64,000 bases of DNA, from positions 434,001 through 498,000 of the forward strand of contig JAHDYR010000064.1 of NCBI GenBank assembly GCA_019828565.1. Direction: 5' to 3'. The stretch comes from Carpediemonas membranifera BICM (lineage: Eukaryota > Protista > Fornicata). Below are positions 1 to 64,000 of the stretch, one piece after another (position 1 is the first letter of the stretch; each line of letters opens with the position of its first letter). The notes beneath the pieces are model-generated. The model did not search any database. It was not told the DNA's origin and worked only from the letters and a program-made list of their open reading frames with translations. The translations under genes were made by a program, and so were the position numbers.

Positions 1-3
1 GGC

Positions 4-1101
4 GTGGTGGCGCCGGTCCCGATGCTCGTGCTCCTTTACCCCTTTCTCCAGCTGACTGGCGCCGACTCAGCCTCCATGCCGCACGCCCTGTACTACTCCC
101 TCGTCATGCTGCCCACGTCCGCCGTGTTCCTGGCCCCACACATCGTCACGGCAATGCTGCGGGCCGACGAGAAGCCCGTCGCGTCCATGCTCCTGACGCT
201 CGTGGCGTCCGTCCTCAACATCGGTCTCGACGTCCTCTTCGTCTTCGGGTTCGGCTGGGGCACCACGGGCGCCGCCGTTGCCTCGGTTATCAGCGACCTG
301 CTTGCCACGATTGCGTCCTTCGCCTACTACTACACGCCCGTCTACTTCTTGATCCATCCCCGCGCCGACCGGACCCGCGCCCTTGTTCTCCCGTGGCGCT
401 GCTATGTCCCTGACGTCTCCTGCATGGTCTTCATGGTCCGTAGCGCGGCCGTGTTCTCACTCTCTATGATCGGCTTCTCGACGATGCTCTTTCTCACCAA
501 CATCGCCATCGACCGCATCGTACCATCGTCCCTTACGTCCTCCTATCTGGCCGGCGAGACCGCCATCTACCGGATAACGCTTCTGTGCTGCGTCCCGTTC
601 ATCTCTATCGAGCAGGCCGTCATCCCGCTCGCCGCCTTCTACTACGGCGCGAGGCTTGCCCGCAAGACCCTCGAGGTGCTCGTGTCCGCCCTGTCTGCGG
701 GCCTCGTCGTCGGCGTCGTGTGCTGGTTGTTCATTACCCTCCTGCCCAAGTATTACATGCGCGCGTTCACAGACGACGCAGACGCCATCGACGCGGGCGT
801 GCTCGTTGCCCGCCGGCAGGGCATTCTCTTCGTCGTGCTCGGTGTGCTGCTCCCGGCGCAGGTCTTCCTCGTCGCCGTCCAGCGGAACAAGGCGGCCTTC
901 ATCACCATGGCATCGAGACAGATGGTCGTCGGCAACCTCACCGTCATTCTCGGCATTGTAGTTGGGAGCATCGATCTTGTTTTCCTGGCAACCCCCATCG
1001 GGGACGTCGTGGCTTCCGTCGTCAGCGTCATCTTTCTGGGATACTTGGGCATGAAACTGGCGACTCGCAGTCGGCGCAAAGCCGTCGAGGTGAAACCTTG
1101 A
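4..1101 (+). CDS. MATE-family multidrug efflux transporter (5' partial)
   Basis: Multi-TM ORF open from the window edge; 'VLNIGLDVLFVFGFGWGTTGAAVASVIS' is the typical MATE motif. Confidence 0.75.
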   Translation: MVAPVPMLVLLYPFLQLTGADSASMPHALYYSLVMLPTSAVFLAPHIVTAMLRADEKPVASMLLTLVASVLNIGLDVLFVFGFGWGTTGAAVASVISDLLATIASFAYYYTPVYFLIHPRADRTRALVLPWRCYVPDVSCMVFMVRSAAVFSLSMIGFSTMLFLTNIAIDRIVPSSLTSSYLAGETAIYRITLLCCVPFISIEQAVIPLAAFYYGARLARKTLEVLVSALSAGLVVGVVCWLFITLLPKYYMRAFTDDADAIDAGVLVARRQGILFVVLGVLLPAQVFLVAVQRNKAAFITMASRQMVVGNLTVILGIVVGSIDLVFLATPIGDVVASVVSVIFLGYLGMKLATRSRRKAVEVKP

Positions 1102-2100
1102 GGCTTCATAAAAATCGGTTTGACTGTTGTTGACTTGAGGTCGAGTCGTCCTGGCACACAGTGATAAGCCGTTACCTGACAAAAAAGTCGGGCGGCCAGA
1201 CTCCCTGACAGCGTTCATTTGACAACTTCAACATATCGGAGAGACCTCTGCACCGTGAGGTTGGGGTTAGAGAAGGCATTGCTAACAAAGGAGTGCAGCC
1301 AGCCTGTGAGTCAAACCACTGAGCCAAAATAGACCGGCATTCCACACCCAGACACATGTGTTGGAACCGTCATAAACCTCGTGTCCATTCTTATTTGGGC
1401 AAGCGATTGACCGGGTCGCCCCGATGATGTGACATGGTGGCATGTTTCGATTGATGAATCATCTCGGGTGAGTCGCGACTTAGAACCAAACATCGGCCGA
1501 ATTTGTCACTGATCCGCACGTCGTTCAGCCGGAGCATGATCGAACCGCGCACTGTAGAAGGCCGACCCACCTTGACGAGCTCACATCGCGCGCGGTTCAA
1601 AGTGAGATACAATGACCATTTATGGCGGGTTGAGCTCATGTAACATAACTAGTTGTAGTGGTATATGCGCAACACAACAGGCAATTTCTTCATTCTATAC
1701 CTGTCAGGGTCCCTCTGCTGGTGGTTGCTCGTAAATTTCAGTTCAAGTTCATGTCTCATGTCTTCACATAGCCACACTCACATGCACTTATCCACTTCCC
1801 AAACAAGCTATCAGCGTGTCTGCGGGCCTGCTGCCTGCTACAATGTGAGATTATGCTCAAGTTAGCCTGATGGCAGTCAACCCGACGCACACCTCAAAAG
1901 GCAATGGGTATTCAAAACAAAGAAACAAAAAGCGATTCTCACTATGGGCAACACGGTTGAATGGCACAGAAGTATCCATAGCTGCGCCAAAATGGTCCGA
2001 CTGGCCCTACTTCCAAAGTCACGGCATAGATGCAGGAAAAAAGGAAAAGCAAGAATTTTTTCGTTGAAAAAAAGTGCCTCTACGAGTGTGATCAGTGAAG

Positions 2101-2594
2101 ATGGCTTCTGGCATCAACGCCGCCCGTAAGCTTCGCAACGTTCGCCGCGTCAACCGCTGGTACGTAGTTTCCGCCGATTTCTGGACTTATTTAGGGCTGA
2201 TAAGGAGTACAAGCGCGCCAACCTCGGCACCTGGCAGAAGGCCGATCCCTTCATGGGCGCTTCCCACGCCAAGGGCATCGTCGTCGAGAAGATGTATGTT
2301 TTAGCTGGTTTTTAGTTGTTATACAGCGGCGTCGAGGCCAAGCAGCCTAACTCTGCTATCCGTAAGTGTGCTCGTTGCCAGCTCATCAAGAACGGCAAGA
2401 AGATCACCGCCTTCGTCCCCGGCGATGGTTGCCTTACCTTCATCGATGAGAACGACGAGGTCCTCATCTCTGGCTTCGGCCGTAGAGGTCACGCCGTTGG
2501 TGATATCCCCGGTGTCCGTTTCAAGGTCGTCAAGGTCTCCAACGTTTCCCTCCTCGCCCTCTTCCGTGGCAAGAAGGAGAAGCCCCGTTCTTAA
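2101..2594 (+). CDS. RPS23: 40S ribosomal protein S23 (uS12); exons 2101-2159, 2195-2293, 2327-2594
   Basis: After removing GT-AG introns 2160-2194 (35 nt) and 2294-2326 (33 nt): [12 protein letters not shown]...RWADKEYK...[14 protein letters not shown]...[13 protein letters not shown]...KKEKPRS. Confidence 0.97.
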
Positions 2595-2887
2595 ATTTGC
2601 CCGGTGTGTCCTTTGCTGATGTCTGTGGAGAAGAACAGCAGAAGTAAAAGAGTACAGATTGTTTCAATACACTTTCGGCTTTCAGTGTATTCAAGCCTGC
2701 GCATGCAGAATCCCGTCCCGCATGCGTCAGCTTCCTATCTTTCAACCACGTCTCGGTCGACCAAGGAATAAATAAAAAAGAACTCAGATGGTCTGCTGCC
2801 ACAGTAAACTACGTCTGTAGCTTTGTCTAGCTGTTACTCTGGCCATCCGTTCACATCCAACGCGCTTTATGTGCGTTACATGCGCCT

Positions 2888-5266
2888 ATGTATTCATACT
2901 CTCAGCCAGAAGTGATGTGTGCTCTTTCCGCTCAGCAGCTTGCTGAGGCGTATAGGTCTCTGAGAGAGTGGTCTTCTGGGAATACACAGTACTTCCCAGA
3001 GATATACAGGCAGAAGAATGCTGTAATGACCGCGACTGCCACACTAATGCCATCTGTGGCTTGTCTGGCCTCAAAATACCTAGAATTGTTCATCCTGAAG
3101 ATCACAGATCCACGTGTAACCGCCAATGCGGCCCGCTATAGGCTTCCGTCATTTCGTTTTGACGCCATCCGCGAACCCACCGTGTTGCTGAAGACACTAC
3201 TCCGTATGGCTGAGACGGCGCCCACGCCGACGAGTGCCCTAGTCGTGCTCAACTCGATGTCCACGATCCTCCTCCAGCGACAGCCCTCAGCCGACTCTGC
3301 CTCGCTCCTGGAGAGTCTGTGGACCCCTGCCGCCGAGGGCTTGCTGGCACTGGCCAACGGACGGGTCGGAAACCTCGCCGAATACGACAGTGCGGAACAG
3401 TGGAACTTCCTGTTCCATCTGAGGAAGCATGCCCATGCGCTGGTGGCGGTGTTCGAGCGCATCATGGACTCGTCCACCGAGTCGGTCCATAGAGCCAAGT
3501 TCGCCAACACTTCGGCCACTCTGCGGCAGGCCATCAACCGCATCGAGGCCGAGGACTGCTTTGCGGAGGACGTTGCTCCCGTGGTCGACACCCACGCCGC
3601 CGCCGCCCTCAGCGAGGCCCTGATCTCCGCGGCAATCGCAGGGTTGCCCGCCCCGAAGCTTACCCTATCGAACGACGTCTACGCCCGGACGCTAGGTCTG
3701 ATCTGCGACGCAGCGATGGCCGAGGCTGTCACGGGGCCCGCCCACGCCGCCCTGGTCGCCCGGATCACACCGGACGCCGCCGAGTGCCACGAGGTGCGCG
3801 CCATGCTGTGGGCGGAGTTCTCTGCAGCCGTGCACCGAGCGGGGCAGGGAGTGGTGTCTGCAGACTACTTCACGGAGACTCTGGCGACTAACGGGCTCGA
3901 GGTGCTAGTCGATATGGCGGCTGTGGCGGGGTTCAACGACCCCGAGGGCGCCATCGACACCGTCCTCGGGCTGGCGGACCCGAAGTACCCCAAGGACCGC
4001 GGCCTGACGTCCCATCTGCAGCGGTACGCGTCGTACCTGTGCAGGGCCATCCTAACCCTGCACGGCTCAATCAAATCCCAATCAATTACGCGGTGCTTGG
4101 CGGAGCTGCTGGCTACTGTGCCATTCGTCCCCCGCGCGGCACTCTATGCGCTGCTCGGCATCTGTATGTCCCCCAAGGATTCGATCTCGGGGTTCAACGT
4201 AGTGAAGCTCGTCATCGCCCAGGCCAAAACCACCCCACTCGTCCGCCAGCTGGTCAAGATCCTGTTCGCGATCGCCCAGCTGTCCGGCGACGAGCGCTCT
4301 GACGCCCGCCGGGCCGTCGCCACCCGCGTCCTCGTTGACCTGGCCCGGACGGGAGTCCCAGGCGTGGTCGCTGCGATCACGGAGCAGACGGACATCCTCG
4401 TCGGGGGGACGTTCGACATGGTCGCGGCCAACATGGACGACAAACAGCCCGACCCGAACGACTTCGCCCGGCGAGTGCTGCTACCGGCCATACGCCCTAA
4501 GATGCAGCTTGTGCAGGCCCTGACGGCCGGGGACGGCGGCTATGCCATCCGGGCAGCTGCGGGGCGGTTGAATGAGCTGCACGAGCGCTTCTACGTGTCG
4601 TCGACCAAGATTATCGAGCTCAAGAAGGAGCTCAACGCCGGTCGGCAGCCCAACGAAACAGACGCGGGCTTCTCCACGCGCACGAGGGAGCTGCACACGA
4701 AGCTAGCGACACTGGACTCGAGGAAGAAGTCCGTGAGCCCCTTCTTCGCCCTGTTCAACGTATCCACGAGTTCCGGGCTCTTGCTCTTCACACACTCGGG
4801 GTCGGCCCGCACCCCCGCGGACTGCAGGGCCAAGGAGCAGCTGCCATGGAAGCATCTCTCGGCCGTGGACGGGGTCGAGCTAGTTGACCAGGGCACGCTG
4901 TCAGTGCCGCACGCGTATGTCGCGGAGCTGACCCGCCAGATAACGCTGCCCGAGTCGAACCGGTTCCTGCTGGTCCACATGCGGCGTGTGGTGCCCCCGT
5001 TGATTGGGTCGATGCACCAGCTCTTCGAGGTCCTCAAACACGGCGACCCCGTCGACAGAGAGGCCGCGGTGGCCATCGAGAACGCCAAGAACAGGTACGG
5101 TCTGCTGCTACGGGACGCCATGCTGAGTGAGGGCCGGTCGTCGCGGTCGTCCGATGAGCAACGCGTCGCCATGGATCGTGGCATCGAGAGTGAGTGGCGG
5201 TCACGCGGTTTCGAGGCGAACAAGCGGAAAGCAGCACCAAGCTCAAGCTCTAAGCGCAGTAAGTGA
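2888..5266 (+). CDS. 792-aa helical protein, possibly symplekin/Pta1-like
   Basis: Long ORF with coding-like codon bias. The segment 'ELLATVPFVPRAALYALLGIC...SGFNVVKLVI...ARRAVATRVL' resembles the symplekin central region; assignment tentative. Confidence 0.5.
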   Translation: MYSYSQPEVMCALSAQQLAEAYRSLREWSSGNTQYFPEIYRQKNAVMTATATLMPSVACLASKYLELFILKITDPRVTANAARYRLPSFRFDAIREPTVLLKTLLRMAETAPTPTSALVVLNSMSTILLQRQPSADSASLLESLWTPAAEGLLALANGRVGNLAEYDSAEQWNFLFHLRKHAHALVAVFERIMDSSTESVHRAKFANTSATLRQAINRIEAEDCFAEDVAPVVDTHAAAALSEALISAAIAGLPAPKLTLSNDVYARTLGLICDAAMAEAVTGPAHAALVARITPDAAECHEVRAMLWAEFSAAVHRAGQGVVSADYFTETLATNGLEVLVDMAAVAGFNDPEGAIDTVLGLADPKYPKDRGLTSHLQRYASYLCRAILTLHGSIKSQSITRCLAELLATVPFVPRAALYALLGICMSPKDSISGFNVVKLVIAQAKTTPLVRQLVKILFAIAQLSGDERSDARRAVATRVLVDLARTGVPGVVAAITEQTDILVGGTFDMVAANMDDKQPDPNDFARRVLLPAIRPKMQLVQALTAGDGGYAIRAAAGRLNELHERFYVSSTKIIELKKELNAGRQPNETDAGFSTRTRELHTKLATLDSRKKSVSPFFALFNVSTSSGLLLFTHSGSARTPADCRAKEQLPWKHLSAVDGVELVDQGTLSVPHAYVAELTRQITLPESNRFLLVHMRRVVPPLIGSMHQLFEVLKHGDPVDREAAVAIENAKNRYGLLLRDAMLSEGRSSRSSDEQRVAMDRGIESEWRSRGFEANKRKAAPSSSSKRSK

Positions 5267-5554
5267 AGTTTACTACGACCATAAACGCGCCGTTCTCGAA
5301 CACTTCTGCCTAATATCATCGACTCCCAACCAGTCCCAGTCTCGTCTGATGGATAGGTGCCAGTGAGTGTGGCTAGGTGTGTGAAGTGGACATGAGATAT
5401 GTTGAACTGGAAAATTTACGAGCAGCCACTATCAGAGAGACCCTGACAGGTATTGAAGGAAGGAAATGCATTCTGTGTTGTACATAAACAACGCCGTTCA
5501 TCTTTTGATTCTGTTGGCATCGCTGTGCATATTTCCCAAAGCCTAATTCTCAGG

Positions 5555-6110
5555 ATGGCAGCAAAGCCTACTGTAGCTCACAGAGGGATTCCCCAGGCGG
5601 GTATGTGGTTATTTTGCTTTGTTTTACGCAGATTTCATCGATAATCCCAACGCGTTCATCGCTCAGCACAAGAATGCCGAAGAGGCGCTCACGAGCCTGA
5701 ATGAGCAGTACAGCAAGTACAAGTTCATGGACGCACAGCTTATTAGGCAAAAGACCTCAATCGCTGGCCGCATCCCCGATCTTGAGGCTAGCCTGAAGAC
5801 AATCCAGTTCTACCAGCAGAAGCGCGAGGAGACTACCGTGAACCACGAGATTGCCGACGGTGTGTACGCCAAGGCCACGGTTCCTGCTGTTGAGAACGTG
5901 TCTATCTGGCTGGGCTGCAGCACGATGGTGGAATACCCCATTGACGACGCCGAGGCCCTCCTCAAGAGGAATCTTGCTGGGGCCCGGGCGCAGGTCGCCG
6001 GCCTTGATTCTGACCTCGATTACCTCAAGGAGCAGATCACGACGCTCGAGGTGAGCCTGGCTCGTGTGTACAATGCCGATGTGCTGCGGAGGCGCCAGAC
6101 CCGCGCTTAG
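5555..6110 (+). CDS. PFDN3: Prefoldin subunit 3 (VBP1); intron 5601-5631
   Basis: HRGIPQA|DFI...EQYSKYKFM...VSIWLGCSTMVEYPIDDAEALL...EQITTLEVSLARVYN. Confidence 0.9.
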
Positions 6111-6240
6111 ATTAAAATCATGCAACCACTACTTGCTATGTGTGTAGGGACGCCTAGCTCCCGCGGACCCCCTGATTGCCAGTCCCGCACCTTAAGGGAC
6201 GAACCGACCATCCGCAGAATTTCCCCAAAATTCTGGAAAT

Positions 6241-8541
6241 ATGCAAGCACGCCCCCCAAGTGCAAGAAGACCGAACTCTGCAAGACCACCAAGGAAACTA
6301 TCGATCTTTACGCGCGAAAATACCGCCAATCAAGGCGGAGCGATGGCCAAGGCGACGAGTCCGCCCACCGTGCCTCCCCTGCGCTCTGGAGAAACCGCAA
6401 CACTCTTCATGAACCCATTACACCGCTCAAATGGGACATCTGCGGCCAACCTGAGCATGCGGCGGGCTTCAACAGTCCATATGCTGAACCAAATCAAGCA
6501 AAGCGCCGTCGGACGGCACTCCTCGCTCTCTGCGATGACTCACTCATCCACTGCGGCGCCGTCTGAGTTCGGGGCGGACTCCAGCGTGTATCTTGACACC
6601 GAGGAGGACGATGATTCGTTCAGTAGCTACGGTTCCGATGAGGAGGACGAGGACCTCCTCCACGAAAAGCGGACACGGGAAGCCATGGCGTCCGCAGACA
6701 AGACGCTGAGAGACGTAGACATCAAGACCAACCCGCATCTGAAGCTGGTCGAGTCCCTCCAAGCCCAGGGCGTTGCCAAGGCCAGCCAGCTCGTCGCCCT
6801 CAACACGTTCAGCTCGAGTGACTTTTCCCAGGCCAGGAACCAGGCGCTGTTCCTCAAGGCGAACGGCGTGTCCGTGCTCGTGCGGCTGATCATGGAGAAC
6901 AAGGATCTGACGGTTCGGAAGAACGCCATAGCCCTGCTGACCAAACTCGCGGCCATACCCGAGTTTCAGGTCACCCTATTCGACATGGATGGACTCAAGG
7001 GGCCACTGGAGCTCCTGGCGGACGAGCGCACCCCACCCCCGATCCAGAGCGCCATCATGCGGCTGATAGAGACGTGCGGCGAGTTCTACGGGCTGAGACG
7101 GGCAGTGCGGCAGGCTAACGGGCTCGGGATCATCCTCGGTCACCTGAAGAACATGGGCAAGCGTCATGCCGCCGTCGCCCCTTGCGCCATGGCTGCGATC
7201 GACGTCCTTCTTCGCTCTGCGGGGAACAGAAGCGCGGTCAAGGCGACCGGCGGGCTGCAGACCATCGTCGGTCTCATCCGGTCAACGCTGAGTGACCACT
7301 CCAACCCAGCCAACGAGGCGACGATCACGAGTGCCGTCGCGGCCTTGCGACACTTCACCAACGACGACACTGAGTTCACCGAGCTCGTGGCGTGCGGCGT
7401 GCCGGAGATCCTGTGCGCGGTGCTCGCCAAGATCGACACACCCGCCGCCCTCGAGCATGTTGTCGCGACTCTTGCGGCCATGGCGCAGCTAAAGGAGGTG
7501 CAGATTACGGTCCACAAGAACAAGGGTGTGCACTCGCTGTGCAAGCACCTCGACAAGCCCGGTGCGCTGCAGGTCTCTGCGCTTGTTGCCCTCCGCCACC
7601 TGGCGCAGTACGGTCCCAATCGAAAGGTCCTGGTCGGCCTCAAGATTGCCTCCACGATTGCCGCCATGCTCCGAGATGTCGATGAAGACCTTGTCGGCAG
7701 GGCTGCCCTCGTGGTCTCGTCGATTGGCTCTAACCCCGATGCCCGCCAGGCCATCCGGAGGGCCGGCGCTGTGTCGATCCTTGTGGGGCATCTCAAGAGC
7801 GTCAACAACAGCCTCCTCAGAGACGTGTCGACAGCGCTGGCCACCCTGGGTGAAGATGAGAAGCTGGCTGCCGACATTATCCAGGCAGACGGCGTAAGGC
7901 TGCTTTGGTCGCTACTCCGCGTTCAGTCATCGCAGGTCATCGCTGCCGCCGCGGCTGCCCTTGTCCCTCTCTTGAAGTCCCCCGATGAGATTGCCAAGGT
8001 TGGCCGCACGTTCGTGGGCGGTCTCCGGATAGTCGTCACTCTGTTCAAATCGAAGAACGAGGAAGTGCTCGGGTACGCCGCCGCCCTTGTCGCCCAGCTC
8101 GCCAGAGACACCGAGAACTGCCAGATCCTCACCGAGTCGAACGTCATTGATGATCTCTGCCGGCTCGTTCGGTCGACCCAGTCCGACCTCATCAGGCAGC
8201 ACGCAGCCTCCGCACTCGCATACATGGCAGTACTGGGCGACAACCGCGCCGCCATCGGGGAGAACGCCGTGCTGGAGCCGCTTGTCGGGTTCTTCACGTC
8301 GACGGGCAGCCCGCTGGTGCACCGATCCACAGCCCACGCACTCAGCAACCTCGCGTCGCACCCCGAGAACGCCCGGGTGCTCCGTGATGTCAGGGCGCAT
8401 GTGCCACTAGTGAAGCTCATGGCTAGCACGGACGAGGTGGCGCAGCTGGCGTCGGCCGTGGCAGTCAGGCACATCAGATTGCACCATGTCAAGAGGTTGG
8501 AGGCCAGCATGATGGCAGGGACGACGCTGAACGCGTTCTGA
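6241..8541 (+). CDS. ODAD2: Armadillo-repeat outer dynein arm docking protein (ARMC4/ODAD2-like)
   Basis: 'DGVRLLWSLL', 'TFVGGLRIVVTLFKSKNEEVL' and 'VHRSTAHALSNL' match the ARMC4 C-terminal ARM repeats; start codon uncertain. Confidence 0.82.
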   Translation: MQARPPSARRPNSARPPRKLSIFTRENTANQGGAMAKATSPPTVPPLRSGETATLFMNPLHRSNGTSAANLSMRRASTVHMLNQIKQSAVGRHSSLSAMTHSSTAAPSEFGADSSVYLDTEEDDDSFSSYGSDEEDEDLLHEKRTREAMASADKTLRDVDIKTNPHLKLVESLQAQGVAKASQLVALNTFSSSDFSQARNQALFLKANGVSVLVRLIMENKDLTVRKNAIALLTKLAAIPEFQVTLFDMDGLKGPLELLADERTPPPIQSAIMRLIETCGEFYGLRRAVRQANGLGIILGHLKNMGKRHAAVAPCAMAAIDVLLRSAGNRSAVKATGGLQTIVGLIRSTLSDHSNPANEATITSAVAALRHFTNDDTEFTELVACGVPEILCAVLAKIDTPAALEHVVATLAAMAQLKEVQITVHKNKGVHSLCKHLDKPGALQVSALVALRHLAQYGPNRKVLVGLKIASTIAAMLRDVDEDLVGRAALVVSSIGSNPDARQAIRRAGAVSILVGHLKSVNNSLLRDVSTALATLGEDEKLAADIIQADGVRLLWSLLRVQSSQVIAAAAAALVPLLKSPDEIAKVGRTFVGGLRIVVTLFKSKNEEVLGYAAALVAQLARDTENCQILTESNVIDDLCRLVRSTQSDLIRQHAASALAYMAVLGDNRAAIGENAVLEPLVGFFTSTGSPLVHRSTAHALSNLASHPENARVLRDVRAHVPLVKLMASTDEVAQLASAVAVRHIRLHHVKRLEASMMAGTTLNAF

Positions 8542-8730
8542 GGCGTTTATGTACATATGACAGCATAGTTTAAACGACGGGCGATCTGAAGTTTGTAATG
8601 TCCGGCACTGTCGGCGGAACACGAAAAGGCCGAGCCGGACTCTACCAGACCGGCGGACTGCCTTGGCGGACCCCAGCTTCCTCCGTCAGCCTGTTGGAAT
8701 CGCCAAATTTAGGCGGCCACTCATCATTCA

Positions 8731-9267
8731 ATGATAAGCGTCCTAACGACGATATTCACCATCATAGCCGTTATATGGGCGTACATAACGCTTACAATGC
8801 TCATACTAGGCGTCAGCATCCCTATGTTCGTCATTTCGATTTATACGCCCCGTTTGAAGTACACGAGCGTACCCCTGGGCTTCTTTGTGATAATGATCTC
8901 ACCATTGTTCGGCGGCCATTTCGTTCTACTCGCAGGTGTTGCTCTTGTCGCCGTTGGTCTCCTTCAAGCCCATAGCCGCCAGGGCGTTCTCCCAAACTCT
9001 TCCGCCCTCCTGTCCCAGCCGTCCAACGCCATGCCCAGTGCGCCCCCGGAGTACCATGTCCGCGCCTACGGCCATGGCGGCTTATACCCGCGCCGCTCCA
9101 CCGCAGCGTTCGACTACACGGCTAAGGCGCCCACCGTCCGGACCGGGTCCCCACCGCACGCCCTGCACGGCGGGTACAGCAACATGGCGCCCTTGGAGTA
9201 CAGCCGCCATGCCCAGCAAACGACCCCAGCGTACCAGCCGATGGTGCAGCCAGGTGCTTTGGAATAG
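8731..9267 (+). CDS. Hypothetical membrane protein (hydrophobic N-half, Pro/Tyr-rich tail)
   Basis: ATG-initiated 178-aa ORF with ~3 hydrophobic segments. Confidence 0.5.
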   Translation: MISVLTTIFTIIAVIWAYITLTMLILGVSIPMFVISIYTPRLKYTSVPLGFFVIMISPLFGGHFVLLAGVALVAVGLLQAHSRQGVLPNSSALLSQPSNAMPSAPPEYHVRAYGHGGLYPRRSTAAFDYTAKAPTVRTGSPPHALHGGYSNMAPLEYSRHAQQTTPAYQPMVQPGALE

Positions 9268-9553
9268 GCGCCGCCCGCTTCTCTCTAATCCATATAAAGC
9301 AGCTTATTGGTGTGAGGCATGTGGCGCCCTTTCTTAGAGCATTTCAAAGGACAACCAATCTTTATCGAATGGTATCGGCCACTTGACGAGGACTGACGGA
9401 GAGGATGTGTGTCTCTGCTGTAATGTCGCGGCCCCGGGGGCGGGTCAGCAACTGATTTGCATGGCCATTCGCCAGACGTGACTGGGACTAGACTTTGACC
9501 AGACTGAACATTCATTATCAACGCTGTGAACGCGAACGCGCCACTATTGAGCC

Positions 9554-9905
9554 ATGCTGATCAGGCAAGGGATGATGTGGAAGCAAGGAAAGATCGTGAA
9601 GAACTGGAAACACGTTCGTCACCCTTGTGTACTTTACACAGCGATATTTCGTCCTCCTGAAGACAAGCACGCCCGGATTGGAGCTAAGGTACTTCCATAG
9701 ACCAGAATCATCACTCCCAAAAGGCGTAGTGAAGATCACCAAGTACACGTGCACCCTCACGATGGGCGTGCACGGCAACCGGCGTTATCTGGAGGTCCGG
9801 GTTCCCGGCCGGACCTACTACATGCACAGTACCAGCAGCAGCGAGCTCGAGGGCTGGTACAACGACCTCCGCCAGGCGATAACGGATCTCCCGGGCAGAC
9901 GGTAG
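9554..9905 (+). CDS. Small stand-alone PH-domain protein; intron 9614-9641
   Basis: MLIRQGMMWKQGKIVKNWKH|RYFVL...PKGVV...RTYYM...ELEGWYNDL follows the PH consensus once the 28-nt GTTCGT..ACAG intron is removed. Confidence 0.78.
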
Positions 9906-10199
9906 GGGACCTTCTACACGGGTCGGATGATGCGATGTTGTTCCATCAGTCGCTTTGCTATGGCGGTTGTACCACTATTGTATTAAAATTTCGTCGTTTG
10001 TGTGGGAGGGAACTGCACGATCGCTCATGTGGTGGTGATGTGCTGGGGCGACACACGATTTGATAAATGGCGGTCAGGTATCCATGTATCCCCGCAGGAG
10101 TGCCCAGATGCGTTTCCGCGCTTGCGCTGCGCGCTTGCTCTTCCAATCAATCCAAATCTAAAACTGCACAATGTATCGAACCAAATCACGCCCACCCGA

Positions 10200-11027
10200 A
10201 TGTCAACTTTCTACTGTGTGAAGGCGAGGACTATTGATGATAGCACCATTAACGTTGTCTTGCCAGATGTAGGAATGGTGAGCCGCGGTTACAGGTGGTT
10301 GCTGAGAAAATCTCCAACCTCACCAGGAATCGGCACCTGGATTGCCGTACAGGGCTTAGCACTTCTTATTCTCTATCTTACGATCTTTATATGCGAGATC
10401 TTTGCTGTTCCCTTGACACCAGTAACTGTGGGCCTGTCGCACTGGCTTGGCACGTCATTGCCAGTAATAGTCTTCTATAGCGTCCTGGACGCAAATCTCA
10501 ACCAGGCCATGTGGCTCTGTGCGCATGGGGACATTCCTACGAGCCTTACGGGCTACATTATGCCCAAGACTGCCGGTTCGCGGGCCGGCATGGCCATTAC
10601 CATTGGAATCACGGCGATCAACGTCGTCACCATCGTCATCCCAGTCTTAGCTCCCATAGCGCTCATCGTGAAGATCGTCACCCAGCCCACCATCGGCTTC
10701 ATCAAGGCCAACTACCCCGAGTACACTGCTGGTGACATCGTCAAGAAGCAGGTCGCAATCTTCGCGAAGAACTGGGTTTGGCAGGTAGCATTCAACATCC
10801 TGACTGTCTTCGTGATGATCATCGAGCTCCTGACGCTCTTCACGGCGACCCTCATCACACGCCCGGTCCTCCACGCCGTGGGTGTCCACTACCATGCTGC
10901 CGTGTTCGGGGAGATGGTCGCTGTGAGTCAGCCCACGGCGTTGGCCGGGGAGGGCCTGGTGGGGAACCCCCTGCGGGACCCGGCGCCGGTTACCGAGTAC
11001 CAGAGCGAGGAGGACACACGCGAGTAA
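10200..11027 (+). CDS. Hypothetical polytopic membrane protein
   Basis: ORF with 4-5 hydrophobic segments and GC3 bias; first ATG at 10200. Confidence 0.55.
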   Translation: MSTFYCVKARTIDDSTINVVLPDVGMVSRGYRWLLRKSPTSPGIGTWIAVQGLALLILYLTIFICEIFAVPLTPVTVGLSHWLGTSLPVIVFYSVLDANLNQAMWLCAHGDIPTSLTGYIMPKTAGSRAGMAITIGITAINVVTIVIPVLAPIALIVKIVTQPTIGFIKANYPEYTAGDIVKKQVAIFAKNWVWQVAFNILTVFVMIIELLTLFTATLITRPVLHAVGVHYHAAVFGEMVAVSQPTALAGEGLVGNPLRDPAPVTEYQSEEDTRE

Positions 11028-11643
11028 ATGACATAGGGTGACATGATAGGCTGGCATTGGGCGAGGGTGGGCAGATCTGTGTGTGCAGGATCTCACAATC
11101 TTTCCAATCTGTTGTTGACAGATTGCGATAAAAAGTCGGTTCCCTTAAAGGTAAATCAGTCTGCCAGGCTGCAATGTGCGTTTCCGCGTGGAAAAAGCGC
11201 GAGCGGCGATAATCAGCGATAATCAGCGGACTTGTTGCCATGACAAAGATGGTGCAGATGGGCAATGTCGCGAAGATAGCTGGCTTGACGGTCTGCCTCG
11301 CGATGTACATCCATGACCCAGTGTCGTACATGTCGGACTGGTGTGGCAGAGTGTGAGCATGAAGGCAAAGAAGAACGACATCAATGCAAGCTGACCCTGG
11401 GTCGCGCAGTGCATGTAGTTGGCGACCATAAATAGCAAGCCCCAGACAAGGAATGCGATGTATCTGGGACTGTTGACGATGATGAAGCCGACGCCTGCGC
11501 GGTCCACCAGACCGGCTAAGTCGACCAGCTCGAGCCGAGTGGATTAACAGCAGCGACGGGATGCTGAGGATGCGCAACTTTATACTATGGCAGGTGCCAG
11601 ATGGTAGCCTGGCAGCATTATATCAACTCTCTTGGTCACGGTC

Positions 11644-13320
11644 TCACGTCAGGTCGAACATGTAAACGGCGGTGTCGGGTGTAGCCTGCACCAGACTGTT
11701 CGAGGTGAAGGCCAGAGCCTTGGCCGGGGTGCCACACGAGACATAGGACCGCTCCATGGTCTCGAGGTCGATCAGACACGCCCCCTTCGCCGTGCTGCAG
11801 GCGAACTGGGTCCGGTCCTCCTTAAACGCGCACACCGCGCCCGTCGGCTGGTACCCAGTCACGACGGTAGTCACAGGAGCAGCCATGCTGCGGACATCGA
11901 ACAGCATTGTCAGCGCGGTCGACGTCACAGCTACAAGGTTGCCCTGCACAGCAAGACCAGTGGCCGGGCACGCGAGCTGGCCTGCGAATGATACGGTCGG
12001 CACACGGGCATCGAGCAGGCCGAGGGTGTGCCCGGCGACACAGAACACATTCGGGTCGACGTAGCTGAGCCCGGCGAGGGACTGATCGGCGACCTCGAAG
12101 CAGCTGACGGTGTGCTGGGTGGCTGCGTTGAGTGTACACACGGTGCTGCCGTCTGAAACAGCGACGCTGCTCCCGTTTGGCGACACATCGATCATCTGAA
12201 CCGTGAACAGCCCAGTCGAGAAGTGGGGGTGCGCCTGGCCGTCCCAGGGCCCAGCAGTGACCGAGCCCTCCATGTCCGCAGTGGCGATCACGCCGTGTCT
12301 CGAGGCGGCGCAAGTGATTGGGCGATTGTGGACGGCCCACTCTTTGACGACAGGGACGCCCTCCACATCCAGTGACACGAGGCTCGCCACACGACGGTGG
12401 GCCGGGAACAGGAACGTCGGCACAGAGCCGGCGACGGTGCACCCGAAGTACGGCGTGGATGTGCACGGCAGCTGGCATTGGACATCAAACGACATCGCCG
12501 TCTCGCGGTCGAGCGGGTCGACGTGATGCAGGGCGTTTGATACGAGGGGAACGTCCGACCGCACCGCCACGACGGACGAGAATGGGCAGACCATCATCAC
12601 CGTGTCGCCGACGGTGGCGAGGTGGGTGACGGGCTGGGAGGGGATCAGCAGGGCGTCGTGGTTGGCCGCGGACAGCACGGGCGGATCGGGCAGCTTGAGG
12701 GTGGCCGCAAGGGCACTCACGGAAGGCAGCGAGGGCAGTTTGGCGATGTCTGGGTACAGATCGGTCATCGAATCGTGGTTTGTCACGCCGATATCCTTCA
12801 GGATGCGGTCCCGTACGGCCCAGCGGCGGGCGGACAGCGTCACCTCCATGTGCGGCGATATCGACCGCCCAGAGTTCGGCGTGTGGGCCAGCGTGAACCC
12901 TGGTGCCATGGGCCCCTGCATAGACAGCAGCGTGTCCCAGCAGACCCCAGAGAAAAAGGGATGGGCCTTGATGTCGTCTGGTGCAATGCGGGCGTCGGGG
13001 TCAGACAGCAACAGCCTGTCGACGAGGTCTTTCCCGTGGGTGTCCATCTCGTCGGGCAGAGTCAGCTGGCGGGTGAGGATCCGCTGGTACGTCAGGTGCA
13101 CCGAACGGGCCGCAAAGGGCGACTGCCCGACCAGCATCTCGTACGCGATACACCCGAACGCCCACCAGTCGACCGATGTCCTGTACGGCCTGTTGTGGAG
13201 GCACTCGGGAGACACGTAGTCGGCCGTGCCACAGAAGGTGATCAGGTTGGCGTTCTGCTTCAACTCGGCAGACACACCGAAGTCGATAAGTCTGACATGC
13301 CCTTCCCCGTCGAGCAGGAT

Positions 13321-13357
<37 letters not shown>

Positions 13358-13770
13358 CCGTGCAGCCCCGTGAGAGCCACCAGAAGCTCGGCAAGGTAGA
13401 ACCGGACCCAGTCGACGGGCAGGGAGTGACCCTGGATGTGGTCGAACAGGGCACCACCCGGAACGAGCTCCATGACGAAGTAAATGTTCAGGTCGTCCAT
13501 GAAGTAATCGACCAGCTTGACACAATACGGTAGCCCTTGCGTTTTCAACATCGCAGACAGCTCGGATGCAGCATATATATCCTGTCTGTGCTTTGAAAGA
13601 CGCTCTTTGCGTAATACTTTGATCGCTACAGCCTCCGTTTGATCATTTCGGTGATGAGCACTGAAAACTCGGCCAAACGCGCCAGAGCCAATCTCCTCAC
13701 CAAGTATATAATCCTCAATGGAGCTTTTTCGCCCAATAAACAGGTGATACGGCGATCGGGAAGACTCCAT
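11644..13770 (-). CDS. AGC-group Ser/Thr kinase with C-terminal WD40-like beta-propeller
   Basis: GSGAFG, VAIK, HRDLKPEN, DFG, TFCGTADYVSPE, DWWAFG and HPFF..W; the C-terminal half has beta-rich repeats (VHNRPITC, LLDAR, LFDVRS). Confidence 0.85.
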
Positions 13771-13891
13771 GAGCGATTCGATCCTTATCCTGCGAATTTT
13801 TGAACCATTCGTGACGCCTGTAGCGCAACCAACAGCTTCCACCCCACATGTTTAGAGAGAAAACGGTCTATGGAAACAATATGCTCGCCGA

Positions 13892-14722
13892 TCAGCCGAG
13901 CAGTTCGAGCTCGAGCTCCCTGTCGACGGCGGCCAGGATGTCGCCGTCCGGGTCCTCCGAGTAGTCCACTGCTCGCTGGGGGCGAGAGGGTCGCAGCCCC
14001 GGAGTCCTGTGGACCTTTGCTGACCGCTTAGGCACCTCCTTCTCCTGCTCCGCCAGCCGCTGCTCCCGGGCGTTCAGCTTGACCCGGATGGCGGCCAGAC
14101 GCTCCATGCGGGCATCTTGCTTGGCCTGTTCCTGCTTGAGCTTCTCCTGATGCTGTTTGCGGGCGAAATCCCGCGCCCTCTTCTGGGCTGCCTCCCTCGC
14201 TGCGGCCACCGAGGGTGACTCCTCCTCGGCCGCGGCACCCGGCACACTGTCGTCGGTCCGCTCCATGGATGCGGAGTCCTCGTCGTCCCTGCGCTTGGCC
14301 AGGGCCAGGGCGAGGCGGGCCTCCTGCTCCACCTTCCGCACCTTCTGCCGCCGTGCCTGGAAGTCGCGCTGACGCTCCTCCTCTTGCTCGCGGCGCTTCT
14401 GCTCACGAACAGCAGCAGCAGCACGGCGGGCGGCGCGCATGGCGGCCTCCTCTGGGTCGGGCTCAGCAACGGTCTTCTTAGGCGCTGGTTCTTCGGGCGG
14501 CTCTTCCGCCTTTTGCTTTCTCCGATACTCCTTCAGTCGTTGTTTGGTCCTCTCCTGTCTTTCAATAGTTTCTTTGTTCATCGCCATCTCCGTAATGGGC
14601 GCGAGCAGCTCACTCTCGATCGTATTCCTGATCTGAGTCCTGTACCAATCCAAAATGCGAGCTCGTTCATCTTTGCTACTTGTGAATTTCTTTGGCTGGC
14701 GCTGACTGTATCTCAGTTCCAT
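13892..14722 (-). CDS. Hypothetical charged coiled-coil protein
   Basis: E/K/R/Q-rich ORF; likely ATG at 14722. Confidence 0.6.
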   Translation of the reverse strand: MELRYSQRQPKKFTSSKDERARILDWYRTQIRNTIESELLAPITEMAMNKETIERQERTKQRLKEYRRKQKAEEPPEEPAPKKTVAEPDPEEAAMRAARRAAAAVREQKRREQEEERQRDFQARRQKVRKVEQEARLALALAKRRDDEDSASMERTDDSVPGAAAEEESPSVAAAREAAQKRARDFARKQHQEKLKQEQAKQDARMERLAAIRVKLNAREQRLAEQEKEVPKRSAKVHRTPGLRPSRPQRAVDYSEDPDGDILAAVDRELELELLG

Positions 14723-14883
14723 TCTCAGCTTCAACTTCGGTTCTTCAAAAATTCGCAGATTATGGAACTGCGGGCAGAGTGCCACAGCCAAAGCCCGAGG
14801 ATAGCAACGCCATACCGATGGGTACAGCTCCGGGATCGCCGGGTCCTTAAAGTGCTCCTGACAACACGACGTATTGCGAGAGG

Positions 14884-16254
14884 ATGAGCGATAGTGAGGG
14901 CTCATTCTTCGATGAGGATAGTGATGAATTCGGTTTTAGCGAGAATGAAGACGAGGAAATGATGGATATAGAGGATATGGATGAGGACGCCGTTGTGGAT
15001 GATGAAATGACGCTTGTAGAGAACAAATTCGTCAATGCGAAGTCTGCCTTGGCCACAGACCCGGATAATGCGATCCTGCAACTCCAAGAGGTTGCTGAAG
15101 CTGACGTTGGCGGCTCTTTCTGCTTCAAGGCGCTCAAGCAACTCGTGCTCCATGCAGTATCCTCGGACCAGGCCCAAGCCAGACGGTACGCTACCCGCAT
15201 GGTTAATGAGTACCTCACTTCCACGGGGATTGAAACAATAGGCGTTCAGAAGCTGTCGGCGACGTTTGTCAGCCTCCTGGCGCAGACCGCCTTCGCCCAC
15301 ACCGCCTTCAGTCGCTTCCTGGCGGCGTCCATCATTATCCAACTGCAGCAGCTAAAGGGCTCTATGGCCCGCTACCCCGCGGACCAGCTGGGCCCGCTGA
15401 TGTACTCGGCCCTCATGACCAGGGCGACGGAGGAGCTGGACGCCGGGGAGTCCGGCCAGGCGCTCACAGCTGCCACGGAGGCATCGTGCATACCGGGATT
15501 GAACGCACTGCAGGAGCTGGATGCTGCGGCGTTGCTCATCCGCATACACAACCGGCTCCACAACACACACCTGCTGCGGCCACTGTACGCCAAGTGCTCA
15601 GCACTCATGCGGAACACAGCGGTGAGGCCAGAGACAGAGGCGCTTGTCCGGGAGTGCGGGGGTCGTTTGGCACTCGTTGCCCGGAACCACGGCCTGGCCA
15701 AGATCGAGTACAGCAGGGCGAGGGAGGCCTTCGAGCAGACGGGGCGGGGGGCAAAGGCCATTGACATGGAGCGGATGATGGCGCTGGCGTCGATGCTGTC
15801 GGCCACATCCCGCCCGCTGTTCGAGGGCGTCATGCCCAGACCCGAGCTGACCCCGTTCGCCGGGCTAGAGGCAGCGCTGTTGTCAGCGGACCTCGACGCC
15901 GGCAGGAGGTGGGCCAGAGAGATCCAGGCCATCAGCAGCAGCTACGGCGAGATCCTGGACCGTATCCTGGATCGGATCACGACGGACGCCGTCTGCCTCT
16001 TCGTCCGGCCGTACAGGTGCATCGCCGTGAAGGATGTTGCCGCCGCCCTCAGCATTACGGAGACGGAGGTCACATCGGCCATCACGCAGCTCGTCCTGGC
16101 CGGTCAGTTGGACGACAGCCTCGACGACGTCACCGGGATGATTGAGGCCAACGACGACCCTGAAACCGAGCGCTTCTCCCGTCGGGCCGTGGGGGTTATC
16201 GAGCGGCTCGTACCAAAGGTCAGGCCGACCGGGAGACATAAATTCTACGTCTAG
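14884..16254 (+). CDS. COPS2: COP9 signalosome subunit 2-like PCI protein
   Basis: Acidic N-terminus, 'VENKFVNAK', 'FCFKALKQLV', 'VRECGGRL', and C-terminal PCI 'VRPYRCI...ITQLVLAGQL'. Confidence 0.78.
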   Translation: MSDSEGSFFDEDSDEFGFSENEDEEMMDIEDMDEDAVVDDEMTLVENKFVNAKSALATDPDNAILQLQEVAEADVGGSFCFKALKQLVLHAVSSDQAQARRYATRMVNEYLTSTGIETIGVQKLSATFVSLLAQTAFAHTAFSRFLAASIIIQLQQLKGSMARYPADQLGPLMYSALMTRATEELDAGESGQALTAATEASCIPGLNALQELDAAALLIRIHNRLHNTHLLRPLYAKCSALMRNTAVRPETEALVRECGGRLALVARNHGLAKIEYSRAREAFEQTGRGAKAIDMERMMALASMLSATSRPLFEGVMPRPELTPFAGLEAALLSADLDAGRRWAREIQAISSSYGEILDRILDRITTDAVCLFVRPYRCIAVKDVAAALSITETEVTSAITQLVLAGQLDDSLDDVTGMIEANDDPETERFSRRAVGVIERLVPKVRPTGRHKFYV

Positions 16255-16277
16255 ACATAAAGATTTACACTCCGCGA

Positions 16278-17153
16278 TTACATATCGGCGAAGAATGGGT
16301 GCTGCAGAGCTCTGCTGGCGCTGATACGCTCGGCCGGGTCGTAGGCCAGCAGCTTCTTCAGCAGGTCGACACCGTCGGCCCCGATCTTGGGCAGAAGGTG
16401 GTCGAACCCGCTAGGCTGGAAGCTGGGGAAGGTCTGCTTGAAGTCCGGCAGCTTCGACACGCCGGGCCAGGTTGCCTCGGTGGGGGTACCGAGGACCTGG
16501 AAGATCTGGAAGAGCTCGCCGATCTGGGAGTCCCCGGGGAAGAGGGGCTTGGACGTCGCCATCTCGGCCAGGATGGCTCCGACGGACCAGGTGTCGACGG
16601 ACGTGGTGTAGTGTTTGGACCCGAGCAGGATCTCGGGGGCGCGGTACCAGAGGGTGACGACCTCGTGGGTGTAGACGCGCATGGGGACGGAGAAGGCGCG
16701 GACAAGGCCGAAGTCGCCAACCTTGAGGGTGCCGTTGCACAGGAGCAAGTTTTGGGGCTTCAGATCGCGGTGAAGGAGACGAGTTGCGTGGCATGCATCA
16801 ACGCCGGATAGGAGCTCATAGGTGAAACGCTTGATTTCGCTGAGGGGGAGGCCTTCTGGATGCCCCTCCATGTGCTTCTTGAGGTCGAGGTCTCCGAGTT
16901 CGAAAATGAGGAAGAGTTTGCCTTCTTCGTTCACAACGTCGAGGAGAGCAACAACATTCTCATGCTGAATTGTCTTCAGGACACTGATTTCGCGAAGAGC
17001 AGTTGTAGGGATGCCTTCTTCGGGGTGAGGCGAGTTCGTCTGCTTCAAAGCTATCATACGGCCGGTCGTGAGGTCTTTCGCCTTCCAAACCTTTCCGTAC
17101 GCTCCTTCACCCACTTTTTCAATTGGTAGATAGCGAGAGGAGCTCGAAACCAT
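16278..17153 (-). CDS. Cyclin-dependent kinase, CDK1/2-like
   Basis: GEGAYGKV, EGIPTTALREIS (PSTAIRE variant), HRDLKPQN, YTHEVVTLWYRAPE and PLFPGDSQI. True ATG at 17153; the upstream ORF extension lies inside the Fanzor element. Confidence 0.93.
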   Translation of the reverse strand: MVSSSSRYLPIEKVGEGAYGKVWKAKDLTTGRMIALKQTNSPHPEEGIPTTALREISVLKTIQHENVVALLDVVNEEGKLFLIFELGDLDLKKHMEGHPEGLPLSEIKRFTYELLSGVDACHATRLLHRDLKPQNLLLCNGTLKVGDFGLVRAFSVPMRVYTHEVVTLWYRAPEILLGSKHYTTSVDTWSVGAILAEMATSKPLFPGDSQIGELFQIFQVLGTPTEATWPGVSKLPDFKQTFPSFQPSGFDHLLPKIGADGVDLLKKLLAYDPAERISASRALQHPFFADM

Positions 17154-17163
17154 GCTTTCTTTG
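17153..17163. repeat. Left copy of imperfect target-site duplication TGCTTTCTT(T)G; partner 21518-21527
   Basis: tgctttctttg versus tgctttcttg flank the composite A1+B insertion. Confidence 0.65.
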
Positions 17164-17164
17164 A

Positions 17165-17306
17165 TGTGCTGCGCAGGATTAGAATTGTTGAGTCCAAAAC
17201 ACACAGTGATCCAAGCAGCATCAGGATCGCAGTGTGGTTCATCATACTCTATCAATCGTGCGCTGCATATCACGCGCTGCAGCGCGTGCTTGCTCAACTT
17301 AGCAAG
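17165..17306 (-). ncRNA. Putative omegaRNA scaffold (3' tail of Fanzor A1; may extend into the ORF end)
   Basis: Lies between the Fanzor stop and the element end; hairpins at 17200-17236, 17271-17288 and 17289-17306; terminal 30 nt conserved in the divergent element B. Confidence 0.65.
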
Positions 17307-19212
17307 TTAATGATAGTGTGGAAGAGCACCTCTCTGGGAGTCGTAGTGGAAAGGAGATTGCTCTATCTGATCTGAAGTTGCATCGTAGGTGCACCAAAGG
17401 ATGTTCTCGCTGGCGCTCTTATCTCGGTGAGAGAGATTGAGAAGTATGTCTCTCTGCTCGGGATGCCGACGTAGCCGTTCAACGCGCCATGGAGCTCCCT
17501 CGCACGCGGGATTCTGGCAGAGCATGGTGCGGTATGCGTGCACCACACGTCTGAAGTGTGCTTTGCAGTATGGGCACACGATGGAAGTGCGGAATTCGGA
17601 GACCATCGTGACACTCACGACGACTTTGTGCCGGAGCATTATGCCAGGAAGTGCTCGAGCAAAGTGGCGGTACGGAGCACACGAGGGAGTGCCGGCAGAA
17701 CCGAACAGTGCAGCCCCATACGCGACTTTGAGGTGAATGGGCTCCGGGGGGCGCCCGCCGAGATCATCCAGGAGTTGACGTCCAGCCCGGGCGAAGTGCT
17801 TCAGGCGCATACAGTGATTGGCAAAAGTCGCACGGCGGAAACACTTTCTCGTCCCCTCGTTGATGATCTGAACGATGTTCTCATGGACAAACCTAATCGA
17901 CTGTTTGAGAGCCTCTAGACTTGTCGTTTTGAACGATGCTGCGCTCATATTCATGCGGAAAGAGAGGGTGGCAGTGTAGCCACACTTAGCGAGTACGCCA
18001 GATACACTCTGCCCGTCTGGGCGGCGGATCGTGTAGCCGCCCAGCGACCGAGCACCAGGGTCGAAGCCCATGAGAGCTTGAATGTCCGGGGCAGGAGTAG
18101 CCTCGGCGTCCTCCTGACCGAGCCGAGCCCGCTTGTTATTGCTACCCTTTTTGTACGTGAGCCGGTCAGCCACCCGACCGCCACGGTATTTCTCGCGACC
18201 CACCCAAACCTTCACAGCAACAGAGACCCCGTCAGTCTTCACAAAGAGCACTCTGCGGAGCTTGGTGCTGTCGCCGTGATCACGCTCGTATCTATCAACC
18301 TGCTCGTCGGTCAAGTTCTTGGTTGCTGACCAATTCACGTGCACACGGAGGCGCCTCTTCATCGCTGGGGTGAGCGCTGTTACTCCGCGCTCGATGGTCA
18401 TGAACCCAGGCCTGACCGGTGCCATCGGCACGAACGGGATGAGCTTCGGCTCTGGCAGGGCCTGACTGAGCTCGAGGTTCACGGCACGAGTGAGTGTGAC
18501 CAGCTTGGTCACTGCAGCACTCATGCGCGTGACGCACGACAGCACGCCGACAAGGGCCTCGGCCACGGTATCAGTGCGACCCACCCGTTGCCCCTCGGGC
18601 AATGCATGCATTTGACGATGATGCATGCCATGATCGGCGGATATTGCGGCTAACTCGGTGTCGAGCTCGCCTTGGGTGTCGAGAAAATCCTGTCGAACAC
18701 CCGGCCGATCATGGAGGAGCGGACGCACCCGTTCTAACCCAGCACGAAGACGGGTCAGGTACCCGGGTGACGCGCGCGAGAGCCAGACCCGGGTGGCTGT
18801 GGAGTACTCGCCCAACCAGGTGTCAAATGGCTTGCACAAGCCAAGGTAGCTATAAGCTGTGACGAAGTCCCGGACGAGTGGGGTTATGTCAGGGTCCCTC
18901 CACATCGCCAGGTCGCCAATCCACCTGCACCGATCCGCTGCCTTTGCCTTGGACACCTTTTTGCTGAGCAATGCTGACGATCTGCGCGAGGACTTCCTCG
19001 TCGAACAGGTTGACCGTCCTCGGTAGGGTCAACGCGTGCGCAGATGCAGAGACGCACGCAAGCAGGCAAGTGAATGTGTACTTAGCCTGCGTGAAAGAAC
19101 GCATGCCGGGTTCAAGATTTCCTCGCCGCGGCGCGTTGTTATCGCCTCCACCGTTAATCTCGCCAATGGCCTTGTTAACGGATGCCTTCACCGTGTATAT
19201 CTTGGAAGGCAT
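17307..19212 (-). pseudogene. Fanzor1 RNA-guided endonuclease (consensus 634 aa), +1 frameshift at ~18958-18962
   Basis: KTDGVSV motif, RuvC-I GFDPG (D 18060-62), YGAALF..AP, RuvC-II SEFRTS (E 17595-97), Zn finger CPYC..CQNPAC, RuvC-III HRDKSASENI (D 17421-23). T5 run here versus T4 in copy A2. Confidence 0.88.
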
Positions 19213-19579
19213 CGGAGTCTATTGAGCTGCCTGCATCGATCATTTCTTTTCAGGGTTCATCAGCTAGCAGCATCCCTCAAAACACAAGAAACCAGCATCA
19301 TACAACACAAAGCGTCTTTACTACCAGCTACAACCGCTTTCCACCACTAGTGTCTCTCACAACAGACGAAGATGACGAAGACGACGACGTCATGAGCTTC
19401 AGACGCCGGCAATGGACGACAGATGAGCGCGTAACAGACGAGCACAGACGCGAAAGAAGACAGCAGCGTTCGACACAGACGATGGACGACAGACGACGCA
19501 TCTTTTCGTGCAGACCGACGACTGAAAGCACGAAAGCCCGATGGTACAGACGAGGGCTGAAGTGGGTGAGTGGAGGTAG

Positions 19580-21517
19580 TGTGCCGCGTAGGATTAGAAT
19601 TGTTGAGTCTAAAGTCTAAAGCCTAAGTCACCTTTACATGAATCCTCCACATAAACCCTCTAAATACCACAACTGAAGTGTCATAGAGTGCACAGTGCAA
19701 GCACTGCGTCTCTCCACTTCAATTAGCTTGCCCGGAGGCGAAGACTAGCGGCTGGTTAGCCGTAGTTGGTGTATTGGGGTTATAGTTGGGAAGACGGGCT
19801 GGAGGTCTTGGATTTCTGAGAGCACTGGCTTGATACTGTGCATCCGTCATGAGGCCGCAATCCAAGATGTTCTGTGCAGCAGTCTTGTCTCTGTGGGAGA
19901 GATTGAGCCAAGTGGATGTAGTATGATCGGAATTGAGGCGTTGCTGTCTGTACCATGGAGCACCTTGACAATTCGGGTTGTGGCATCGTGCGCCTCGTGA
20001 AGCGAGTTCTACGGAACCTCGCGCGGCAGAAAGGGCAGACGAGTGAGGTTCGGAACTCGTTAGTCATCCGCACTTCAGCAGTGATGTTGAAGGCTCTCAT
20101 GATGTGTGCTAGTGATTTTGCAAAGCGACCATACGGCGCGCATGGATGCACCCGACGGGGCGTCTTGAATCTAGCGCTTCCGTAGAAGACAACCAGCCTG
20201 GTGGGGGCTGCCCGGGGAGGGGCAATACCGCGAGGGAGTCGCCGAGGAGTCCATCCTAGGGTGCGAGCAAGCTGCTCCCCAGCTCTGTGGAAGTGCTTTT
20301 GACGCAAGATGTGGTTCGTCAGGCGCACTCTGCGGAAGCTCTTGACCATCCCAGCGTCGAATATTTCCTGCTCGTGGAGGAGCACAAACCTAACCGAGTT
20401 TTGTAGACTATCTAGATTTGTACTTTTGAATGACGCAGGAGTCATATCGAACGCGAAGCTGGGGGTCTTGGTGTACCCACACTTCGGGACCACACCGGAG
20501 GTGATGCCATCTGGGTGGCGGATGAAGAATCCACCCAGAGCCCGAGCACCCGGGTCGAACCCATGAGGTGGGCATCGGGGTCTGGCGCGGGGCGAGCATC
20601 CGCGCCATCCACACCCAGACGCTCCCGAACCTTTCGCTTCCTCGTCGGGTTGCCACTGGCACGTCTGTTGACGTATGACAGAGCACCAACTTGGACCGTG
20701 AGGTCCACGGCGACCCCATCTGTCTTGACAGACAGCACCCGACGGATGTTCGGAGGAAGAGCCTCCAGCTGCTCTCGCGTCATGCGCTCAGTGGCGTGAT
20801 GCTCCGGGTCGACCCCAAGTTGGGCAAGCCAAGCCGGGTTCAGCACGTTGAGAGAACAGGGAACGTGCATGAACCCGGGGCGGACAGGAGCCATCGGGAC
20901 AAGCGGAACAAGCTTGGGGCCAGCCAGCGGCTTGTCACCCGGAAGAGGTGGATGGGCGGTGTTGAATGCCGCAACCATATCCGTGAGCTCTCCCAGAGCC
21001 GCGGAGATCCGCCAGACGCAGGGCAGCGTGAGTAGAACGCCCTCGTCGACTCGTCCCGGAGTTGAGATCTTTGCAAGGTGCTCATCAACGATCGCCTTGA
21101 CAGCGCGTTGTTCGGTGCGCAACCGGGTGATGTCGTCCCGGGGCACGTCTGGATCACGCTGAGTCAGGACAGTGTCGACCCGAGTGATGATCTTCGCCAG
21201 GCGCCAGCAGTAACCTTCAAGGGCCTTGACGAGCCACAGCTTGGTGCTCGTGGCATATTCGCCCAGCCACACGTCGAACTCGCGAGGGCACTGTAGACGA
21301 GCTGCCCTGAAGGCGGTGCAGAGGCGGATGATGAACTCGTCATGCCATAGTGGCATCTCGGCTATTGAGGTGACAGCCTGCCGAACTGCGGCGTATTTTG
21401 TCGCGCCCAGGAAGCGGTCGACGAGTGAGTCGGCGGCGAGGTTTTGGTACTCTCCACTTCGTCGGTAGGCGACGATAACGATGGCCTGGTGCAGAGCCTG
21501 GTCATGCACGGGTAAAC
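19580..21517 (-). mobile_element. Fanzor1 element family B, 5'-truncated, in tandem with A1
   Basis: 3' terminus tgtgccgcgtaggattagaattgttgagtc is 28/30 identical to family A; homologous protein lacking ~65 N-terminal aa and the left end. Confidence 0.85.
19719..21517 (-). pseudogene. Divergent Fanzor1 pseudogene with frameshifts at ~20560 and ~19985
   Basis: FDVWLGEYATSTKLWL, PLVPMAPVRPGFM, SVKTDGVAV, (G)FDPGARALGG, TNEFRTSLVCPFC, then in the shifted frame CHNPNCQGAPW...LNLSHRDKTAAQNI; stop at 19719-19721. Confidence 0.85.
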
Positions 21518-21524
21518 TGCTTTC

Positions 21525-21554
21525 TTGGTTTTCGCAGGATAGCCCGAAAACCAA
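21525..21554. promoter_or_regulatory. Perfect 10-bp inverted repeat (ttggttttcg-N10-cgaaaaccaa), probable CDK/IFT74 bidirectional promoter core
   Basis: In the reconstructed empty site CGAAAACCAA lies 6 nt (CDK) and 11 nt (IFT74) upstream of the two ATGs. Confidence 0.5.
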
Positions 21555-21565
21555 AATTGCCCCAA

Positions 21566-23194
21566 ATGTCGTTCGAACCAGTCCGTACGGCGAGAGTGAG
21601 GACTGGAATGAGGACTGGAGTTTCCCAAAGACCAGGAAGTGGCGCGTTTGTCAACCAATCTGCTGTGGGTTCTATTGTTAACGCAAACGTTAACATTGCG
21701 GCCCGTCCGCTCACTAAGCAGGGCCTTGGTGGCGTCAGAATGCAGACTGGGCAACGCCAGATGACTGCAGGCATAGAACAGGCGGAGGCGCGAAACAAGA
21801 TAACCGCTATGCAGAAGGAAATAAGTCGTCTTCGCGAGGAGACCGCTACATCAGTTAAGAAGAACCAGCAGCGCATGGTCCTCGAGAAGCGCAACAAGCA
21901 GACCGAGAGCGAGATCAGGAAGCTCAAGGATACAATTTATGATCTCTCTGAAATCCACTCCCGCCTGCAGAAGAACATCGGCTTTGACGACATCGTTTCT
22001 GAGACCGCAATGTGCAAGCGTCAGCTAGTGGAGCTCGAGCGCACCATTGAGGACGAGCAGCGCCAGTTGCGGGCGGAGGAGAGCGACGTCCGGGCGCTTG
22101 AAGCCGAGCTGCGTGCCCTCGAGGACGGGACCGGCCAAATGATCGCCGAGCTCGGTGTCGACAAGGTCCGCGAGTACGAGAGGATGGAGCAGGAGAACGC
22201 CGAGATGGACGCAGACGAGAAGGCCCTTCTTGCTCAGGTCGAGCAGGCCCAGGCCGCGCTCCAGCAAGCCCAGGGCGAGGCGGCCGCTGACCCTACCAGG
22301 GCTGCGTATGTGGCGGCCAAGAAGGAGCTCACCGCCCGCAAAGAGCAGCGCGCGAGGATCCTTGCCGAGATCGAGGCGATGGAGGCGACTCTCGTTGACC
22401 ATGGCGTGTCGGAGGCCGACCAGGTCATGTCTGACATACAAGCGACGAAGACGGAGGTCGCCGAGCTGCAGCAGGAGAACCAGGTCCTCGCTGCCGAGCT
22501 GGCCAAGAAGAAGGAGCTGCTGGCCAACGAGAGCGACATGACGCGCGAGGTGACGGAGGAGAACGAGCGGAAGCTCATCACTAAGGTCGCCGAGATGGAG
22601 AGCTTTATTGCCCGGTTCCCAGGGGCCGAGGCGAAGAAACAGGCCGCCATCGACGACGCCACCAATCAGATCGGCGATTTGATTAACCAGCTGGCGGCGT
22701 CCATCGCTCAGTCCGGGAACGGCGAGAGCGCCGAGGACCAACTCAAGGCCCGCACTGCTGAGCTCGAGAAGCTGCAGACATTGGAGCAGAAGGTGGCCGC
22801 CGAGACCGCCGCTCTAGACGACAAGCTGGTCGCGCTGGCCAAGGAGCGTGAGGAGCTGGAGGAGATGCTGCGTCTGCCCGCCGTGTCGGACAAGGATAGT
22901 CTCCGGCAGCTGTCGATCCACTACGCCGCCCGCAAGTCCGAGCTGACGCAGACGCTGTCCATCCGGGGAGCCGAGTACCGCCGCGTGCAGCAGGCCGTCG
23001 AGCGGAACCCCCGCATCGAGGAGCTCGCCGGTATGGAGCAGCGACTGCGGCATATTGAGCAGCAGCTCGCCCAGTCGGAGGAGTACTGCCGGTCTGCGAG
23101 GCGGGAGACGGATTACTCCGACCTCAAGGAGCAGTGCCTCGCCCTCGTCGGGCAAATCAACCAGCACCACATCCGGAATGCCAGGGCGATCTAG
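21566..23194 (+). CDS. IFT74: Intraflagellar transport protein 74
   Basis: Basic N-terminus 'RPGSG...AARPLTKQGLGGVR', long coiled coil, C-terminal 'RETDYSDLKEQCLALVGQIN'. Confidence 0.82.
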   Translation: MSFEPVRTARVRTGMRTGVSQRPGSGAFVNQSAVGSIVNANVNIAARPLTKQGLGGVRMQTGQRQMTAGIEQAEARNKITAMQKEISRLREETATSVKKNQQRMVLEKRNKQTESEIRKLKDTIYDLSEIHSRLQKNIGFDDIVSETAMCKRQLVELERTIEDEQRQLRAEESDVRALEAELRALEDGTGQMIAELGVDKVREYERMEQENAEMDADEKALLAQVEQAQAALQQAQGEAAADPTRAAYVAAKKELTARKEQRARILAEIEAMEATLVDHGVSEADQVMSDIQATKTEVAELQQENQVLAAELAKKKELLANESDMTREVTEENERKLITKVAEMESFIARFPGAEAKKQAAIDDATNQIGDLINQLAASIAQSGNGESAEDQLKARTAELEKLQTLEQKVAAETAALDDKLVALAKEREELEEMLRLPAVSDKDSLRQLSIHYAARKSELTQTLSIRGAEYRRVQQAVERNPRIEELAGMEQRLRHIEQQLAQSEEYCRSARRETDYSDLKEQCLALVGQINQHHIRNARAI

Positions 23195-23798
23195 TGTAAA
23201 TGCTATCCTATGTCCCGCTATCCTTGGCGACGTCAACGCAATCAATTCCATTTTTTATCGAAACAAGGTCGAAAAAAGTTGGATGCACTTTTAGGACACA
23301 GAATTTGTCTTCAGACCAATTCTCCTGGAAGTGCGGCGCTGTGAGCTATATGATCTCAGAACGGCTATCTGTTCCGTCTCCTCTGACAATCATACTTCCT
23401 ATATCGATACTGGGTCGCAGGTTCCCGCAAGGTGAACTTCCTCACGTTGCCAGGTGTATCTCAGGGCTTGATGGTTAGAGTATATTACTCCTTGACCAGG
23501 TTAAGCCAAAACCCACCGGGTATACGCTAGTTAACAACATCAATTCCCGCCCCACTCTATGATCTTCGTGAAAAGCGCCACAATCAACTGCATTTCGTGT
23601 CGATGCACTGTCCCATCCATGGCCAGCAATCGTCCGCATGCGAAGAACAAGACTGTTCACCGTCGCTGCTGCCTGCCGAGCAACCCATCACATGTGCACA
23701 ACGGGAACCCTGCCCTTCGTGATGTCCTGGTGGGACGACAATTCCGCAGTTTTGTTTCGCAACATCTCTCGCCACAACGCTATTTTGACCCAAACGCC

Positions 23799-24827
23799 AT
23801 GGCCTTCAATGGCCTGCTGTTTATCGGCTTAAATGACGGTCTGATGCTACATCACAGCATATTCAGACGCTGTTTCGGCCTCGATGAAGACCAAGGCGAT
23901 GTTTCTGCTTTGGGCCGCGTCGCATCGGATCTCTGGACGCAATATGAGGAGAGTGTAATGAATTCGGCCAATGAAATCGATGAAGCTCAGTTTCAAGGCC
24001 GCCAGTTCTTTCTCCTATCATTTGACAACCGCTTGCTGTACTCCCTGGCCAACGAGGAGCACTGCCTTCTCACGATACTGGATGCCGACGTGGACACAGA
24101 AAGTGCCCAGTTCCTTCTGGATCGGGCGACGACATCTTTCTGCACATCAATCGCACGGTGGCAGCCGACTACCAACGGGATACAGCGCTTTGTCAAGTGG
24201 GATGGCGAGATAGCGGTCCTGACGCAATACTCCAACTACCTATGCAAGCGTCTGCTCGAGACATTCAACTCTGAGTGGGTCGTGGCCGCTATTCTCCCGG
24301 ATTCGGGGAAGACGCGCCCACTCACTGCCTCCAAAACCACTGTCAGGAATAAGACAGACCTCGCGACCATGTTCGATCTCCCAGTGGTGACAGAGACGGT
24401 CCCCCGGCCGGGACCCATCCCTGGGCGAGGCCGCGGGGCGGGTCTCACGCTGTCGGTTCTGACGGCCATTGGGTACGACAGGTACAGCCCGGACAAGCTC
24501 ACAGAGACGCTACTGAGGGTTTCCGGGCCCCTCTCTGCACTGGGAGCGTCCACCTCCGCTGAGATGTCGTTTACTGCAAGACGTCGCCTCCGACCCGACG
24601 CCGCGAACCTCGGCGGGACTAACGACATTTATGTCGAGAACGTCGTGGTGACGGTGGAGGGTCTGTTCCTGCTGGCAGTCAGCGCCCCCAGCTTCCGTCA
24701 TGACGCAGCCACGCCGCCCCTCTGTGAGGTCCGAGAGCGGAGCGATGAAGGGGCGTTGGGGAGGGCTCTGCGGCAACTACACGCCATGGGGGCCAGAGGC
24801 CGTCTTCCGGCCGAGCTTGGCGACTGA
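23799..24827 (+). CDS. Hypothetical protein (possible longin-like N-terminus)
   Basis: Long ORF; likely ATG at 23799; family not recognised. Confidence 0.5.
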   Translation: MAFNGLLFIGLNDGLMLHHSIFRRCFGLDEDQGDVSALGRVASDLWTQYEESVMNSANEIDEAQFQGRQFFLLSFDNRLLYSLANEEHCLLTILDADVDTESAQFLLDRATTSFCTSIARWQPTTNGIQRFVKWDGEIAVLTQYSNYLCKRLLETFNSEWVVAAILPDSGKTRPLTASKTTVRNKTDLATMFDLPVVTETVPRPGPIPGRGRGAGLTLSVLTAIGYDRYSPDKLTETLLRVSGPLSALGASTSAEMSFTARRRLRPDAANLGGTNDIYVENVVVTVEGLFLLAVSAPSFRHDAATPPLCEVRERSDEGALGRALRQLHAMGARGRLPAELGD

Positions 24828-25113
24828 GAGACGAGTGACAACCGCGATGTGCTTTCACAGCGAATGGCCACCCGTGGCCGGCATAAAATATCTTACTGCC
24901 AGCTAGGGCCTGGCTCCAGACGTTATGATCCTGGCCTGATCTTTTATGTCTCCCACTTGTGGTCTCGGCTTCGACAACGGGCGGCCTACTCGGGCAATTC
25001 AATCCCAGATGTCCGCCAGGCGATAGCAAGGGAGTAAGGGGGCACGCCAGGCCAGACACCAAGGGGGGAGACTCAATTCGACTCGGCGCCAGTCAGAGTG
25101 GCGCAGCGGGAGA

Positions 25114-26055
25114 ATGAATTCAACCGATGCCGCGTTATACTTCGAAACACAGCATGCAATCCTCATTTCTAGGGCGTTAGAGGCCATTTCGTTCAATATT
25201 GCTACTCAGCAGGTCTGTATTTCCGTGGAAGGGACCGAGGAGGAAGGAAGGGACCTCAAATTTGTCTCCATATCTCCAGATCGCTGTCTCGAATGCAGCG
25301 TGTCTATCACAGAACGTGTGATGAGCATCGACAGCGCTGCCGGCAGCGGGTTGTACACCATTGCAGACCAGACCAGCGACAAGGCGCCCGATGCCCAGCT
25401 GATACTCAACTCGCTCACAACGTCGGGATTTGAGCCCTTCTCAGTACGGGTGTCGGACCTCCGGATGGCGCTGGACCTTGTACTGCCCCACTCGCCACCC
25501 CGGGTGACCTTTTATCATGCCGGGCAGGGGAAACCACTAGTAATCGTCATCAAGGCGCACGACCACGTCCTCTCGAGGGTCCAGATCGCCACGCAGCCCC
25601 TTATCCGCGATCTGATCGGCGTGGACTTCGACCCGACGACAGTCACACACACCGCGACGCTACAGCCGCATGCCCTGCCGATGGCATTTCCCCTCAAGGG
25701 CCGGATGAGGATAGACCAATCGAACTTCGCCCGTATCCGGTTTGACAGCGAGTCCGAGCGCCTTGTCATCATGAGCGGGTCGTCCGAGGTGGAGGCCCAG
25801 ACGGAGTTCCCCATGGATGCACCGATCACCGTGTTCGAGCGGCCGCCCGCCCGCGGGTTCGAGTCGGCGGAGTTCGGGTACAAGCCTGCGCACCTGGCGA
25901 CGGCGGTGCTGAGTGCGAAGTACGCTCATCTGACCCGGTTGCTCATCACCAGCGAGGGTGTGCTCAACGTCGCCCACCTGATCCCTAGGGAGACCAACGT
26001 GCGGTGCTTCGTGCAGTTCTTTCTCATGCCGCTTGTGGACGCACTGCCGGACTGA
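25114..26055 (+). CDS. RAD1: Rad1-like subunit of the 9-1-1 checkpoint clamp
   Basis: PCNA-fold size; N-terminal 'ISRALEAISF' and C-terminal 'YKPAHL...LLITSEGVLNVAHLI...RCFVQFFLMP' resemble Rad1. Confidence 0.62.
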   Translation: MNSTDAALYFETQHAILISRALEAISFNIATQQVCISVEGTEEEGRDLKFVSISPDRCLECSVSITERVMSIDSAAGSGLYTIADQTSDKAPDAQLILNSLTTSGFEPFSVRVSDLRMALDLVLPHSPPRVTFYHAGQGKPLVIVIKAHDHVLSRVQIATQPLIRDLIGVDFDPTTVTHTATLQPHALPMAFPLKGRMRIDQSNFARIRFDSESERLVIMSGSSEVEAQTEFPMDAPITVFERPPARGFESAEFGYKPAHLATAVLSAKYAHLTRLLITSEGVLNVAHLIPRETNVRCFVQFFLMPLVDALPD

Positions 26056-26407
26056 TGGTCGGCCTGATTCTAAAAGATTTTACTCGATTTGCTGTAGATT
26101 CGGTCCGATCTTCTCCCCCTCGGTCATGTCATCTTCATGGCACAGTGCTTTTCCAACTCACGCGAGATCATCCCAACGGTCGATGGCATGATTGAGTGAT
26201 GCGGTGACAATATGACTCACTCAGTCCCTGGTGCCACCACACGCCGACCCAAGGTAATACATGGGGCAGAGAGGCTGGGGTCCTCTTGCGGAGGCATGGG
26301 GAGTGCGTGGCAGCGGTCAGGGGCCCTGAATTAGGCCCGAATCACTGCATCGACTGCGTATGCAGTTTTCGATTCGAATACGCAGGGTTCTGAAGCACAA
26401 ACTAAGC

Positions 26408-28776
26408 ATGTGCGGGCTCCTCATTGACGGGCAGCCCTACACATGGGAGGATGCAAGGAAATACATATCTGTTGTGAAGGAGAGGGGGATCCAGCAGTTC
26501 TGTGAGCTTGTACGCAAGAACTCGGACAGGAACGCTGATCAGATGAAGTGGGGTGACGAGGTTTGTCCGCAATCTGCTATTGAATAACACAGATAGAATA
26601 CATGATCGTGAAGAGGGATTCTCAGTCACGCACGGTTCGATTATCACTTCGTGGCAACGACATCGTGGACCGTTTCGCCCAAATGCTCAAAGATGACCCA
26701 CAACTGGCTGCCCAGCTCAACGTTGTGCCCGAGTACGGCAAGCACATGATCGAAGCTACACCGGGGGAGCCGTACACGTCCCTGCTGGCGTCCCTTGCAT
26801 CACTCGAGGCCAACATGGCCAACAGGCGCCGCGCCATCCAGGAACAGCTGGAGCCCGACGAGGTGCTGCTTACTCTGCCTGTATACCCGCTCATGGGCGT
26901 GGGTGCCTTCACGGAACCCTTCTTCAGCTCGGGCGGGACAGCCTCGGAGTCGCTCTTCGTCCCCGACACGCTCATCTCATCCCACCCACGGTTCAGCACC
27001 CTGACCCGCAACATCCGACACAGGCGTCAGGGCAAGGTCTCGATCAACGTCCCGGTCTTCCAGGATAAGAACACGCCCGCCCAACTCGTCACCCCGCCCC
27101 AGACGAAAGATGACCCCGCTAAGTTCTACACCAAGGCCCAATGCGCGGAGCTGGTACGCATCGAGGACGATACCCAGCACGCCGCCGCGATGGTGGCGCA
27201 CGGCGAGCCGAGTGCAGCTTTCGGTCGCCACAGCTACCACCCCGCGCAGAGCCCCAAGAAGTCTGCCCGGACCCGGGGCATGGCGACGGTGCACGACGTC
27301 ACGAACACCAGCCCCACGGACTTCCCGTTCATGTTCTGCCCCGCCCCCCGCCTCCCAGTGCCCGACCCACTGTCGTCCGGGATCGAGCCCGGCCCGGCCG
27401 CCAAGCCCGGACACATCTACATGGACGCGATGGCGTTCGGCATGGGCTGTTGCGGGCTTCAGTGCACGTTCCAGTGCCCGAACATGGAGTGGAGCCGCGT
27501 CCTGGCCGACCAGCTCCAGCCGCTGTGTCCCGTCATGCTGAGTCTGTCGGCCGCCTCCCCCATATTCCGCGGGCTCCTGTCCGACTGGGACGCCCGCTAC
27601 CTCATCATCAGCGACAGCGTCGACGACCGCACGAAGGCCGAGCGCGGGGAGGAGGCGCACGGGTCCAGCGATGTCCACTTCATTCCCCAGTCCCGTTACG
27701 GCACGGCGGACTTCTACCTGAGCAACGACCGGCACGTGGACTACTTCAACGACGTCCACGTGCCGGTCGACCAGGCGTCGTTCACCCGCCTGCTGGACGA
27801 GGGTATGGACCAGCTCCTGTCGTTGCACGTTTCACACCTCTTTGTCCGGGACCCGCTGGTGATATACCCGGACACGCTCCGGGACGAGTACGCCGGCCAC
27901 AGCGACTCGTTCGAGAACATCCAGTCGACGAACTGGCAGACCATCCGATGGAAGCCCCCGCCGCCCAACAGTGACATCGGGTGGCGCGTGGAGTTCCGGC
28001 CCATGGACATCCAGTTGACGGACTTCGAGAACGCGGCGTTCTGCGTCTTTATCAACCTCCTCCTCCGTATGATAATCCACATGGAGCTCTGCTTCCTCAT
28101 CCCCATTTCTAGGATCCACGGTAACATGCTCAAGGCACACCACAAGGACGGCGTGCAGGCCGCATACTGGTTCCAGACGCAGATCTTCAACTGCGTCGAG
28201 TCCTCGTGTGCCCCATCGGCCCAGGATGTGGACGGCCGCCAGCATGCCAGGGCCGGGAACGACCTCTGCGGCAAGGTCTGCCGGGAACGCCGTGACGACC
28301 TCCGTGCCCGCGCGAGGGAGCAGTTCTCCCGGCCGATGAGGGAGCAGGCGGGGATGGTGGACTTCTCTGACACGCCCGGGGTCCGGGAGATGACCGTGGA
28401 CGAGATCATGAACGGGGCTGACGACTTCTGCGGGCTGGTGCCGTTGATGCAGTGGTACCTGGGCTACGTCCACGAGCACTCGGCCTGCCCCGGTCAGTGC
28501 TCGTCGAGGATGGGGTTGTTCGAGGACTCCTGCAGCGATGAGGACATCGCCAACATCCGGAAGATGGTCAGCTTCGTCGGACTCAGGGCCAGCGGCCAGA
28601 TCAAGACCGGTGCCCAGTTCATTCGGAGCTTTGTGACGAGCCACGCCGGATACAAGCAGGACTCGGTTATCACAGAGGACATCGTGTTCGACCTCGTCGG
28701 TGCCGTGGACGAGATCGCTGCGGACCCCAGGGGCGAGGCTGGAAAGGCCCTGTTTGGTGATTTCTTTGTGCAATAA
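26408..28776 (+). CDS. GCLC: Glutamate-cysteine ligase catalytic subunit; intron 26561-26592
   Basis: KWGDE|IEYM, PEYGKHMIEATPG, HPRFSTLT, IYMDAMAFGMGCCGLQCTFQ, FENIQSTNWQT and GWRVEFRPMDIQLTDFENAA. Confidence 0.94.
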
Positions 28777-28964
28777 AGCAGACCGCACCGACTTCCAACA
28801 CCACCTGTTTCTGCCTTCTTCGAAACGTGTAATGGTCAAAGGAACACTGGGTGAGGGTCTAGCGGACACCTGCGTGGGCTTGGCCTGCATTCTCGCCGAG
28901 GCACCGAGCTGCCTCGCGGCAACTCAGACGCCTAATCCAGAAGACCAACACCAACCGCAACAAT

Positions 28965-29537
28965 ATGGAACAGGAAGCCTCAAAGAACATGGGCACGGTG
29001 TTATCTTTACCATTGGAGCTTTCTGAAGACAGCTTACCACAATCGGCGCAGGTTGAATCGTCACCACCGAAATCGCAGCGTTCAAGCCCGACGAGAACGG
29101 CATCGGAGGAGAACATGCTTCGTGCAACAATCGAAAAGCTTCTTCTCGGCGGGTTTTCGGTGAAAGAGGTATCAAGGGCCTGTAATGTTCCCGTCCCGAC
29201 GCTCGACAAGCTGCTCCAGCACATTCCCGATAACGGAAGCCTTGCACTCAAGACTCGCGTCGCTATAGACAGCGGGAGCCGTGCCTACCGCAACTGCTAC
29301 GGGGTCATGATCGAGGCACCCGAGTGGAGCGCCGCGCGATCGGAGCTGTACGACGCGACCCAATCCCAGATGGGCACGGCCCGAACTCACCTCGGGTCGG
29401 ACCTCGAACAGCTGACACACAGGGACCCGGGCGACATTGCCGAGGCCATTGAGGAGACGCCCTCTCAGCCCAGCTTCCCGCAGCTGAGAAGGGCACTGCG
29501 CTTCCTCGACCAGCTCTGGCGCCTGCTCATATTCTGA
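28965..29537 (+). CDS. Hypothetical protein with HTH-like segment
   Basis: 'FSVKEVSRACNVPVPTL' resembles psq/CENP-B-type HTH motifs. Confidence 0.45.
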   Translation: MEQEASKNMGTVLSLPLELSEDSLPQSAQVESSPPKSQRSSPTRTASEENMLRATIEKLLLGGFSVKEVSRACNVPVPTLDKLLQHIPDNGSLALKTRVAIDSGSRAYRNCYGVMIEAPEWSAARSELYDATQSQMGTARTHLGSDLEQLTHRDPGDIAEAIEETPSQPSFPQLRRALRFLDQLWRLLIF

Positions 29538-29754
29538 ACACTCGCGCGCTCAAGGCACGCTGATGCAGGTCTCTCGGGTGATCATTCGTTTGGTAGAGGC
29601 GGCACTCGACCGCTGTCGGTGCAGCAGGTAAATGTTGACACCGTTAGCATGAGTGGGGCCTGACATACACCGCGCTGACGACGGCATCGTCCAGCTATCC
29701 GTGGCATCAAAGCTCATCAAATGATGAGGCGTAGAATTTTCGAAATTCTTCGTC

Positions 29755-30190
29755 ATGAACTCATCAGTGCTCACCAGGGAAGATGAATCCAACGCTGAGG
29801 TCACCAGGGCCGATCAGGAGAAGATCAACCTTTTCAGCCGTTTGAATACCCGTCTTTCTGGCCTGAAGGAGCGTTCCGAGCGCCTGGAGGCCGATATTGA
29901 CAGTATTGAGCAGTCTGAGATGGTTGTTGAGGAAATGATGTTCGTAGCTGCCCCCGCGTTGCTGTTTACTCAGGGTTATGGATCAGGATCACGTGCTCCT
30001 CAACGTCGGTACCGCGCTCGTCATGGCCGATGAGGATGTCGCCTCGACGTACGTCAGCACCGAGAAGGACTCCCTCAAGGCCAAGCACGCCGAGGTTGTC
30101 GCCGAAATCAACAAGGCAGAGGGCGAGATGTCTGCGTTGAAGCAGGAGCTGTACGGCAAGTTCGGGTCGAGCATCAACCTCGACCCCTAA
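29755..30190 (+). CDS. PFDN4: Prefoldin subunit 4; intron 29940-29973
   Basis: EVTRADQEKINLFSRLN...LKQELYGKFGSSINLD; a 34-nt GTTCGT..CAG intron restores the frame. Confidence 0.88.
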
Positions 30191-30445
30191 GCGGCGTGTG
30201 TGTAAATAGCTATCATTATCATTTCCAAATGAGGTGTGGTGACATTGAAGCTTAGTTGGTCAGCTAAACTGGAAATACACACAAATAATTAACGCCGGAC
30301 CAGCTGCCGGGTCGACTGGCACTCGCCCGGGCGATGCATATGGGTGCAGATCTCGACAGCCGGGTGATTGACTCACCGGGAAGTCGAAGGCAGTTTCCAT
30401 TGGGATCTACAGCAGCTCGAGTAGCGCGTATTGGAGCCGAAAACC

Positions 30446-32554
30446 ATGGGACAAGGATGCCTTGGGCGTGTTAATAGCGCAAAAAGGATCCAGCGCCTTA
30501 ATTCATCCAATGCTGAGGCCATAAACCAGGTGTTTTCCTCCCCTGCGGCCACACCAGTCTTTCAGAACGCCACACACTACACCGCTGGCATGTCACCGGT
30601 AGCTAACTCATTCGACATGCCAGTAACGAGCTCAGTGAACTCGTCCTTCGACCATGAGTCGGGGGAGCGCCTGGTCAACCAGTACGCCGTCCTCAACACC
30701 CTCGGCCAGGGCTCATACGGCAAGGTTAAGCGCGTCCGGAATATCCAGACAGGGAAGTACTTCGCTGCGAAGATCACCGACCGGCGAGAGTTGTTCCGCC
30801 ACGCCCCCGCCCAGGGCACGGCGCTCCTCGCCAACGTCTACAACGAGATCGACATCCTCCATAACCTGAATCACCCCGGCATCCCCAAGGTGTACGAGGT
30901 GATCGACGACCCCTCCGTGGCTGAGCTGTACTGCGTGATGAGTCTGGTGCAGGGCGGGCCCGTGGTGAGACAGGGGGACGTCATCGACCCCGACGAGGCA
31001 AAGCGGATGATGCGGGACATCTCGGACGTGCTGATGTACCTCCACGACCAGAAGGTGGTCCACGGTGACATCAAGCCCGACAACGTCATGGCCAACGACG
31101 AGCGGTACACGCTGATCGACTTCGGGACGTCCAGGAGCATGATACACTCGAGGGAGTGTCTCAGACACACAGCCGGCACGCAGGCCTTCATGGCGCCTGA
31201 GATCACACTCAACCACTCGTACAATGGCAAGCACGCGGACATCTGGGCCCTCGGGGTGACGCTATACGACGTCCTCTACGGCTCCCTGCCCTTTATCGGG
31301 TCGGACATCGCCCAGATCACGTACAGGGCCCAGAAGTGCCGTCCCCACTTCCCCGCCGGGGAGGACGCCCTCCTGCTCGACCTGTTCTCGGGTCTGCTCG
31401 CGAAGAACCCTGCATACCGCCTCACAGCCGCCCAGATCCGCAGACACCCGTGGGTCACCGGCGAGACTGACACGAGCAGCTTAAGGCCGTTCCATCTGGA
31501 CGTCCAGCTCGGTGGCCGACAGACACTCATCAGGGCCAGTAGCATGACCATACGGCGCCGCTCAGTGCTGTCGCTGAGCCCGCTGTCCTCCCAGGCCGCC
31601 ACCCCGACGGGCCAGGCCACGGAGCCCCAGCGGGAGCCCGCCCGACTGAAGAAGCAGGTCACCGGGCATCTATCGACGAACAACTTGGGCGCCCAGCTCC
31701 ACATCGACTCGCCCCGGAGCCGCCGTGTGAGCTGGGACGCCATGGCCGGTGCCCACTCTGGGGCCACGGGGTCGTCGCACACGCGGGGCACACACACACA
31801 GTCAACGGGGCTGACGGTCGTGACGCACACCGACACGACCATCAGCGAGTCCGCAGTAGACATCGACACCGCCCAGACAGTGACCCAGGACGAGGGCGAG
31901 CCGGCCTTCCGACTGCTGGGGGAGTCGGCCGTGAATCTGTTCGGCCCAGACATGGGCATACCCTGCACCATGGTCAACGAGGACGGCCCCCTGCCCGCGG
32001 ATAGCCCGAGGAAGCCGTCGATCGTGCAGAGCATCCAGCGGTACATTGACCGGTGGGACGTCAAGACGCTCGATGACAGGGTCGCCCCCCTGCCCCCCAA
32101 GCTTGACAACATCGTCTGGAACAACGAGAACGAGGCCACGTCGACGCTGCCCCTGACCGCTCGCAGCCCGTCAACGAGGAACGGCGTCATGCCGACCCTC
32201 CAGCCACTCAAGGGCTCGATGCAGCGCGGTATCCCGGCACACACGACGGAGCTCGACGACGAGTCGACGTTCGACTCGGACACGGAGACCAAGAGCATCT
32301 TCTCAGAGGGCGACTTCCTCTCCGACGTCCGCAGTCTCACCGACGCCGCGACAACCCGGTCCGGGGAGAGCGTCACTCCGCAGGATTGGTCCGAGATCGA
32401 CTCGTTCGACGCGGAGGACTGGATCCCGCCCATATTCGACCTGCTCGTCGACGTCGGGCAGCAGGTGGAGGTGCAGCTCACGGAGTGGAACGTCGCAGTG
32501 AAGCCGCCGTACTGCCGACCCGTATCTATTGGCTCAAGACCAATAGGACGGTAA
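30446..32554 (+). CDS. CaMKK/GRIK-like Ser/Thr kinase with long C-terminal tail
   Basis: VNQYAVLNTLGQGSYGKV, EVIDDP, HGDIKPDN, TAGTQAFMAPE and ADIWALGVTLY; N-terminal MGQGC possible acylation site. Confidence 0.8.
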   Translation: MGQGCLGRVNSAKRIQRLNSSNAEAINQVFSSPAATPVFQNATHYTAGMSPVANSFDMPVTSSVNSSFDHESGERLVNQYAVLNTLGQGSYGKVKRVRNIQTGKYFAAKITDRRELFRHAPAQGTALLANVYNEIDILHNLNHPGIPKVYEVIDDPSVAELYCVMSLVQGGPVVRQGDVIDPDEAKRMMRDISDVLMYLHDQKVVHGDIKPDNVMANDERYTLIDFGTSRSMIHSRECLRHTAGTQAFMAPEITLNHSYNGKHADIWALGVTLYDVLYGSLPFIGSDIAQITYRAQKCRPHFPAGEDALLLDLFSGLLAKNPAYRLTAAQIRRHPWVTGETDTSSLRPFHLDVQLGGRQTLIRASSMTIRRRSVLSLSPLSSQAATPTGQATEPQREPARLKKQVTGHLSTNNLGAQLHIDSPRSRRVSWDAMAGAHSGATGSSHTRGTHTQSTGLTVVTHTDTTISESAVDIDTAQTVTQDEGEPAFRLLGESAVNLFGPDMGIPCTMVNEDGPLPADSPRKPSIVQSIQRYIDRWDVKTLDDRVAPLPPKLDNIVWNNENEATSTLPLTARSPSTRNGVMPTLQPLKGSMQRGIPAHTTELDDESTFDSDTETKSIFSEGDFLSDVRSLTDAATTRSGESVTPQDWSEIDSFDAEDWIPPIFDLLVDVGQQVEVQLTEWNVAVKPPYCRPVSIGSRPIGR

Positions 32555-32672
32555 TGATAGTAGCCCAGTAGTGCCAACCATGCCAGCAACCAGTAGTAAA
32601 GACCATGAACGGTGGTTGTTATATTTCGCAGTTTATCCAAGCGCCATCATCAATCAATTCGCCACTGAAGCG

Positions 32673-33191
32673 ATGTCGAACGGTGAACAGGATGCTGTGA
32701 AGCAGTTTATGAGTGCGCTTGAGAGTGGGCAGCTTTCACCCGACCAACTGGCAAGTGCCATCGAGAAAATAGCGCAGCAGTCTCTTGGAGACACGCAGAT
32801 GATTGAGGAGACCACTGACACAGAGAGTTTCAACCGCCATGCCAAGCAGGACCATGTGATCAACTGCGTTCCCCTCCCCCCGATGAAGTACAGCAAGGAG
32901 GAGAACCTTGCCCGCCTGGAGGCCATTGCCCGTGAAATGGACGAGGACCGCCCCATGCCCGCACAGACGGCCATCCCCGCCAAGAGCGGGAGCTTCATGC
33001 GCCCCGGATCAATTGCTGAGCACGGCCTTGCTCCCAAGGGCGACGGCCGGACAGCCGGCCGCACTGGGAAACTGGCCATCAGCGGCGCCCCTGGAAGCAA
33101 GCCCGAGATGACACAGCGGCAGGCCGAACCCAAGCCAAAGATCCCCGTCGTTCGCCCCATCTCACTGGGCGCCGTCCGGGAAAGGCACTAG
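32673..33191 (+). CDS. Hypothetical protein
   Basis: ATG-initiated ORF with coding-like composition. Confidence 0.5.
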   Translation: MSNGEQDAVKQFMSALESGQLSPDQLASAIEKIAQQSLGDTQMIEETTDTESFNRHAKQDHVINCVPLPPMKYSKEENLARLEAIAREMDEDRPMPAQTAIPAKSGSFMRPGSIAEHGLAPKGDGRTAGRTGKLAISGAPGSKPEMTQRQAEPKPKIPVVRPISLGAVRERH

Positions 33192-33329
33192 GCCACATGA
33201 AGAGCACACACCGCACGGATAAACATGAGCATCTTATAGCGGACACGGAGTTCAGTCAGTACTGCTACAGCAGCAGTTATCGCTCAGCGGTGGCAGGGGA
33301 CAATCCTGCGTCATTGCCTCAACGATGCA

Positions 33330-34586
33330 ATGGCGTACCCGCTCTATCGACTTCCGTTCAACCCAGTATGCGTTCTCTTAGCCGAACACGGTCTTATGCG
33401 ACGGTCCCAAGCTGAGTATCACCTGCTGAGGAGGCTGTATGGCGGCAGCATGAACTATCCTTGCTATAACATGGCCATCAGCAAGGCCTTTCCGCAGCTG
33501 GTCTACGGCCGCCACACGACAGTCGCGCTGTGCCCATCCCTCTTCATTGCGGGCTCCACGCATGGCGACATCCTCTTCTACCCCATCCCCGACGGGGACC
33601 CCTTCCAATGCCAGCTCCAGCCCATGTCCGTCGCCAGAGGGGGGTTCGGTGGCACTGGGACTCATGCAGGGATGATTACCGGCATGGTCCTGCACCCCGA
33701 CGGCGGGCTGGCGTTCACCGGCGCCCGGGACCACACCGTCCGGGCCTGGGATTGTCATCGGTGCAGCAATGTAGCCGCGTTCAACTTCGACAGGAGGACC
33801 CAACCCGCAGCCCTGTCGCTTTCCCACCCCAGCGCGCCGTCTCCGTTCGTGGCGGTGGGGTGCAATGACGGTGTCAAGTTGATCGACCTTGTGTCCATGA
33901 AGATCGGCGGGTTCCTGGGCGCCAAGGACGTCACCGCGGTCTCTATTGACCCAGTCAACACCAACCAGGTGGCTGTCGGGTGCAGGTCCGGGCTGATCCA
34001 GCTGTGGGACATGCGGCAGGGGCTGACGACCCCACTCAGCACGATGCCCGAGCCCAGACCGGAGATGGACATTAAGACGCTGCTCCAGACCAACCGGACC
34101 CGCGCGCTGCTGATGCGGACGGCCCAGACCCGGGGGGTGCGGCCCTTGGCGGCCGGCATGGCGACGTACACGGCCGACGTCCGCTCGGTCCAGTTCACTG
34201 CCGATGGCCGGGCCTTACTGACGACGGATCGGTTTGGCTCGGTGCTGCGGTGGGCCTGTCGGAGCAGCGGTGTCGGGGCGACCCACGCCCGCCTCGTCCA
34301 AGGGGGCCGGGCCGCGGTGTGTGGGCTATCGGCTGACCCGGCCGGCACCGCCTTTGGACTCGGCAGCAAGGAGCTACGGGTCTTTGACGTGGACACAGGG
34401 GCCTCGCTCGCGACAGTTGAGGGGTTCGACTCGCCGATAACTTCACTGACGGCCGGCCGGGACTCCAAACAGAGACCTTTCTTCCTGGCAACCACGGCAG
34501 CGAACATGTTCCTCGTGCGGCCTGAGAAGACGGACGTCGGGGTCGACGCCGAGTCCTCCGATGACGGGAGCGAGGATTGGGGCTGA
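33330..34586 (+). CDS. WD40 protein, ERCC8/CSA-like
   Basis: WD repeats (FTGARDHTVRAWD, VAVG..VKLIDL, IQLWDMR, VQFTADGRALLT) and an acidic C-terminal W, arranged as in CSA. Confidence 0.65.
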   Translation: MAYPLYRLPFNPVCVLLAEHGLMRRSQAEYHLLRRLYGGSMNYPCYNMAISKAFPQLVYGRHTTVALCPSLFIAGSTHGDILFYPIPDGDPFQCQLQPMSVARGGFGGTGTHAGMITGMVLHPDGGLAFTGARDHTVRAWDCHRCSNVAAFNFDRRTQPAALSLSHPSAPSPFVAVGCNDGVKLIDLVSMKIGGFLGAKDVTAVSIDPVNTNQVAVGCRSGLIQLWDMRQGLTTPLSTMPEPRPEMDIKTLLQTNRTRALLMRTAQTRGVRPLAAGMATYTADVRSVQFTADGRALLTTDRFGSVLRWACRSSGVGATHARLVQGGRAAVCGLSADPAGTAFGLGSKELRVFDVDTGASLATVEGFDSPITSLTAGRDSKQRPFFLATTAANMFLVRPEKTDVGVDAESSDDGSEDWG

Positions 34587-34720
34587 GAGACCGGGCCGCT
34601 GATGGCAAGCTTCCTTTGATACTATGCACCACATCACGATATGCCAGCATAAACCACCAACAGCATCGGTCTTAGCTACTGTGCAGCACATCACGAATTG
34701 TCAGAAAAGGCACAAGCGAG

Positions 34721-35077
34721 ATGAACGCGTTGTACTCCGACGAAAGCGTATCCCCGTTGGATTTCCTGCGGATGGCCGTTAATGCAACTGTCACTGTCCT
34801 TATGCGGACGGGGAATCGGGAGATGACTGGCACGCTTGTGTCCTTTGACGAAAAGTTCATGACCATGGTCCTTAGTGATGTCGACGTGAAGTATGTACTC
34901 GATATGTGTTGCTAATGGTAAGCAAAGAAACGGTATATCAACTCGCAACACGTGTTCCCACCCCTCTTACACAGAGAAACCGATGCCCTCGGCAACCCCG
35001 TGGTGGAGCACATGAAGGAGCTTCTGCTGCACCCCTTCCAGGCCATCGCCATCATCCCCGGCGGGATCGACGAGTAG
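34721..35077 (+). CDS. Sm-like protein (LSm3-like), intron-containing
   Basis: Sm1 motif PLDFLRMAV..VTVLM..REMTGTLVSFD..MVLSDV; GTATGT donor at 34891; downstream exon structure uncertain. Confidence 0.55.
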
Positions 35078-35423
35078 GGCGCCGGCCGATGTACATAGAC
35101 GATGTCACCATTAAAGCGATCCGGGCCACGACATCTTATGAAGATCCCCAGCTGGGTCAGTTTGGTGGTGCTGGGTGTATATCACCAGCACTTGTATTAT
35201 CGGCCTCATTCATTGTCATCGGTACTGTCTCGGCTTCATGGACCTCTTCAAGCCCCGCGGGACACATTCTTGCGACATGTCGGCTCGACAGCATAGCAAA
35301 CAAGGCAGGTTCCACTTTACTGTATCAGAGAGGCTATTGCCGCATGATACGGCATTTATGTGTGGCTTCCATGACATCACGTATCATGTATCGCCAGAGC
35401 GAAACGAAAGAGGGCCTCCTTTA

Positions 35424-36958
35424 ATGCCACAAAGCGCACAATCGGATGATCTTCTGCCCGACAGCACTGATGATAGCTTCTTCAGCGACGAGGACCCATA
35501 TGAATTCAGCGAAGCGCCATCGGATGTCGAAATGGAAGAATCCCCTCACAAAGAGGAGCAGGCAGGCGTTCTTGAGCGGTATCCATCGCCATTTCTCCCA
35601 GTACAGCAGCATTCATTCTCACGGGAGGTTTCCGCCCTGTCGATGAACCTCGGCTTCAAGTATGCCGTCCACCCCTCCCGATCCCTCCTCGAGGAGTACA
35701 TCGTACCCGCCATGCGGTGCCTGGCCCCGGTGGTGGGTACCATGGACCTTGCATTTGCCCAGCTGGCGGCTACATCCTTCATGGCGACGTCTGCCTTTGA
35801 GTTTGTCGAGTTCCCCCACGAGGTCGTCGAGCAGCGCTGCCCCGTGTGCTGGGATGACGACCCCGCGTCCCTGCTGACTCTGCCGTGCGGTCATGTCGTC
35901 TGCAAGGACTGTCTGCGCGGGTACGTCAAGTCTCACACAAGTACGCGCGAGTACCGGGGGCTTCAGTGCCCGTTCAACGTCAGAACGGCCGACGACAAGG
36001 AGGCGCCGTGCCCCGCTTACCTGCCGCCTTCCACGGTCCAGAACAACCTGACGCCAGAGCTGAGGGAGCAGTATGAGCTTCTCCTCATCAACGACATCGT
36101 CATCAAGTGCAAGCTGGTGCATCAGTGCCCCGCCGCCGACTGTACCTTCCTGTCAACGACAAAGAGCCTCATGCACACGGACGTGCAGTGCGTCTGCGGC
36201 TACATGTACTGCACGGCCTGCAAGAGCCAGGCGCACATGCCTTGCTCATGCACGCAGGTCGCCGAATGGGAGCGACTCAACAACGACGAGCAGCCGACGA
36301 TCATCTGGATGGAAGAGCACAGCAAGAAGTGCCCAAAGTGCCAGACGCGGACCGAGAAGAACCACGGGTGCAACCACATGACGTGCCGCCAGTGCAAGCA
36401 CGAGTACTGCTGGATCTGCATGGGCGCGTGGGAGAGCCATAGAGATTACTACCGTCCGTACCCCCTACCGTGAAGAAAGCTTACTCAGATTGCAGCCGGC
36501 CGGCGGCCAAGGAGGAGCCAGTCGCCAAGGGAAACTTCGACAGCGCGCACTACACCGAGTGTTGGAACCTGTTCAACGTTAACGTCAACAGCCTCAAGCT
36601 CGAGGACCAGCTGCACGCTAAGCTCGTCAGCGTGTGCGAAGACCTGGCAGCGACTCGGATGGAGAGCCACGGCAGCGGCAACGTCGGCTTCTACCGGACA
36701 GCGATCGTGCTGCTGAAGACCGTCCGCATCTATTTGAAATGGACGTACCCGTTCATGTTCTTCCTCAAGCGTGACGACCCCACCGGCAACCAGTACCAGA
36801 TATTCCAGAGCCTGCAAAAGAGATTCGAGGTTGCAGTGGAGGATTTAAGTCATTCGATTGATCGCCCAGTCGAGGAGATCGACGAGGTCGACGTCGTTAA
36901 GCAGACTACTGTCACGACGCACACGCTGCAGAGCATCCTGTCCTTCTTCGACGAGTGA
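35424..36958 (+). CDS. Ariadne-like RBR E3 ubiquitin ligase; intron 36454-36488
   Basis: Acidic N-terminus, RING1 CPVC..CGHVVCKDC, IBR, RING2 KKCPKCQTRTEKNHGCNHMTC..YCWIC, Ariadne domain LKWTYPFMFF. Confidence 0.88.
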
Positions 36959-37072
36959 GCACCGCCTTGTAAATACACCGGTGCTGCGGGGTTTGTCAAG
37001 AATGGGAGTGATTTAGGATGATAACAATGCTACTACAACTAGCTGACCCACAAAGAGCGTATCGAATCGAAT

Positions 37073-38746
37073 CTATTGAGAAATCTCCAGCAGCGTATCC
37101 CCCCCATCAAACTCCACAATTTGATCGGGCTCAGGACTCTGCAGGGCCGCCGCCCGACTCCGCCCGGCCATGGCCCTTAGTGTCTCGAGGTTGTGGGCGC
37201 GGGTCGTGGCGTCAGCCACCTTGCTGGTGACCGGCTGAGGCTCGTCGTCGCAGGTCGACATGGATGCACGCGCGGGGATGTTGGTTGACGCGTTCTGCTG
37301 GCGGTATGCTGCCACTGCGGCGTTAATACCACCCGTCGATGCAACCCTCCTCGGCACCCCGGGCGTCCTCAGCGAGCTCTCGGCGCCGGACACGGGCATC
37401 GTCTGGCCCGATCTCAGGGCCCTGATCTCCCGGAGCAGGGTCTGCTGCAGCTGGCTCTTCGCCGTCCTGAGCGCGTCCTTCTCCTCCTTCAGCTCGCGGA
37501 CCTGGGCCTCGAGCATGGCGACCTTGCGACTCGTGTCATCCGCTGTCTCAGCCAGCCGCCTCCGCTCCGTGGCATGCTCATCTTTGGCAGAGACCTCCTG
37601 GTCGAGCGCCGCCTGCAGCTGCGCGGTCTTGCGGTTGGCCTCCTCCAGCTCCCGCTCCAACCGGCCATGCCCGGCCTTGTAGTCCGCCAGCTCCCGTCGC
37701 ATGTGGTCAGCCTCGGCCTGTGCCCCGCTAATCTGACCCCTAGCGTCGTCCGCCCTGGCTCTGTAGGCCTCGCAATCCTCTTGAGCCCGCTGCACCTCAC
37801 GCTGCAGCTGGTCGAGAATGCTCTCGAGGTCCTCGCGCTCAGTAGCAAATGTTTCGATGTCGGCGACGTGCTCAGCCTGGAGCGAGTCATACTTGTCGTG
37901 GAGGTCCTTCAGCTCGGCCGTCTTACGGTCGAATCTGTGGAGCAACTCGTCGTACATCATCTTCTGGGAGTTCGACTCGTACTGCACATCTGCTACACTG
38001 CGTTCGTTCTGCTCCAGCGTCGCCTGCAGCTCCCTGGTAGCCACTGACAGGGCTGCGTTCTCGTCCTCGATCGCCTCCAGCTGCTGCTCCAGGCTCGTCA
38101 CCTTTGACCCGAACTGCGTGCTGCGGCGCTTCTCAGCTGCTAGTTCAGCCTTAAGCTGCTCGACCTCGGCCCTTAGCTCGCCCGCCTCCTCCTCGGTGGT
38201 CTGCAGGTCGGCCTCGAGCCCCTCGGTCCGCTCCCTCTGGACCTGGAGCTCCTCTTCAGCGTGCCTCAGCTGCAGCATCGCATTGTCGTAGTCGACCTTG
38301 GCCTGTGACAGCGCGTACAGCAGGGAATCCTCGAGGCTCTCGACGGGGTCCAGCCCGAGGTCCTCCTCCTTCGTGCAGAGGGCGTCGTTCACGATCTGCA
38401 GCTCCCTCTGGAGCCGGGCGATCTCCTCGTCCTGGGCCCGGATGACATGCCGGTCCTGCTGCTGTTCCTCCCGAAGTTTCAATATCTTGTTCGTTGCTTT
38501 CCCAAGGCCGCTCAGCTGAGACTCCCTGGAGAGCTTCTGCTCCATTTTTCTGATGTATATTTTCTGTGTTATTGGATTTGGGTGGCATCATAACCTGTAA
38601 CATACTTGTTCGTTCACTTGCGCCTCCAAGTTGGCGCGAAGCTCCTGGCTTCGCTCAAGGGACCGTTGCGTGAGTTCATAATCTCTAGTGACTTTGTTTA
38701 GCTCGGCTCGAAGCTTTGAACTGGATGAAGCAGCTGATTGAGCCAT
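37073..38746 (-). CDS. Long coiled-coil protein (at least one intron near 38550-38605)
   Basis: Heptad-rich ORF 37073-38545 plus upstream exon MAQSAASS... Confidence 0.65.
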
Positions 38747-38988
38747 GTTGTGTCTGCGCGAAAGTTGCCAAAATTTTCCGACTCTGCGCCGAGTCACGTG
38801 TCGGCGTGCTACGTTTGCTGTTGTGTTCAGATGTGGTCAGGTTGCCTGTTGGTCTGCTGGTTAACTAGGGTAATGTGCTTCGGGGCGCCGAGTCACCATT
38901 CACAACGAATGTTGGGCCATGAAACAGCAGCCATCTGACCTTACCCACGCTTACAGCAACCCCACAAGTAGTACCAGTACAATACCAT

Positions 38989-41900
38989 TTAAACGTCCAA
39001 CTCCTTTGGTGCGTCCGACTTGAAGTAGTTGAGCATACGTCCAGTGATCAGGAAGCCGCCGGCGACGTTGACCATGGAGATAAAGATCGCGATGGCGCCG
39101 ACGACGACAGTCCACTCCTTATAGAAGGGGTGCTTATCGAGGAGCATCATGCCGCCGAGCACAACGATGCCAGAGATAGCATTGGTGACAGACATGAGGG
39201 GCGTGTGTAGCGAGGGGTGCACGTCGCCGATGATCTTGACGCCGATGAACACGGAGAGCGCGAAGATGAGCAGCACCGTCTGCATGGAGCCCGTGCCCTT
39301 GGGCGACTTGTACGGCACAAACATGGACAACAGCAGCGCGATGACGACCGCGGCGAACGGCAGGGCCCAGTAGAGGGTGAAGCGGGCCTGGGGGTTCATG
39401 GGAACCTTGCCGGCGACCTCCTCGACCTCGGGCTGGACAACCTCGGCGACCTTGCCGGCGGAGGGCGGGGGGCCGACGGGGCGCTTGGGCTCGGGCATGA
39501 CCTCACCGTTGTGTGTGAGTGTCATGGGGCCGATGACGTCATCCTCCATGGGGAGGACGAAGTCGGGGCGGATGACGTAGGCCTTGGGGGCGTCCTCGGG
39601 GGGGACGTACTCAGCGTCGCGCTGCTGGTCGGCGATCGTGTCGAGGATGTGGAACATGTTGGTGGCGTAGAGCTCAGAGGCGACGGCGGCCATGCGGGAA
39701 GCGAGGTCGGTGTAGCCGATGATGGTGACGCCGTTGTCGGTGACGTACTTCTCGCCGGGGCGGGTCAGCTCGCAGTTCCCACCGCCAGCAGCGGCGAGGT
39801 CGACGATGACGGCGCCGGGCTTCATGTCGGCGACCATGTAGTCCTTGATCATGATCGGGGACTTGCGGTTGGGGATGGCCGCGGTCGTGATGATGATGTC
39901 GATGCGCTTGCACTGCTTGTGGAAGAGCTCGTACTCCTTGCGGAGGAACTCCTCGGAGGCCGTCTGGGCGTACCCGCCGGCCCCAGCGCCGTCCTCATCC
40001 ATGTCGACCTCGAGGAACTCGGCGCCCATGGACTTGACCTCGTCCTTGACGACAGAGCGGATGTCGAAGGCACGGACGACAGCACCCATGGCGCGCATCG
40101 TGCCGATGGCAGACAGACCGGCGACACCAGCGCCGATGACGAGGACCTCGGCGGGCTCGGTCTTGCCGGCGGCCGTGATCTTGGGGGCGATGAGTGCGCG
40201 GTAGGAGTTGCAGGCCTCGATGCAAGCGCGGTAGCCGGCGAGGTTGGCGGTAGACGAGAGAGCGTCCATCTTCTGGGCGCGGGACGTCCGGGGGATGCGC
40301 TCCATGCACATGCAGTGGACGCCGTACTCCTCGGCGAGGAACTCGATCATGGCCTTGTTGTCGGCGTTGCCGGGGTTCATGAACGAGATCAGCATGGGCC
40401 CGACCTTCGTCGCGGTGTACACCTCAGCGCGGGCACCGGTGCGCCACTTGTTCTCGCCCATGACGAAGAGCTCGGCGGCCTCCTCGCGAGTGGGGAGGTT
40501 GACCTTGAGGACGACCTCGGCGTCGGCCGCGTCGGCGTGGGTCTGGACGATCTCGCCGCCTACGGCCTCGTAGAGGTGGTCGGGGAAGTTGGAGCCGACG
40601 CCGCAGCCCGTCTGGAGCTTGACGTGGAAGCCGATCTTGCGGAGGCGGGTGATGTTCTCGGGCGACATGGCGATACGGTCCTCGTCCTCGGCCAGCTCGC
40701 GGGGGATGTAGATGGTGGAGCGGGGCTCAGGGTAGACGTAGGTGTCCTCGGTCTCCTCCTCGTCGAGGTCCTCGGTGGTGTCCTCGGCCTTGGCCATGCC
40801 GGCCGTGAGCTTGGAGATGCCGTCGCGGAGGTCGTTGATGCACTTGGCAGCATCAGCGAAGAGCATGCGGGCGTTATCGTCGACGAAGATGGGGTTCGTG
40901 ACGCCGGCGTAACCCGGGGAGAGGGAGCGCTTGATGACAAAGACGGCCTTGGAGCGCCAGACCTCGACGACGGGCATGTTGATGTCCCGGTTGACTGTGT
41001 CGTTGGCGCCGATGATGATGGCGGCGTCGTACGACTCCATCTCGGGGTTGACCTCGTCCATGGTCTTGACGATGTTGTAGGGGCAGGCAGCCTCGGCCAG
41101 GAGGATGTTCATGTGGCCGGGGAGACGGCCGGCGACGGGGTGGATGCCGAAGGTGACGTTCACACCGACTGAGCGGAGGTTCTCGACGGCCTCCACAAGG
41201 GGGCGCTGGGCACGGGCGACGGCGAGGCCGTAGCCTGGGACGATGAGGATCTTCTTGCAGTTGACAAGGGTGGCGGAGAGGTCCTCGACGGCGATGGTCT
41301 TGCAGCGGGCCTTCTGGTCAGCAGCCTGAGCGCGCTTTTCCTCGGCAGAGAGGCCGCCGGACTGGACGCCGCCCTTGATGACCTCGAGCAGCGTGCGGTT
41401 CATGGCCACGCACATCAGCTGAGCGAGGATGGCACCAGACGAGCCGACTATGGAGCCGGTGATGATCATGAGGTAGCCGTCCTGGCGGAGCGTCAGGCCG
41501 GTGAGGGCGCCAGACCAACCCGAGCCGGAGTTCAGGATGGAGATGACGACGGGCATGTCAGCGCCACCGATGGCGAGGACGACAGCGGTGGAGAGTAGCG
41601 TGGAGACGATGACGACGGCGATGAGGATGGCGTAGGAGATGTACCAGTAGGGCTCGCCCGAGGGGATGAACAGGAAGGCAATGGCAAGGATGGCGTCGAT
41701 GATGCCCAGGCCGACGTTGATCGCGTTGCGGAAAGGCAGCGCGCGGGGCTGGCCAACGAGCCAGCGGGGCTTGCCCATGAGCTTGAGGCAGGCCCAGATC
41801 GAGCCGACAAACGTCATCGTGCCGATGAGGACACCGAGAACGATGGAGATGCGGGACAGGAGCAGATCGACAACATAGGTCATGTCTTCGAAGGCTTGGT

Positions 41901-42294
41901 CCTCGCGGACATCAAAGGCAAAGCCCTCAAGGACTGCGGCGAGGCCACCGAAAGAGTTGAGAAGGCCAACCATCTGGGGCATGCCGGTCATCTTCACAGA
42001 GGTCGCGATCACGACACCAACCGTCGAGCCGGCACCGGCGAGGATGAGGAAGATAACGATGTTGAACAACTTGGACCAGTATTCCGCGTTCACGTGGTAA
42101 ACGTTATAGAGAACTGCCAGGATAGCAATAAGCATACCAACAATGGCAAACATGTTACCACGGGCAGCAGTGGACTGCTTGCTGAGGCCAACGATGGCGA
42201 AGATGAACAGTGCTGCAGAGGGCACAAAGGAGAATGCGACAATATTGTCAGCACCATACTTCATGGTTTCATTCACCTGATCCCAGTCTACCAT
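38989..42294 (-). CDS. NAD(P) transhydrogenase, single-chain beta-alpha order
   Basis: Beta part first (MPQMVGLLNSFGGLAA, GGADMPVVISILNS, HPVAGRLPGHMN, GANDTVN), then alpha part (RAQKMDALSS, GAGVAGL, DLAAAGGGNC, LHTPLMSVTNAISG). Confidence 0.95.
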   Translation of the reverse strand: MVDWDQVNETMKYGADNIVAFSFVPSAALFIFAIVGLSKQSTAARGNMFAIVGMLIAILAVLYNVYHVNAEYWSKLFNIVIFLILAGAGSTVGVVIATSVKMTGMPQMVGLLNSFGGLAAVLEGFAFDVREDQAFEDMTYVVDLLLSRISIVLGVLIGTMTFVGSIWACLKLMGKPRWLVGQPRALPFRNAINVGLGIIDAILAIAFLFIPSGEPYWYISYAILIAVVIVSTLLSTAVVLAIGGADMPVVISILNSGSGWSGALTGLTLRQDGYLMIITGSIVGSSGAILAQLMCVAMNRTLLEVIKGGVQSGGLSAEEKRAQAADQKARCKTIAVEDLSATLVNCKKILIVPGYGLAVARAQRPLVEAVENLRSVGVNVTFGIHPVAGRLPGHMNILLAEAACPYNIVKTMDEVNPEMESYDAAIIIGANDTVNRDINMPVVEVWRSKAVFVIKRSLSPGYAGVTNPIFVDDNARMLFADAAKCINDLRDGISKLTAGMAKAEDTTEDLDEEETEDTYVYPEPRSTIYIPRELAEDEDRIAMSPENITRLRKIGFHVKLQTGCGVGSNFPDHLYEAVGGEIVQTHADAADAEVVLKVNLPTREEAAELFVMGENKWRTGARAEVYTATKVGPMLISFMNPGNADNKAMIEFLAEEYGVHCMCMERIPRTSRAQKMDALSSTANLAGYRACIEACNSYRALIAPKITAAGKTEPAEVLVIGAGVAGLSAIGTMRAMGAVVRAFDIRSVVKDEVKSMGAEFLEVDMDEDGAGAGGYAQTASEEFLRKEYELFHKQCKRIDIIITTAAIPNRKSPIMIKDYMVADMKPGAVIVDLAAAGGGNCELTRPGEKYVTDNGVTIIGYTDLASRMAAVASELYATNMFHILDTIADQQRDAEYVPPEDAPKAYVIRPDFVLPMEDDVIGPMTLTHNGEVMPEPKRPVGPPPSAGKVAEVVQPEVEEVAGKVPMNPQARFTLYWALPFAAVVIALLLSMFVPYKSPKGTGSMQTVLLIFALSVFIGVKIIGDVHPSLHTPLMSVTNAISGIVVLGGMMLLDKHPFYKEWTVVVGAIAIFISMVNVAGGFLITGRMLNYFKSDAPKELDV

Positions 42295-42946
42295 TCTTGT
42301 GTGGACGACAGACGGGTCTTGTGCTAGGTTCAGAATTTTTTCGCGCGCAGAATTCTTTGACGATTTTAGACTTCTGGAATCGAGCATGATCGGCGTGCAA
42401 CAGTGTTCAAATGAGTTATGCTGGCGTTTCACTTGGTTCTGGAGGGCTTCATGTCATTGTATCTCGAGATATGACTGCAATAGATCCAGATCGAAAAATA
42501 AACGCGGGCTGACAACTACCAGTGGCTAGAAAGATCGGCGCTGTGTCGGTACGGCGTTGTTTTGGCGATTATGGCGCCGGTTTGGCTTGCGGCGCAGTCT
42601 GGCGAACTCAGTTCGGACAACTGGAAGGAACATCAAGATGGCATTGTATTCCTTTGATTCATCCTCTTCGTTGCAAGCAAGCCGTGAAGCTGTTATTTTG
42701 AACCAGAAAGGACGAAAACGAGCAAAAACGAGCCAGAAAGATGACAAAATGATCGCATCTCCAGGATTGCCCCTTTCAAGCATCAGTTGGCTCCAATACC
42801 ACCTTCAACTGGCTTCAGTTGTCGGGACTCATGCTGGTTTCGCTGTGTTTGAACAGATCTCTGGGGCTGCCCGGAGATCTTTGCAAATCGCAACACATCG
42901 CGACCACAGGGGACTTCATATCTGCGATAAATATAAACCGGTCAGC

Positions 42947-44456
42947 TCACCATTTATCGCGTCCGGTCCAACCGGCAGCCTCCCGGGCGCTCCGGGCGAT
43001 TAGCTCCTTGTGGAACTGATCCTCCTCCTTCTGCGCGGCCGTCTTGTCCCTCGCCTTGAGCACCGCCTTCCGCTGCTTGGTCCTGGCATCGGCGACGAAC
43101 TCCCAGAGCTTGACGTAATACGCCTTCGCCCGCTTGAAGTCGACCTTGCCGCTGCGGGTTGCCCTTTCGATGAACTCCTGCTCCGTCAGTTGTGACAGCA
43201 CAAGGCCGTTGTCGCCCTCGTTCGGGAGCATGTCTGCCACGTTCAGGGCGCCCTTGCTGACGGCCGTGAGCCATGAGCAGGCGCGCTCCTTCGACCATGT
43301 CTTGGGGTCGTGCTTGTTGGGGGCCAGCAGCTTGGTCTTGGGCGCGCTCATCAGTGTCTGTGCATACCGCAGCGTGTTGATGCTGTGGGACGCGTCGGCG
43401 GCGTGCGGCGAGGTGCAGGCGACCACGACACACCGGGTAGGCCGCACCGTCGCGAGCTCGAAGATGTCCTTGAGCACCAGCGTGAGCTTGGAGCTGCGGT
43501 ACGGGATGTGCAGGTGGGCCCCGGTCCCCTGGCGGGCCCGGCCCTTGATGCAGTCCTTGAGGGTCATCAGAGACGTGTTGATCTGCTTGGCCTCCTCCAG
43601 GCGGGCGGCATCATGAGCAGCACGGTCTGCGGCCCGCTCGCTGCCGGCTAGGTCGACCAGGAACAGTATGCCCTCACTGGCACCCCCAGCTGACTTGACC
43701 GGGTCTGTCTCGAGGACGCTGATCTTGGTGAGGGCGTGGGAGCGGGATGAGGTGTCGTTCTTGAGCGTGGCGACGGTCCGTCGATGGGCCAGGGCGGTCT
43801 CGCTCATCTCCAGGAAGGCCTCTGGGGACGGGCAGTCGCGGGTGTCACACCCGTCAAGCACGACTGAGGAGAACTTGTCCTCCATGATGCGGACGGGGCG
43901 GTGGGACGGGAGGTCGTAGGCGGCGTCCCCGAGGATCTCGACGAATGACACCACGACCTTCTGGGTGGGTGACAGCGCGTTGAACAGGTCCTGCGCCATG
44001 AGCTTCGTGATTGCGTTGACGGTATACGTCTTTCCTGTGTCACGGTGGGGGAGGGAACTCACCAGTGCCTGTCTGGCCGTACGCGAAGAGCACCGCCGTG
44101 CCGCCGCCCGCGGGGAGGTTGATGAAGTCGGTGCCAATCATCTCATACACCTCCTCATTGCTGCTGCTCGGCCCAAAATTGTGGTTCAGGGTGAAGCTCT
44201 TGTCGTCGAGCTTTGCCTTGTCGGCTCGAAAGTGCAATGTCGGCTCGTGAACGGTGACTGTTCTACCATGCGGATAGATGATCCTGAACGAGTCCTCGTG
44301 CTCGAAGATGGGTCTGGTGCGGGATACAACCGTGAAATCCTTGCCAACAGACGCCGGCTCCGGCTCCTCGTTGACAGAGGACTCTGCATGCGCAATAAGG
44401 CGCTCAAAAGCAGCTCTATTGGCTTTTAGCTGTTGTATGGTGGGTTTTATCGCCAT
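42947..44456 (-). CDS. Kinesin motor protein (kinesin-13-like); intron 44035-44062
   Basis: FAYGQTGT|GKT, NDTSSRSHA, VDLAGSER, INTSLMTLKDCI and HIPYRSSKLT. Confidence 0.87.
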
Positions 44457-44599
44457 TGGCAAGAGGGTATCCAGTTAGGTCGCGAACGGGGTTCTGTGCA
44501 CAAAACTGCGGGACCAGTCTACATGGATGACCGAGGGATGCTAGCACACGCCGCGGGTACAGCTGATCCAGGCCCCGTCATATTCAAGCTTTACTCGGA

Positions 44600-45169
44600 T
44601 CAGAGCAGGCCGATGATGGCGGCGATGACTGCGGCGACGCTGATGGCCACCAGTCGGGCCGAGTCGACAATGACCCAGGACTGGTAGTCGGGTTCGCCGT
44701 CAGTCATCACGGTGCCCTCCTCGCTGCATGGGTACAGGGCGATCGTCATGTTGCGGTACTCCTCGGGGATGGCGTCGATGTTCTGGAGGACGTTGTTGAC
44801 GATGTCCCGGGCGGACGGGATGTCGAAGGGGAGCTGACTGCCAACAGAGTCGTCAATGGCGTCGAGTGCGAGCTGGAGATAGTCGATGGGGAGGGTGAGG
44901 TCGACGCTCTCGGTGCCATTGAGCTCGACCGCGTTGACACAGCTGCTGAAGCTGTTGTAGTCGTCTACCGTCAGGCCAGCTATGTCGAAGACCTTCTTGA
45001 CTTCATCATTCTGGAACTCGAACCAGAGGCTGACTGTCGTGTTGTCGGTGTAGAGGGGGAAGGTCACGTTGTTCGCTTGGTCGATTAGGAGCTTGTCGCC
45101 GTTCATGGGCTCCGTAAACTGAGCGGCGAATGCTATTGCGAGGAGGAGGGCGAGGAATGCGAGCTTCAT
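44600..45169 (-). CDS. Secreted/surface protein with signal peptide and C-terminal hydrophobic anchor
   Basis: MKLAFLALLLAIAFA... and terminal AISVAAVIAAIIGLL; strong codon bias. Confidence 0.65.
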   Translation of the reverse strand: MKLAFLALLLAIAFAAQFTEPMNGDKLLIDQANNVTFPLYTDNTTVSLWFEFQNDEVKKVFDIAGLTVDDYNSFSSCVNAVELNGTESVDLTLPIDYLQLALDAIDDSVGSQLPFDIPSARDIVNNVLQNIDAIPEEYRNMTIALYPCSEEGTVMTDGEPDYQSWVIVDSARLVAISVAAVIAAIIGLL

Positions 45170-45516
45170 TCGTTCTAACAAATACAGTGGGACGTTGACA
45201 CCCTTTACAGGCCTGTAGCAGCAAGAATAGTCGCCATAATGGTGATTCCCCGTCGTTTCCAGTTCACTGTCCTTGGCCCCTCACCATCACTGCCCAAGAC
45301 ACCCAATCGATCGGAGGAATGATCGGAGGACAGTTTATGTGGTCAGGTGGTGGAGGCGGTGCCCCGGGGCGGCCAGTCTGGCCAGTCTGCCCCGGGAAGC
45401 CGGACCTCCGCTCCGAAGAAAAGAAAGGTTGCTCTGGCTGGAGATCACCGGGCGTTCTTGCCTGAGTGACTCCGCCGCCAGATCAATTCCGATCCTCGAG
45501 TCGCTCCGGGACTCGG

Positions 45517-45559
45517 CCGAACAGTCACCGCCCGAACAGTCACCGCCCGAACAGCACCG
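45517..45559. repeat. 15-bp tandem repeat (ccgaacagtcaccgc), ~3 copies
   Basis: Seen directly in the sequence. Confidence 0.8.
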
Positions 45560-46568
45560 TCTCATAAACATAACCATCTCAAGCTTTATTTTACACTTCC
45601 ATGCCCGCTAACCGAGCTTGTGTGAAGCGTATTTCCTTGTGTGGCACCTGGTCTGCTCGTGTGTTCAATGGATTTTTTTTATCCAATCATTTTTTACATT
45701 CATGACCAGCCCGCGGCAACCCCAAGCGGAGCCTGGATTTGCATCAGGCGTCGCGAAGAGATGATGGGATTAAACGTTGGCAAGGGCGATAGTACTCTGC
45801 GCTAATCTGCACCATACTTATACATATTTTTTTTGCCGCTCGTTTACGGAATACATGTGCTCCCTTGCCAACATAAACGACGCTTTGCACCTACTATGGC
45901 CATCGGAAGAGCCATGCTGCTCCGATCCCAGTCGCCCGCCGACAACGGCTGACCTCCCGCATCAAACCTCGATAGGAGTAAGCTGCGACACTTACTGAGT
46001 GCAGACGTCTGTTATACACAGCGCTTCTACATATCAGGGGACTGTTGCAGACATTTTTTTGTCCGTACCAGAACTCTGGGTTGGGCAAATCCGAGGCCAA
46101 TTACATGGTGCTGGTAGACTCAGGTGCTGGAATAAAGCTGTGGTCTGGCAGACACAGCTACACTGATGCAGCTATACGGATCGTCTCTCAGCCACACGTG
46201 TCAAAAGGCCCAATCCCACTAACACACACTGCCTCACTGATGTAATCCATGCCTGGCAGGGTACTCGACCGGTCTCATCTGATGCTTCAGAGTCACGGCT
46301 GAGGCCACAGTGATACAGGCGATCCCCCTCCAAGGCCCACAGCTGTGTCGAGCTTGAGTCGATGAATGCCCCCATGGTGTGTTGTCATCGACTCAGTGCA
46401 GTTTATGTAAAGTTAGATTAAATACGTAAACGGATTACCTAGAGGCGCCCCTACACCACAGTCCCGCCCTCGACAGGGACGGGCCCACCGACACAGGGAT
46501 CGACTGAGCGTTTCGTCGGAGTTTTTGGTTGCAACAGTAAGGCCGAAATTCAGCATCCAAAGTTCAGA

Positions 46569-47276
46569 ATGCGGAGTGCGCGACCATCGCTCCTCTCGCC
46601 ACGGCTTGTTGAGAAGTACAATAGGACTGAACGAAAGAATAGCATGACAGAATCTCTGTTCTCCGCGTCATCGTCGCGTTTGGACCTCCTCGCCCCATTA
46701 TCACCGCGACAGTCATACGCAAGCTTGCTAACCGAACAAATTCAGCCTAGCAAACCAAAAGACAGCCCCGAGCTCCAAAGGCAGCAGCAAGAGGTCAATC
46801 GGCTGCGAGCTGAGCTCGACCAGTTGGACTCCCGGGAGCGGTTGCTCACCGAGCGGCCCTCGCACGCCCGGGTTGTTTCGCCCACCTCGGTTGCGTCGAG
46901 CGGTGCCCAGGGCCCCTTTGATGGCCAGCGCCAGGCGGATTCCATTACTCCAGAGTTCGAGCCCGCGGGGGAGTGGCGAACGGGGCCTGTTGACGACGAA
47001 TTCATCCTCAACGAGGGCATCCGCATGATTTACAACGGCGATACGCTTGTTTTCTGGGCGGACATGGACCGGCACGTTCTCCTGTGGGGCACCCCGCCTG
47101 ACCCCGAGGGCGGCGTGCCTTTGGAGGTCATCACCGACATATCCATCGACTGGTCTGAGCTTACCGTCCGGATTGATATGAAGCGCGGCGGACTGGTTGC
47201 TGTTGGGTCCAGCAAACGTGCCATCCGACGCTGGGTGGAAGCTCTCGAGCGTCAGGTCGGCCTGTATGGGGACTGA
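46569..47276 (+). CDS. Hypothetical protein, coiled coil plus PH-like C-terminus
   Basis: 235-aa ORF ending in a '..RAIRRWVEALE' helix typical of PH folds. Confidence 0.55.
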   Translation: MRSARPSLLSPRLVEKYNRTERKNSMTESLFSASSSRLDLLAPLSPRQSYASLLTEQIQPSKPKDSPELQRQQQEVNRLRAELDQLDSRERLLTERPSHARVVSPTSVASSGAQGPFDGQRQADSITPEFEPAGEWRTGPVDDEFILNEGIRMIYNGDTLVFWADMDRHVLLWGTPPDPEGGVPLEVITDISIDWSELTVRIDMKRGGLVAVGSSKRAIRRWVEALERQVGLYGD

Positions 47277-47627
47277 ACAGCCGCATTGCAATATCGATGA
47301 GACTCAGAGCCTACATGAATAGCTATGTAAATGGAAGTCAGCCTCTGGAACACCGTGATTTCCGGGCTGCCGGAGAGACGCATCAGTGTCCGGCATTCCT
47401 AATGTCACCTGTGGGACATTAGCCATGCTGTTGTCCAGCCTAGGCCTGTGAATGTGATGTCCTTATTGTATAACCCGCGACGATGGTCGCAGTTCACCTC
47501 CGTTTCGACTCTTCACCCGGCCGGCCCAATAGACCACTATTCTGCGATTTCGCAGTTTTAGCAACAAAACTCTCAAAACCCTTTTTCTTCGTTTGTTCTC
47601 CTTAGTTTTTGCTATTTACAAAGCACC

Positions 47628-48209
47628 ATGAGCATGAAACTTGTCATGATGGGCGCTGGTTCCGTCGGTAAGTCCGCTATCACCATCCAGTTCGTCAATC
47701 ATCAGTTCGTGACGGAATATGACCCCACCAGTTCGTTTACCCCCTTCTGGTTCGCTTACACAGTCGCTGATTCATATAAGAAGCCCGCTGCTATCGATGG
47801 GAAGCAGGTGATGCTCGACATTCTCGATACTGCCGGCCAGGATGACTTCGTGTCTGTCCGTGACAGCTACTTCGGTGCCGGCGAGGGCTTTTTGCTGGTG
47901 TTTGACGTATCTTCGAGATCTTCTCTCGAGGAAATCGAGTCGCTCCGTGACCAAATCCTGCGCGTCAAGGACGCCAAGAAGTTCCCCATGGTCATGGTCG
48001 GAAACAAGTGCGATCTCCCCGCAGAGGAGCACAAGGTCTCTGAGGACGAGGCCCGGGCCCTGGCCGAGTCCTTTGGGATCCCCTTCTTCAAGACGTCTGC
48101 CAAGGAGCAGATCAACATCGAGGAGTCATTCCATGCCCTTGTTCGCGAGGTCTGGAACTCCAGGCCCGCTGAGAAGAAGAGCGGCGGCGGTGGCTGCCTC
48201 GTGCTCTGA
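47628..48209 (+). CDS. Ras-family small GTPase; in-frame intron 47731-47763
   Basis: GAGSVGKS, YDPTIADSY (spliced), DTAGQ, NKCD, TSAK and CaaX CLVL. Confidence 0.93.
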   Translation: MSMKLVMMGAGSVGKSAITIQFVNHQFVTEYDPTSSFTPFWFAYTVADSYKKPAAIDGKQVMLDILDTAGQDDFVSVRDSYFGAGEGFLLVFDVSSRSSLEEIESLRDQILRVKDAKKFPMVMVGNKCDLPAEEHKVSEDEARALAESFGIPFFKTSAKEQINIEESFHALVREVWNSRPAEKKSGGGGCLVL

Positions 48210-48415
48210 TTCGCTTTCATAAACGTTGTCGTGCGATCGACACCATGTTCCACCGGGCATGACACGAATGATTGGTCAACCGCTCATTGTCCTTATGGCT
48301 GGACCGTGATCTGAAATCGGCCAGCTGTCACTCATACCGCCCCCGATGAGCTACCACCAAATGATTTACGTTAGTTACATGTCCACAATAATAACTGTCT
48401 GATGGCAAGAGAACA

Positions 48416-49942
48416 ATGCCTCTTAGTGGCCCGGAACTGCGGAAAGCCGCACCAGCTGAGGCCGAAAAGCGCGATAATCAGAGCCAAGAGTCGTGTGAGC
48501 ACGCCATGTTGACGGCAAGCGGCATGTGCACGTCCTGCGGGAATGTCATGCCAAAGCAAGTGAAGCGCCGTCGTTCCATTGTAGTTGACGGCGAGAAGAT
48601 GTATATAACGAATGAAGGAGCCACTATGATCTCCAAATCCCGCTCAGAACATCTCAAATCGGAGAAGAAGCTCGCCATAGTCCTCGACCTCGACCACACC
48701 TTCGTCCACACCGTCGACGGCCGCGGATCACTGGTATCGCTCATTGAGCAGCGTTGGGGCGATGCCAAGGAGGATGATCAGACATTCACGAAGGCCCGAA
48801 AGCCGGTGCTGATCACGTACACGACGGAGTGGTTCGAGACGAAGGTCGAGAGCACCATCACGGCCAAGTGCTTCGGTCTCATGTGCATCAGACCTGGCAC
48901 CAAGGAGTTCCTGGCGGAGCTGTCCAAGAAGTACCATGTCTTCGCCTTCTCTCAGGGCATCCGCGTCTACGTTAACGCCGTCCTCGACGAGCTGACTGAC
49001 GGTGAGTCTGTCTGCATCAACAGCGCGGACATCTTCGCCCGGGACTCGTCCAATGCAATGAGCAAGAAGACGCAGGACCGCATCTTCCCGAACCTGGGGG
49101 ACTCTGAGTCTCTCGCCCTTGTCCTCGACGACCGCACGGACGTGTGGGAGGGCCACTCGAACGTCATCAAGGTCGAGCCGTACACATTCCTGTCGCCTGA
49201 CGCGATGCGCCCGTATAATGCCAGTTTTGCGGCACAACTGGCCGCTTTTTACGACGCCGAGATTCGGCCAACCAACCCGCGACATGACTTCTGGAACAGC
49301 GGGTCGACGGTCACGCCGCCCGTACCATGCAAACAGGAAGTATCTCTTTTCGACGACCTCGCTGCATCTGATCACGAGATTGAGAAGATCAAGCGTAATC
49401 TTTTTGACGATTCCCGGATCAACTCCCTCTTCGACTCCGACTCCGAGCCCGATTCCGACTCTGAGGCCCCCGCCCTGACCGCCACCCGCCCCTTTGCCCC
49501 CTACCCCCGCCGCCCGACGCTGTACCACCTGAACCAGTACGCGGCCAAGCACGGCGAGACCGAGGCCATGGACGCCCAGCTCAGCGCCCTCCTCGGGGTC
49601 CTTGGGGACGTCCACGCGGCGTACTACATGGACCCTGAGGCTGGGTCAGTCCCCGCCCTGCTGGAGGCAAGGTTCAAGGAGGTCCTACAGGGCACCAGGG
49701 TCGCATTCCACCCGGTCACTGCGGCGGAGGGCAGTGCCGCTGAGGTACACCAGCTGGTAGAGGTGTTCGGCGGCGTCGTCGTGGCGGGGTCGGATCCCAC
49801 CCTCACCCACTGGGTCGGCGAGCGGGGGGCCCTCAGACCGAGCTCCCTGCCGGATGGGGCGCATGCAGTCACTGTCGACTGGCTGTTCTACAGCTGTTGG
49901 CTGTGGCGTCGCCAGCCTGAGACGCGTTTCTCTACTTCCTGA
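48416..49942 (+). CDS. FCP1: RNA polymerase II CTD phosphatase FCP1-like
   Basis: LAIVLDLDHTFVH (DxDxT), IRPG..EFL, VLDDRTDVW and a C-terminal BRCT (THWV..VTVDWLFYS..W.RQPE). Confidence 0.85.
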   Translation: MPLSGPELRKAAPAEAEKRDNQSQESCEHAMLTASGMCTSCGNVMPKQVKRRRSIVVDGEKMYITNEGATMISKSRSEHLKSEKKLAIVLDLDHTFVHTVDGRGSLVSLIEQRWGDAKEDDQTFTKARKPVLITYTTEWFETKVESTITAKCFGLMCIRPGTKEFLAELSKKYHVFAFSQGIRVYVNAVLDELTDGESVCINSADIFARDSSNAMSKKTQDRIFPNLGDSESLALVLDDRTDVWEGHSNVIKVEPYTFLSPDAMRPYNASFAAQLAAFYDAEIRPTNPRHDFWNSGSTVTPPVPCKQEVSLFDDLAASDHEIEKIKRNLFDDSRINSLFDSDSEPDSDSEAPALTATRPFAPYPRRPTLYHLNQYAAKHGETEAMDAQLSALLGVLGDVHAAYYMDPEAGSVPALLEARFKEVLQGTRVAFHPVTAAEGSAAEVHQLVEVFGGVVVAGSDPTLTHWVGERGALRPSSLPDGAHAVTVDWLFYSCWLWRRQPETRFSTS

Positions 49943-49974
49943 ACGTGTTCGACGATTCCGCATTTTATGTCACG

Positions 49975-50576
49975 ATGGACGCGAAAGCAATTATGGATGA
50001 TCAAACGAATCGGGATGTGCAAGATGGCGCAAATGACTGGATTAACATACAGGAAGTGATACGCGACTCGTTTATAGTGTTGAACGGGATCGTTGAGGCC
50101 CAGCAGGGAAAGCAACAAATATTCAGGGATCGACAAGCTGTACTGGAGAACTCGGTCGTCGAGATGCAAAACGCCGCAGATGCCGCCTTGTCGGCCAACT
50201 CGGCCTATAACGTCGACTCCATTGTAGAGTCGCTCATGCAGCGCCTTCACATGAATCCAACGAGCACAGTAACTTCCGACAGGCTACGGCGGATTGAGAC
50301 CAAGCTGAGCTGCTCGAAGAGGCAGCTGAGCCGCTTCTCTCCTCTGATAGCACGGCCGAGTTGAATACCCGCATGACGGACATCGAGCAGACTATCAGCG
50401 GGGTGAGCGACCTCCTGAAGCAGCAAGCGAAGTCGATCGACCCCGTCAAGGTGCACCAGGCACTGATGCGCAAGGTAGACGTCACCACGCTCGAGCGGCA
50501 GCTGGACGAGCTGCGGCGGGCCATTGGGCGGAAGGTGGACCGGGCGGAGTTCCAGGCCCGGGTCGAGAACCTGTAG
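49975..50576 (+). CDS. Hypothetical coiled-coil protein (intron likely near 50310-50360)
   Basis: Two adjacent coding-like ORFs in different frames. Confidence 0.45.
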
Positions 50577-50865
50577 CATAAACGGCAGGGCATGCAGTGA
50601 GACCTTGTGGCCAGTAAGATCCCAGCGAAGCCGCGTTGTAGGATTCGACTCGGTCCGACTCCCTGTCGAAGTGATGAACATGGACACGATAAAGACGCTA
50701 GCAAGTGTTTGTTCTCGGCTAGATTCACTTATATAGGTCAAACACGAGCTCTGCGCCATATTTTACTTCACATTTGAGGAGGACCATGTCGCTGCGGCCA
50801 TTCGGGGAGAGCCGAATGCACTGGCAGTCTTCTCGGGCAAGAAAATCTTCCTTGCGGCGTTATCC

Positions 50866-51564
50866 ATGCATATGGTAATGCAGAAAATCGAAAGAGAGGC
50901 GCTACCGCCCCATTGGCTGACGACTGTGGAGAACACCCTCTCCAAGGTGCTCGCCCGGAAGTATCCGCACTGTGCCGGGCTCAATGACGCATTCTTCTCC
51001 TTCCTGTACTACCATAGTCTGAGTGCCTGCTCGTTACAGCCATCTCTCAAGCTCTCTGGCGAGTGCCTCAAGCTCGTCGGCACGATAGCCGCCACGGATG
51101 GCGATTCTGACGCACACGTGCCTGAATCAGCCATCGAGTGCCCGGATGAGACAGTAGAGGACCCTAGGATAGCGATGATAGCGAGAAAGGTCGAGAAGGA
51201 CAGCCCCAGGTCCGCCCGGGCCCTGCTGATGGGTGGCAGAGTCAGGCTGATCCCAGCCACGGCCCTCGCAGTCAAGACAGCACCACCCCCGCCGCCGTCC
51301 GACTTGCAGTACACCCCATCACTCAATTACCGCGGCATTCTCACGGAGTACTGTCAGAAGCACGGCGGCGCCCCACCGTCGTACGAGACCGCCCCTGCCA
51401 CCCCGCCGCCTGGTGAGAGGAATTGGTTCAAGAGCACATTGACGATGACTGTAGGCGGCAACCTCGTTGTACTGGAGGCTGAGGCCAAGAGCAAGAAAGA
51501 GGCCATGAGTCTGGTGTCGTTCGACGCCGTCACCCGACACATCGCCCACAAGGTCCCCCGCTGA
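50866..51564 (+). CDS. Protein with C-terminal double-stranded RNA-binding domain (5' end uncertain)
   Basis: NYRGILTEYCQK...PSY...FKSTL...AKSKKEA dsRBD consensus. Confidence 0.7.
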   Translation: MHMVMQKIEREALPPHWLTTVENTLSKVLARKYPHCAGLNDAFFSFLYYHSLSACSLQPSLKLSGECLKLVGTIAATDGDSDAHVPESAIECPDETVEDPRIAMIARKVEKDSPRSARALLMGGRVRLIPATALAVKTAPPPPPSDLQYTPSLNYRGILTEYCQKHGGAPPSYETAPATPPPGERNWFKSTLTMTVGGNLVVLEAEAKSKKEAMSLVSFDAVTRHIAHKVPR

Positions 51565-51689
51565 GCCTGCATGGCAGCGGTTAATGTGAACAGCCATAAA
51601 GTTGGGCGGCTTTCCCGCAATTTCCGATTTTCCTGATTTATCGTTTATGATTCATCATGTATTTGTCAGCACCATGCACACATCACGAC

Positions 51690-52154
51690 ATGGAGACATC
51701 AGACAATGCACGTGGTATAGCACAGCGCCATGTGCATCTGGAAGAAGGGCGGAACTACGAAACGACAGACGAACCGAACCGCGGGTCTCGTGCGATTCAC
51801 AAAACCGGCGCTCGTCGCCGTCGCCGGCAGGAAACCTTCTCCACGTACATCTACAAGGTTCTCCGTACCGTTCACAGCGACACTGGTATCTCCAACAAGG
51901 CCATGAACATCATGAACTCCTTCATGAACGATATCTTCGACCAGATCTGCGAGGACGCCACGCGCCTTGCTCAGATCAACAAGCGCAAGACCCTCTCCCA
52001 ACGCGAGGTCGCCACCGCCACCCGCCTCATCATCCCCGGTGAGCTGTCCCGCCACGCCCTGTCTGAGGGCAACAAGGCCGTCTCCGCCATGAACACCTCG
52101 CGGGAGCAAGATCGCGAGCTGAGCGACGGGCAGGAAGGCGAGGGTGAGGATTAA
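51690..52154 (+). CDS. Histone H2B variant
   Basis: [41 protein letters not shown]...[16 protein letters not shown]. Confidence 0.88.
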
Positions 52155-52568
52155 ACGTAACGAATGTGCATACGTGTGGCAAAGAACCAGGGGATGGATG
52201 CAAGTGCTGCCGGGGTCTCACGTTGGTCTGACCAACGGCACAATCAGGCCCAAGTGAATGGCCATCACGATAGCCATACTGCATCCCCGGGGAGCATGTC
52301 GGACCCGGGTAAACGTGTTTGAATCATTTGATTTCCATTTCGGAACTTCTATGATGCTGAAGATGAAACATCTCACCCAGAGACATTTCTTGACCACCAA
52401 CAATCCCGGTTTCGACTGAATATAGCGGCCAGAGGTCAGTCAAACGCGTTTTGACACTGGGATATTCAGGGTTCCCATGGCATTGGCCCTGAGATCGCCA
52501 GGGAAATCGTGGATCGAGGGCATGTGCTCATATCCGTCAAAGCCTGCAGATTTTTTTTCTTACACACA

Positions 52569-53960
52569 ATGCGTCTCCTTGCTGTTACTCTCCTTGCGGC
52601 CGTGTGCCTTGCAGTTTCGATCCAGCAGCCGTGCTCTTCATACGTGTGCCGTTACACGGCCACTGTCGTGAAGACCGACGACCCCACCACTCACCACGAT
52701 CTGGACATCAACCACAAGATCATCGGCCAGTCCCTTGGCCTGTCCATCTCCATTAACGGTGGCGAGGATAAGTACGTCCCCTCCTCCAGCGGCGACTCCT
52801 ACTGGTTCGCCCACGTCCACGGCGACAAGACTGAGTGCGATGCTTCCTCCTTCGATGAGGTCACTGGCATGTACGCTTTCTTCATCCTGCCCTTCCTTGA
52901 GGCCTCCAAGTTCGTCCACGTTGGCCCTACTCACTTCTTCGGCGTGAAGGCCGAGATGTACCACTTCGACTCCGCCGATATCGTCCTCAACCTCTACGTC
53001 GACGCCTCCACTGGCATGCCCCTCGGTGGTGAGACCTCCGCCGCCTCCATGTCCTGGTCCTTCGTGTACACTAACATCAAGGCTGGTGTCAACGACGCCG
53101 ATGCCTGGAAGATCCCCTCCTCCTGCGGCAACTCCGCCGTCGACGCCGCCCGCCTCTACGGCAACTTCATGCACTACACACACGAGGAGCTCCTCGCCAT
53201 GGGCGCTACCTACCACGAGGTTCCTGAGGGCTTCAACGCCGCCTCCTCCGCCGTTGACTACACCGCTGGCCCCACCCACACCGCTCCCGCCGTCCTCGAC
53301 CAGGGCATGTGCGGCTCCTGCTGGGCCCACGCCACCGTCTCCTCGCTCTTCGGCCAGATCCGCAAGGCTTCCGCCAAGGGCATCGCCGTCCCCCAGGGCT
53401 TCATGCCTTCCCGCCAGTTTCTGATGGACTTCGCTCCCGCCGACATTGGTGACGGCTGCGAGGGCGGCTCTCCCCCGGCCATCTTCCAGTGGCTCCAGAC
53501 CGCCGGCCCTATCCCGACCGAGGCCGCCTACCCCTACCAGGAGGTCGACCACAAGTGCGACATCTCTGGCATCCCCTCGAACCTCATGTACCCCGCTGGC
53601 CTCGTGAAGGCTGTTAAGATAGTACCGGAAGGCGACGAGGCTGCTCTCCTCCACGCTCTCCAGACTGTCGGCCCCATCGCCATCGGTGTCTGTGACGACC
53701 TCCCCGGCTTCCAGGGCACCGACCGCATTGCCAAGACCACCCAGAAGTGCACTCCCGACAAGATCGGCCACGCTGTGACCCTTGTTGGCGCTGGTGTCGA
53801 CGAGATCACCGGCGAGGAGTACTGGGAGGTGCAGAACTCGTGGAGCTATATGTGGCGCGACTCCGGCCGTATCCGCATCGCCCGTAACCGCGGCGACCAG
53901 TACGGTGTTGCCCTCATGGCGGCCTACCCCGTCATCGATGCCTCCAAGATCCCCTTCTAA
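52569..53960 (+). CDS. Papain-family (C1A) cysteine protease with long N-terminal extension
   Basis: Signal peptide; DQGMCGSCWA, GCEGG, GHAV and QNSW catalytic motifs. Confidence 0.9.
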   Translation: MRLLAVTLLAAVCLAVSIQQPCSSYVCRYTATVVKTDDPTTHHDLDINHKIIGQSLGLSISINGGEDKYVPSSSGDSYWFAHVHGDKTECDASSFDEVTGMYAFFILPFLEASKFVHVGPTHFFGVKAEMYHFDSADIVLNLYVDASTGMPLGGETSAASMSWSFVYTNIKAGVNDADAWKIPSSCGNSAVDAARLYGNFMHYTHEELLAMGATYHEVPEGFNAASSAVDYTAGPTHTAPAVLDQGMCGSCWAHATVSSLFGQIRKASAKGIAVPQGFMPSRQFLMDFAPADIGDGCEGGSPPAIFQWLQTAGPIPTEAAYPYQEVDHKCDISGIPSNLMYPAGLVKAVKIVPEGDEAALLHALQTVGPIAIGVCDDLPGFQGTDRIAKTTQKCTPDKIGHAVTLVGAGVDEITGEEYWEVQNSWSYMWRDSGRIRIARNRGDQYGVALMAAYPVIDASKIPF

Positions 53961-54084
53961 ATGTCTATGAAGCACTGCTGTTGTGACTTCTTTCTGCGGC
54001 CATAATCCAGGGCTTCCCTAATTGATACTGGCCCAGTGCAGTTTTATGGAATCAACTTTTATGTCCATGCCCGTGTTTTTAAAT

Positions 54085-56024
54085 CTAATGACAGTCAGCG
54101 TACAGTGCTGCGATCTCATCCTCAAAATACTCGCCTAGCTTGTTACGCCGCAGCTTGAATGTGGCCGTGAGCAGCTCGTTGCTGGGGTCGAACAGCTCGG
54201 ACGTCAGATGGAACGCCGCGATGCGCATGAACGAGGGCAGCTTCTCCTCGGCGCGGTACTTGTCGAAGTCCTCGGTCAGGCGGGCGACGAGGCGGGGGTC
54301 CTGGCCGTCCACGATCTTGGCAGCCTCCTCGGTGGCGCAGCCGAGCATCTCGACGACGGTGGGCAGATCGACCGAGATGACGGCGACGAGCTTGCTCTCA
54401 TCCGAGGACCCGTGGACCCACATCTGGTCGACGAGTGCGGCGTTGCCGTAGATGGCCTCGAGGTTCTCGGGGGAGACGTACTCGCCCTGTGAGAGCTTGA
54501 AGATGTTCTTCTTACGGTCCACGATAGAGACCTTCTTGCCGTCCACGAAGCGGGCAATGTCGCCCGTCGCGAACCAGCCCTCCTCGTCGAAGGCGCGCCT
54601 CGTTTCCTCGTCGTTGTGGTAGTACTCGCCGAAGACGGCCGGGCCACGGAGCATGATCTCCCCGGCATTGCCGCCCTCGTAGCCCATCTCGGGGACGGGG
54701 GCCAGCTTGAGCTCCATGTTAGGCACGGCCGGGCCGACGTTGGTGACGGACGTGTCGCCGACGTGTTGCACGCAGCAGGCGGCGACGCACTCAGTGAGGC
54801 CATAGCCCTGGATGAAGTGGGCCGAGAAGGCGGCCGACATGAACTCCTGGACCTTCTCGGACAGGGGCGCGCCGCCCGAGATGAAGAGCTGAAGGTTGTT
54901 GCCGAAACCTGCGCGGAACTCCTCAAATATCTTGTCGAACACGGAGAGGATAGCGCCAGTGCGGCGCATGCGGGCCATCTTGTACTTGAGGGCGAGCTTG
55001 AAGATAGATTGCTTGAGCATGCTCTCGGCGCCGACCTTCTTCATGACGCCGTCGAAGATTCGCGTGTAGACGCGGGGCACGCCGACGAAGACGTTTGGCC
55101 GAGCCAAAGCGAGGTCGGAGAGGATGTTGTCGAGGCTGCCGCTGTAGAAGCAGACCGTGCCCGTCACGTAGATGCCGACGGCGAAGATGGCCCGCTCCAG
55201 GACGTGGGCGAGGGGCAGGTAGCTGAAGTAGACGGCATTCTCGTTGAGCTGGGGGATGCCGTGGGTGTAATAGCCCACCGCTGAGGCGATGAAGTTCGAG
55301 TGGGTCAGAACGACGCCCTTGGGGACGCCAGTGGTGCCGGACGTGTAGATGATGGAGGCGACGTCCGAGGGCTTGGGCGGGTTGGGCGGGGTGATGTCAG
55401 TGACGCTATTGATGGCTTCATACAGGAATGACACCGCGACGCCCCTGTCCTCGAGGGAGGCCAGTGCCGCGAGGAGGTTGGTGTCGAGGGTCGCGCGGTC
55501 CTGGATGACAATGAGGTGCTTCACAACGATGTCATCTGGCATTCCAGTATCCATTGTCAGTGCGTCTATGGTCGTATGAGCCCTGTCAGCGCTGCACACC
55601 ACGGCTGAGACGGCGGCGTGGGCGAGAATGAAGTTGATCTCCCGGGCCGTGAGGGAGTCGTAGAAGGGCACTGTGATGATGCTGCTGCGGTTGGCCGCCT
55701 GCTCGGCGAGCACCCATCTGTGTAAGGGCGGCGTTGTCAGGCGTACTCGGGTGCGTTCGGGGAGAAGATACTGAGGCGGTCTCCAGCCTGCAGTCCAAAA
55801 GAAGAAAAGACGGTTGACAGCTTTTTGATCTGCTTTCTGACGTCTTTCATTCCTCTAAAAACAAAATCACCGAGAGAGCCATCTGGGAGGGTCTCTCGGC
55901 ATCCACAGAAGGGCCTGTCGTAGTATCGGCGTGAAGCTGATTGCCAATTCTCCCAAAGCGTAGTGATTCGTATCTGTGGGTCCTCAAGGTCCACTAAATG
56001 CGGTAGTTCCGGTTCAGGCGCCAT
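54085..56024 (-). CDS. Long-chain acyl-CoA synthetase; intron 55718-55746
   Basis: IIYTSGTTGVPKG, SYLPLAH, QGYGLTE, GWFATGD and DRKKNIFKLSQGEYVSPE. Confidence 0.93.
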
Positions 56025-56584
56025 GCCTTGGCCAATTACGAATGTCGATTATCTCCACGTAAGTCCGCTACCCTTTTTGGTGTGTGACAGGTGGGCGCTC
56101 AAGCTGGGACTTTTCAACCCGCTGGAGTTCCTTCCAGTGGACCCTTTTGCCTAAGCCAGCGTTTACGTATTTAAACCATTTGTAGTTAGCATATGTGTAT
56201 CCATGACCGGTCAACCAACGCCATTTTACTGTGAAATTAATGGAGTTGCGTAAGTAGCCAGATCAGAATGAGAGAAAGACCAGCATATCGCCATTCAAGT
56301 TTTTTGCGATCCCAGGCCGCCCCAGCCCGACCGTGGCTTACGAACGTCCAGATTCTGACGCCACAAGACTGGTGTACTCCACCGTATCTGTCGATATCTG
56401 ACATCCGATGAATGTGGGCCGATGCAGACTACACCTGTGGAGGTACAGGATATGAGCTGTCTTTATGTCGAGTTGATAAATGAAGCAACTGCAGACCGTA
56501 CGAGTGCACAACACACCATGACCGTATGGCTGAGCTGCATAAATGTCGGCCCCAATCACGCACTAAGAACTTTATAAGTCCGCT

Positions 56585-57271
56585 CTACTGCGACACAGCC
56601 GGGTTGCCCACGGGCGACTGGACAAACTGCGGTGGTGCGTACCCGAAGGGTGTGAGGCGCTGTATTGGGTAGGCCATCATGCCGAACACAGGGGCCGACA
56701 CCGTCTCCGCCGGCGGGGCGTTGATCGACGTCGCCTGGGCCAGTGTACATGAACGAGTGCCCAGCGATGCTGCGGCCAGAGCTGAGCATGGCGTAGAGCG
56801 GCTGGTACGATGGAACGGGATTCGGCGGGATGCTGATCGACGGTGCCTTCCTCTTGACGGCTGCCGTGGGTCCACTGAGCTCGGACATGGGGCCCGACGC
56901 CTCGCCATGCTGTGGGGTCGCGAGGACGACGGGGATCTCGGGGCCCTGGACAGGAGGGTTCTGGGGCGCTACCTGCTCACTGGCAGTCTGCAGCCGTGCG
57001 GTGCTCCTCTACGCCGTGGCGACGGATGATGCGGCTGTAGCGTGCCATGTTGTCGTTGATGGGGTGGGACGAGAACTGGTAGTTCTTGCCCTGCCAGCAC
57101 AGTGTGAGGGATGGTGGGGGGACGAACGCTGATGAGTACGATGATGTTTGAGTCCGTGAGGACGGCGAGCCCGTGGGCTTTCTTGAGAAGTCCGAATCGC
57201 CTCTTCATGAAGGTGACGCTGCGCGCTCTATCGTCTGCTAATGCTTGAATCTTGATCTTTCACCTGCCCAT
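56585..57271 (-). pseudogene. MEF2-type MADS-box transcription factor, disrupted
   Basis: [36 protein letters not shown] with TGA at codon 4 (57260-62); intron 57091-57127; GKNYQFSS; further stop/frame changes downstream. Confidence 0.7.
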
Positions 57272-57449
57272 GATTGCTGGGTGCTGTCCTAATGGTGTTT
57301 TGCCGCTTCACTGCGTCGTGACAAAAATAGCGAGCAGTCGGCGCAGTCGGCCGTCATGGGTTACCGACCCGCCGCTCGTGCTGATCAGGTCTGGTCAACT
57401 ACAACTGGAACTGCCGTGGGCAGCCCACACGTGCTCTGGCGCTCTCTGT

Positions 57450-59180
57450 TTACGGCAGGTCATGGTTCTGAGGGAGCTTGGCCTCGGTGACGTCCGCCCT
57501 CCCCCGGTCGGGTATGGTCTTCTTGTCAGACAGCAGCGCCCCCGACGCAGCAAGTGCGGCTGAGGAGTATGCTGCGACGTGGAACAGAGAGTGGTGGTAC
57601 ATGTAGTTCCTGCTGGTCTGGAGCAGTACCATGGTGAAGCCGAAGAGCACCGTGGACACCGACAGGAAGGCGTGGATGATGAGCACAAGGTCGCGGGTCA
57701 AGCCGTATCGCCGGACCCGGACAATAAAGTAAAAAACGGCGGGTGGGGTTAGAAGTACAAGGGCGACGGAGGGCACGGCGAACACGAGGCCGTTCCAGGG
57801 GTTCATTGCGACGCTGAACAGCTCAACGGCCATGCACACGCCGTAGTAGCTGTGGCGGATGTGGCGGGGCAGCAGCGTCCGGCCGACACACACCGTCAGC
57901 AGCAGGACAGCGAAGAATACGTCCACGACGGCAGAGGCAAAGAAGGGCACGTCGACCAGCCCCTCGTCGGAGGCGTGGTACGCGGTGGACGCGACCCCGC
58001 TCACCAGGGCGACCGCGGCTTCGAAGGAGCTGCCTGCGACGAGGAAGAGGAGGGCCGGGGCGAGGGCGACGATGTTGGTGCCGAGGATGAGCGTCTCACG
58101 GACGAGCGTCAGCCAAACGGGGGAATCGCGGGTGTCACAGAACCGGCCCGAATACCGTCTGTCACATAGGCATACGGCGGTCATACCATCGTACACGCGA
58201 CACACGGCCGTGTGGACAGAGCACATGGCACACGGGTCGGCCACGAGGGTGACGTTGCAGGCAGACTTCACGACGAGTTGCTGGGGCAGGTGGGCCGTGT
58301 CGCCGGGTGTCACAGTCAGCGTGGTGTTGGCCGCGGTGTCGACAATGACGAGTGTCTCGTCCGTGCATGCGCTGTCCGTGAGCACGCGGAGGGGCATCCA
58401 AACCATGAGACGGGGGCCGAGGACGGCGGGCGTGGCGGGGCTGAGCACGAGGGAATCAGCCCCGGTGTCCATAGGGAACGTCGTGCTGGTTTGGCACGAG
58501 CTCTCTGACGGAATTACAATATTCGATTGATCCACTTGGATATCAACAGAATCGCAGGCGGTCACGTTCGAGAAGAGCACGGCTGGACCGATGGTGCCCA
58601 CCGCGGCGACAGTCGACCCCGACAGTAGGAACCGGTGCAGTGGGCCGGCACAGGCGCTGACGCTGGCGACAGCGGAGAGCGGCCCGAGGTAGAGCTGCAG
58701 CGTGGTCATGCCAGTGACGTTCACCGTGTTCACGCCAACCCTACCGTCCACCATGGCGCACTGGGTGTCGAACTGGACGTCTAGGGCGAGTGTGACTGTG
58801 GCCGTGGGCTGGGCCTTGATGATGAGGTCGTCCACGGGGGCAGCAGGCCTCGTCACCTTGACATAAACTGCGCTTTGGACAAGGCGGTGGGAGTCCAGGG
58901 TCTGTGGTCGATCCGTACTTAAGGAGTGGGATGTCCCGCACGGCCCGTCAAAGCAGAGTTCGAACGTGACGTCGGAAATTGTGGTGGTGGCAGTAACACT
59001 GCCTGAAACCGGGCAATAAACATCGGATATAGGTAGCTGCAAGACGTACTCGCTTCCACGAGGCACATCTACAATATGCCTGTGGCTAGAAATAGGTTTC
59101 TCGGCACTGACGCATCGGCATATAACGAAAAGAAGAAATATCGAGAAACATCGTGAAACAGAGGTACTATTGCTGCTCAT
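57450..59180 (-). CDS. TMEM8/PGAP6-like EGF + 7TM (CREST superfamily) protein
   Basis: Signal peptide, EGF-like CLCDRRYSGRFC, SxxYH (STAYHASD) and HSLFH motifs. Confidence 0.72.
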   Translation of the reverse strand: MSSNSTSVSRCFSIFLLFVICRCVSAEKPISSHRHIVDVPRGSEYVLQLPISDVYCPVSGSVTATTTISDVTFELCFDGPCGTSHSLSTDRPQTLDSHRLVQSAVYVKVTRPAAPVDDLIIKAQPTATVTLALDVQFDTQCAMVDGRVGVNTVNVTGMTTLQLYLGPLSAVASVSACAGPLHRFLLSGSTVAAVGTIGPAVLFSNVTACDSVDIQVDQSNIVIPSESSCQTSTTFPMDTGADSLVLSPATPAVLGPRLMVWMPLRVLTDSACTDETLVIVDTAANTTLTVTPGDTAHLPQQLVVKSACNVTLVADPCAMCSVHTAVCRVYDGMTAVCLCDRRYSGRFCDTRDSPVWLTLVRETLILGTNIVALAPALLFLVAGSSFEAAVALVSGVASTAYHASDEGLVDVPFFASAVVDVFFAVLLLTVCVGRTLLPRHIRHSYYGVCMAVELFSVAMNPWNGLVFAVPSVALVLLTPPAVFYFIVRVRRYGLTRDLVLIIHAFLSVSTVLFGFTMVLLQTSRNYMYHHSLFHVAAYSSAALAASGALLSDKKTIPDRGRADVTEAKLPQNHDLP

Positions 59181-59278
59181 CTCCCAATTCCACTTCAGTA
59201 GAAGACGGAGATGACGGATGACCAAATTATGGTGCAGGCTATGCAGCGGGAATGTCAGTTGCAGTGGTCAAAATGTCT

Positions 59279-60793
59279 TTAAAACTCGGCGCGGATGACC
59301 TCCATGGCCTCCTCAAACACCATCCGCATCGCCTCGGTCACGTCCGGCCGCCCCTTGAGCCCGACGACCTCGACAGACACGCCACGGGGCAGGGCATCGA
59401 CTACAATGCCCTCACCGTTGCCCGCGAGTACAAACGGGATCAGCTCAACCTCGCCCTCGGTCGCTGGGAACTCCTCGAGGACTGCGGCGACGTGCTTGTC
59501 GCACAGCTGCCGGCCGTCGAGCTCGGTGTCGATCGCCATCGTGCTGGGCTCCAGCGGGATCTGCCCGCTGACGCCGACGACGCGGTTGCCCTCGATGGTC
59601 TCCCAGTCTGCCGCCTGGGAGTACGGCCCTATACAGGCGGGCGCCCACGACGAGACCGACTCAACGTGGAGTCGCCGCTGGGACGCCCCCGGGATGGGGA
59701 GGATCGCAACGGTGTGGCGGCCGTCCTTCGAGTTCATCTGGACACAGCACCGGCCGGGCGGCGGCATGGCCGTGAACGTTGCTGAGTAAACGCCGTTGAT
59801 GGGGCCGAACTGGCCGAGGTCGCTGACGGCCATGATGTTGTACATGGGGTCCTTCGTCGCCTGGTGGGCTGCGAGCAGCGTCTCCCGTGCCACAGTCAGG
59901 ATGTCCTCACCGGTACCTATGAAGAGGTTGAAGCCACGCACGTCGTGTATGGTGACTGTTGCCAGGGACGAGTCGCCGTCGGTCGGGGGCACGAGCAGCT
60001 GTGGGCGGCCGGTGAGCACAGCATGGCGCCGCTCAATGGCCTCAAACTGGACATCCTCGAGGGCCACGTCGAAAGCGAGGTGACCAACGGGCGCCATGTC
60101 ATCGTCGTCCGTCACCACCACTCGGCGGTTGACCACTGACAGCCGCTGGTGGAACAGACCGGGGCAGTACAGCGTGATGGACTCGAACTCGCCGCCCTCG
60201 CCGGCCTCGTTGACCTGGTAGCGCTGGGCCAGGTCGTTCAGGTGGGCGCGGGCCTGGACGATGCTCAGGCCGCAGTGTTTGCGGGGGTCGAGGCCCATGG
60301 ACGCCGTCTTGACGATGATGGCCTCCATCCCTGCCTCCTCCATCATGTCTAGCAGGGTAGCCTGTGCTATACGCCACAGGGGCGCGAGGGAGAGCAGCCC
60401 GTGGGTGCGACAGACGTGTTCCACCCGGATCCGCTGGTAGTGCGAGAACACAGCGCCTGTGGATAGCCCTTTGATGTCAGTGTGGGCGGCAAGGACGTCT
60501 GCAACGAGCATGGAGAGTGTCTCGATCTCGTCGCCCTCCGTCGTCTCGTACTGGAGCCCGACACTCTTCGAATCACCGCGGGAAATTGTGCGGCGGAATA
60601 GCGGGAGGTTCATAGCCTTGGCGATGCTATCAATCACGTTGTGGCCAACAGTCTGGAACGTGAAGGAGTCAATCTCGTCTTCGGCGACGGGCGCAAGGTT
60701 CGCTAGAGCGACACACTCGTGACCCTGCTTCACAAGCTGGTGAATGGCGAAGATAGAGTCTTTTCCACCGCTGATCAGAGCAAGAAACTTCAT
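59279..60793 (-). CDS. DPH6: Diphthine-ammonia ligase with C-terminal RidA/YjgF-like domains
   Basis: MKFLALISGGKDS, DSFTFQTVGH, YQRIRVEHVC, AGEGGEFES, LHVESVSSWAPACIGPYSQA. Confidence 0.92.
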   Translation of the reverse strand: MKFLALISGGKDSIFAIHQLVKQGHECVALANLAPVAEDEIDSFTFQTVGHNVIDSIAKAMNLPLFRRTISRGDSKSVGLQYETTEGDEIETLSMLVADVLAAHTDIKGLSTGAVFSHYQRIRVEHVCRTHGLLSLAPLWRIAQATLLDMMEEAGMEAIIVKTASMGLDPRKHCGLSIVQARAHLNDLAQRYQVNEAGEGGEFESITLYCPGLFHQRLSVVNRRVVVTDDDDMAPVGHLAFDVALEDVQFEAIERRHAVLTGRPQLLVPPTDGDSSLATVTIHDVRGFNLFIGTGEDILTVARETLLAAHQATKDPMYNIMAVSDLGQFGPINGVYSATFTAMPPPGRCCVQMNSKDGRHTVAILPIPGASQRRLHVESVSSWAPACIGPYSQAADWETIEGNRVVGVSGQIPLEPSTMAIDTELDGRQLCDKHVAAVLEEFPATEGEVELIPFVLAGNGEGIVVDALPRGVSVEVVGLKGRPDVTEAMRMVFEEAMEVIRAEF

Positions 60794-60803
60794 TTGACAC
60801 CTC

Positions 60804-60814
60804 GTCTTCTCGTA
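60804..60814. repeat. Target-site duplication GTCTTCTCGTA, left copy
   Basis: Exact 11-mer repeated at 63225-63235 on the other side of element A2. Confidence 0.9.
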
Positions 60815-60956
60815 TGTGCTGCGCAGGATTAGAATTGTTGAGTCCAAAACAGACAGTGATCCAAGCAGCATCAGGATCGCAGTGTGGTTCATCATACTCT
60901 ATCAATCGTGCGCTGCATATCACGCGCTGCAGCGCGTGCTTGCTCAACTTAGCAAG
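60815..60956 (-). ncRNA. Putative omegaRNA scaffold of Fanzor A2
   Basis: Same structured 3' tail as 17165-17306 (one substitution seen). Confidence 0.65.
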
Positions 60957-62864
60957 TTAATGATAGTGTGGAAGAGCACCTCTCTGGGAGTCGTAGTGGA
61001 AAGGAGATTGCTCTATCTGATCTGAAGTTGCATCGTAGGTGCACCAAAGGATGTTCTCGCTGGCGCTCTTATCTCGGTGAGAGAGATTGAGAAGTATCTC
61101 TCTCTGCTCGGGATGCCGACGTAGCCGTTCAACGCGCCATGGAGCTCCCTCGCACGCGGGATTCTGGCAGAGCATGGTGCGGTATGTGTGCACCACACGT
61201 CTGAAGTGTGCTTTGCAGTATGGGCACACGATGGAAGTGCGGAATTCGGAGACCATCGTGACACTCACGACGACGTTGTGCCGGAGCATTATGCCAGGAA
61301 GTGCTCGAGCAAAGTGGCGGTACGGAGCACACGAGGGAGTGCCGGCGGAACCGAACAGTGCAGCCCCATACGCGACTTCGAGGTGAATGGGCTCCGGGGG
61401 GCGCCCGCCGAGATCATCCAGGAGTTGACGTCCAGCCCGGGCGAAGTGCTTCAGGCGCATACAGTGATTGGCAAAAGTCGCACGGCGGAAACACTTTCTC
61501 GTCCCCTCGTTGATGATCTGAACGATGTTCTCATGGACAAACCTAATCGACTGTTTGAGAGCCTCTAGACTTGTCGTTTTGAACGATGCTGCGCTCATAT
61601 TCATGCGGAAAGAGAGGGTGGCAGTGTAGCCACACTTAGCGAGTACGCCAGATACACTCTGCCCGTCTGGGCGGCGGATCGTGTAGCCGCCCAGCGACCG
61701 AGCACCAGGGTCGAAGCCCATGAGAGCTTATTGAATGTCCGGGGCAGGAGTAGCCTCGGCGTCCTCCTGACCGAGCCGAGCCCGCTTGTTATTGCTACCC
61801 TTTTTGTACGTGGGCCGGTCAGCCACCCGACCGCCACGATATTTCTCGCGACCCACCCAAACCGTCACAGCAACAGAGACCCCGTCAGTCTTCACAAAGA
61901 GCACTCTGCGGAGCTTGGTGATGTCGCCGTGATCACGCTCGTATCTATCAACCTGCTCGTCGGTCAAGTTCTTGGTTGCTGACCAATTCACGTGCACACG
62001 GAGGCGCCTCTTCATCGCTGGGGTGAGCGCTGTTACTCCGCGCTCGAGGGTCATGAACCCAGGCCTGACCGGTGCCATCGGCACGAACGGAACGAGCTTC
62101 GGCTCTGGCAGGGCCTGACTGAGCTCGAGGTTCACGGCACGAGTGAGTGTGACCAGCTTGGTCACTGCAGCACTCATGCGCGTGACGCACGACAGCACGC
62201 CGACGAGGGCCTCGGCCACGGTACCAGTGCGACCCACCCGTTGCCCCTCGGGCAATGCATGCATTTGACGATGATGCATGCCATGATCGGCGGATATTGC
62301 GGCTAACTCGGTGTCGAGCTCGCCTTGGGTGTCGAGAAAATCCTGTCGAACACCCGGCCGATCATGGAGGAGCGGACGCACCCGTTCTAACCCAGCACGA
62401 AGACGGGTCAGGTACCCGGGTGACGCGCGCGAGAGCCAGACCCGGGTGGCTGTGGAGTACTCGCCCAACCAGGTGTCAAATGGCTTGCACAAGCCAATGT
62501 AGCTATAAGCCGTGACGAAGTCCTGGACGAGTGGGGTTATGTCAGGGTCCCTCCACATCGCCAGGTCGCCAATCCACCTGCACCGATCCGCTGCCTTTGC
62601 CTTGGACACCTTTTGCTGAGCAATGCTGACGATCTGCGCGAGGACTTCCTCGTCGAACAGGTTGACCGTCCTCGGTAGGGTCAACGCGTGCGCAGATGCA
62701 GAGACGCACGCAAGCAGGCAAGTGAATGTGTACTTAGCCTGCGTGAAAGAACGCATGCCGGGTTCAAGATTTCCTCGCCGCGGCGCGTTGTTATCGCCTC
62801 CACCGTTAATCTCGCCAATGGCCTTGTTAACGGATGCCTTCACCGTGTATATCTTGGAAGGCAT
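60957..62864 (-). pseudogene. Fanzor1 endonuclease with in-frame TAA insertion (61728-61730) splitting 378-aa and 254-aa parts
   Basis: CAA-TAA-GCT-CTC-ATG-GGC-TTC-GAC here versus CAA-GCT-CTC-ATG in A1; all RuvC and Zn-finger motifs otherwise intact. Confidence 0.88.
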
Positions 62865-63224
62865 CGGAGTCTATTGAGCTGCCTGCATCGATCATTTCTT
62901 TTCAGGGTTCATCAGCTGGCAGCATCCCTCAAAACACAAGAAACCAGCATCATACAACACAAAGCGTCTTTACTACTAGTTACAACCGTTTTCCACCACT
63001 AGTATCTCTCACAACAGACGAAGATGACGAAGACGACGACGACATGAGCTTCAGACGCCGGCAATGGACGACAGATGAGCGCGTAACAGACGAGCACAGA
63101 CGCGAAAGAAGTCAGCAGCGTTCGACACAGACGATGGACGACGCATCTTTTCGTGCAGACCGACGACTGAAAGCACGAAAGCCCGATGGTACAGACGAGG
63201 GCTGAAGTGGGTGAGTGGAGGTGT

Positions 63225-63235
63225 GTCTTCTCGTA
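63225..63235. repeat. Target-site duplication GTCTTCTCGTA, right copy
   Basis: Matches 60804-60814. Confidence 0.9.
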
Positions 63236-63678
63236 GTGACCATAAAATGCACCCCTCTGAAAATGGCGGGCTCCTCGTCACGCTATCTGCCAGTCGCCGA
63301 GTCGCTGGGACATCCACCGGCTCAAATTCGACATCGCCGTTGCACTCGCTGAGGGTAACTGCCGGGTCTACAACGCCTCCACGGGGGCGACTGACCCCTC
63401 CTTCAAACCCTCCTCGACTTGAAGAGATTGCCGGGCGCGGTGTTCAGTGGCGAGATGCAGTGCGAGTGTGTGAGAGTTTGCAGGTGTGAGAAGTGAGTCA
63501 CGGACCCCGGTGCGTTGCTGATTGGCTCGACTTTGGCGAGGCTGATTCATCGAGACGAGAACAAGGCTCAGGGTGATGGTTATAAACAACAAAGCTCTGA
63601 ATATACTCGAGTAATAACGCTACATCTTCCTTCTGACATAGACTGCCAGACATTTAAGGGAATTTAAGATGGCATCGC

Positions 63679-64000
63679 TCACCCCCACAGACCCCGTGCC
63701 GCGCCCACGGCATCCTGGGGCGCCATGCCCGCGAGCCCCTCGAGGAACTGGACGACGGCCCCAAGCCCCAGAGTGCGGGCGCCCCGGGAACTGCCCAGAC
63801 TCACCGTGTCGTCGAACAGGGTGAGCTCGAGCCTTTCAGACCCAAGCGAGATCTCGAACCTGGACGCGATCGAACAAGGCCCGCCCGGGCGGATCTCGTG
63901 TGTGCTGCCTGTTGGTCGGAAGCCGAGGCCCACCAGAGACGCCAGCACAGCCTGCATGCTCACGGAATGCACCGCCAGCGTCTGCACGGCACCGGTGACG
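63679..64000 (-). CDS. Hypothetical protein, 3' part (runs off window)
   Basis: Open frame to the window edge, with GC-rich coding-like composition. Confidence 0.45.
   Translation of the reverse strand, partial: VTGAVQTLAVHSVSMQAVLASLVGLGFRPTGSTHEIRPGGPCSIASRFEISLGSERLELTLFDDTVSLGSSRGARTLGLGAVVQFLEGLAGMAPQDAVGAARGLWG

What the first reader, a model, noticed from the sequence alone, without database searches (positions are those of the whole stretch)
17165..19577. A recently mobile, stand-alone Fanzor1 (eukaryotic RNA-guided nuclease) family with a reconstructable 634-aa protein
Seen: two ~2.41 kb copies 43 kb apart, differing by only scattered substitutions and small indels. Each encodes a protein with TDGVSV, RuvC-I DPG, RuvC-II EFRTS, a CxxC..CxxxxC Zn finger and RuvC-III RDxxAxxNI. 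Known: this motif set, size and the TDG motif mark the TnpB-derived Fanzor1 OMEGA nucleases. Inference: the D-E-D triad is intact and the lesions differ between copies, so merging A1 and A2 gives a full-length candidate programmable nuclease. Whether this lineage has been described cannot be checked here.
Basis: partly seen in the sequence, partly recalled or inferred. Interest (0 to 1): 0.95.

Follow-up and report, generated by a model that had tools for sequence, protein, structure and literature searches.

The report
Fanzor nuclease riding a retrotransposon-like vehicle
These are two broken copies of a many-copy jumping element of the free-living protist Carpediemonas membranifera; it carries a very divergent RNA-guided DNA-cutting (Fanzor) gene between ends borrowed from Ty3/Gypsy retrotransposons and lands in host promoters, a carrier type that a 2026 review says has no known example.

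Summary
Observation confirmed: A1 and A2 are 98.5% identical, all motifs are present, and the lesions differ (A1 one extra T, A2 an in-frame TAA). No merge is needed: a natural uninterrupted 634-aa copy exists elsewhere in the genome (P0060/L004). The protein is Fanzor1-like by motif spacing, ESM Atlas and weak Foldseek hits, but has no sequence relative outside C. membranifera; no tree and no activity test were possible. A1 spans 17165-19671 and has Gypsy-type signals: TG..CA ends, a 34-bp direct repeat, a purine tract, 5-bp target duplications in five other copies, and end sequences shared with autonomous Gypsy elements. It inserts 6-8 bp from a host promoter motif, as two Gypsies do. A diverged, truncated Fanzor (B, 19674-21517) abuts A1. 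Best reading: a non-autonomous, Gypsy-dependent element with an antisense Fanzor cargo. The two repeats are unequal and not identical, so canonical LTR replication is not shown; no TAM is visible; RNA is not shown. The scan noted the same system on other DNA of this genome (not independent support).

The parts
17165..19671 (.). Element A1, whole (TG..CA ends), 2507 bp
   Evidence: Alignment of right ends of seven copies and TSD search; contigs break away at 19671
17165..17205 (+). A1 left terminal repeat, 41 bp (first 34 bp repeated at 19580); also the 3' end of the predicted omegaRNA scaffold on the minus strand
   Evidence: fold
17204..17211 (+). CA|GTGATC, same 8 letters as the junction between 5' LTR and palindromic primer-position site of Gypsy L010b
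17165..17306 (-). Predicted omegaRNA scaffold behind the Fanzor stop codon (folds with z -3.0; no compensatory changes among 8 close copies)
   Evidence: no Rfam match
17150..17164 (-). Predicted 15-nt guide from the host flank, overlapping the CDK start codon (inferred from the known Fanzor layout)
17307..19212 (-). A1 Fanzor ORF, broken by one extra T in the run 18958-18962; catalytic D384, E539, D597 and four Cys intact
19559..19579 (+). Purine tract ending GGTAG directly before the right repeat, as in three Gypsy elements of this genome
19580..19671 (+). A1 right terminal repeat, 92 bp; its last 11 nt are the reverse complement of the first 11 nt of the Gypsy L010a LTR and its last 8 nt equal the end of the Gypsy L010b LTR
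19614..19665 (+). Short piece of a REL-type non-LTR element tail inside the right repeat (0-414 nt in other copies)
19684..19692 (+). Target-motif match for A1 (3 mismatches, offset 7), lying inside B's terminal repeat
19674..21517 (-). Element B: diverged Fanzor family (38-48% aa to A), 5'-truncated, two frameshifts (near 19982 and 20557), own terminal repeat 19674-19703
21518..21526 (+). 9-bp duplication of 17153-17161 at B's truncated end
21533..21541 (+). Host promoter-motif match in the B-type orientation, 6 bp from the duplication
60815..63224 (.). Element A2; right repeat lost except TGT(G)
60957..62864 (-). A2 Fanzor ORF, interrupted by an in-frame TAA at 61728-61730
60804..60814 (+). 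Left copy of A2's 11-bp duplication (right copy 63225-63235)
   Evidence: D12
63243..63251 (+). Target-motif match for A2 (2 mismatches, offset 7)
16278..17153 (-). Host CDK-type kinase gene; ATG 11 bp from A1's end
59279..60793 (-). Host diphthamide synthase (DPH6-like) gene; ATG 21 bp from A2's end

Best explanation
A is a non-autonomous element that is copied and inserted by the machinery of co-resident Ty3/Gypsy retrotransposons and carries a Fanzor1-like RNA-guided nuclease gene antisense to its LTR-type signals. Shown: TG..CA ends, purine tract, direct repeat, 5-bp TSD, end sequences and target rule shared with autonomous Gypsies, insertion 6-8 bp from a host promoter motif, intact triad, moderate purifying selection, a folding 3' tail. 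Inferred: a Gypsy integrase, probably tethered by the factor that binds the promoter motif, does the insertion; the copy probably passes through RNA, with template jumps that would explain the variable right end; the host motif, which ends up upstream of the Fanzor ORF, drives its transcription; the run-through RNA gives an omegaRNA whose guide is the host flank. The most likely job of the nuclease (about 45%) is homing: cutting the empty allele in a zygote so that repair copies the element, in a haploid, probably sexual host without NHEJ (PMC8516963).
For: Exact 5-bp TSD directly at the element ends in L003, L004, L005, L006 and in held-out L011; B and C families also have 5-bp TSDs and TG..CA ends. 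Three complete Gypsies with identical LTR pairs (92, 96, 53 bp) have purine tracts ending GGTAG|TG like A; each Fanzor family's right end matches a different Gypsy LTR end: A 8 nt with L010b (plus the following GTGATC) and 11 nt with L010a's other end, B 9 nt with L010a, C about 35 nt with L009. Motif at offset 6-8 in 7 of 8 A sites with up to 2 mismatches (background 0.6%) and in both held-out loci; two Gypsies follow the same rule. The motif is a host upstream motif: 13 hits in 70 element-free upstream regions vs 1.06 expected, maximum 4 in 300 shuffles. Solo B repeats with TSD-like flanks. No transposase ORF inside A. dN/dS about 0.56, 0.42 for shared variants; triad and Zn finger kept across A, B, C at 44-51% identity.
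Against: Left (41 bp) and right (38 to over 400 bp) repeats are unequal; they differ at position 31 in every copy and by linked changes in L003, L004, L009, which canonical LTR copying should not allow. No Gypsy with A's full LTR was found among the few fetched. The right repeat holds a non-LTR element tail. A1, A2, L001 and L012 have clipped ends or 3, 8, 11 or no bp duplications. No conserved TAM next to the guide-matching flank. RNA not shown. AlphaFold models are poor (pLDDT 43 and 34). The target motif was first read from these same insertions; only two loci were held out.
Confidence: 0.68

Rival explanations
1. The ends are Gypsy-derived and a Gypsy-type integrase inserts the element, but it moves as DNA (excised or copied without reverse transcription), like Ginger or Polinton integrase elements. 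The Fanzor would then restore excision sites.
For: Left and right repeats are not homogenised; internally deleted derivatives keep both ends (joints, L004 C copy, L010 A remnant); restorative homing suits elements that excise (PMC13565253).
Against: No terminal inverted repeats; the purine tract is kept in all three families; the same linked variants occur at both ends in different copies, which needs exchange between ends; no dedicated integrase-only helper seen.
Confidence: 0.13
2. A is SINE-like: a site-specific REL-type non-LTR element recognises its own 3' tail in A's right end, or jumps template onto A RNA, and inserts A by target-primed reverse transcription; the endonuclease sets the motif and the 5-bp duplication.
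For: Variably 5'-truncated non-LTR tail, always joined behind the same six letters with 1-4 extra letters, in 8 of 10 A right ends; related relics at window 55966-56170 and in L009.
Against: B, C and two Gypsies lack that tail yet show the same TSD length and target motif; A ends in an 11-nt Gypsy end sequence outside the tail; the far (left) end is never truncated in ten copies, unlike TPRT products; the two tail relics outside A show no motif at offset 7.
Confidence: 0.08
3. One reading: an ordinary TIR-less DNA-transposon-type Fanzor1 element (Helitron, Crypton, Replitron or unknown helper); the LTR-like features are incidental.
For: TIR-less Fanzor1 elements and variable TSDs are described (PMC3627910); helitron-like and Rep genes exist in this genome (PMC8516963); A2 alone shows an 11-bp duplication.
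Against: Fixed 5-bp TSDs, purine tract, TG..CA and sequence identity with Gypsy ends in three separate families.
Confidence: 0.06
4. The Fanzor itself chooses or opens the insertion site (the motif being its TAM), so the element is self-targeting and self-inserting.
For: The motif ends in an AT-rich TTTA 7 bp upstream of the duplication in Fanzor sense; Fanzor1 TAMs are AT-rich (PMC10432273).
Against: Known Fanzor1 cuts lie 14-21 nt from the TAM, not 7-12; no fixed guide matches the varied sites; B sits on the other side of the same motif; Gypsies without Fanzor use the same sites; the motif is common upstream of host genes.
Confidence: 0.05

Closest known systems
Fanzor1 nucleases SpuFz1, GtFz1, PpFz1 (PMC10432273, PMC11423790)
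   Same: About 630 aa, D-E-D triad with the Glu six residues before a C4 zinc finger, structured 3' tail running to the element end, top Foldseek matches.
   Different: 11-14% identity, no HMM-detectable kinship; carried between LTR-type ends, not TIRs; no TAM visible at the empty site; activity untested.
Giant-virus Fanzor-like clusters (Cas12f1-like TNB + DUF8286; Hyperionvirus, Homavirus, nudivirus 'transposases')
   Same: Nearest by language-model features (0.98) and predicted structure (TM 0.59-0.64).
   Different: No alignable sequence similarity; the window copies sit among host genes, not in a viral region.
Non-autonomous LTR retrotransposons (TRIM, LARD, Cassandra, retrozymes; from my knowledge and titles)
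   Same: Short terminal repeats, purine tract, 5-bp TSD, no gag-pol, solo repeats, helper lineages present.
   Different: Repeats unequal and not identical; no tRNA primer site; the cargo is a full nuclease gene in antisense whose RNA scaffold includes the left repeat.
Promoter-targeted Ty3/Tf1-type integration (from my knowledge)
   Same: Insertion at a fixed distance from a host promoter element in a gene-dense genome.
   Different: The host motif and its binding factor are unidentified; families differ in which side of the motif they use.
Helitron2/Replitron-associated Fanzor elements of Chlamydomonas (PMC3627910, PMC10288648)
   Same: TIR-less, sometimes variable duplications and fuzzy right ends.
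   Different: No HUH enzyme or terminal hairpin/ATIR link seen here; the default TSD is exactly 5 bp.

Membership tests
Fanzor/TnpB | D-X(125-275)-[TS][TS]-XX-C4 zinc finger-X(5-50)-RD (PMC3627910) | tested here: met
   D384, TS 542-543, C546/549/565/570, RD 596-597
Fanzor/TnpB | Rearranged RuvC-II: catalytic Glu six residues before the zinc finger (PMC13565253, PMC10530073) | tested here: met
   E539 then C546; invariant in A, B, C
Fanzor/TnpB | Profile match to TnpB/Cas12f families | tested here: inconclusive
   Pfam Cas12f1-like_TNB in 17 of 35 members, best E 0.016, below cut-off; nothing in NCBIfam or PDB sequences
Fanzor1 | WED-REC-RuvC-TNB fold closest to Fz1 structures | tested here: inconclusive
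   Foldseek top 5 SpuFz/GtFz, E 3.7e-4 to 3.6e-3, TM only 0.2 with a pLDDT 43 model; Atlas TM 0.59-0.64 to viral Fanzor-like models; C-terminal model too poor. Points to Fz1, not proof
Fanzor1 | Falls in the Fanzor1 clade of a TnpB/Fanzor tree | not testable with these tools
   No tool returned a non-Carpediemonas Fanzor sequence
Fanzor1 | Structured omegaRNA from the 3' end, bound by the protein | tested here: inconclusive
   Tails fold with z -3.0 (A), -3.5 (B), -4.7 (C); no compensatory pairs among close copies; binding and expression not testable
Fanzor1 | TAM matching the sequence 5' of the empty site; guide-dependent cleavage | tested here: inconclusive
   No shared letters next to the guide-matching flank in nine rebuilt empty sites; cleavage not testable
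Non-autonomous LTR retrotransposon | TG..CA ends and 4-6 bp TSD | tested here: met
   5-bp TSD in 5 A copies plus B and C copies; 4-5 other copies have aberrant ends
Non-autonomous LTR retrotransposon | Polypurine tract directly before the 3' repeat | tested here: met
   19559-19579, same last letters as Gypsy tracts
Non-autonomous LTR retrotransposon | Two full-length, near-identical LTRs per copy | tested here: not met
   Only 34 bp shared; fixed and linked differences within copies
Non-autonomous LTR retrotransposon | Primer-binding site behind the 5' LTR | tested here: inconclusive
   No tRNA-type site; A keeps 8 of the 12 letters of the palindrome that Gypsy L010b has there; B and C have none
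Non-autonomous LTR retrotransposon | Autonomous helper with shared cis signals | tested here: met
   Three gag-pol Gypsies sharing end sequences, tract and (two of them) target rule; sharing with A is only 8-11 nt
Non-autonomous LTR retrotransposon | Movement through an RNA intermediate | not testable with these tools
   Needs a reporter or particle cDNA
TIR DNA transposon (Mariner, hAT, MuDR, Ginger) | Terminal inverted repeats | tested here: not met
   only TG..CA
Helitron/Replitron/IS607-type | No fixed-length TSD; HUH or serine recombinase partner | tested here: not met
   Fixed 5-bp TSD; no such ORF in the element

The most novel reading that the evidence does not exclude
An active RNA-guided Fanzor nuclease has been captured three times over, or once and diversified, by LTR-retrotransposon vehicles that replicate by a non-canonical, tRNA-free route using a helper's strong-stop DNA. 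Every new insertion in a promoter creates a new guide against that host gene's start, and the nuclease drives the insertion through sexual crosses with little or no TAM requirement: a retrotransposon-borne homing drive.
Probability: 0.25. Interest if true: 0.92.

Novelty: new variant of a known kind. Interest (0 to 1): 0.76.

Why it matters
[quoted passage not shown] Three long-diverged Fanzor families kept with intact catalytic sites between Gypsy-type ends test that argument directly: either these elements excise, or Fanzors can pay their way by homing into empty alleles. The proteins are also a deep, so far unannotated branch (deposited as 'hypothetical' or 'cytosine deaminase') with natural intact copies ready for an ordinary RNP and TAM assay, and the lack of a shared TAM at the empty sites makes a relaxed TAM worth testing.

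Tried and rejected
Non-standard genetic code reading A2's TAA as sense: rejected, host genes end in TAA, TAG and TGA. A1's extra T as an assembly error: undecided; contigs show only the frame-intact form, but they merge many copies and drop rare variants; the assembly used R9.4 nanopore plus Illumina. The 34-bp repeat at 19580 as B's conserved end: rejected, it is A's own right repeat in all copies and B starts at 19674. MuDR-like 11-bp TSD as the family rule: rejected, it is peculiar to the clipped copy A2. Replitron or Helitron carrier: no support. A fixed guide inside the left repeat aimed at LTRs: considered; folding places the repeat inside the scaffold in all three families, not excluded experimentally. 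End-to-end joining of unprocessed cDNAs at the A/Gypsy and A1/B junctions: equally explained by successive insertions at one hot spot. Searches for relatives outside Carpediemonas found none; Pfam, NCBIfam, PDB sequence and Rfam searches were blank or below cut-off; VIA-align matched only the helical bundle; the C-terminal model was unusable. The bacterial genome collection was not scanned. Broken ORFs were searched as separate pieces; the joined A2/A1 reading was used only inside one local script as a length ruler and sent to no search tool.

Full report
1. Observation. The window is compact, nearly intron-free eukaryotic DNA (57-60% GC). All hits of the Fanzor-like protein are Carpediemonas membranifera proteins, and the window's own A1 and B products are in that set (P0067, P0075), so the source is this free-living metamonad. 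The only long repeat in the window is A1/A2: 98.5% over 2422 columns, 43,650 bp apart, with 25 substitutions and three small indels. A1 has one extra T (run 18958-18962), A2 an in-frame TAA before RuvC-I; host genes use all three stop codons, so TAA is a stop. A natural copy with an uninterrupted 634-aa frame exists (P0060, locus L004, 96-97% DNA identity), so nothing has to be reconstructed. Of eight A copies examined in detail only that one is intact.

2. The protein. It fits the Fanzor/TnpB pattern of Bao and Jurka and has the rearranged RuvC-II glutamate six residues before the zinc finger; D384, E539, D597 and four cysteines are kept in nearly all copies and across three families A, B, C at 44-51% identity. 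Sequence searches see nothing outside this genome: phmmer over 1.84 billion representatives gave 29 hits, all of these families; profile searches, PDB, NCBIfam, viral and metagenome contigs were blank; Pfam gives only a sub-threshold TNB match. ESM Atlas places A and C next to giant-virus TNB/DUF8286 clusters (0.98; TM up to 0.64). A poor AlphaFold model (pLDDT 43.5) still ranks SpuFz and GtFz first in the PDB and giant-virus proteins first in BFVD. So: works like a Fanzor1 (about 85%); clade membership by tree untested. Variation among eight A copies gives dN/dS 0.56 after matching transition and transversion classes, 0.42 for shared changes: moderate purifying selection while the family spread.

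3. The real element. Comparing ten other loci shows that A starts with a 41-bp TG..CA unit, whose first 34 bp recur at the right end behind a purine tract, and ends in a CA at window 19671 (contigs leave the sequence there). Exact 5-bp duplications flank L003, L004, L005, L006 and the held-out L011; B (L007) and C (L004) copies have the same plan and 5-bp duplications, and solo B repeats occur. Copies with a clipped right end (A2, L001, L012, window B) have 8-11 bp duplications or none, as expected if one end is joined by integrase and the other by repair (inference from my knowledge of one-ended retroviral integration). There are no inverted repeats and no transposase frame. The Fanzor gene lies antisense to these signals.

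4. Helpers. Next to two Fanzor copies lie complete Ty3/Gypsy elements (gag zinc knuckle, RT, RNase H, integrase) with identical LTR pairs of 92, 96 and 53 bp. Their purine tracts end like A's. Family C shares the last 35 nt of the L009 LTR, B the last 9 nt of L010a, A the last 8 nt of L010b together with the six letters that follow the 5' LTR, and A's last 11 nt are the reverse complement of L010a's first 11. These Gypsies have a palindrome where a tRNA primer site would be. No Gypsy with A's whole LTR was seen, but only four Gypsies were fetched.

5. Target. Seven of eight A sites have a match (up to 2 mismatches) to TAAACTGCG 6-8 bp beyond the right duplication, against 0.6% by chance; both held-out loci have it at 7 bp; B sites show the reverse complement at 6 bp; Gypsy L009 follows the A rule and Gypsy L010a the B rule. 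The motif is a host upstream element: 13 hits in 70 element-free upstream regions, mostly 14-48 bp before the ATG, against 1.06 expected. In the window A1 ends 11 bp before the CDK start codon and A2 21 bp before the DPH6-like start. A1 itself used the motif copy inside B's terminal repeat.

6. The RNA. The 142-nt tail behind the stop folds better than shuffles (z -3.0; B -3.5; C -4.7) and the fold includes the left repeat up to the last bases, so by the known Fanzor layout the guide is the host flank. Close copies give no compensatory changes, Rfam nothing. Rebuilt empty sites share no letters next to the guide-matching flank: no TAM is visible. Public runs are contigs only and their RNA status is a guess; they show frame-intact variants for both A1's and B's lesions and internally deleted derivatives that keep both ends, but not expression.

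7. What does not fit. Left and right repeats are unequal and differ within copies; canonical LTR copying would make them identical. Eight of ten right repeats hold a variably 5'-truncated tail of a REL-type non-LTR element (motif reading from my knowledge; Pfam blank), joined at one fixed point. This is either repeated site-specific insertion into the repeat or a trace of template jumps during reverse transcription. I therefore say 'works like a non-autonomous LTR element', not 'is a TRIM'.

8. Mechanism and odds. Gypsy-dependent vehicle, probably through RNA, 0.68; Gypsy-type integrase on a DNA intermediate 0.13; SINE-like movement by the non-LTR element 0.08; ordinary TIR-less DNA element 0.06; Fanzor-directed insertion 0.05. 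For the nuclease's role, homing into empty alleles is the best guess (about 45%): the host is predicted haploid, probably sexual and lacks NHEJ (PMC8516963); the missing TAM counts against it.

9. Novelty. Fanzors are known from many DNA transposons; the 2026 review by its text finds no evidence for retrotransposons encoding one, and I found no paper naming Carpediemonas Fanzors (supplements not searched). New variant of a known kind. Other readers and follow-up agents of this scan reached similar readings on other pieces of this genome; the LTR idea came to me from those notes and was then tested here; they are not independent support.

Noticed in passing
window 19659-19673 (minus strand): B's predicted guide is the right end of A1, and it matches other A right ends with one mismatch (L003, L005): a B-type RNA from this locus would point at family A copies genome-wide.
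   Followed up: partly
window 55966-56170: Relic of a REL-type non-LTR element C-terminus and tail, 41% aa to the piece captured in A's right repeat.
   Followed up: partly
L009:4785-9430 (reverse), L010:7883-16737 and nested L010:11648-16173: Compact Gypsy elements with identical 92, 96 and 53 bp LTRs, gag start 10-20 bp behind the 5' LTR and a perfect palindrome instead of a tRNA primer site; some carry frameshifts.
   Followed up: partly
L010:5097-16737 and L009: Stacks of A remnant, B and Gypsy at one site, each separated by a copy of the same 5-bp target: promoter sites act as repeated insertion hot spots.
   Followed up: partly
L004:230-5845: Gypsy pol region in a 4070-bp tandem unit with an inverted 1546-bp-repeat piece.
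   Followed up: no
L006:5643-8144: Unannotated telomerase reverse transcriptase gene (Telomerase_RBD + RVT_1).
   Followed up: no
L006:18912-21898: Non-LTR element with RT, CCHC and REL-like C-terminus ending close to an apparent tRNA gene.
   Followed up: no
window 17154-17164 plus 21527-21565: Removing A1 and B leaves only about 50 bp between the divergent start codons of the CDK gene and a coiled-coil gene at 21566-23194 (resembles IFT74 from memory; Pfam blank).
   Followed up: partly
window 17172-17181 and 19587-19596: The terminal repeats of A (and of B and C) contain near-copies of the host promoter motif, which could supply a replacement promoter to the interrupted host gene.
   Followed up: no
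window 19330-19560: Low-complexity GAC/CAGAC-rich 5' region of A; several deletion derivatives in the contigs join here.
   Followed up: no
P0230: A protein annotated as Cdc73 carries an 82%-identical Fanzor piece, probably a gene model running into an insertion; P0001 is mis-named cytosine deaminase.
   Followed up: no
window 1658-1794 and 5350-5492: Short 79% inverted repeat pair.
   Followed up: no
window 38989-42432: Single-chain NAD(P) transhydrogenase in beta-alpha order.
   Followed up: no
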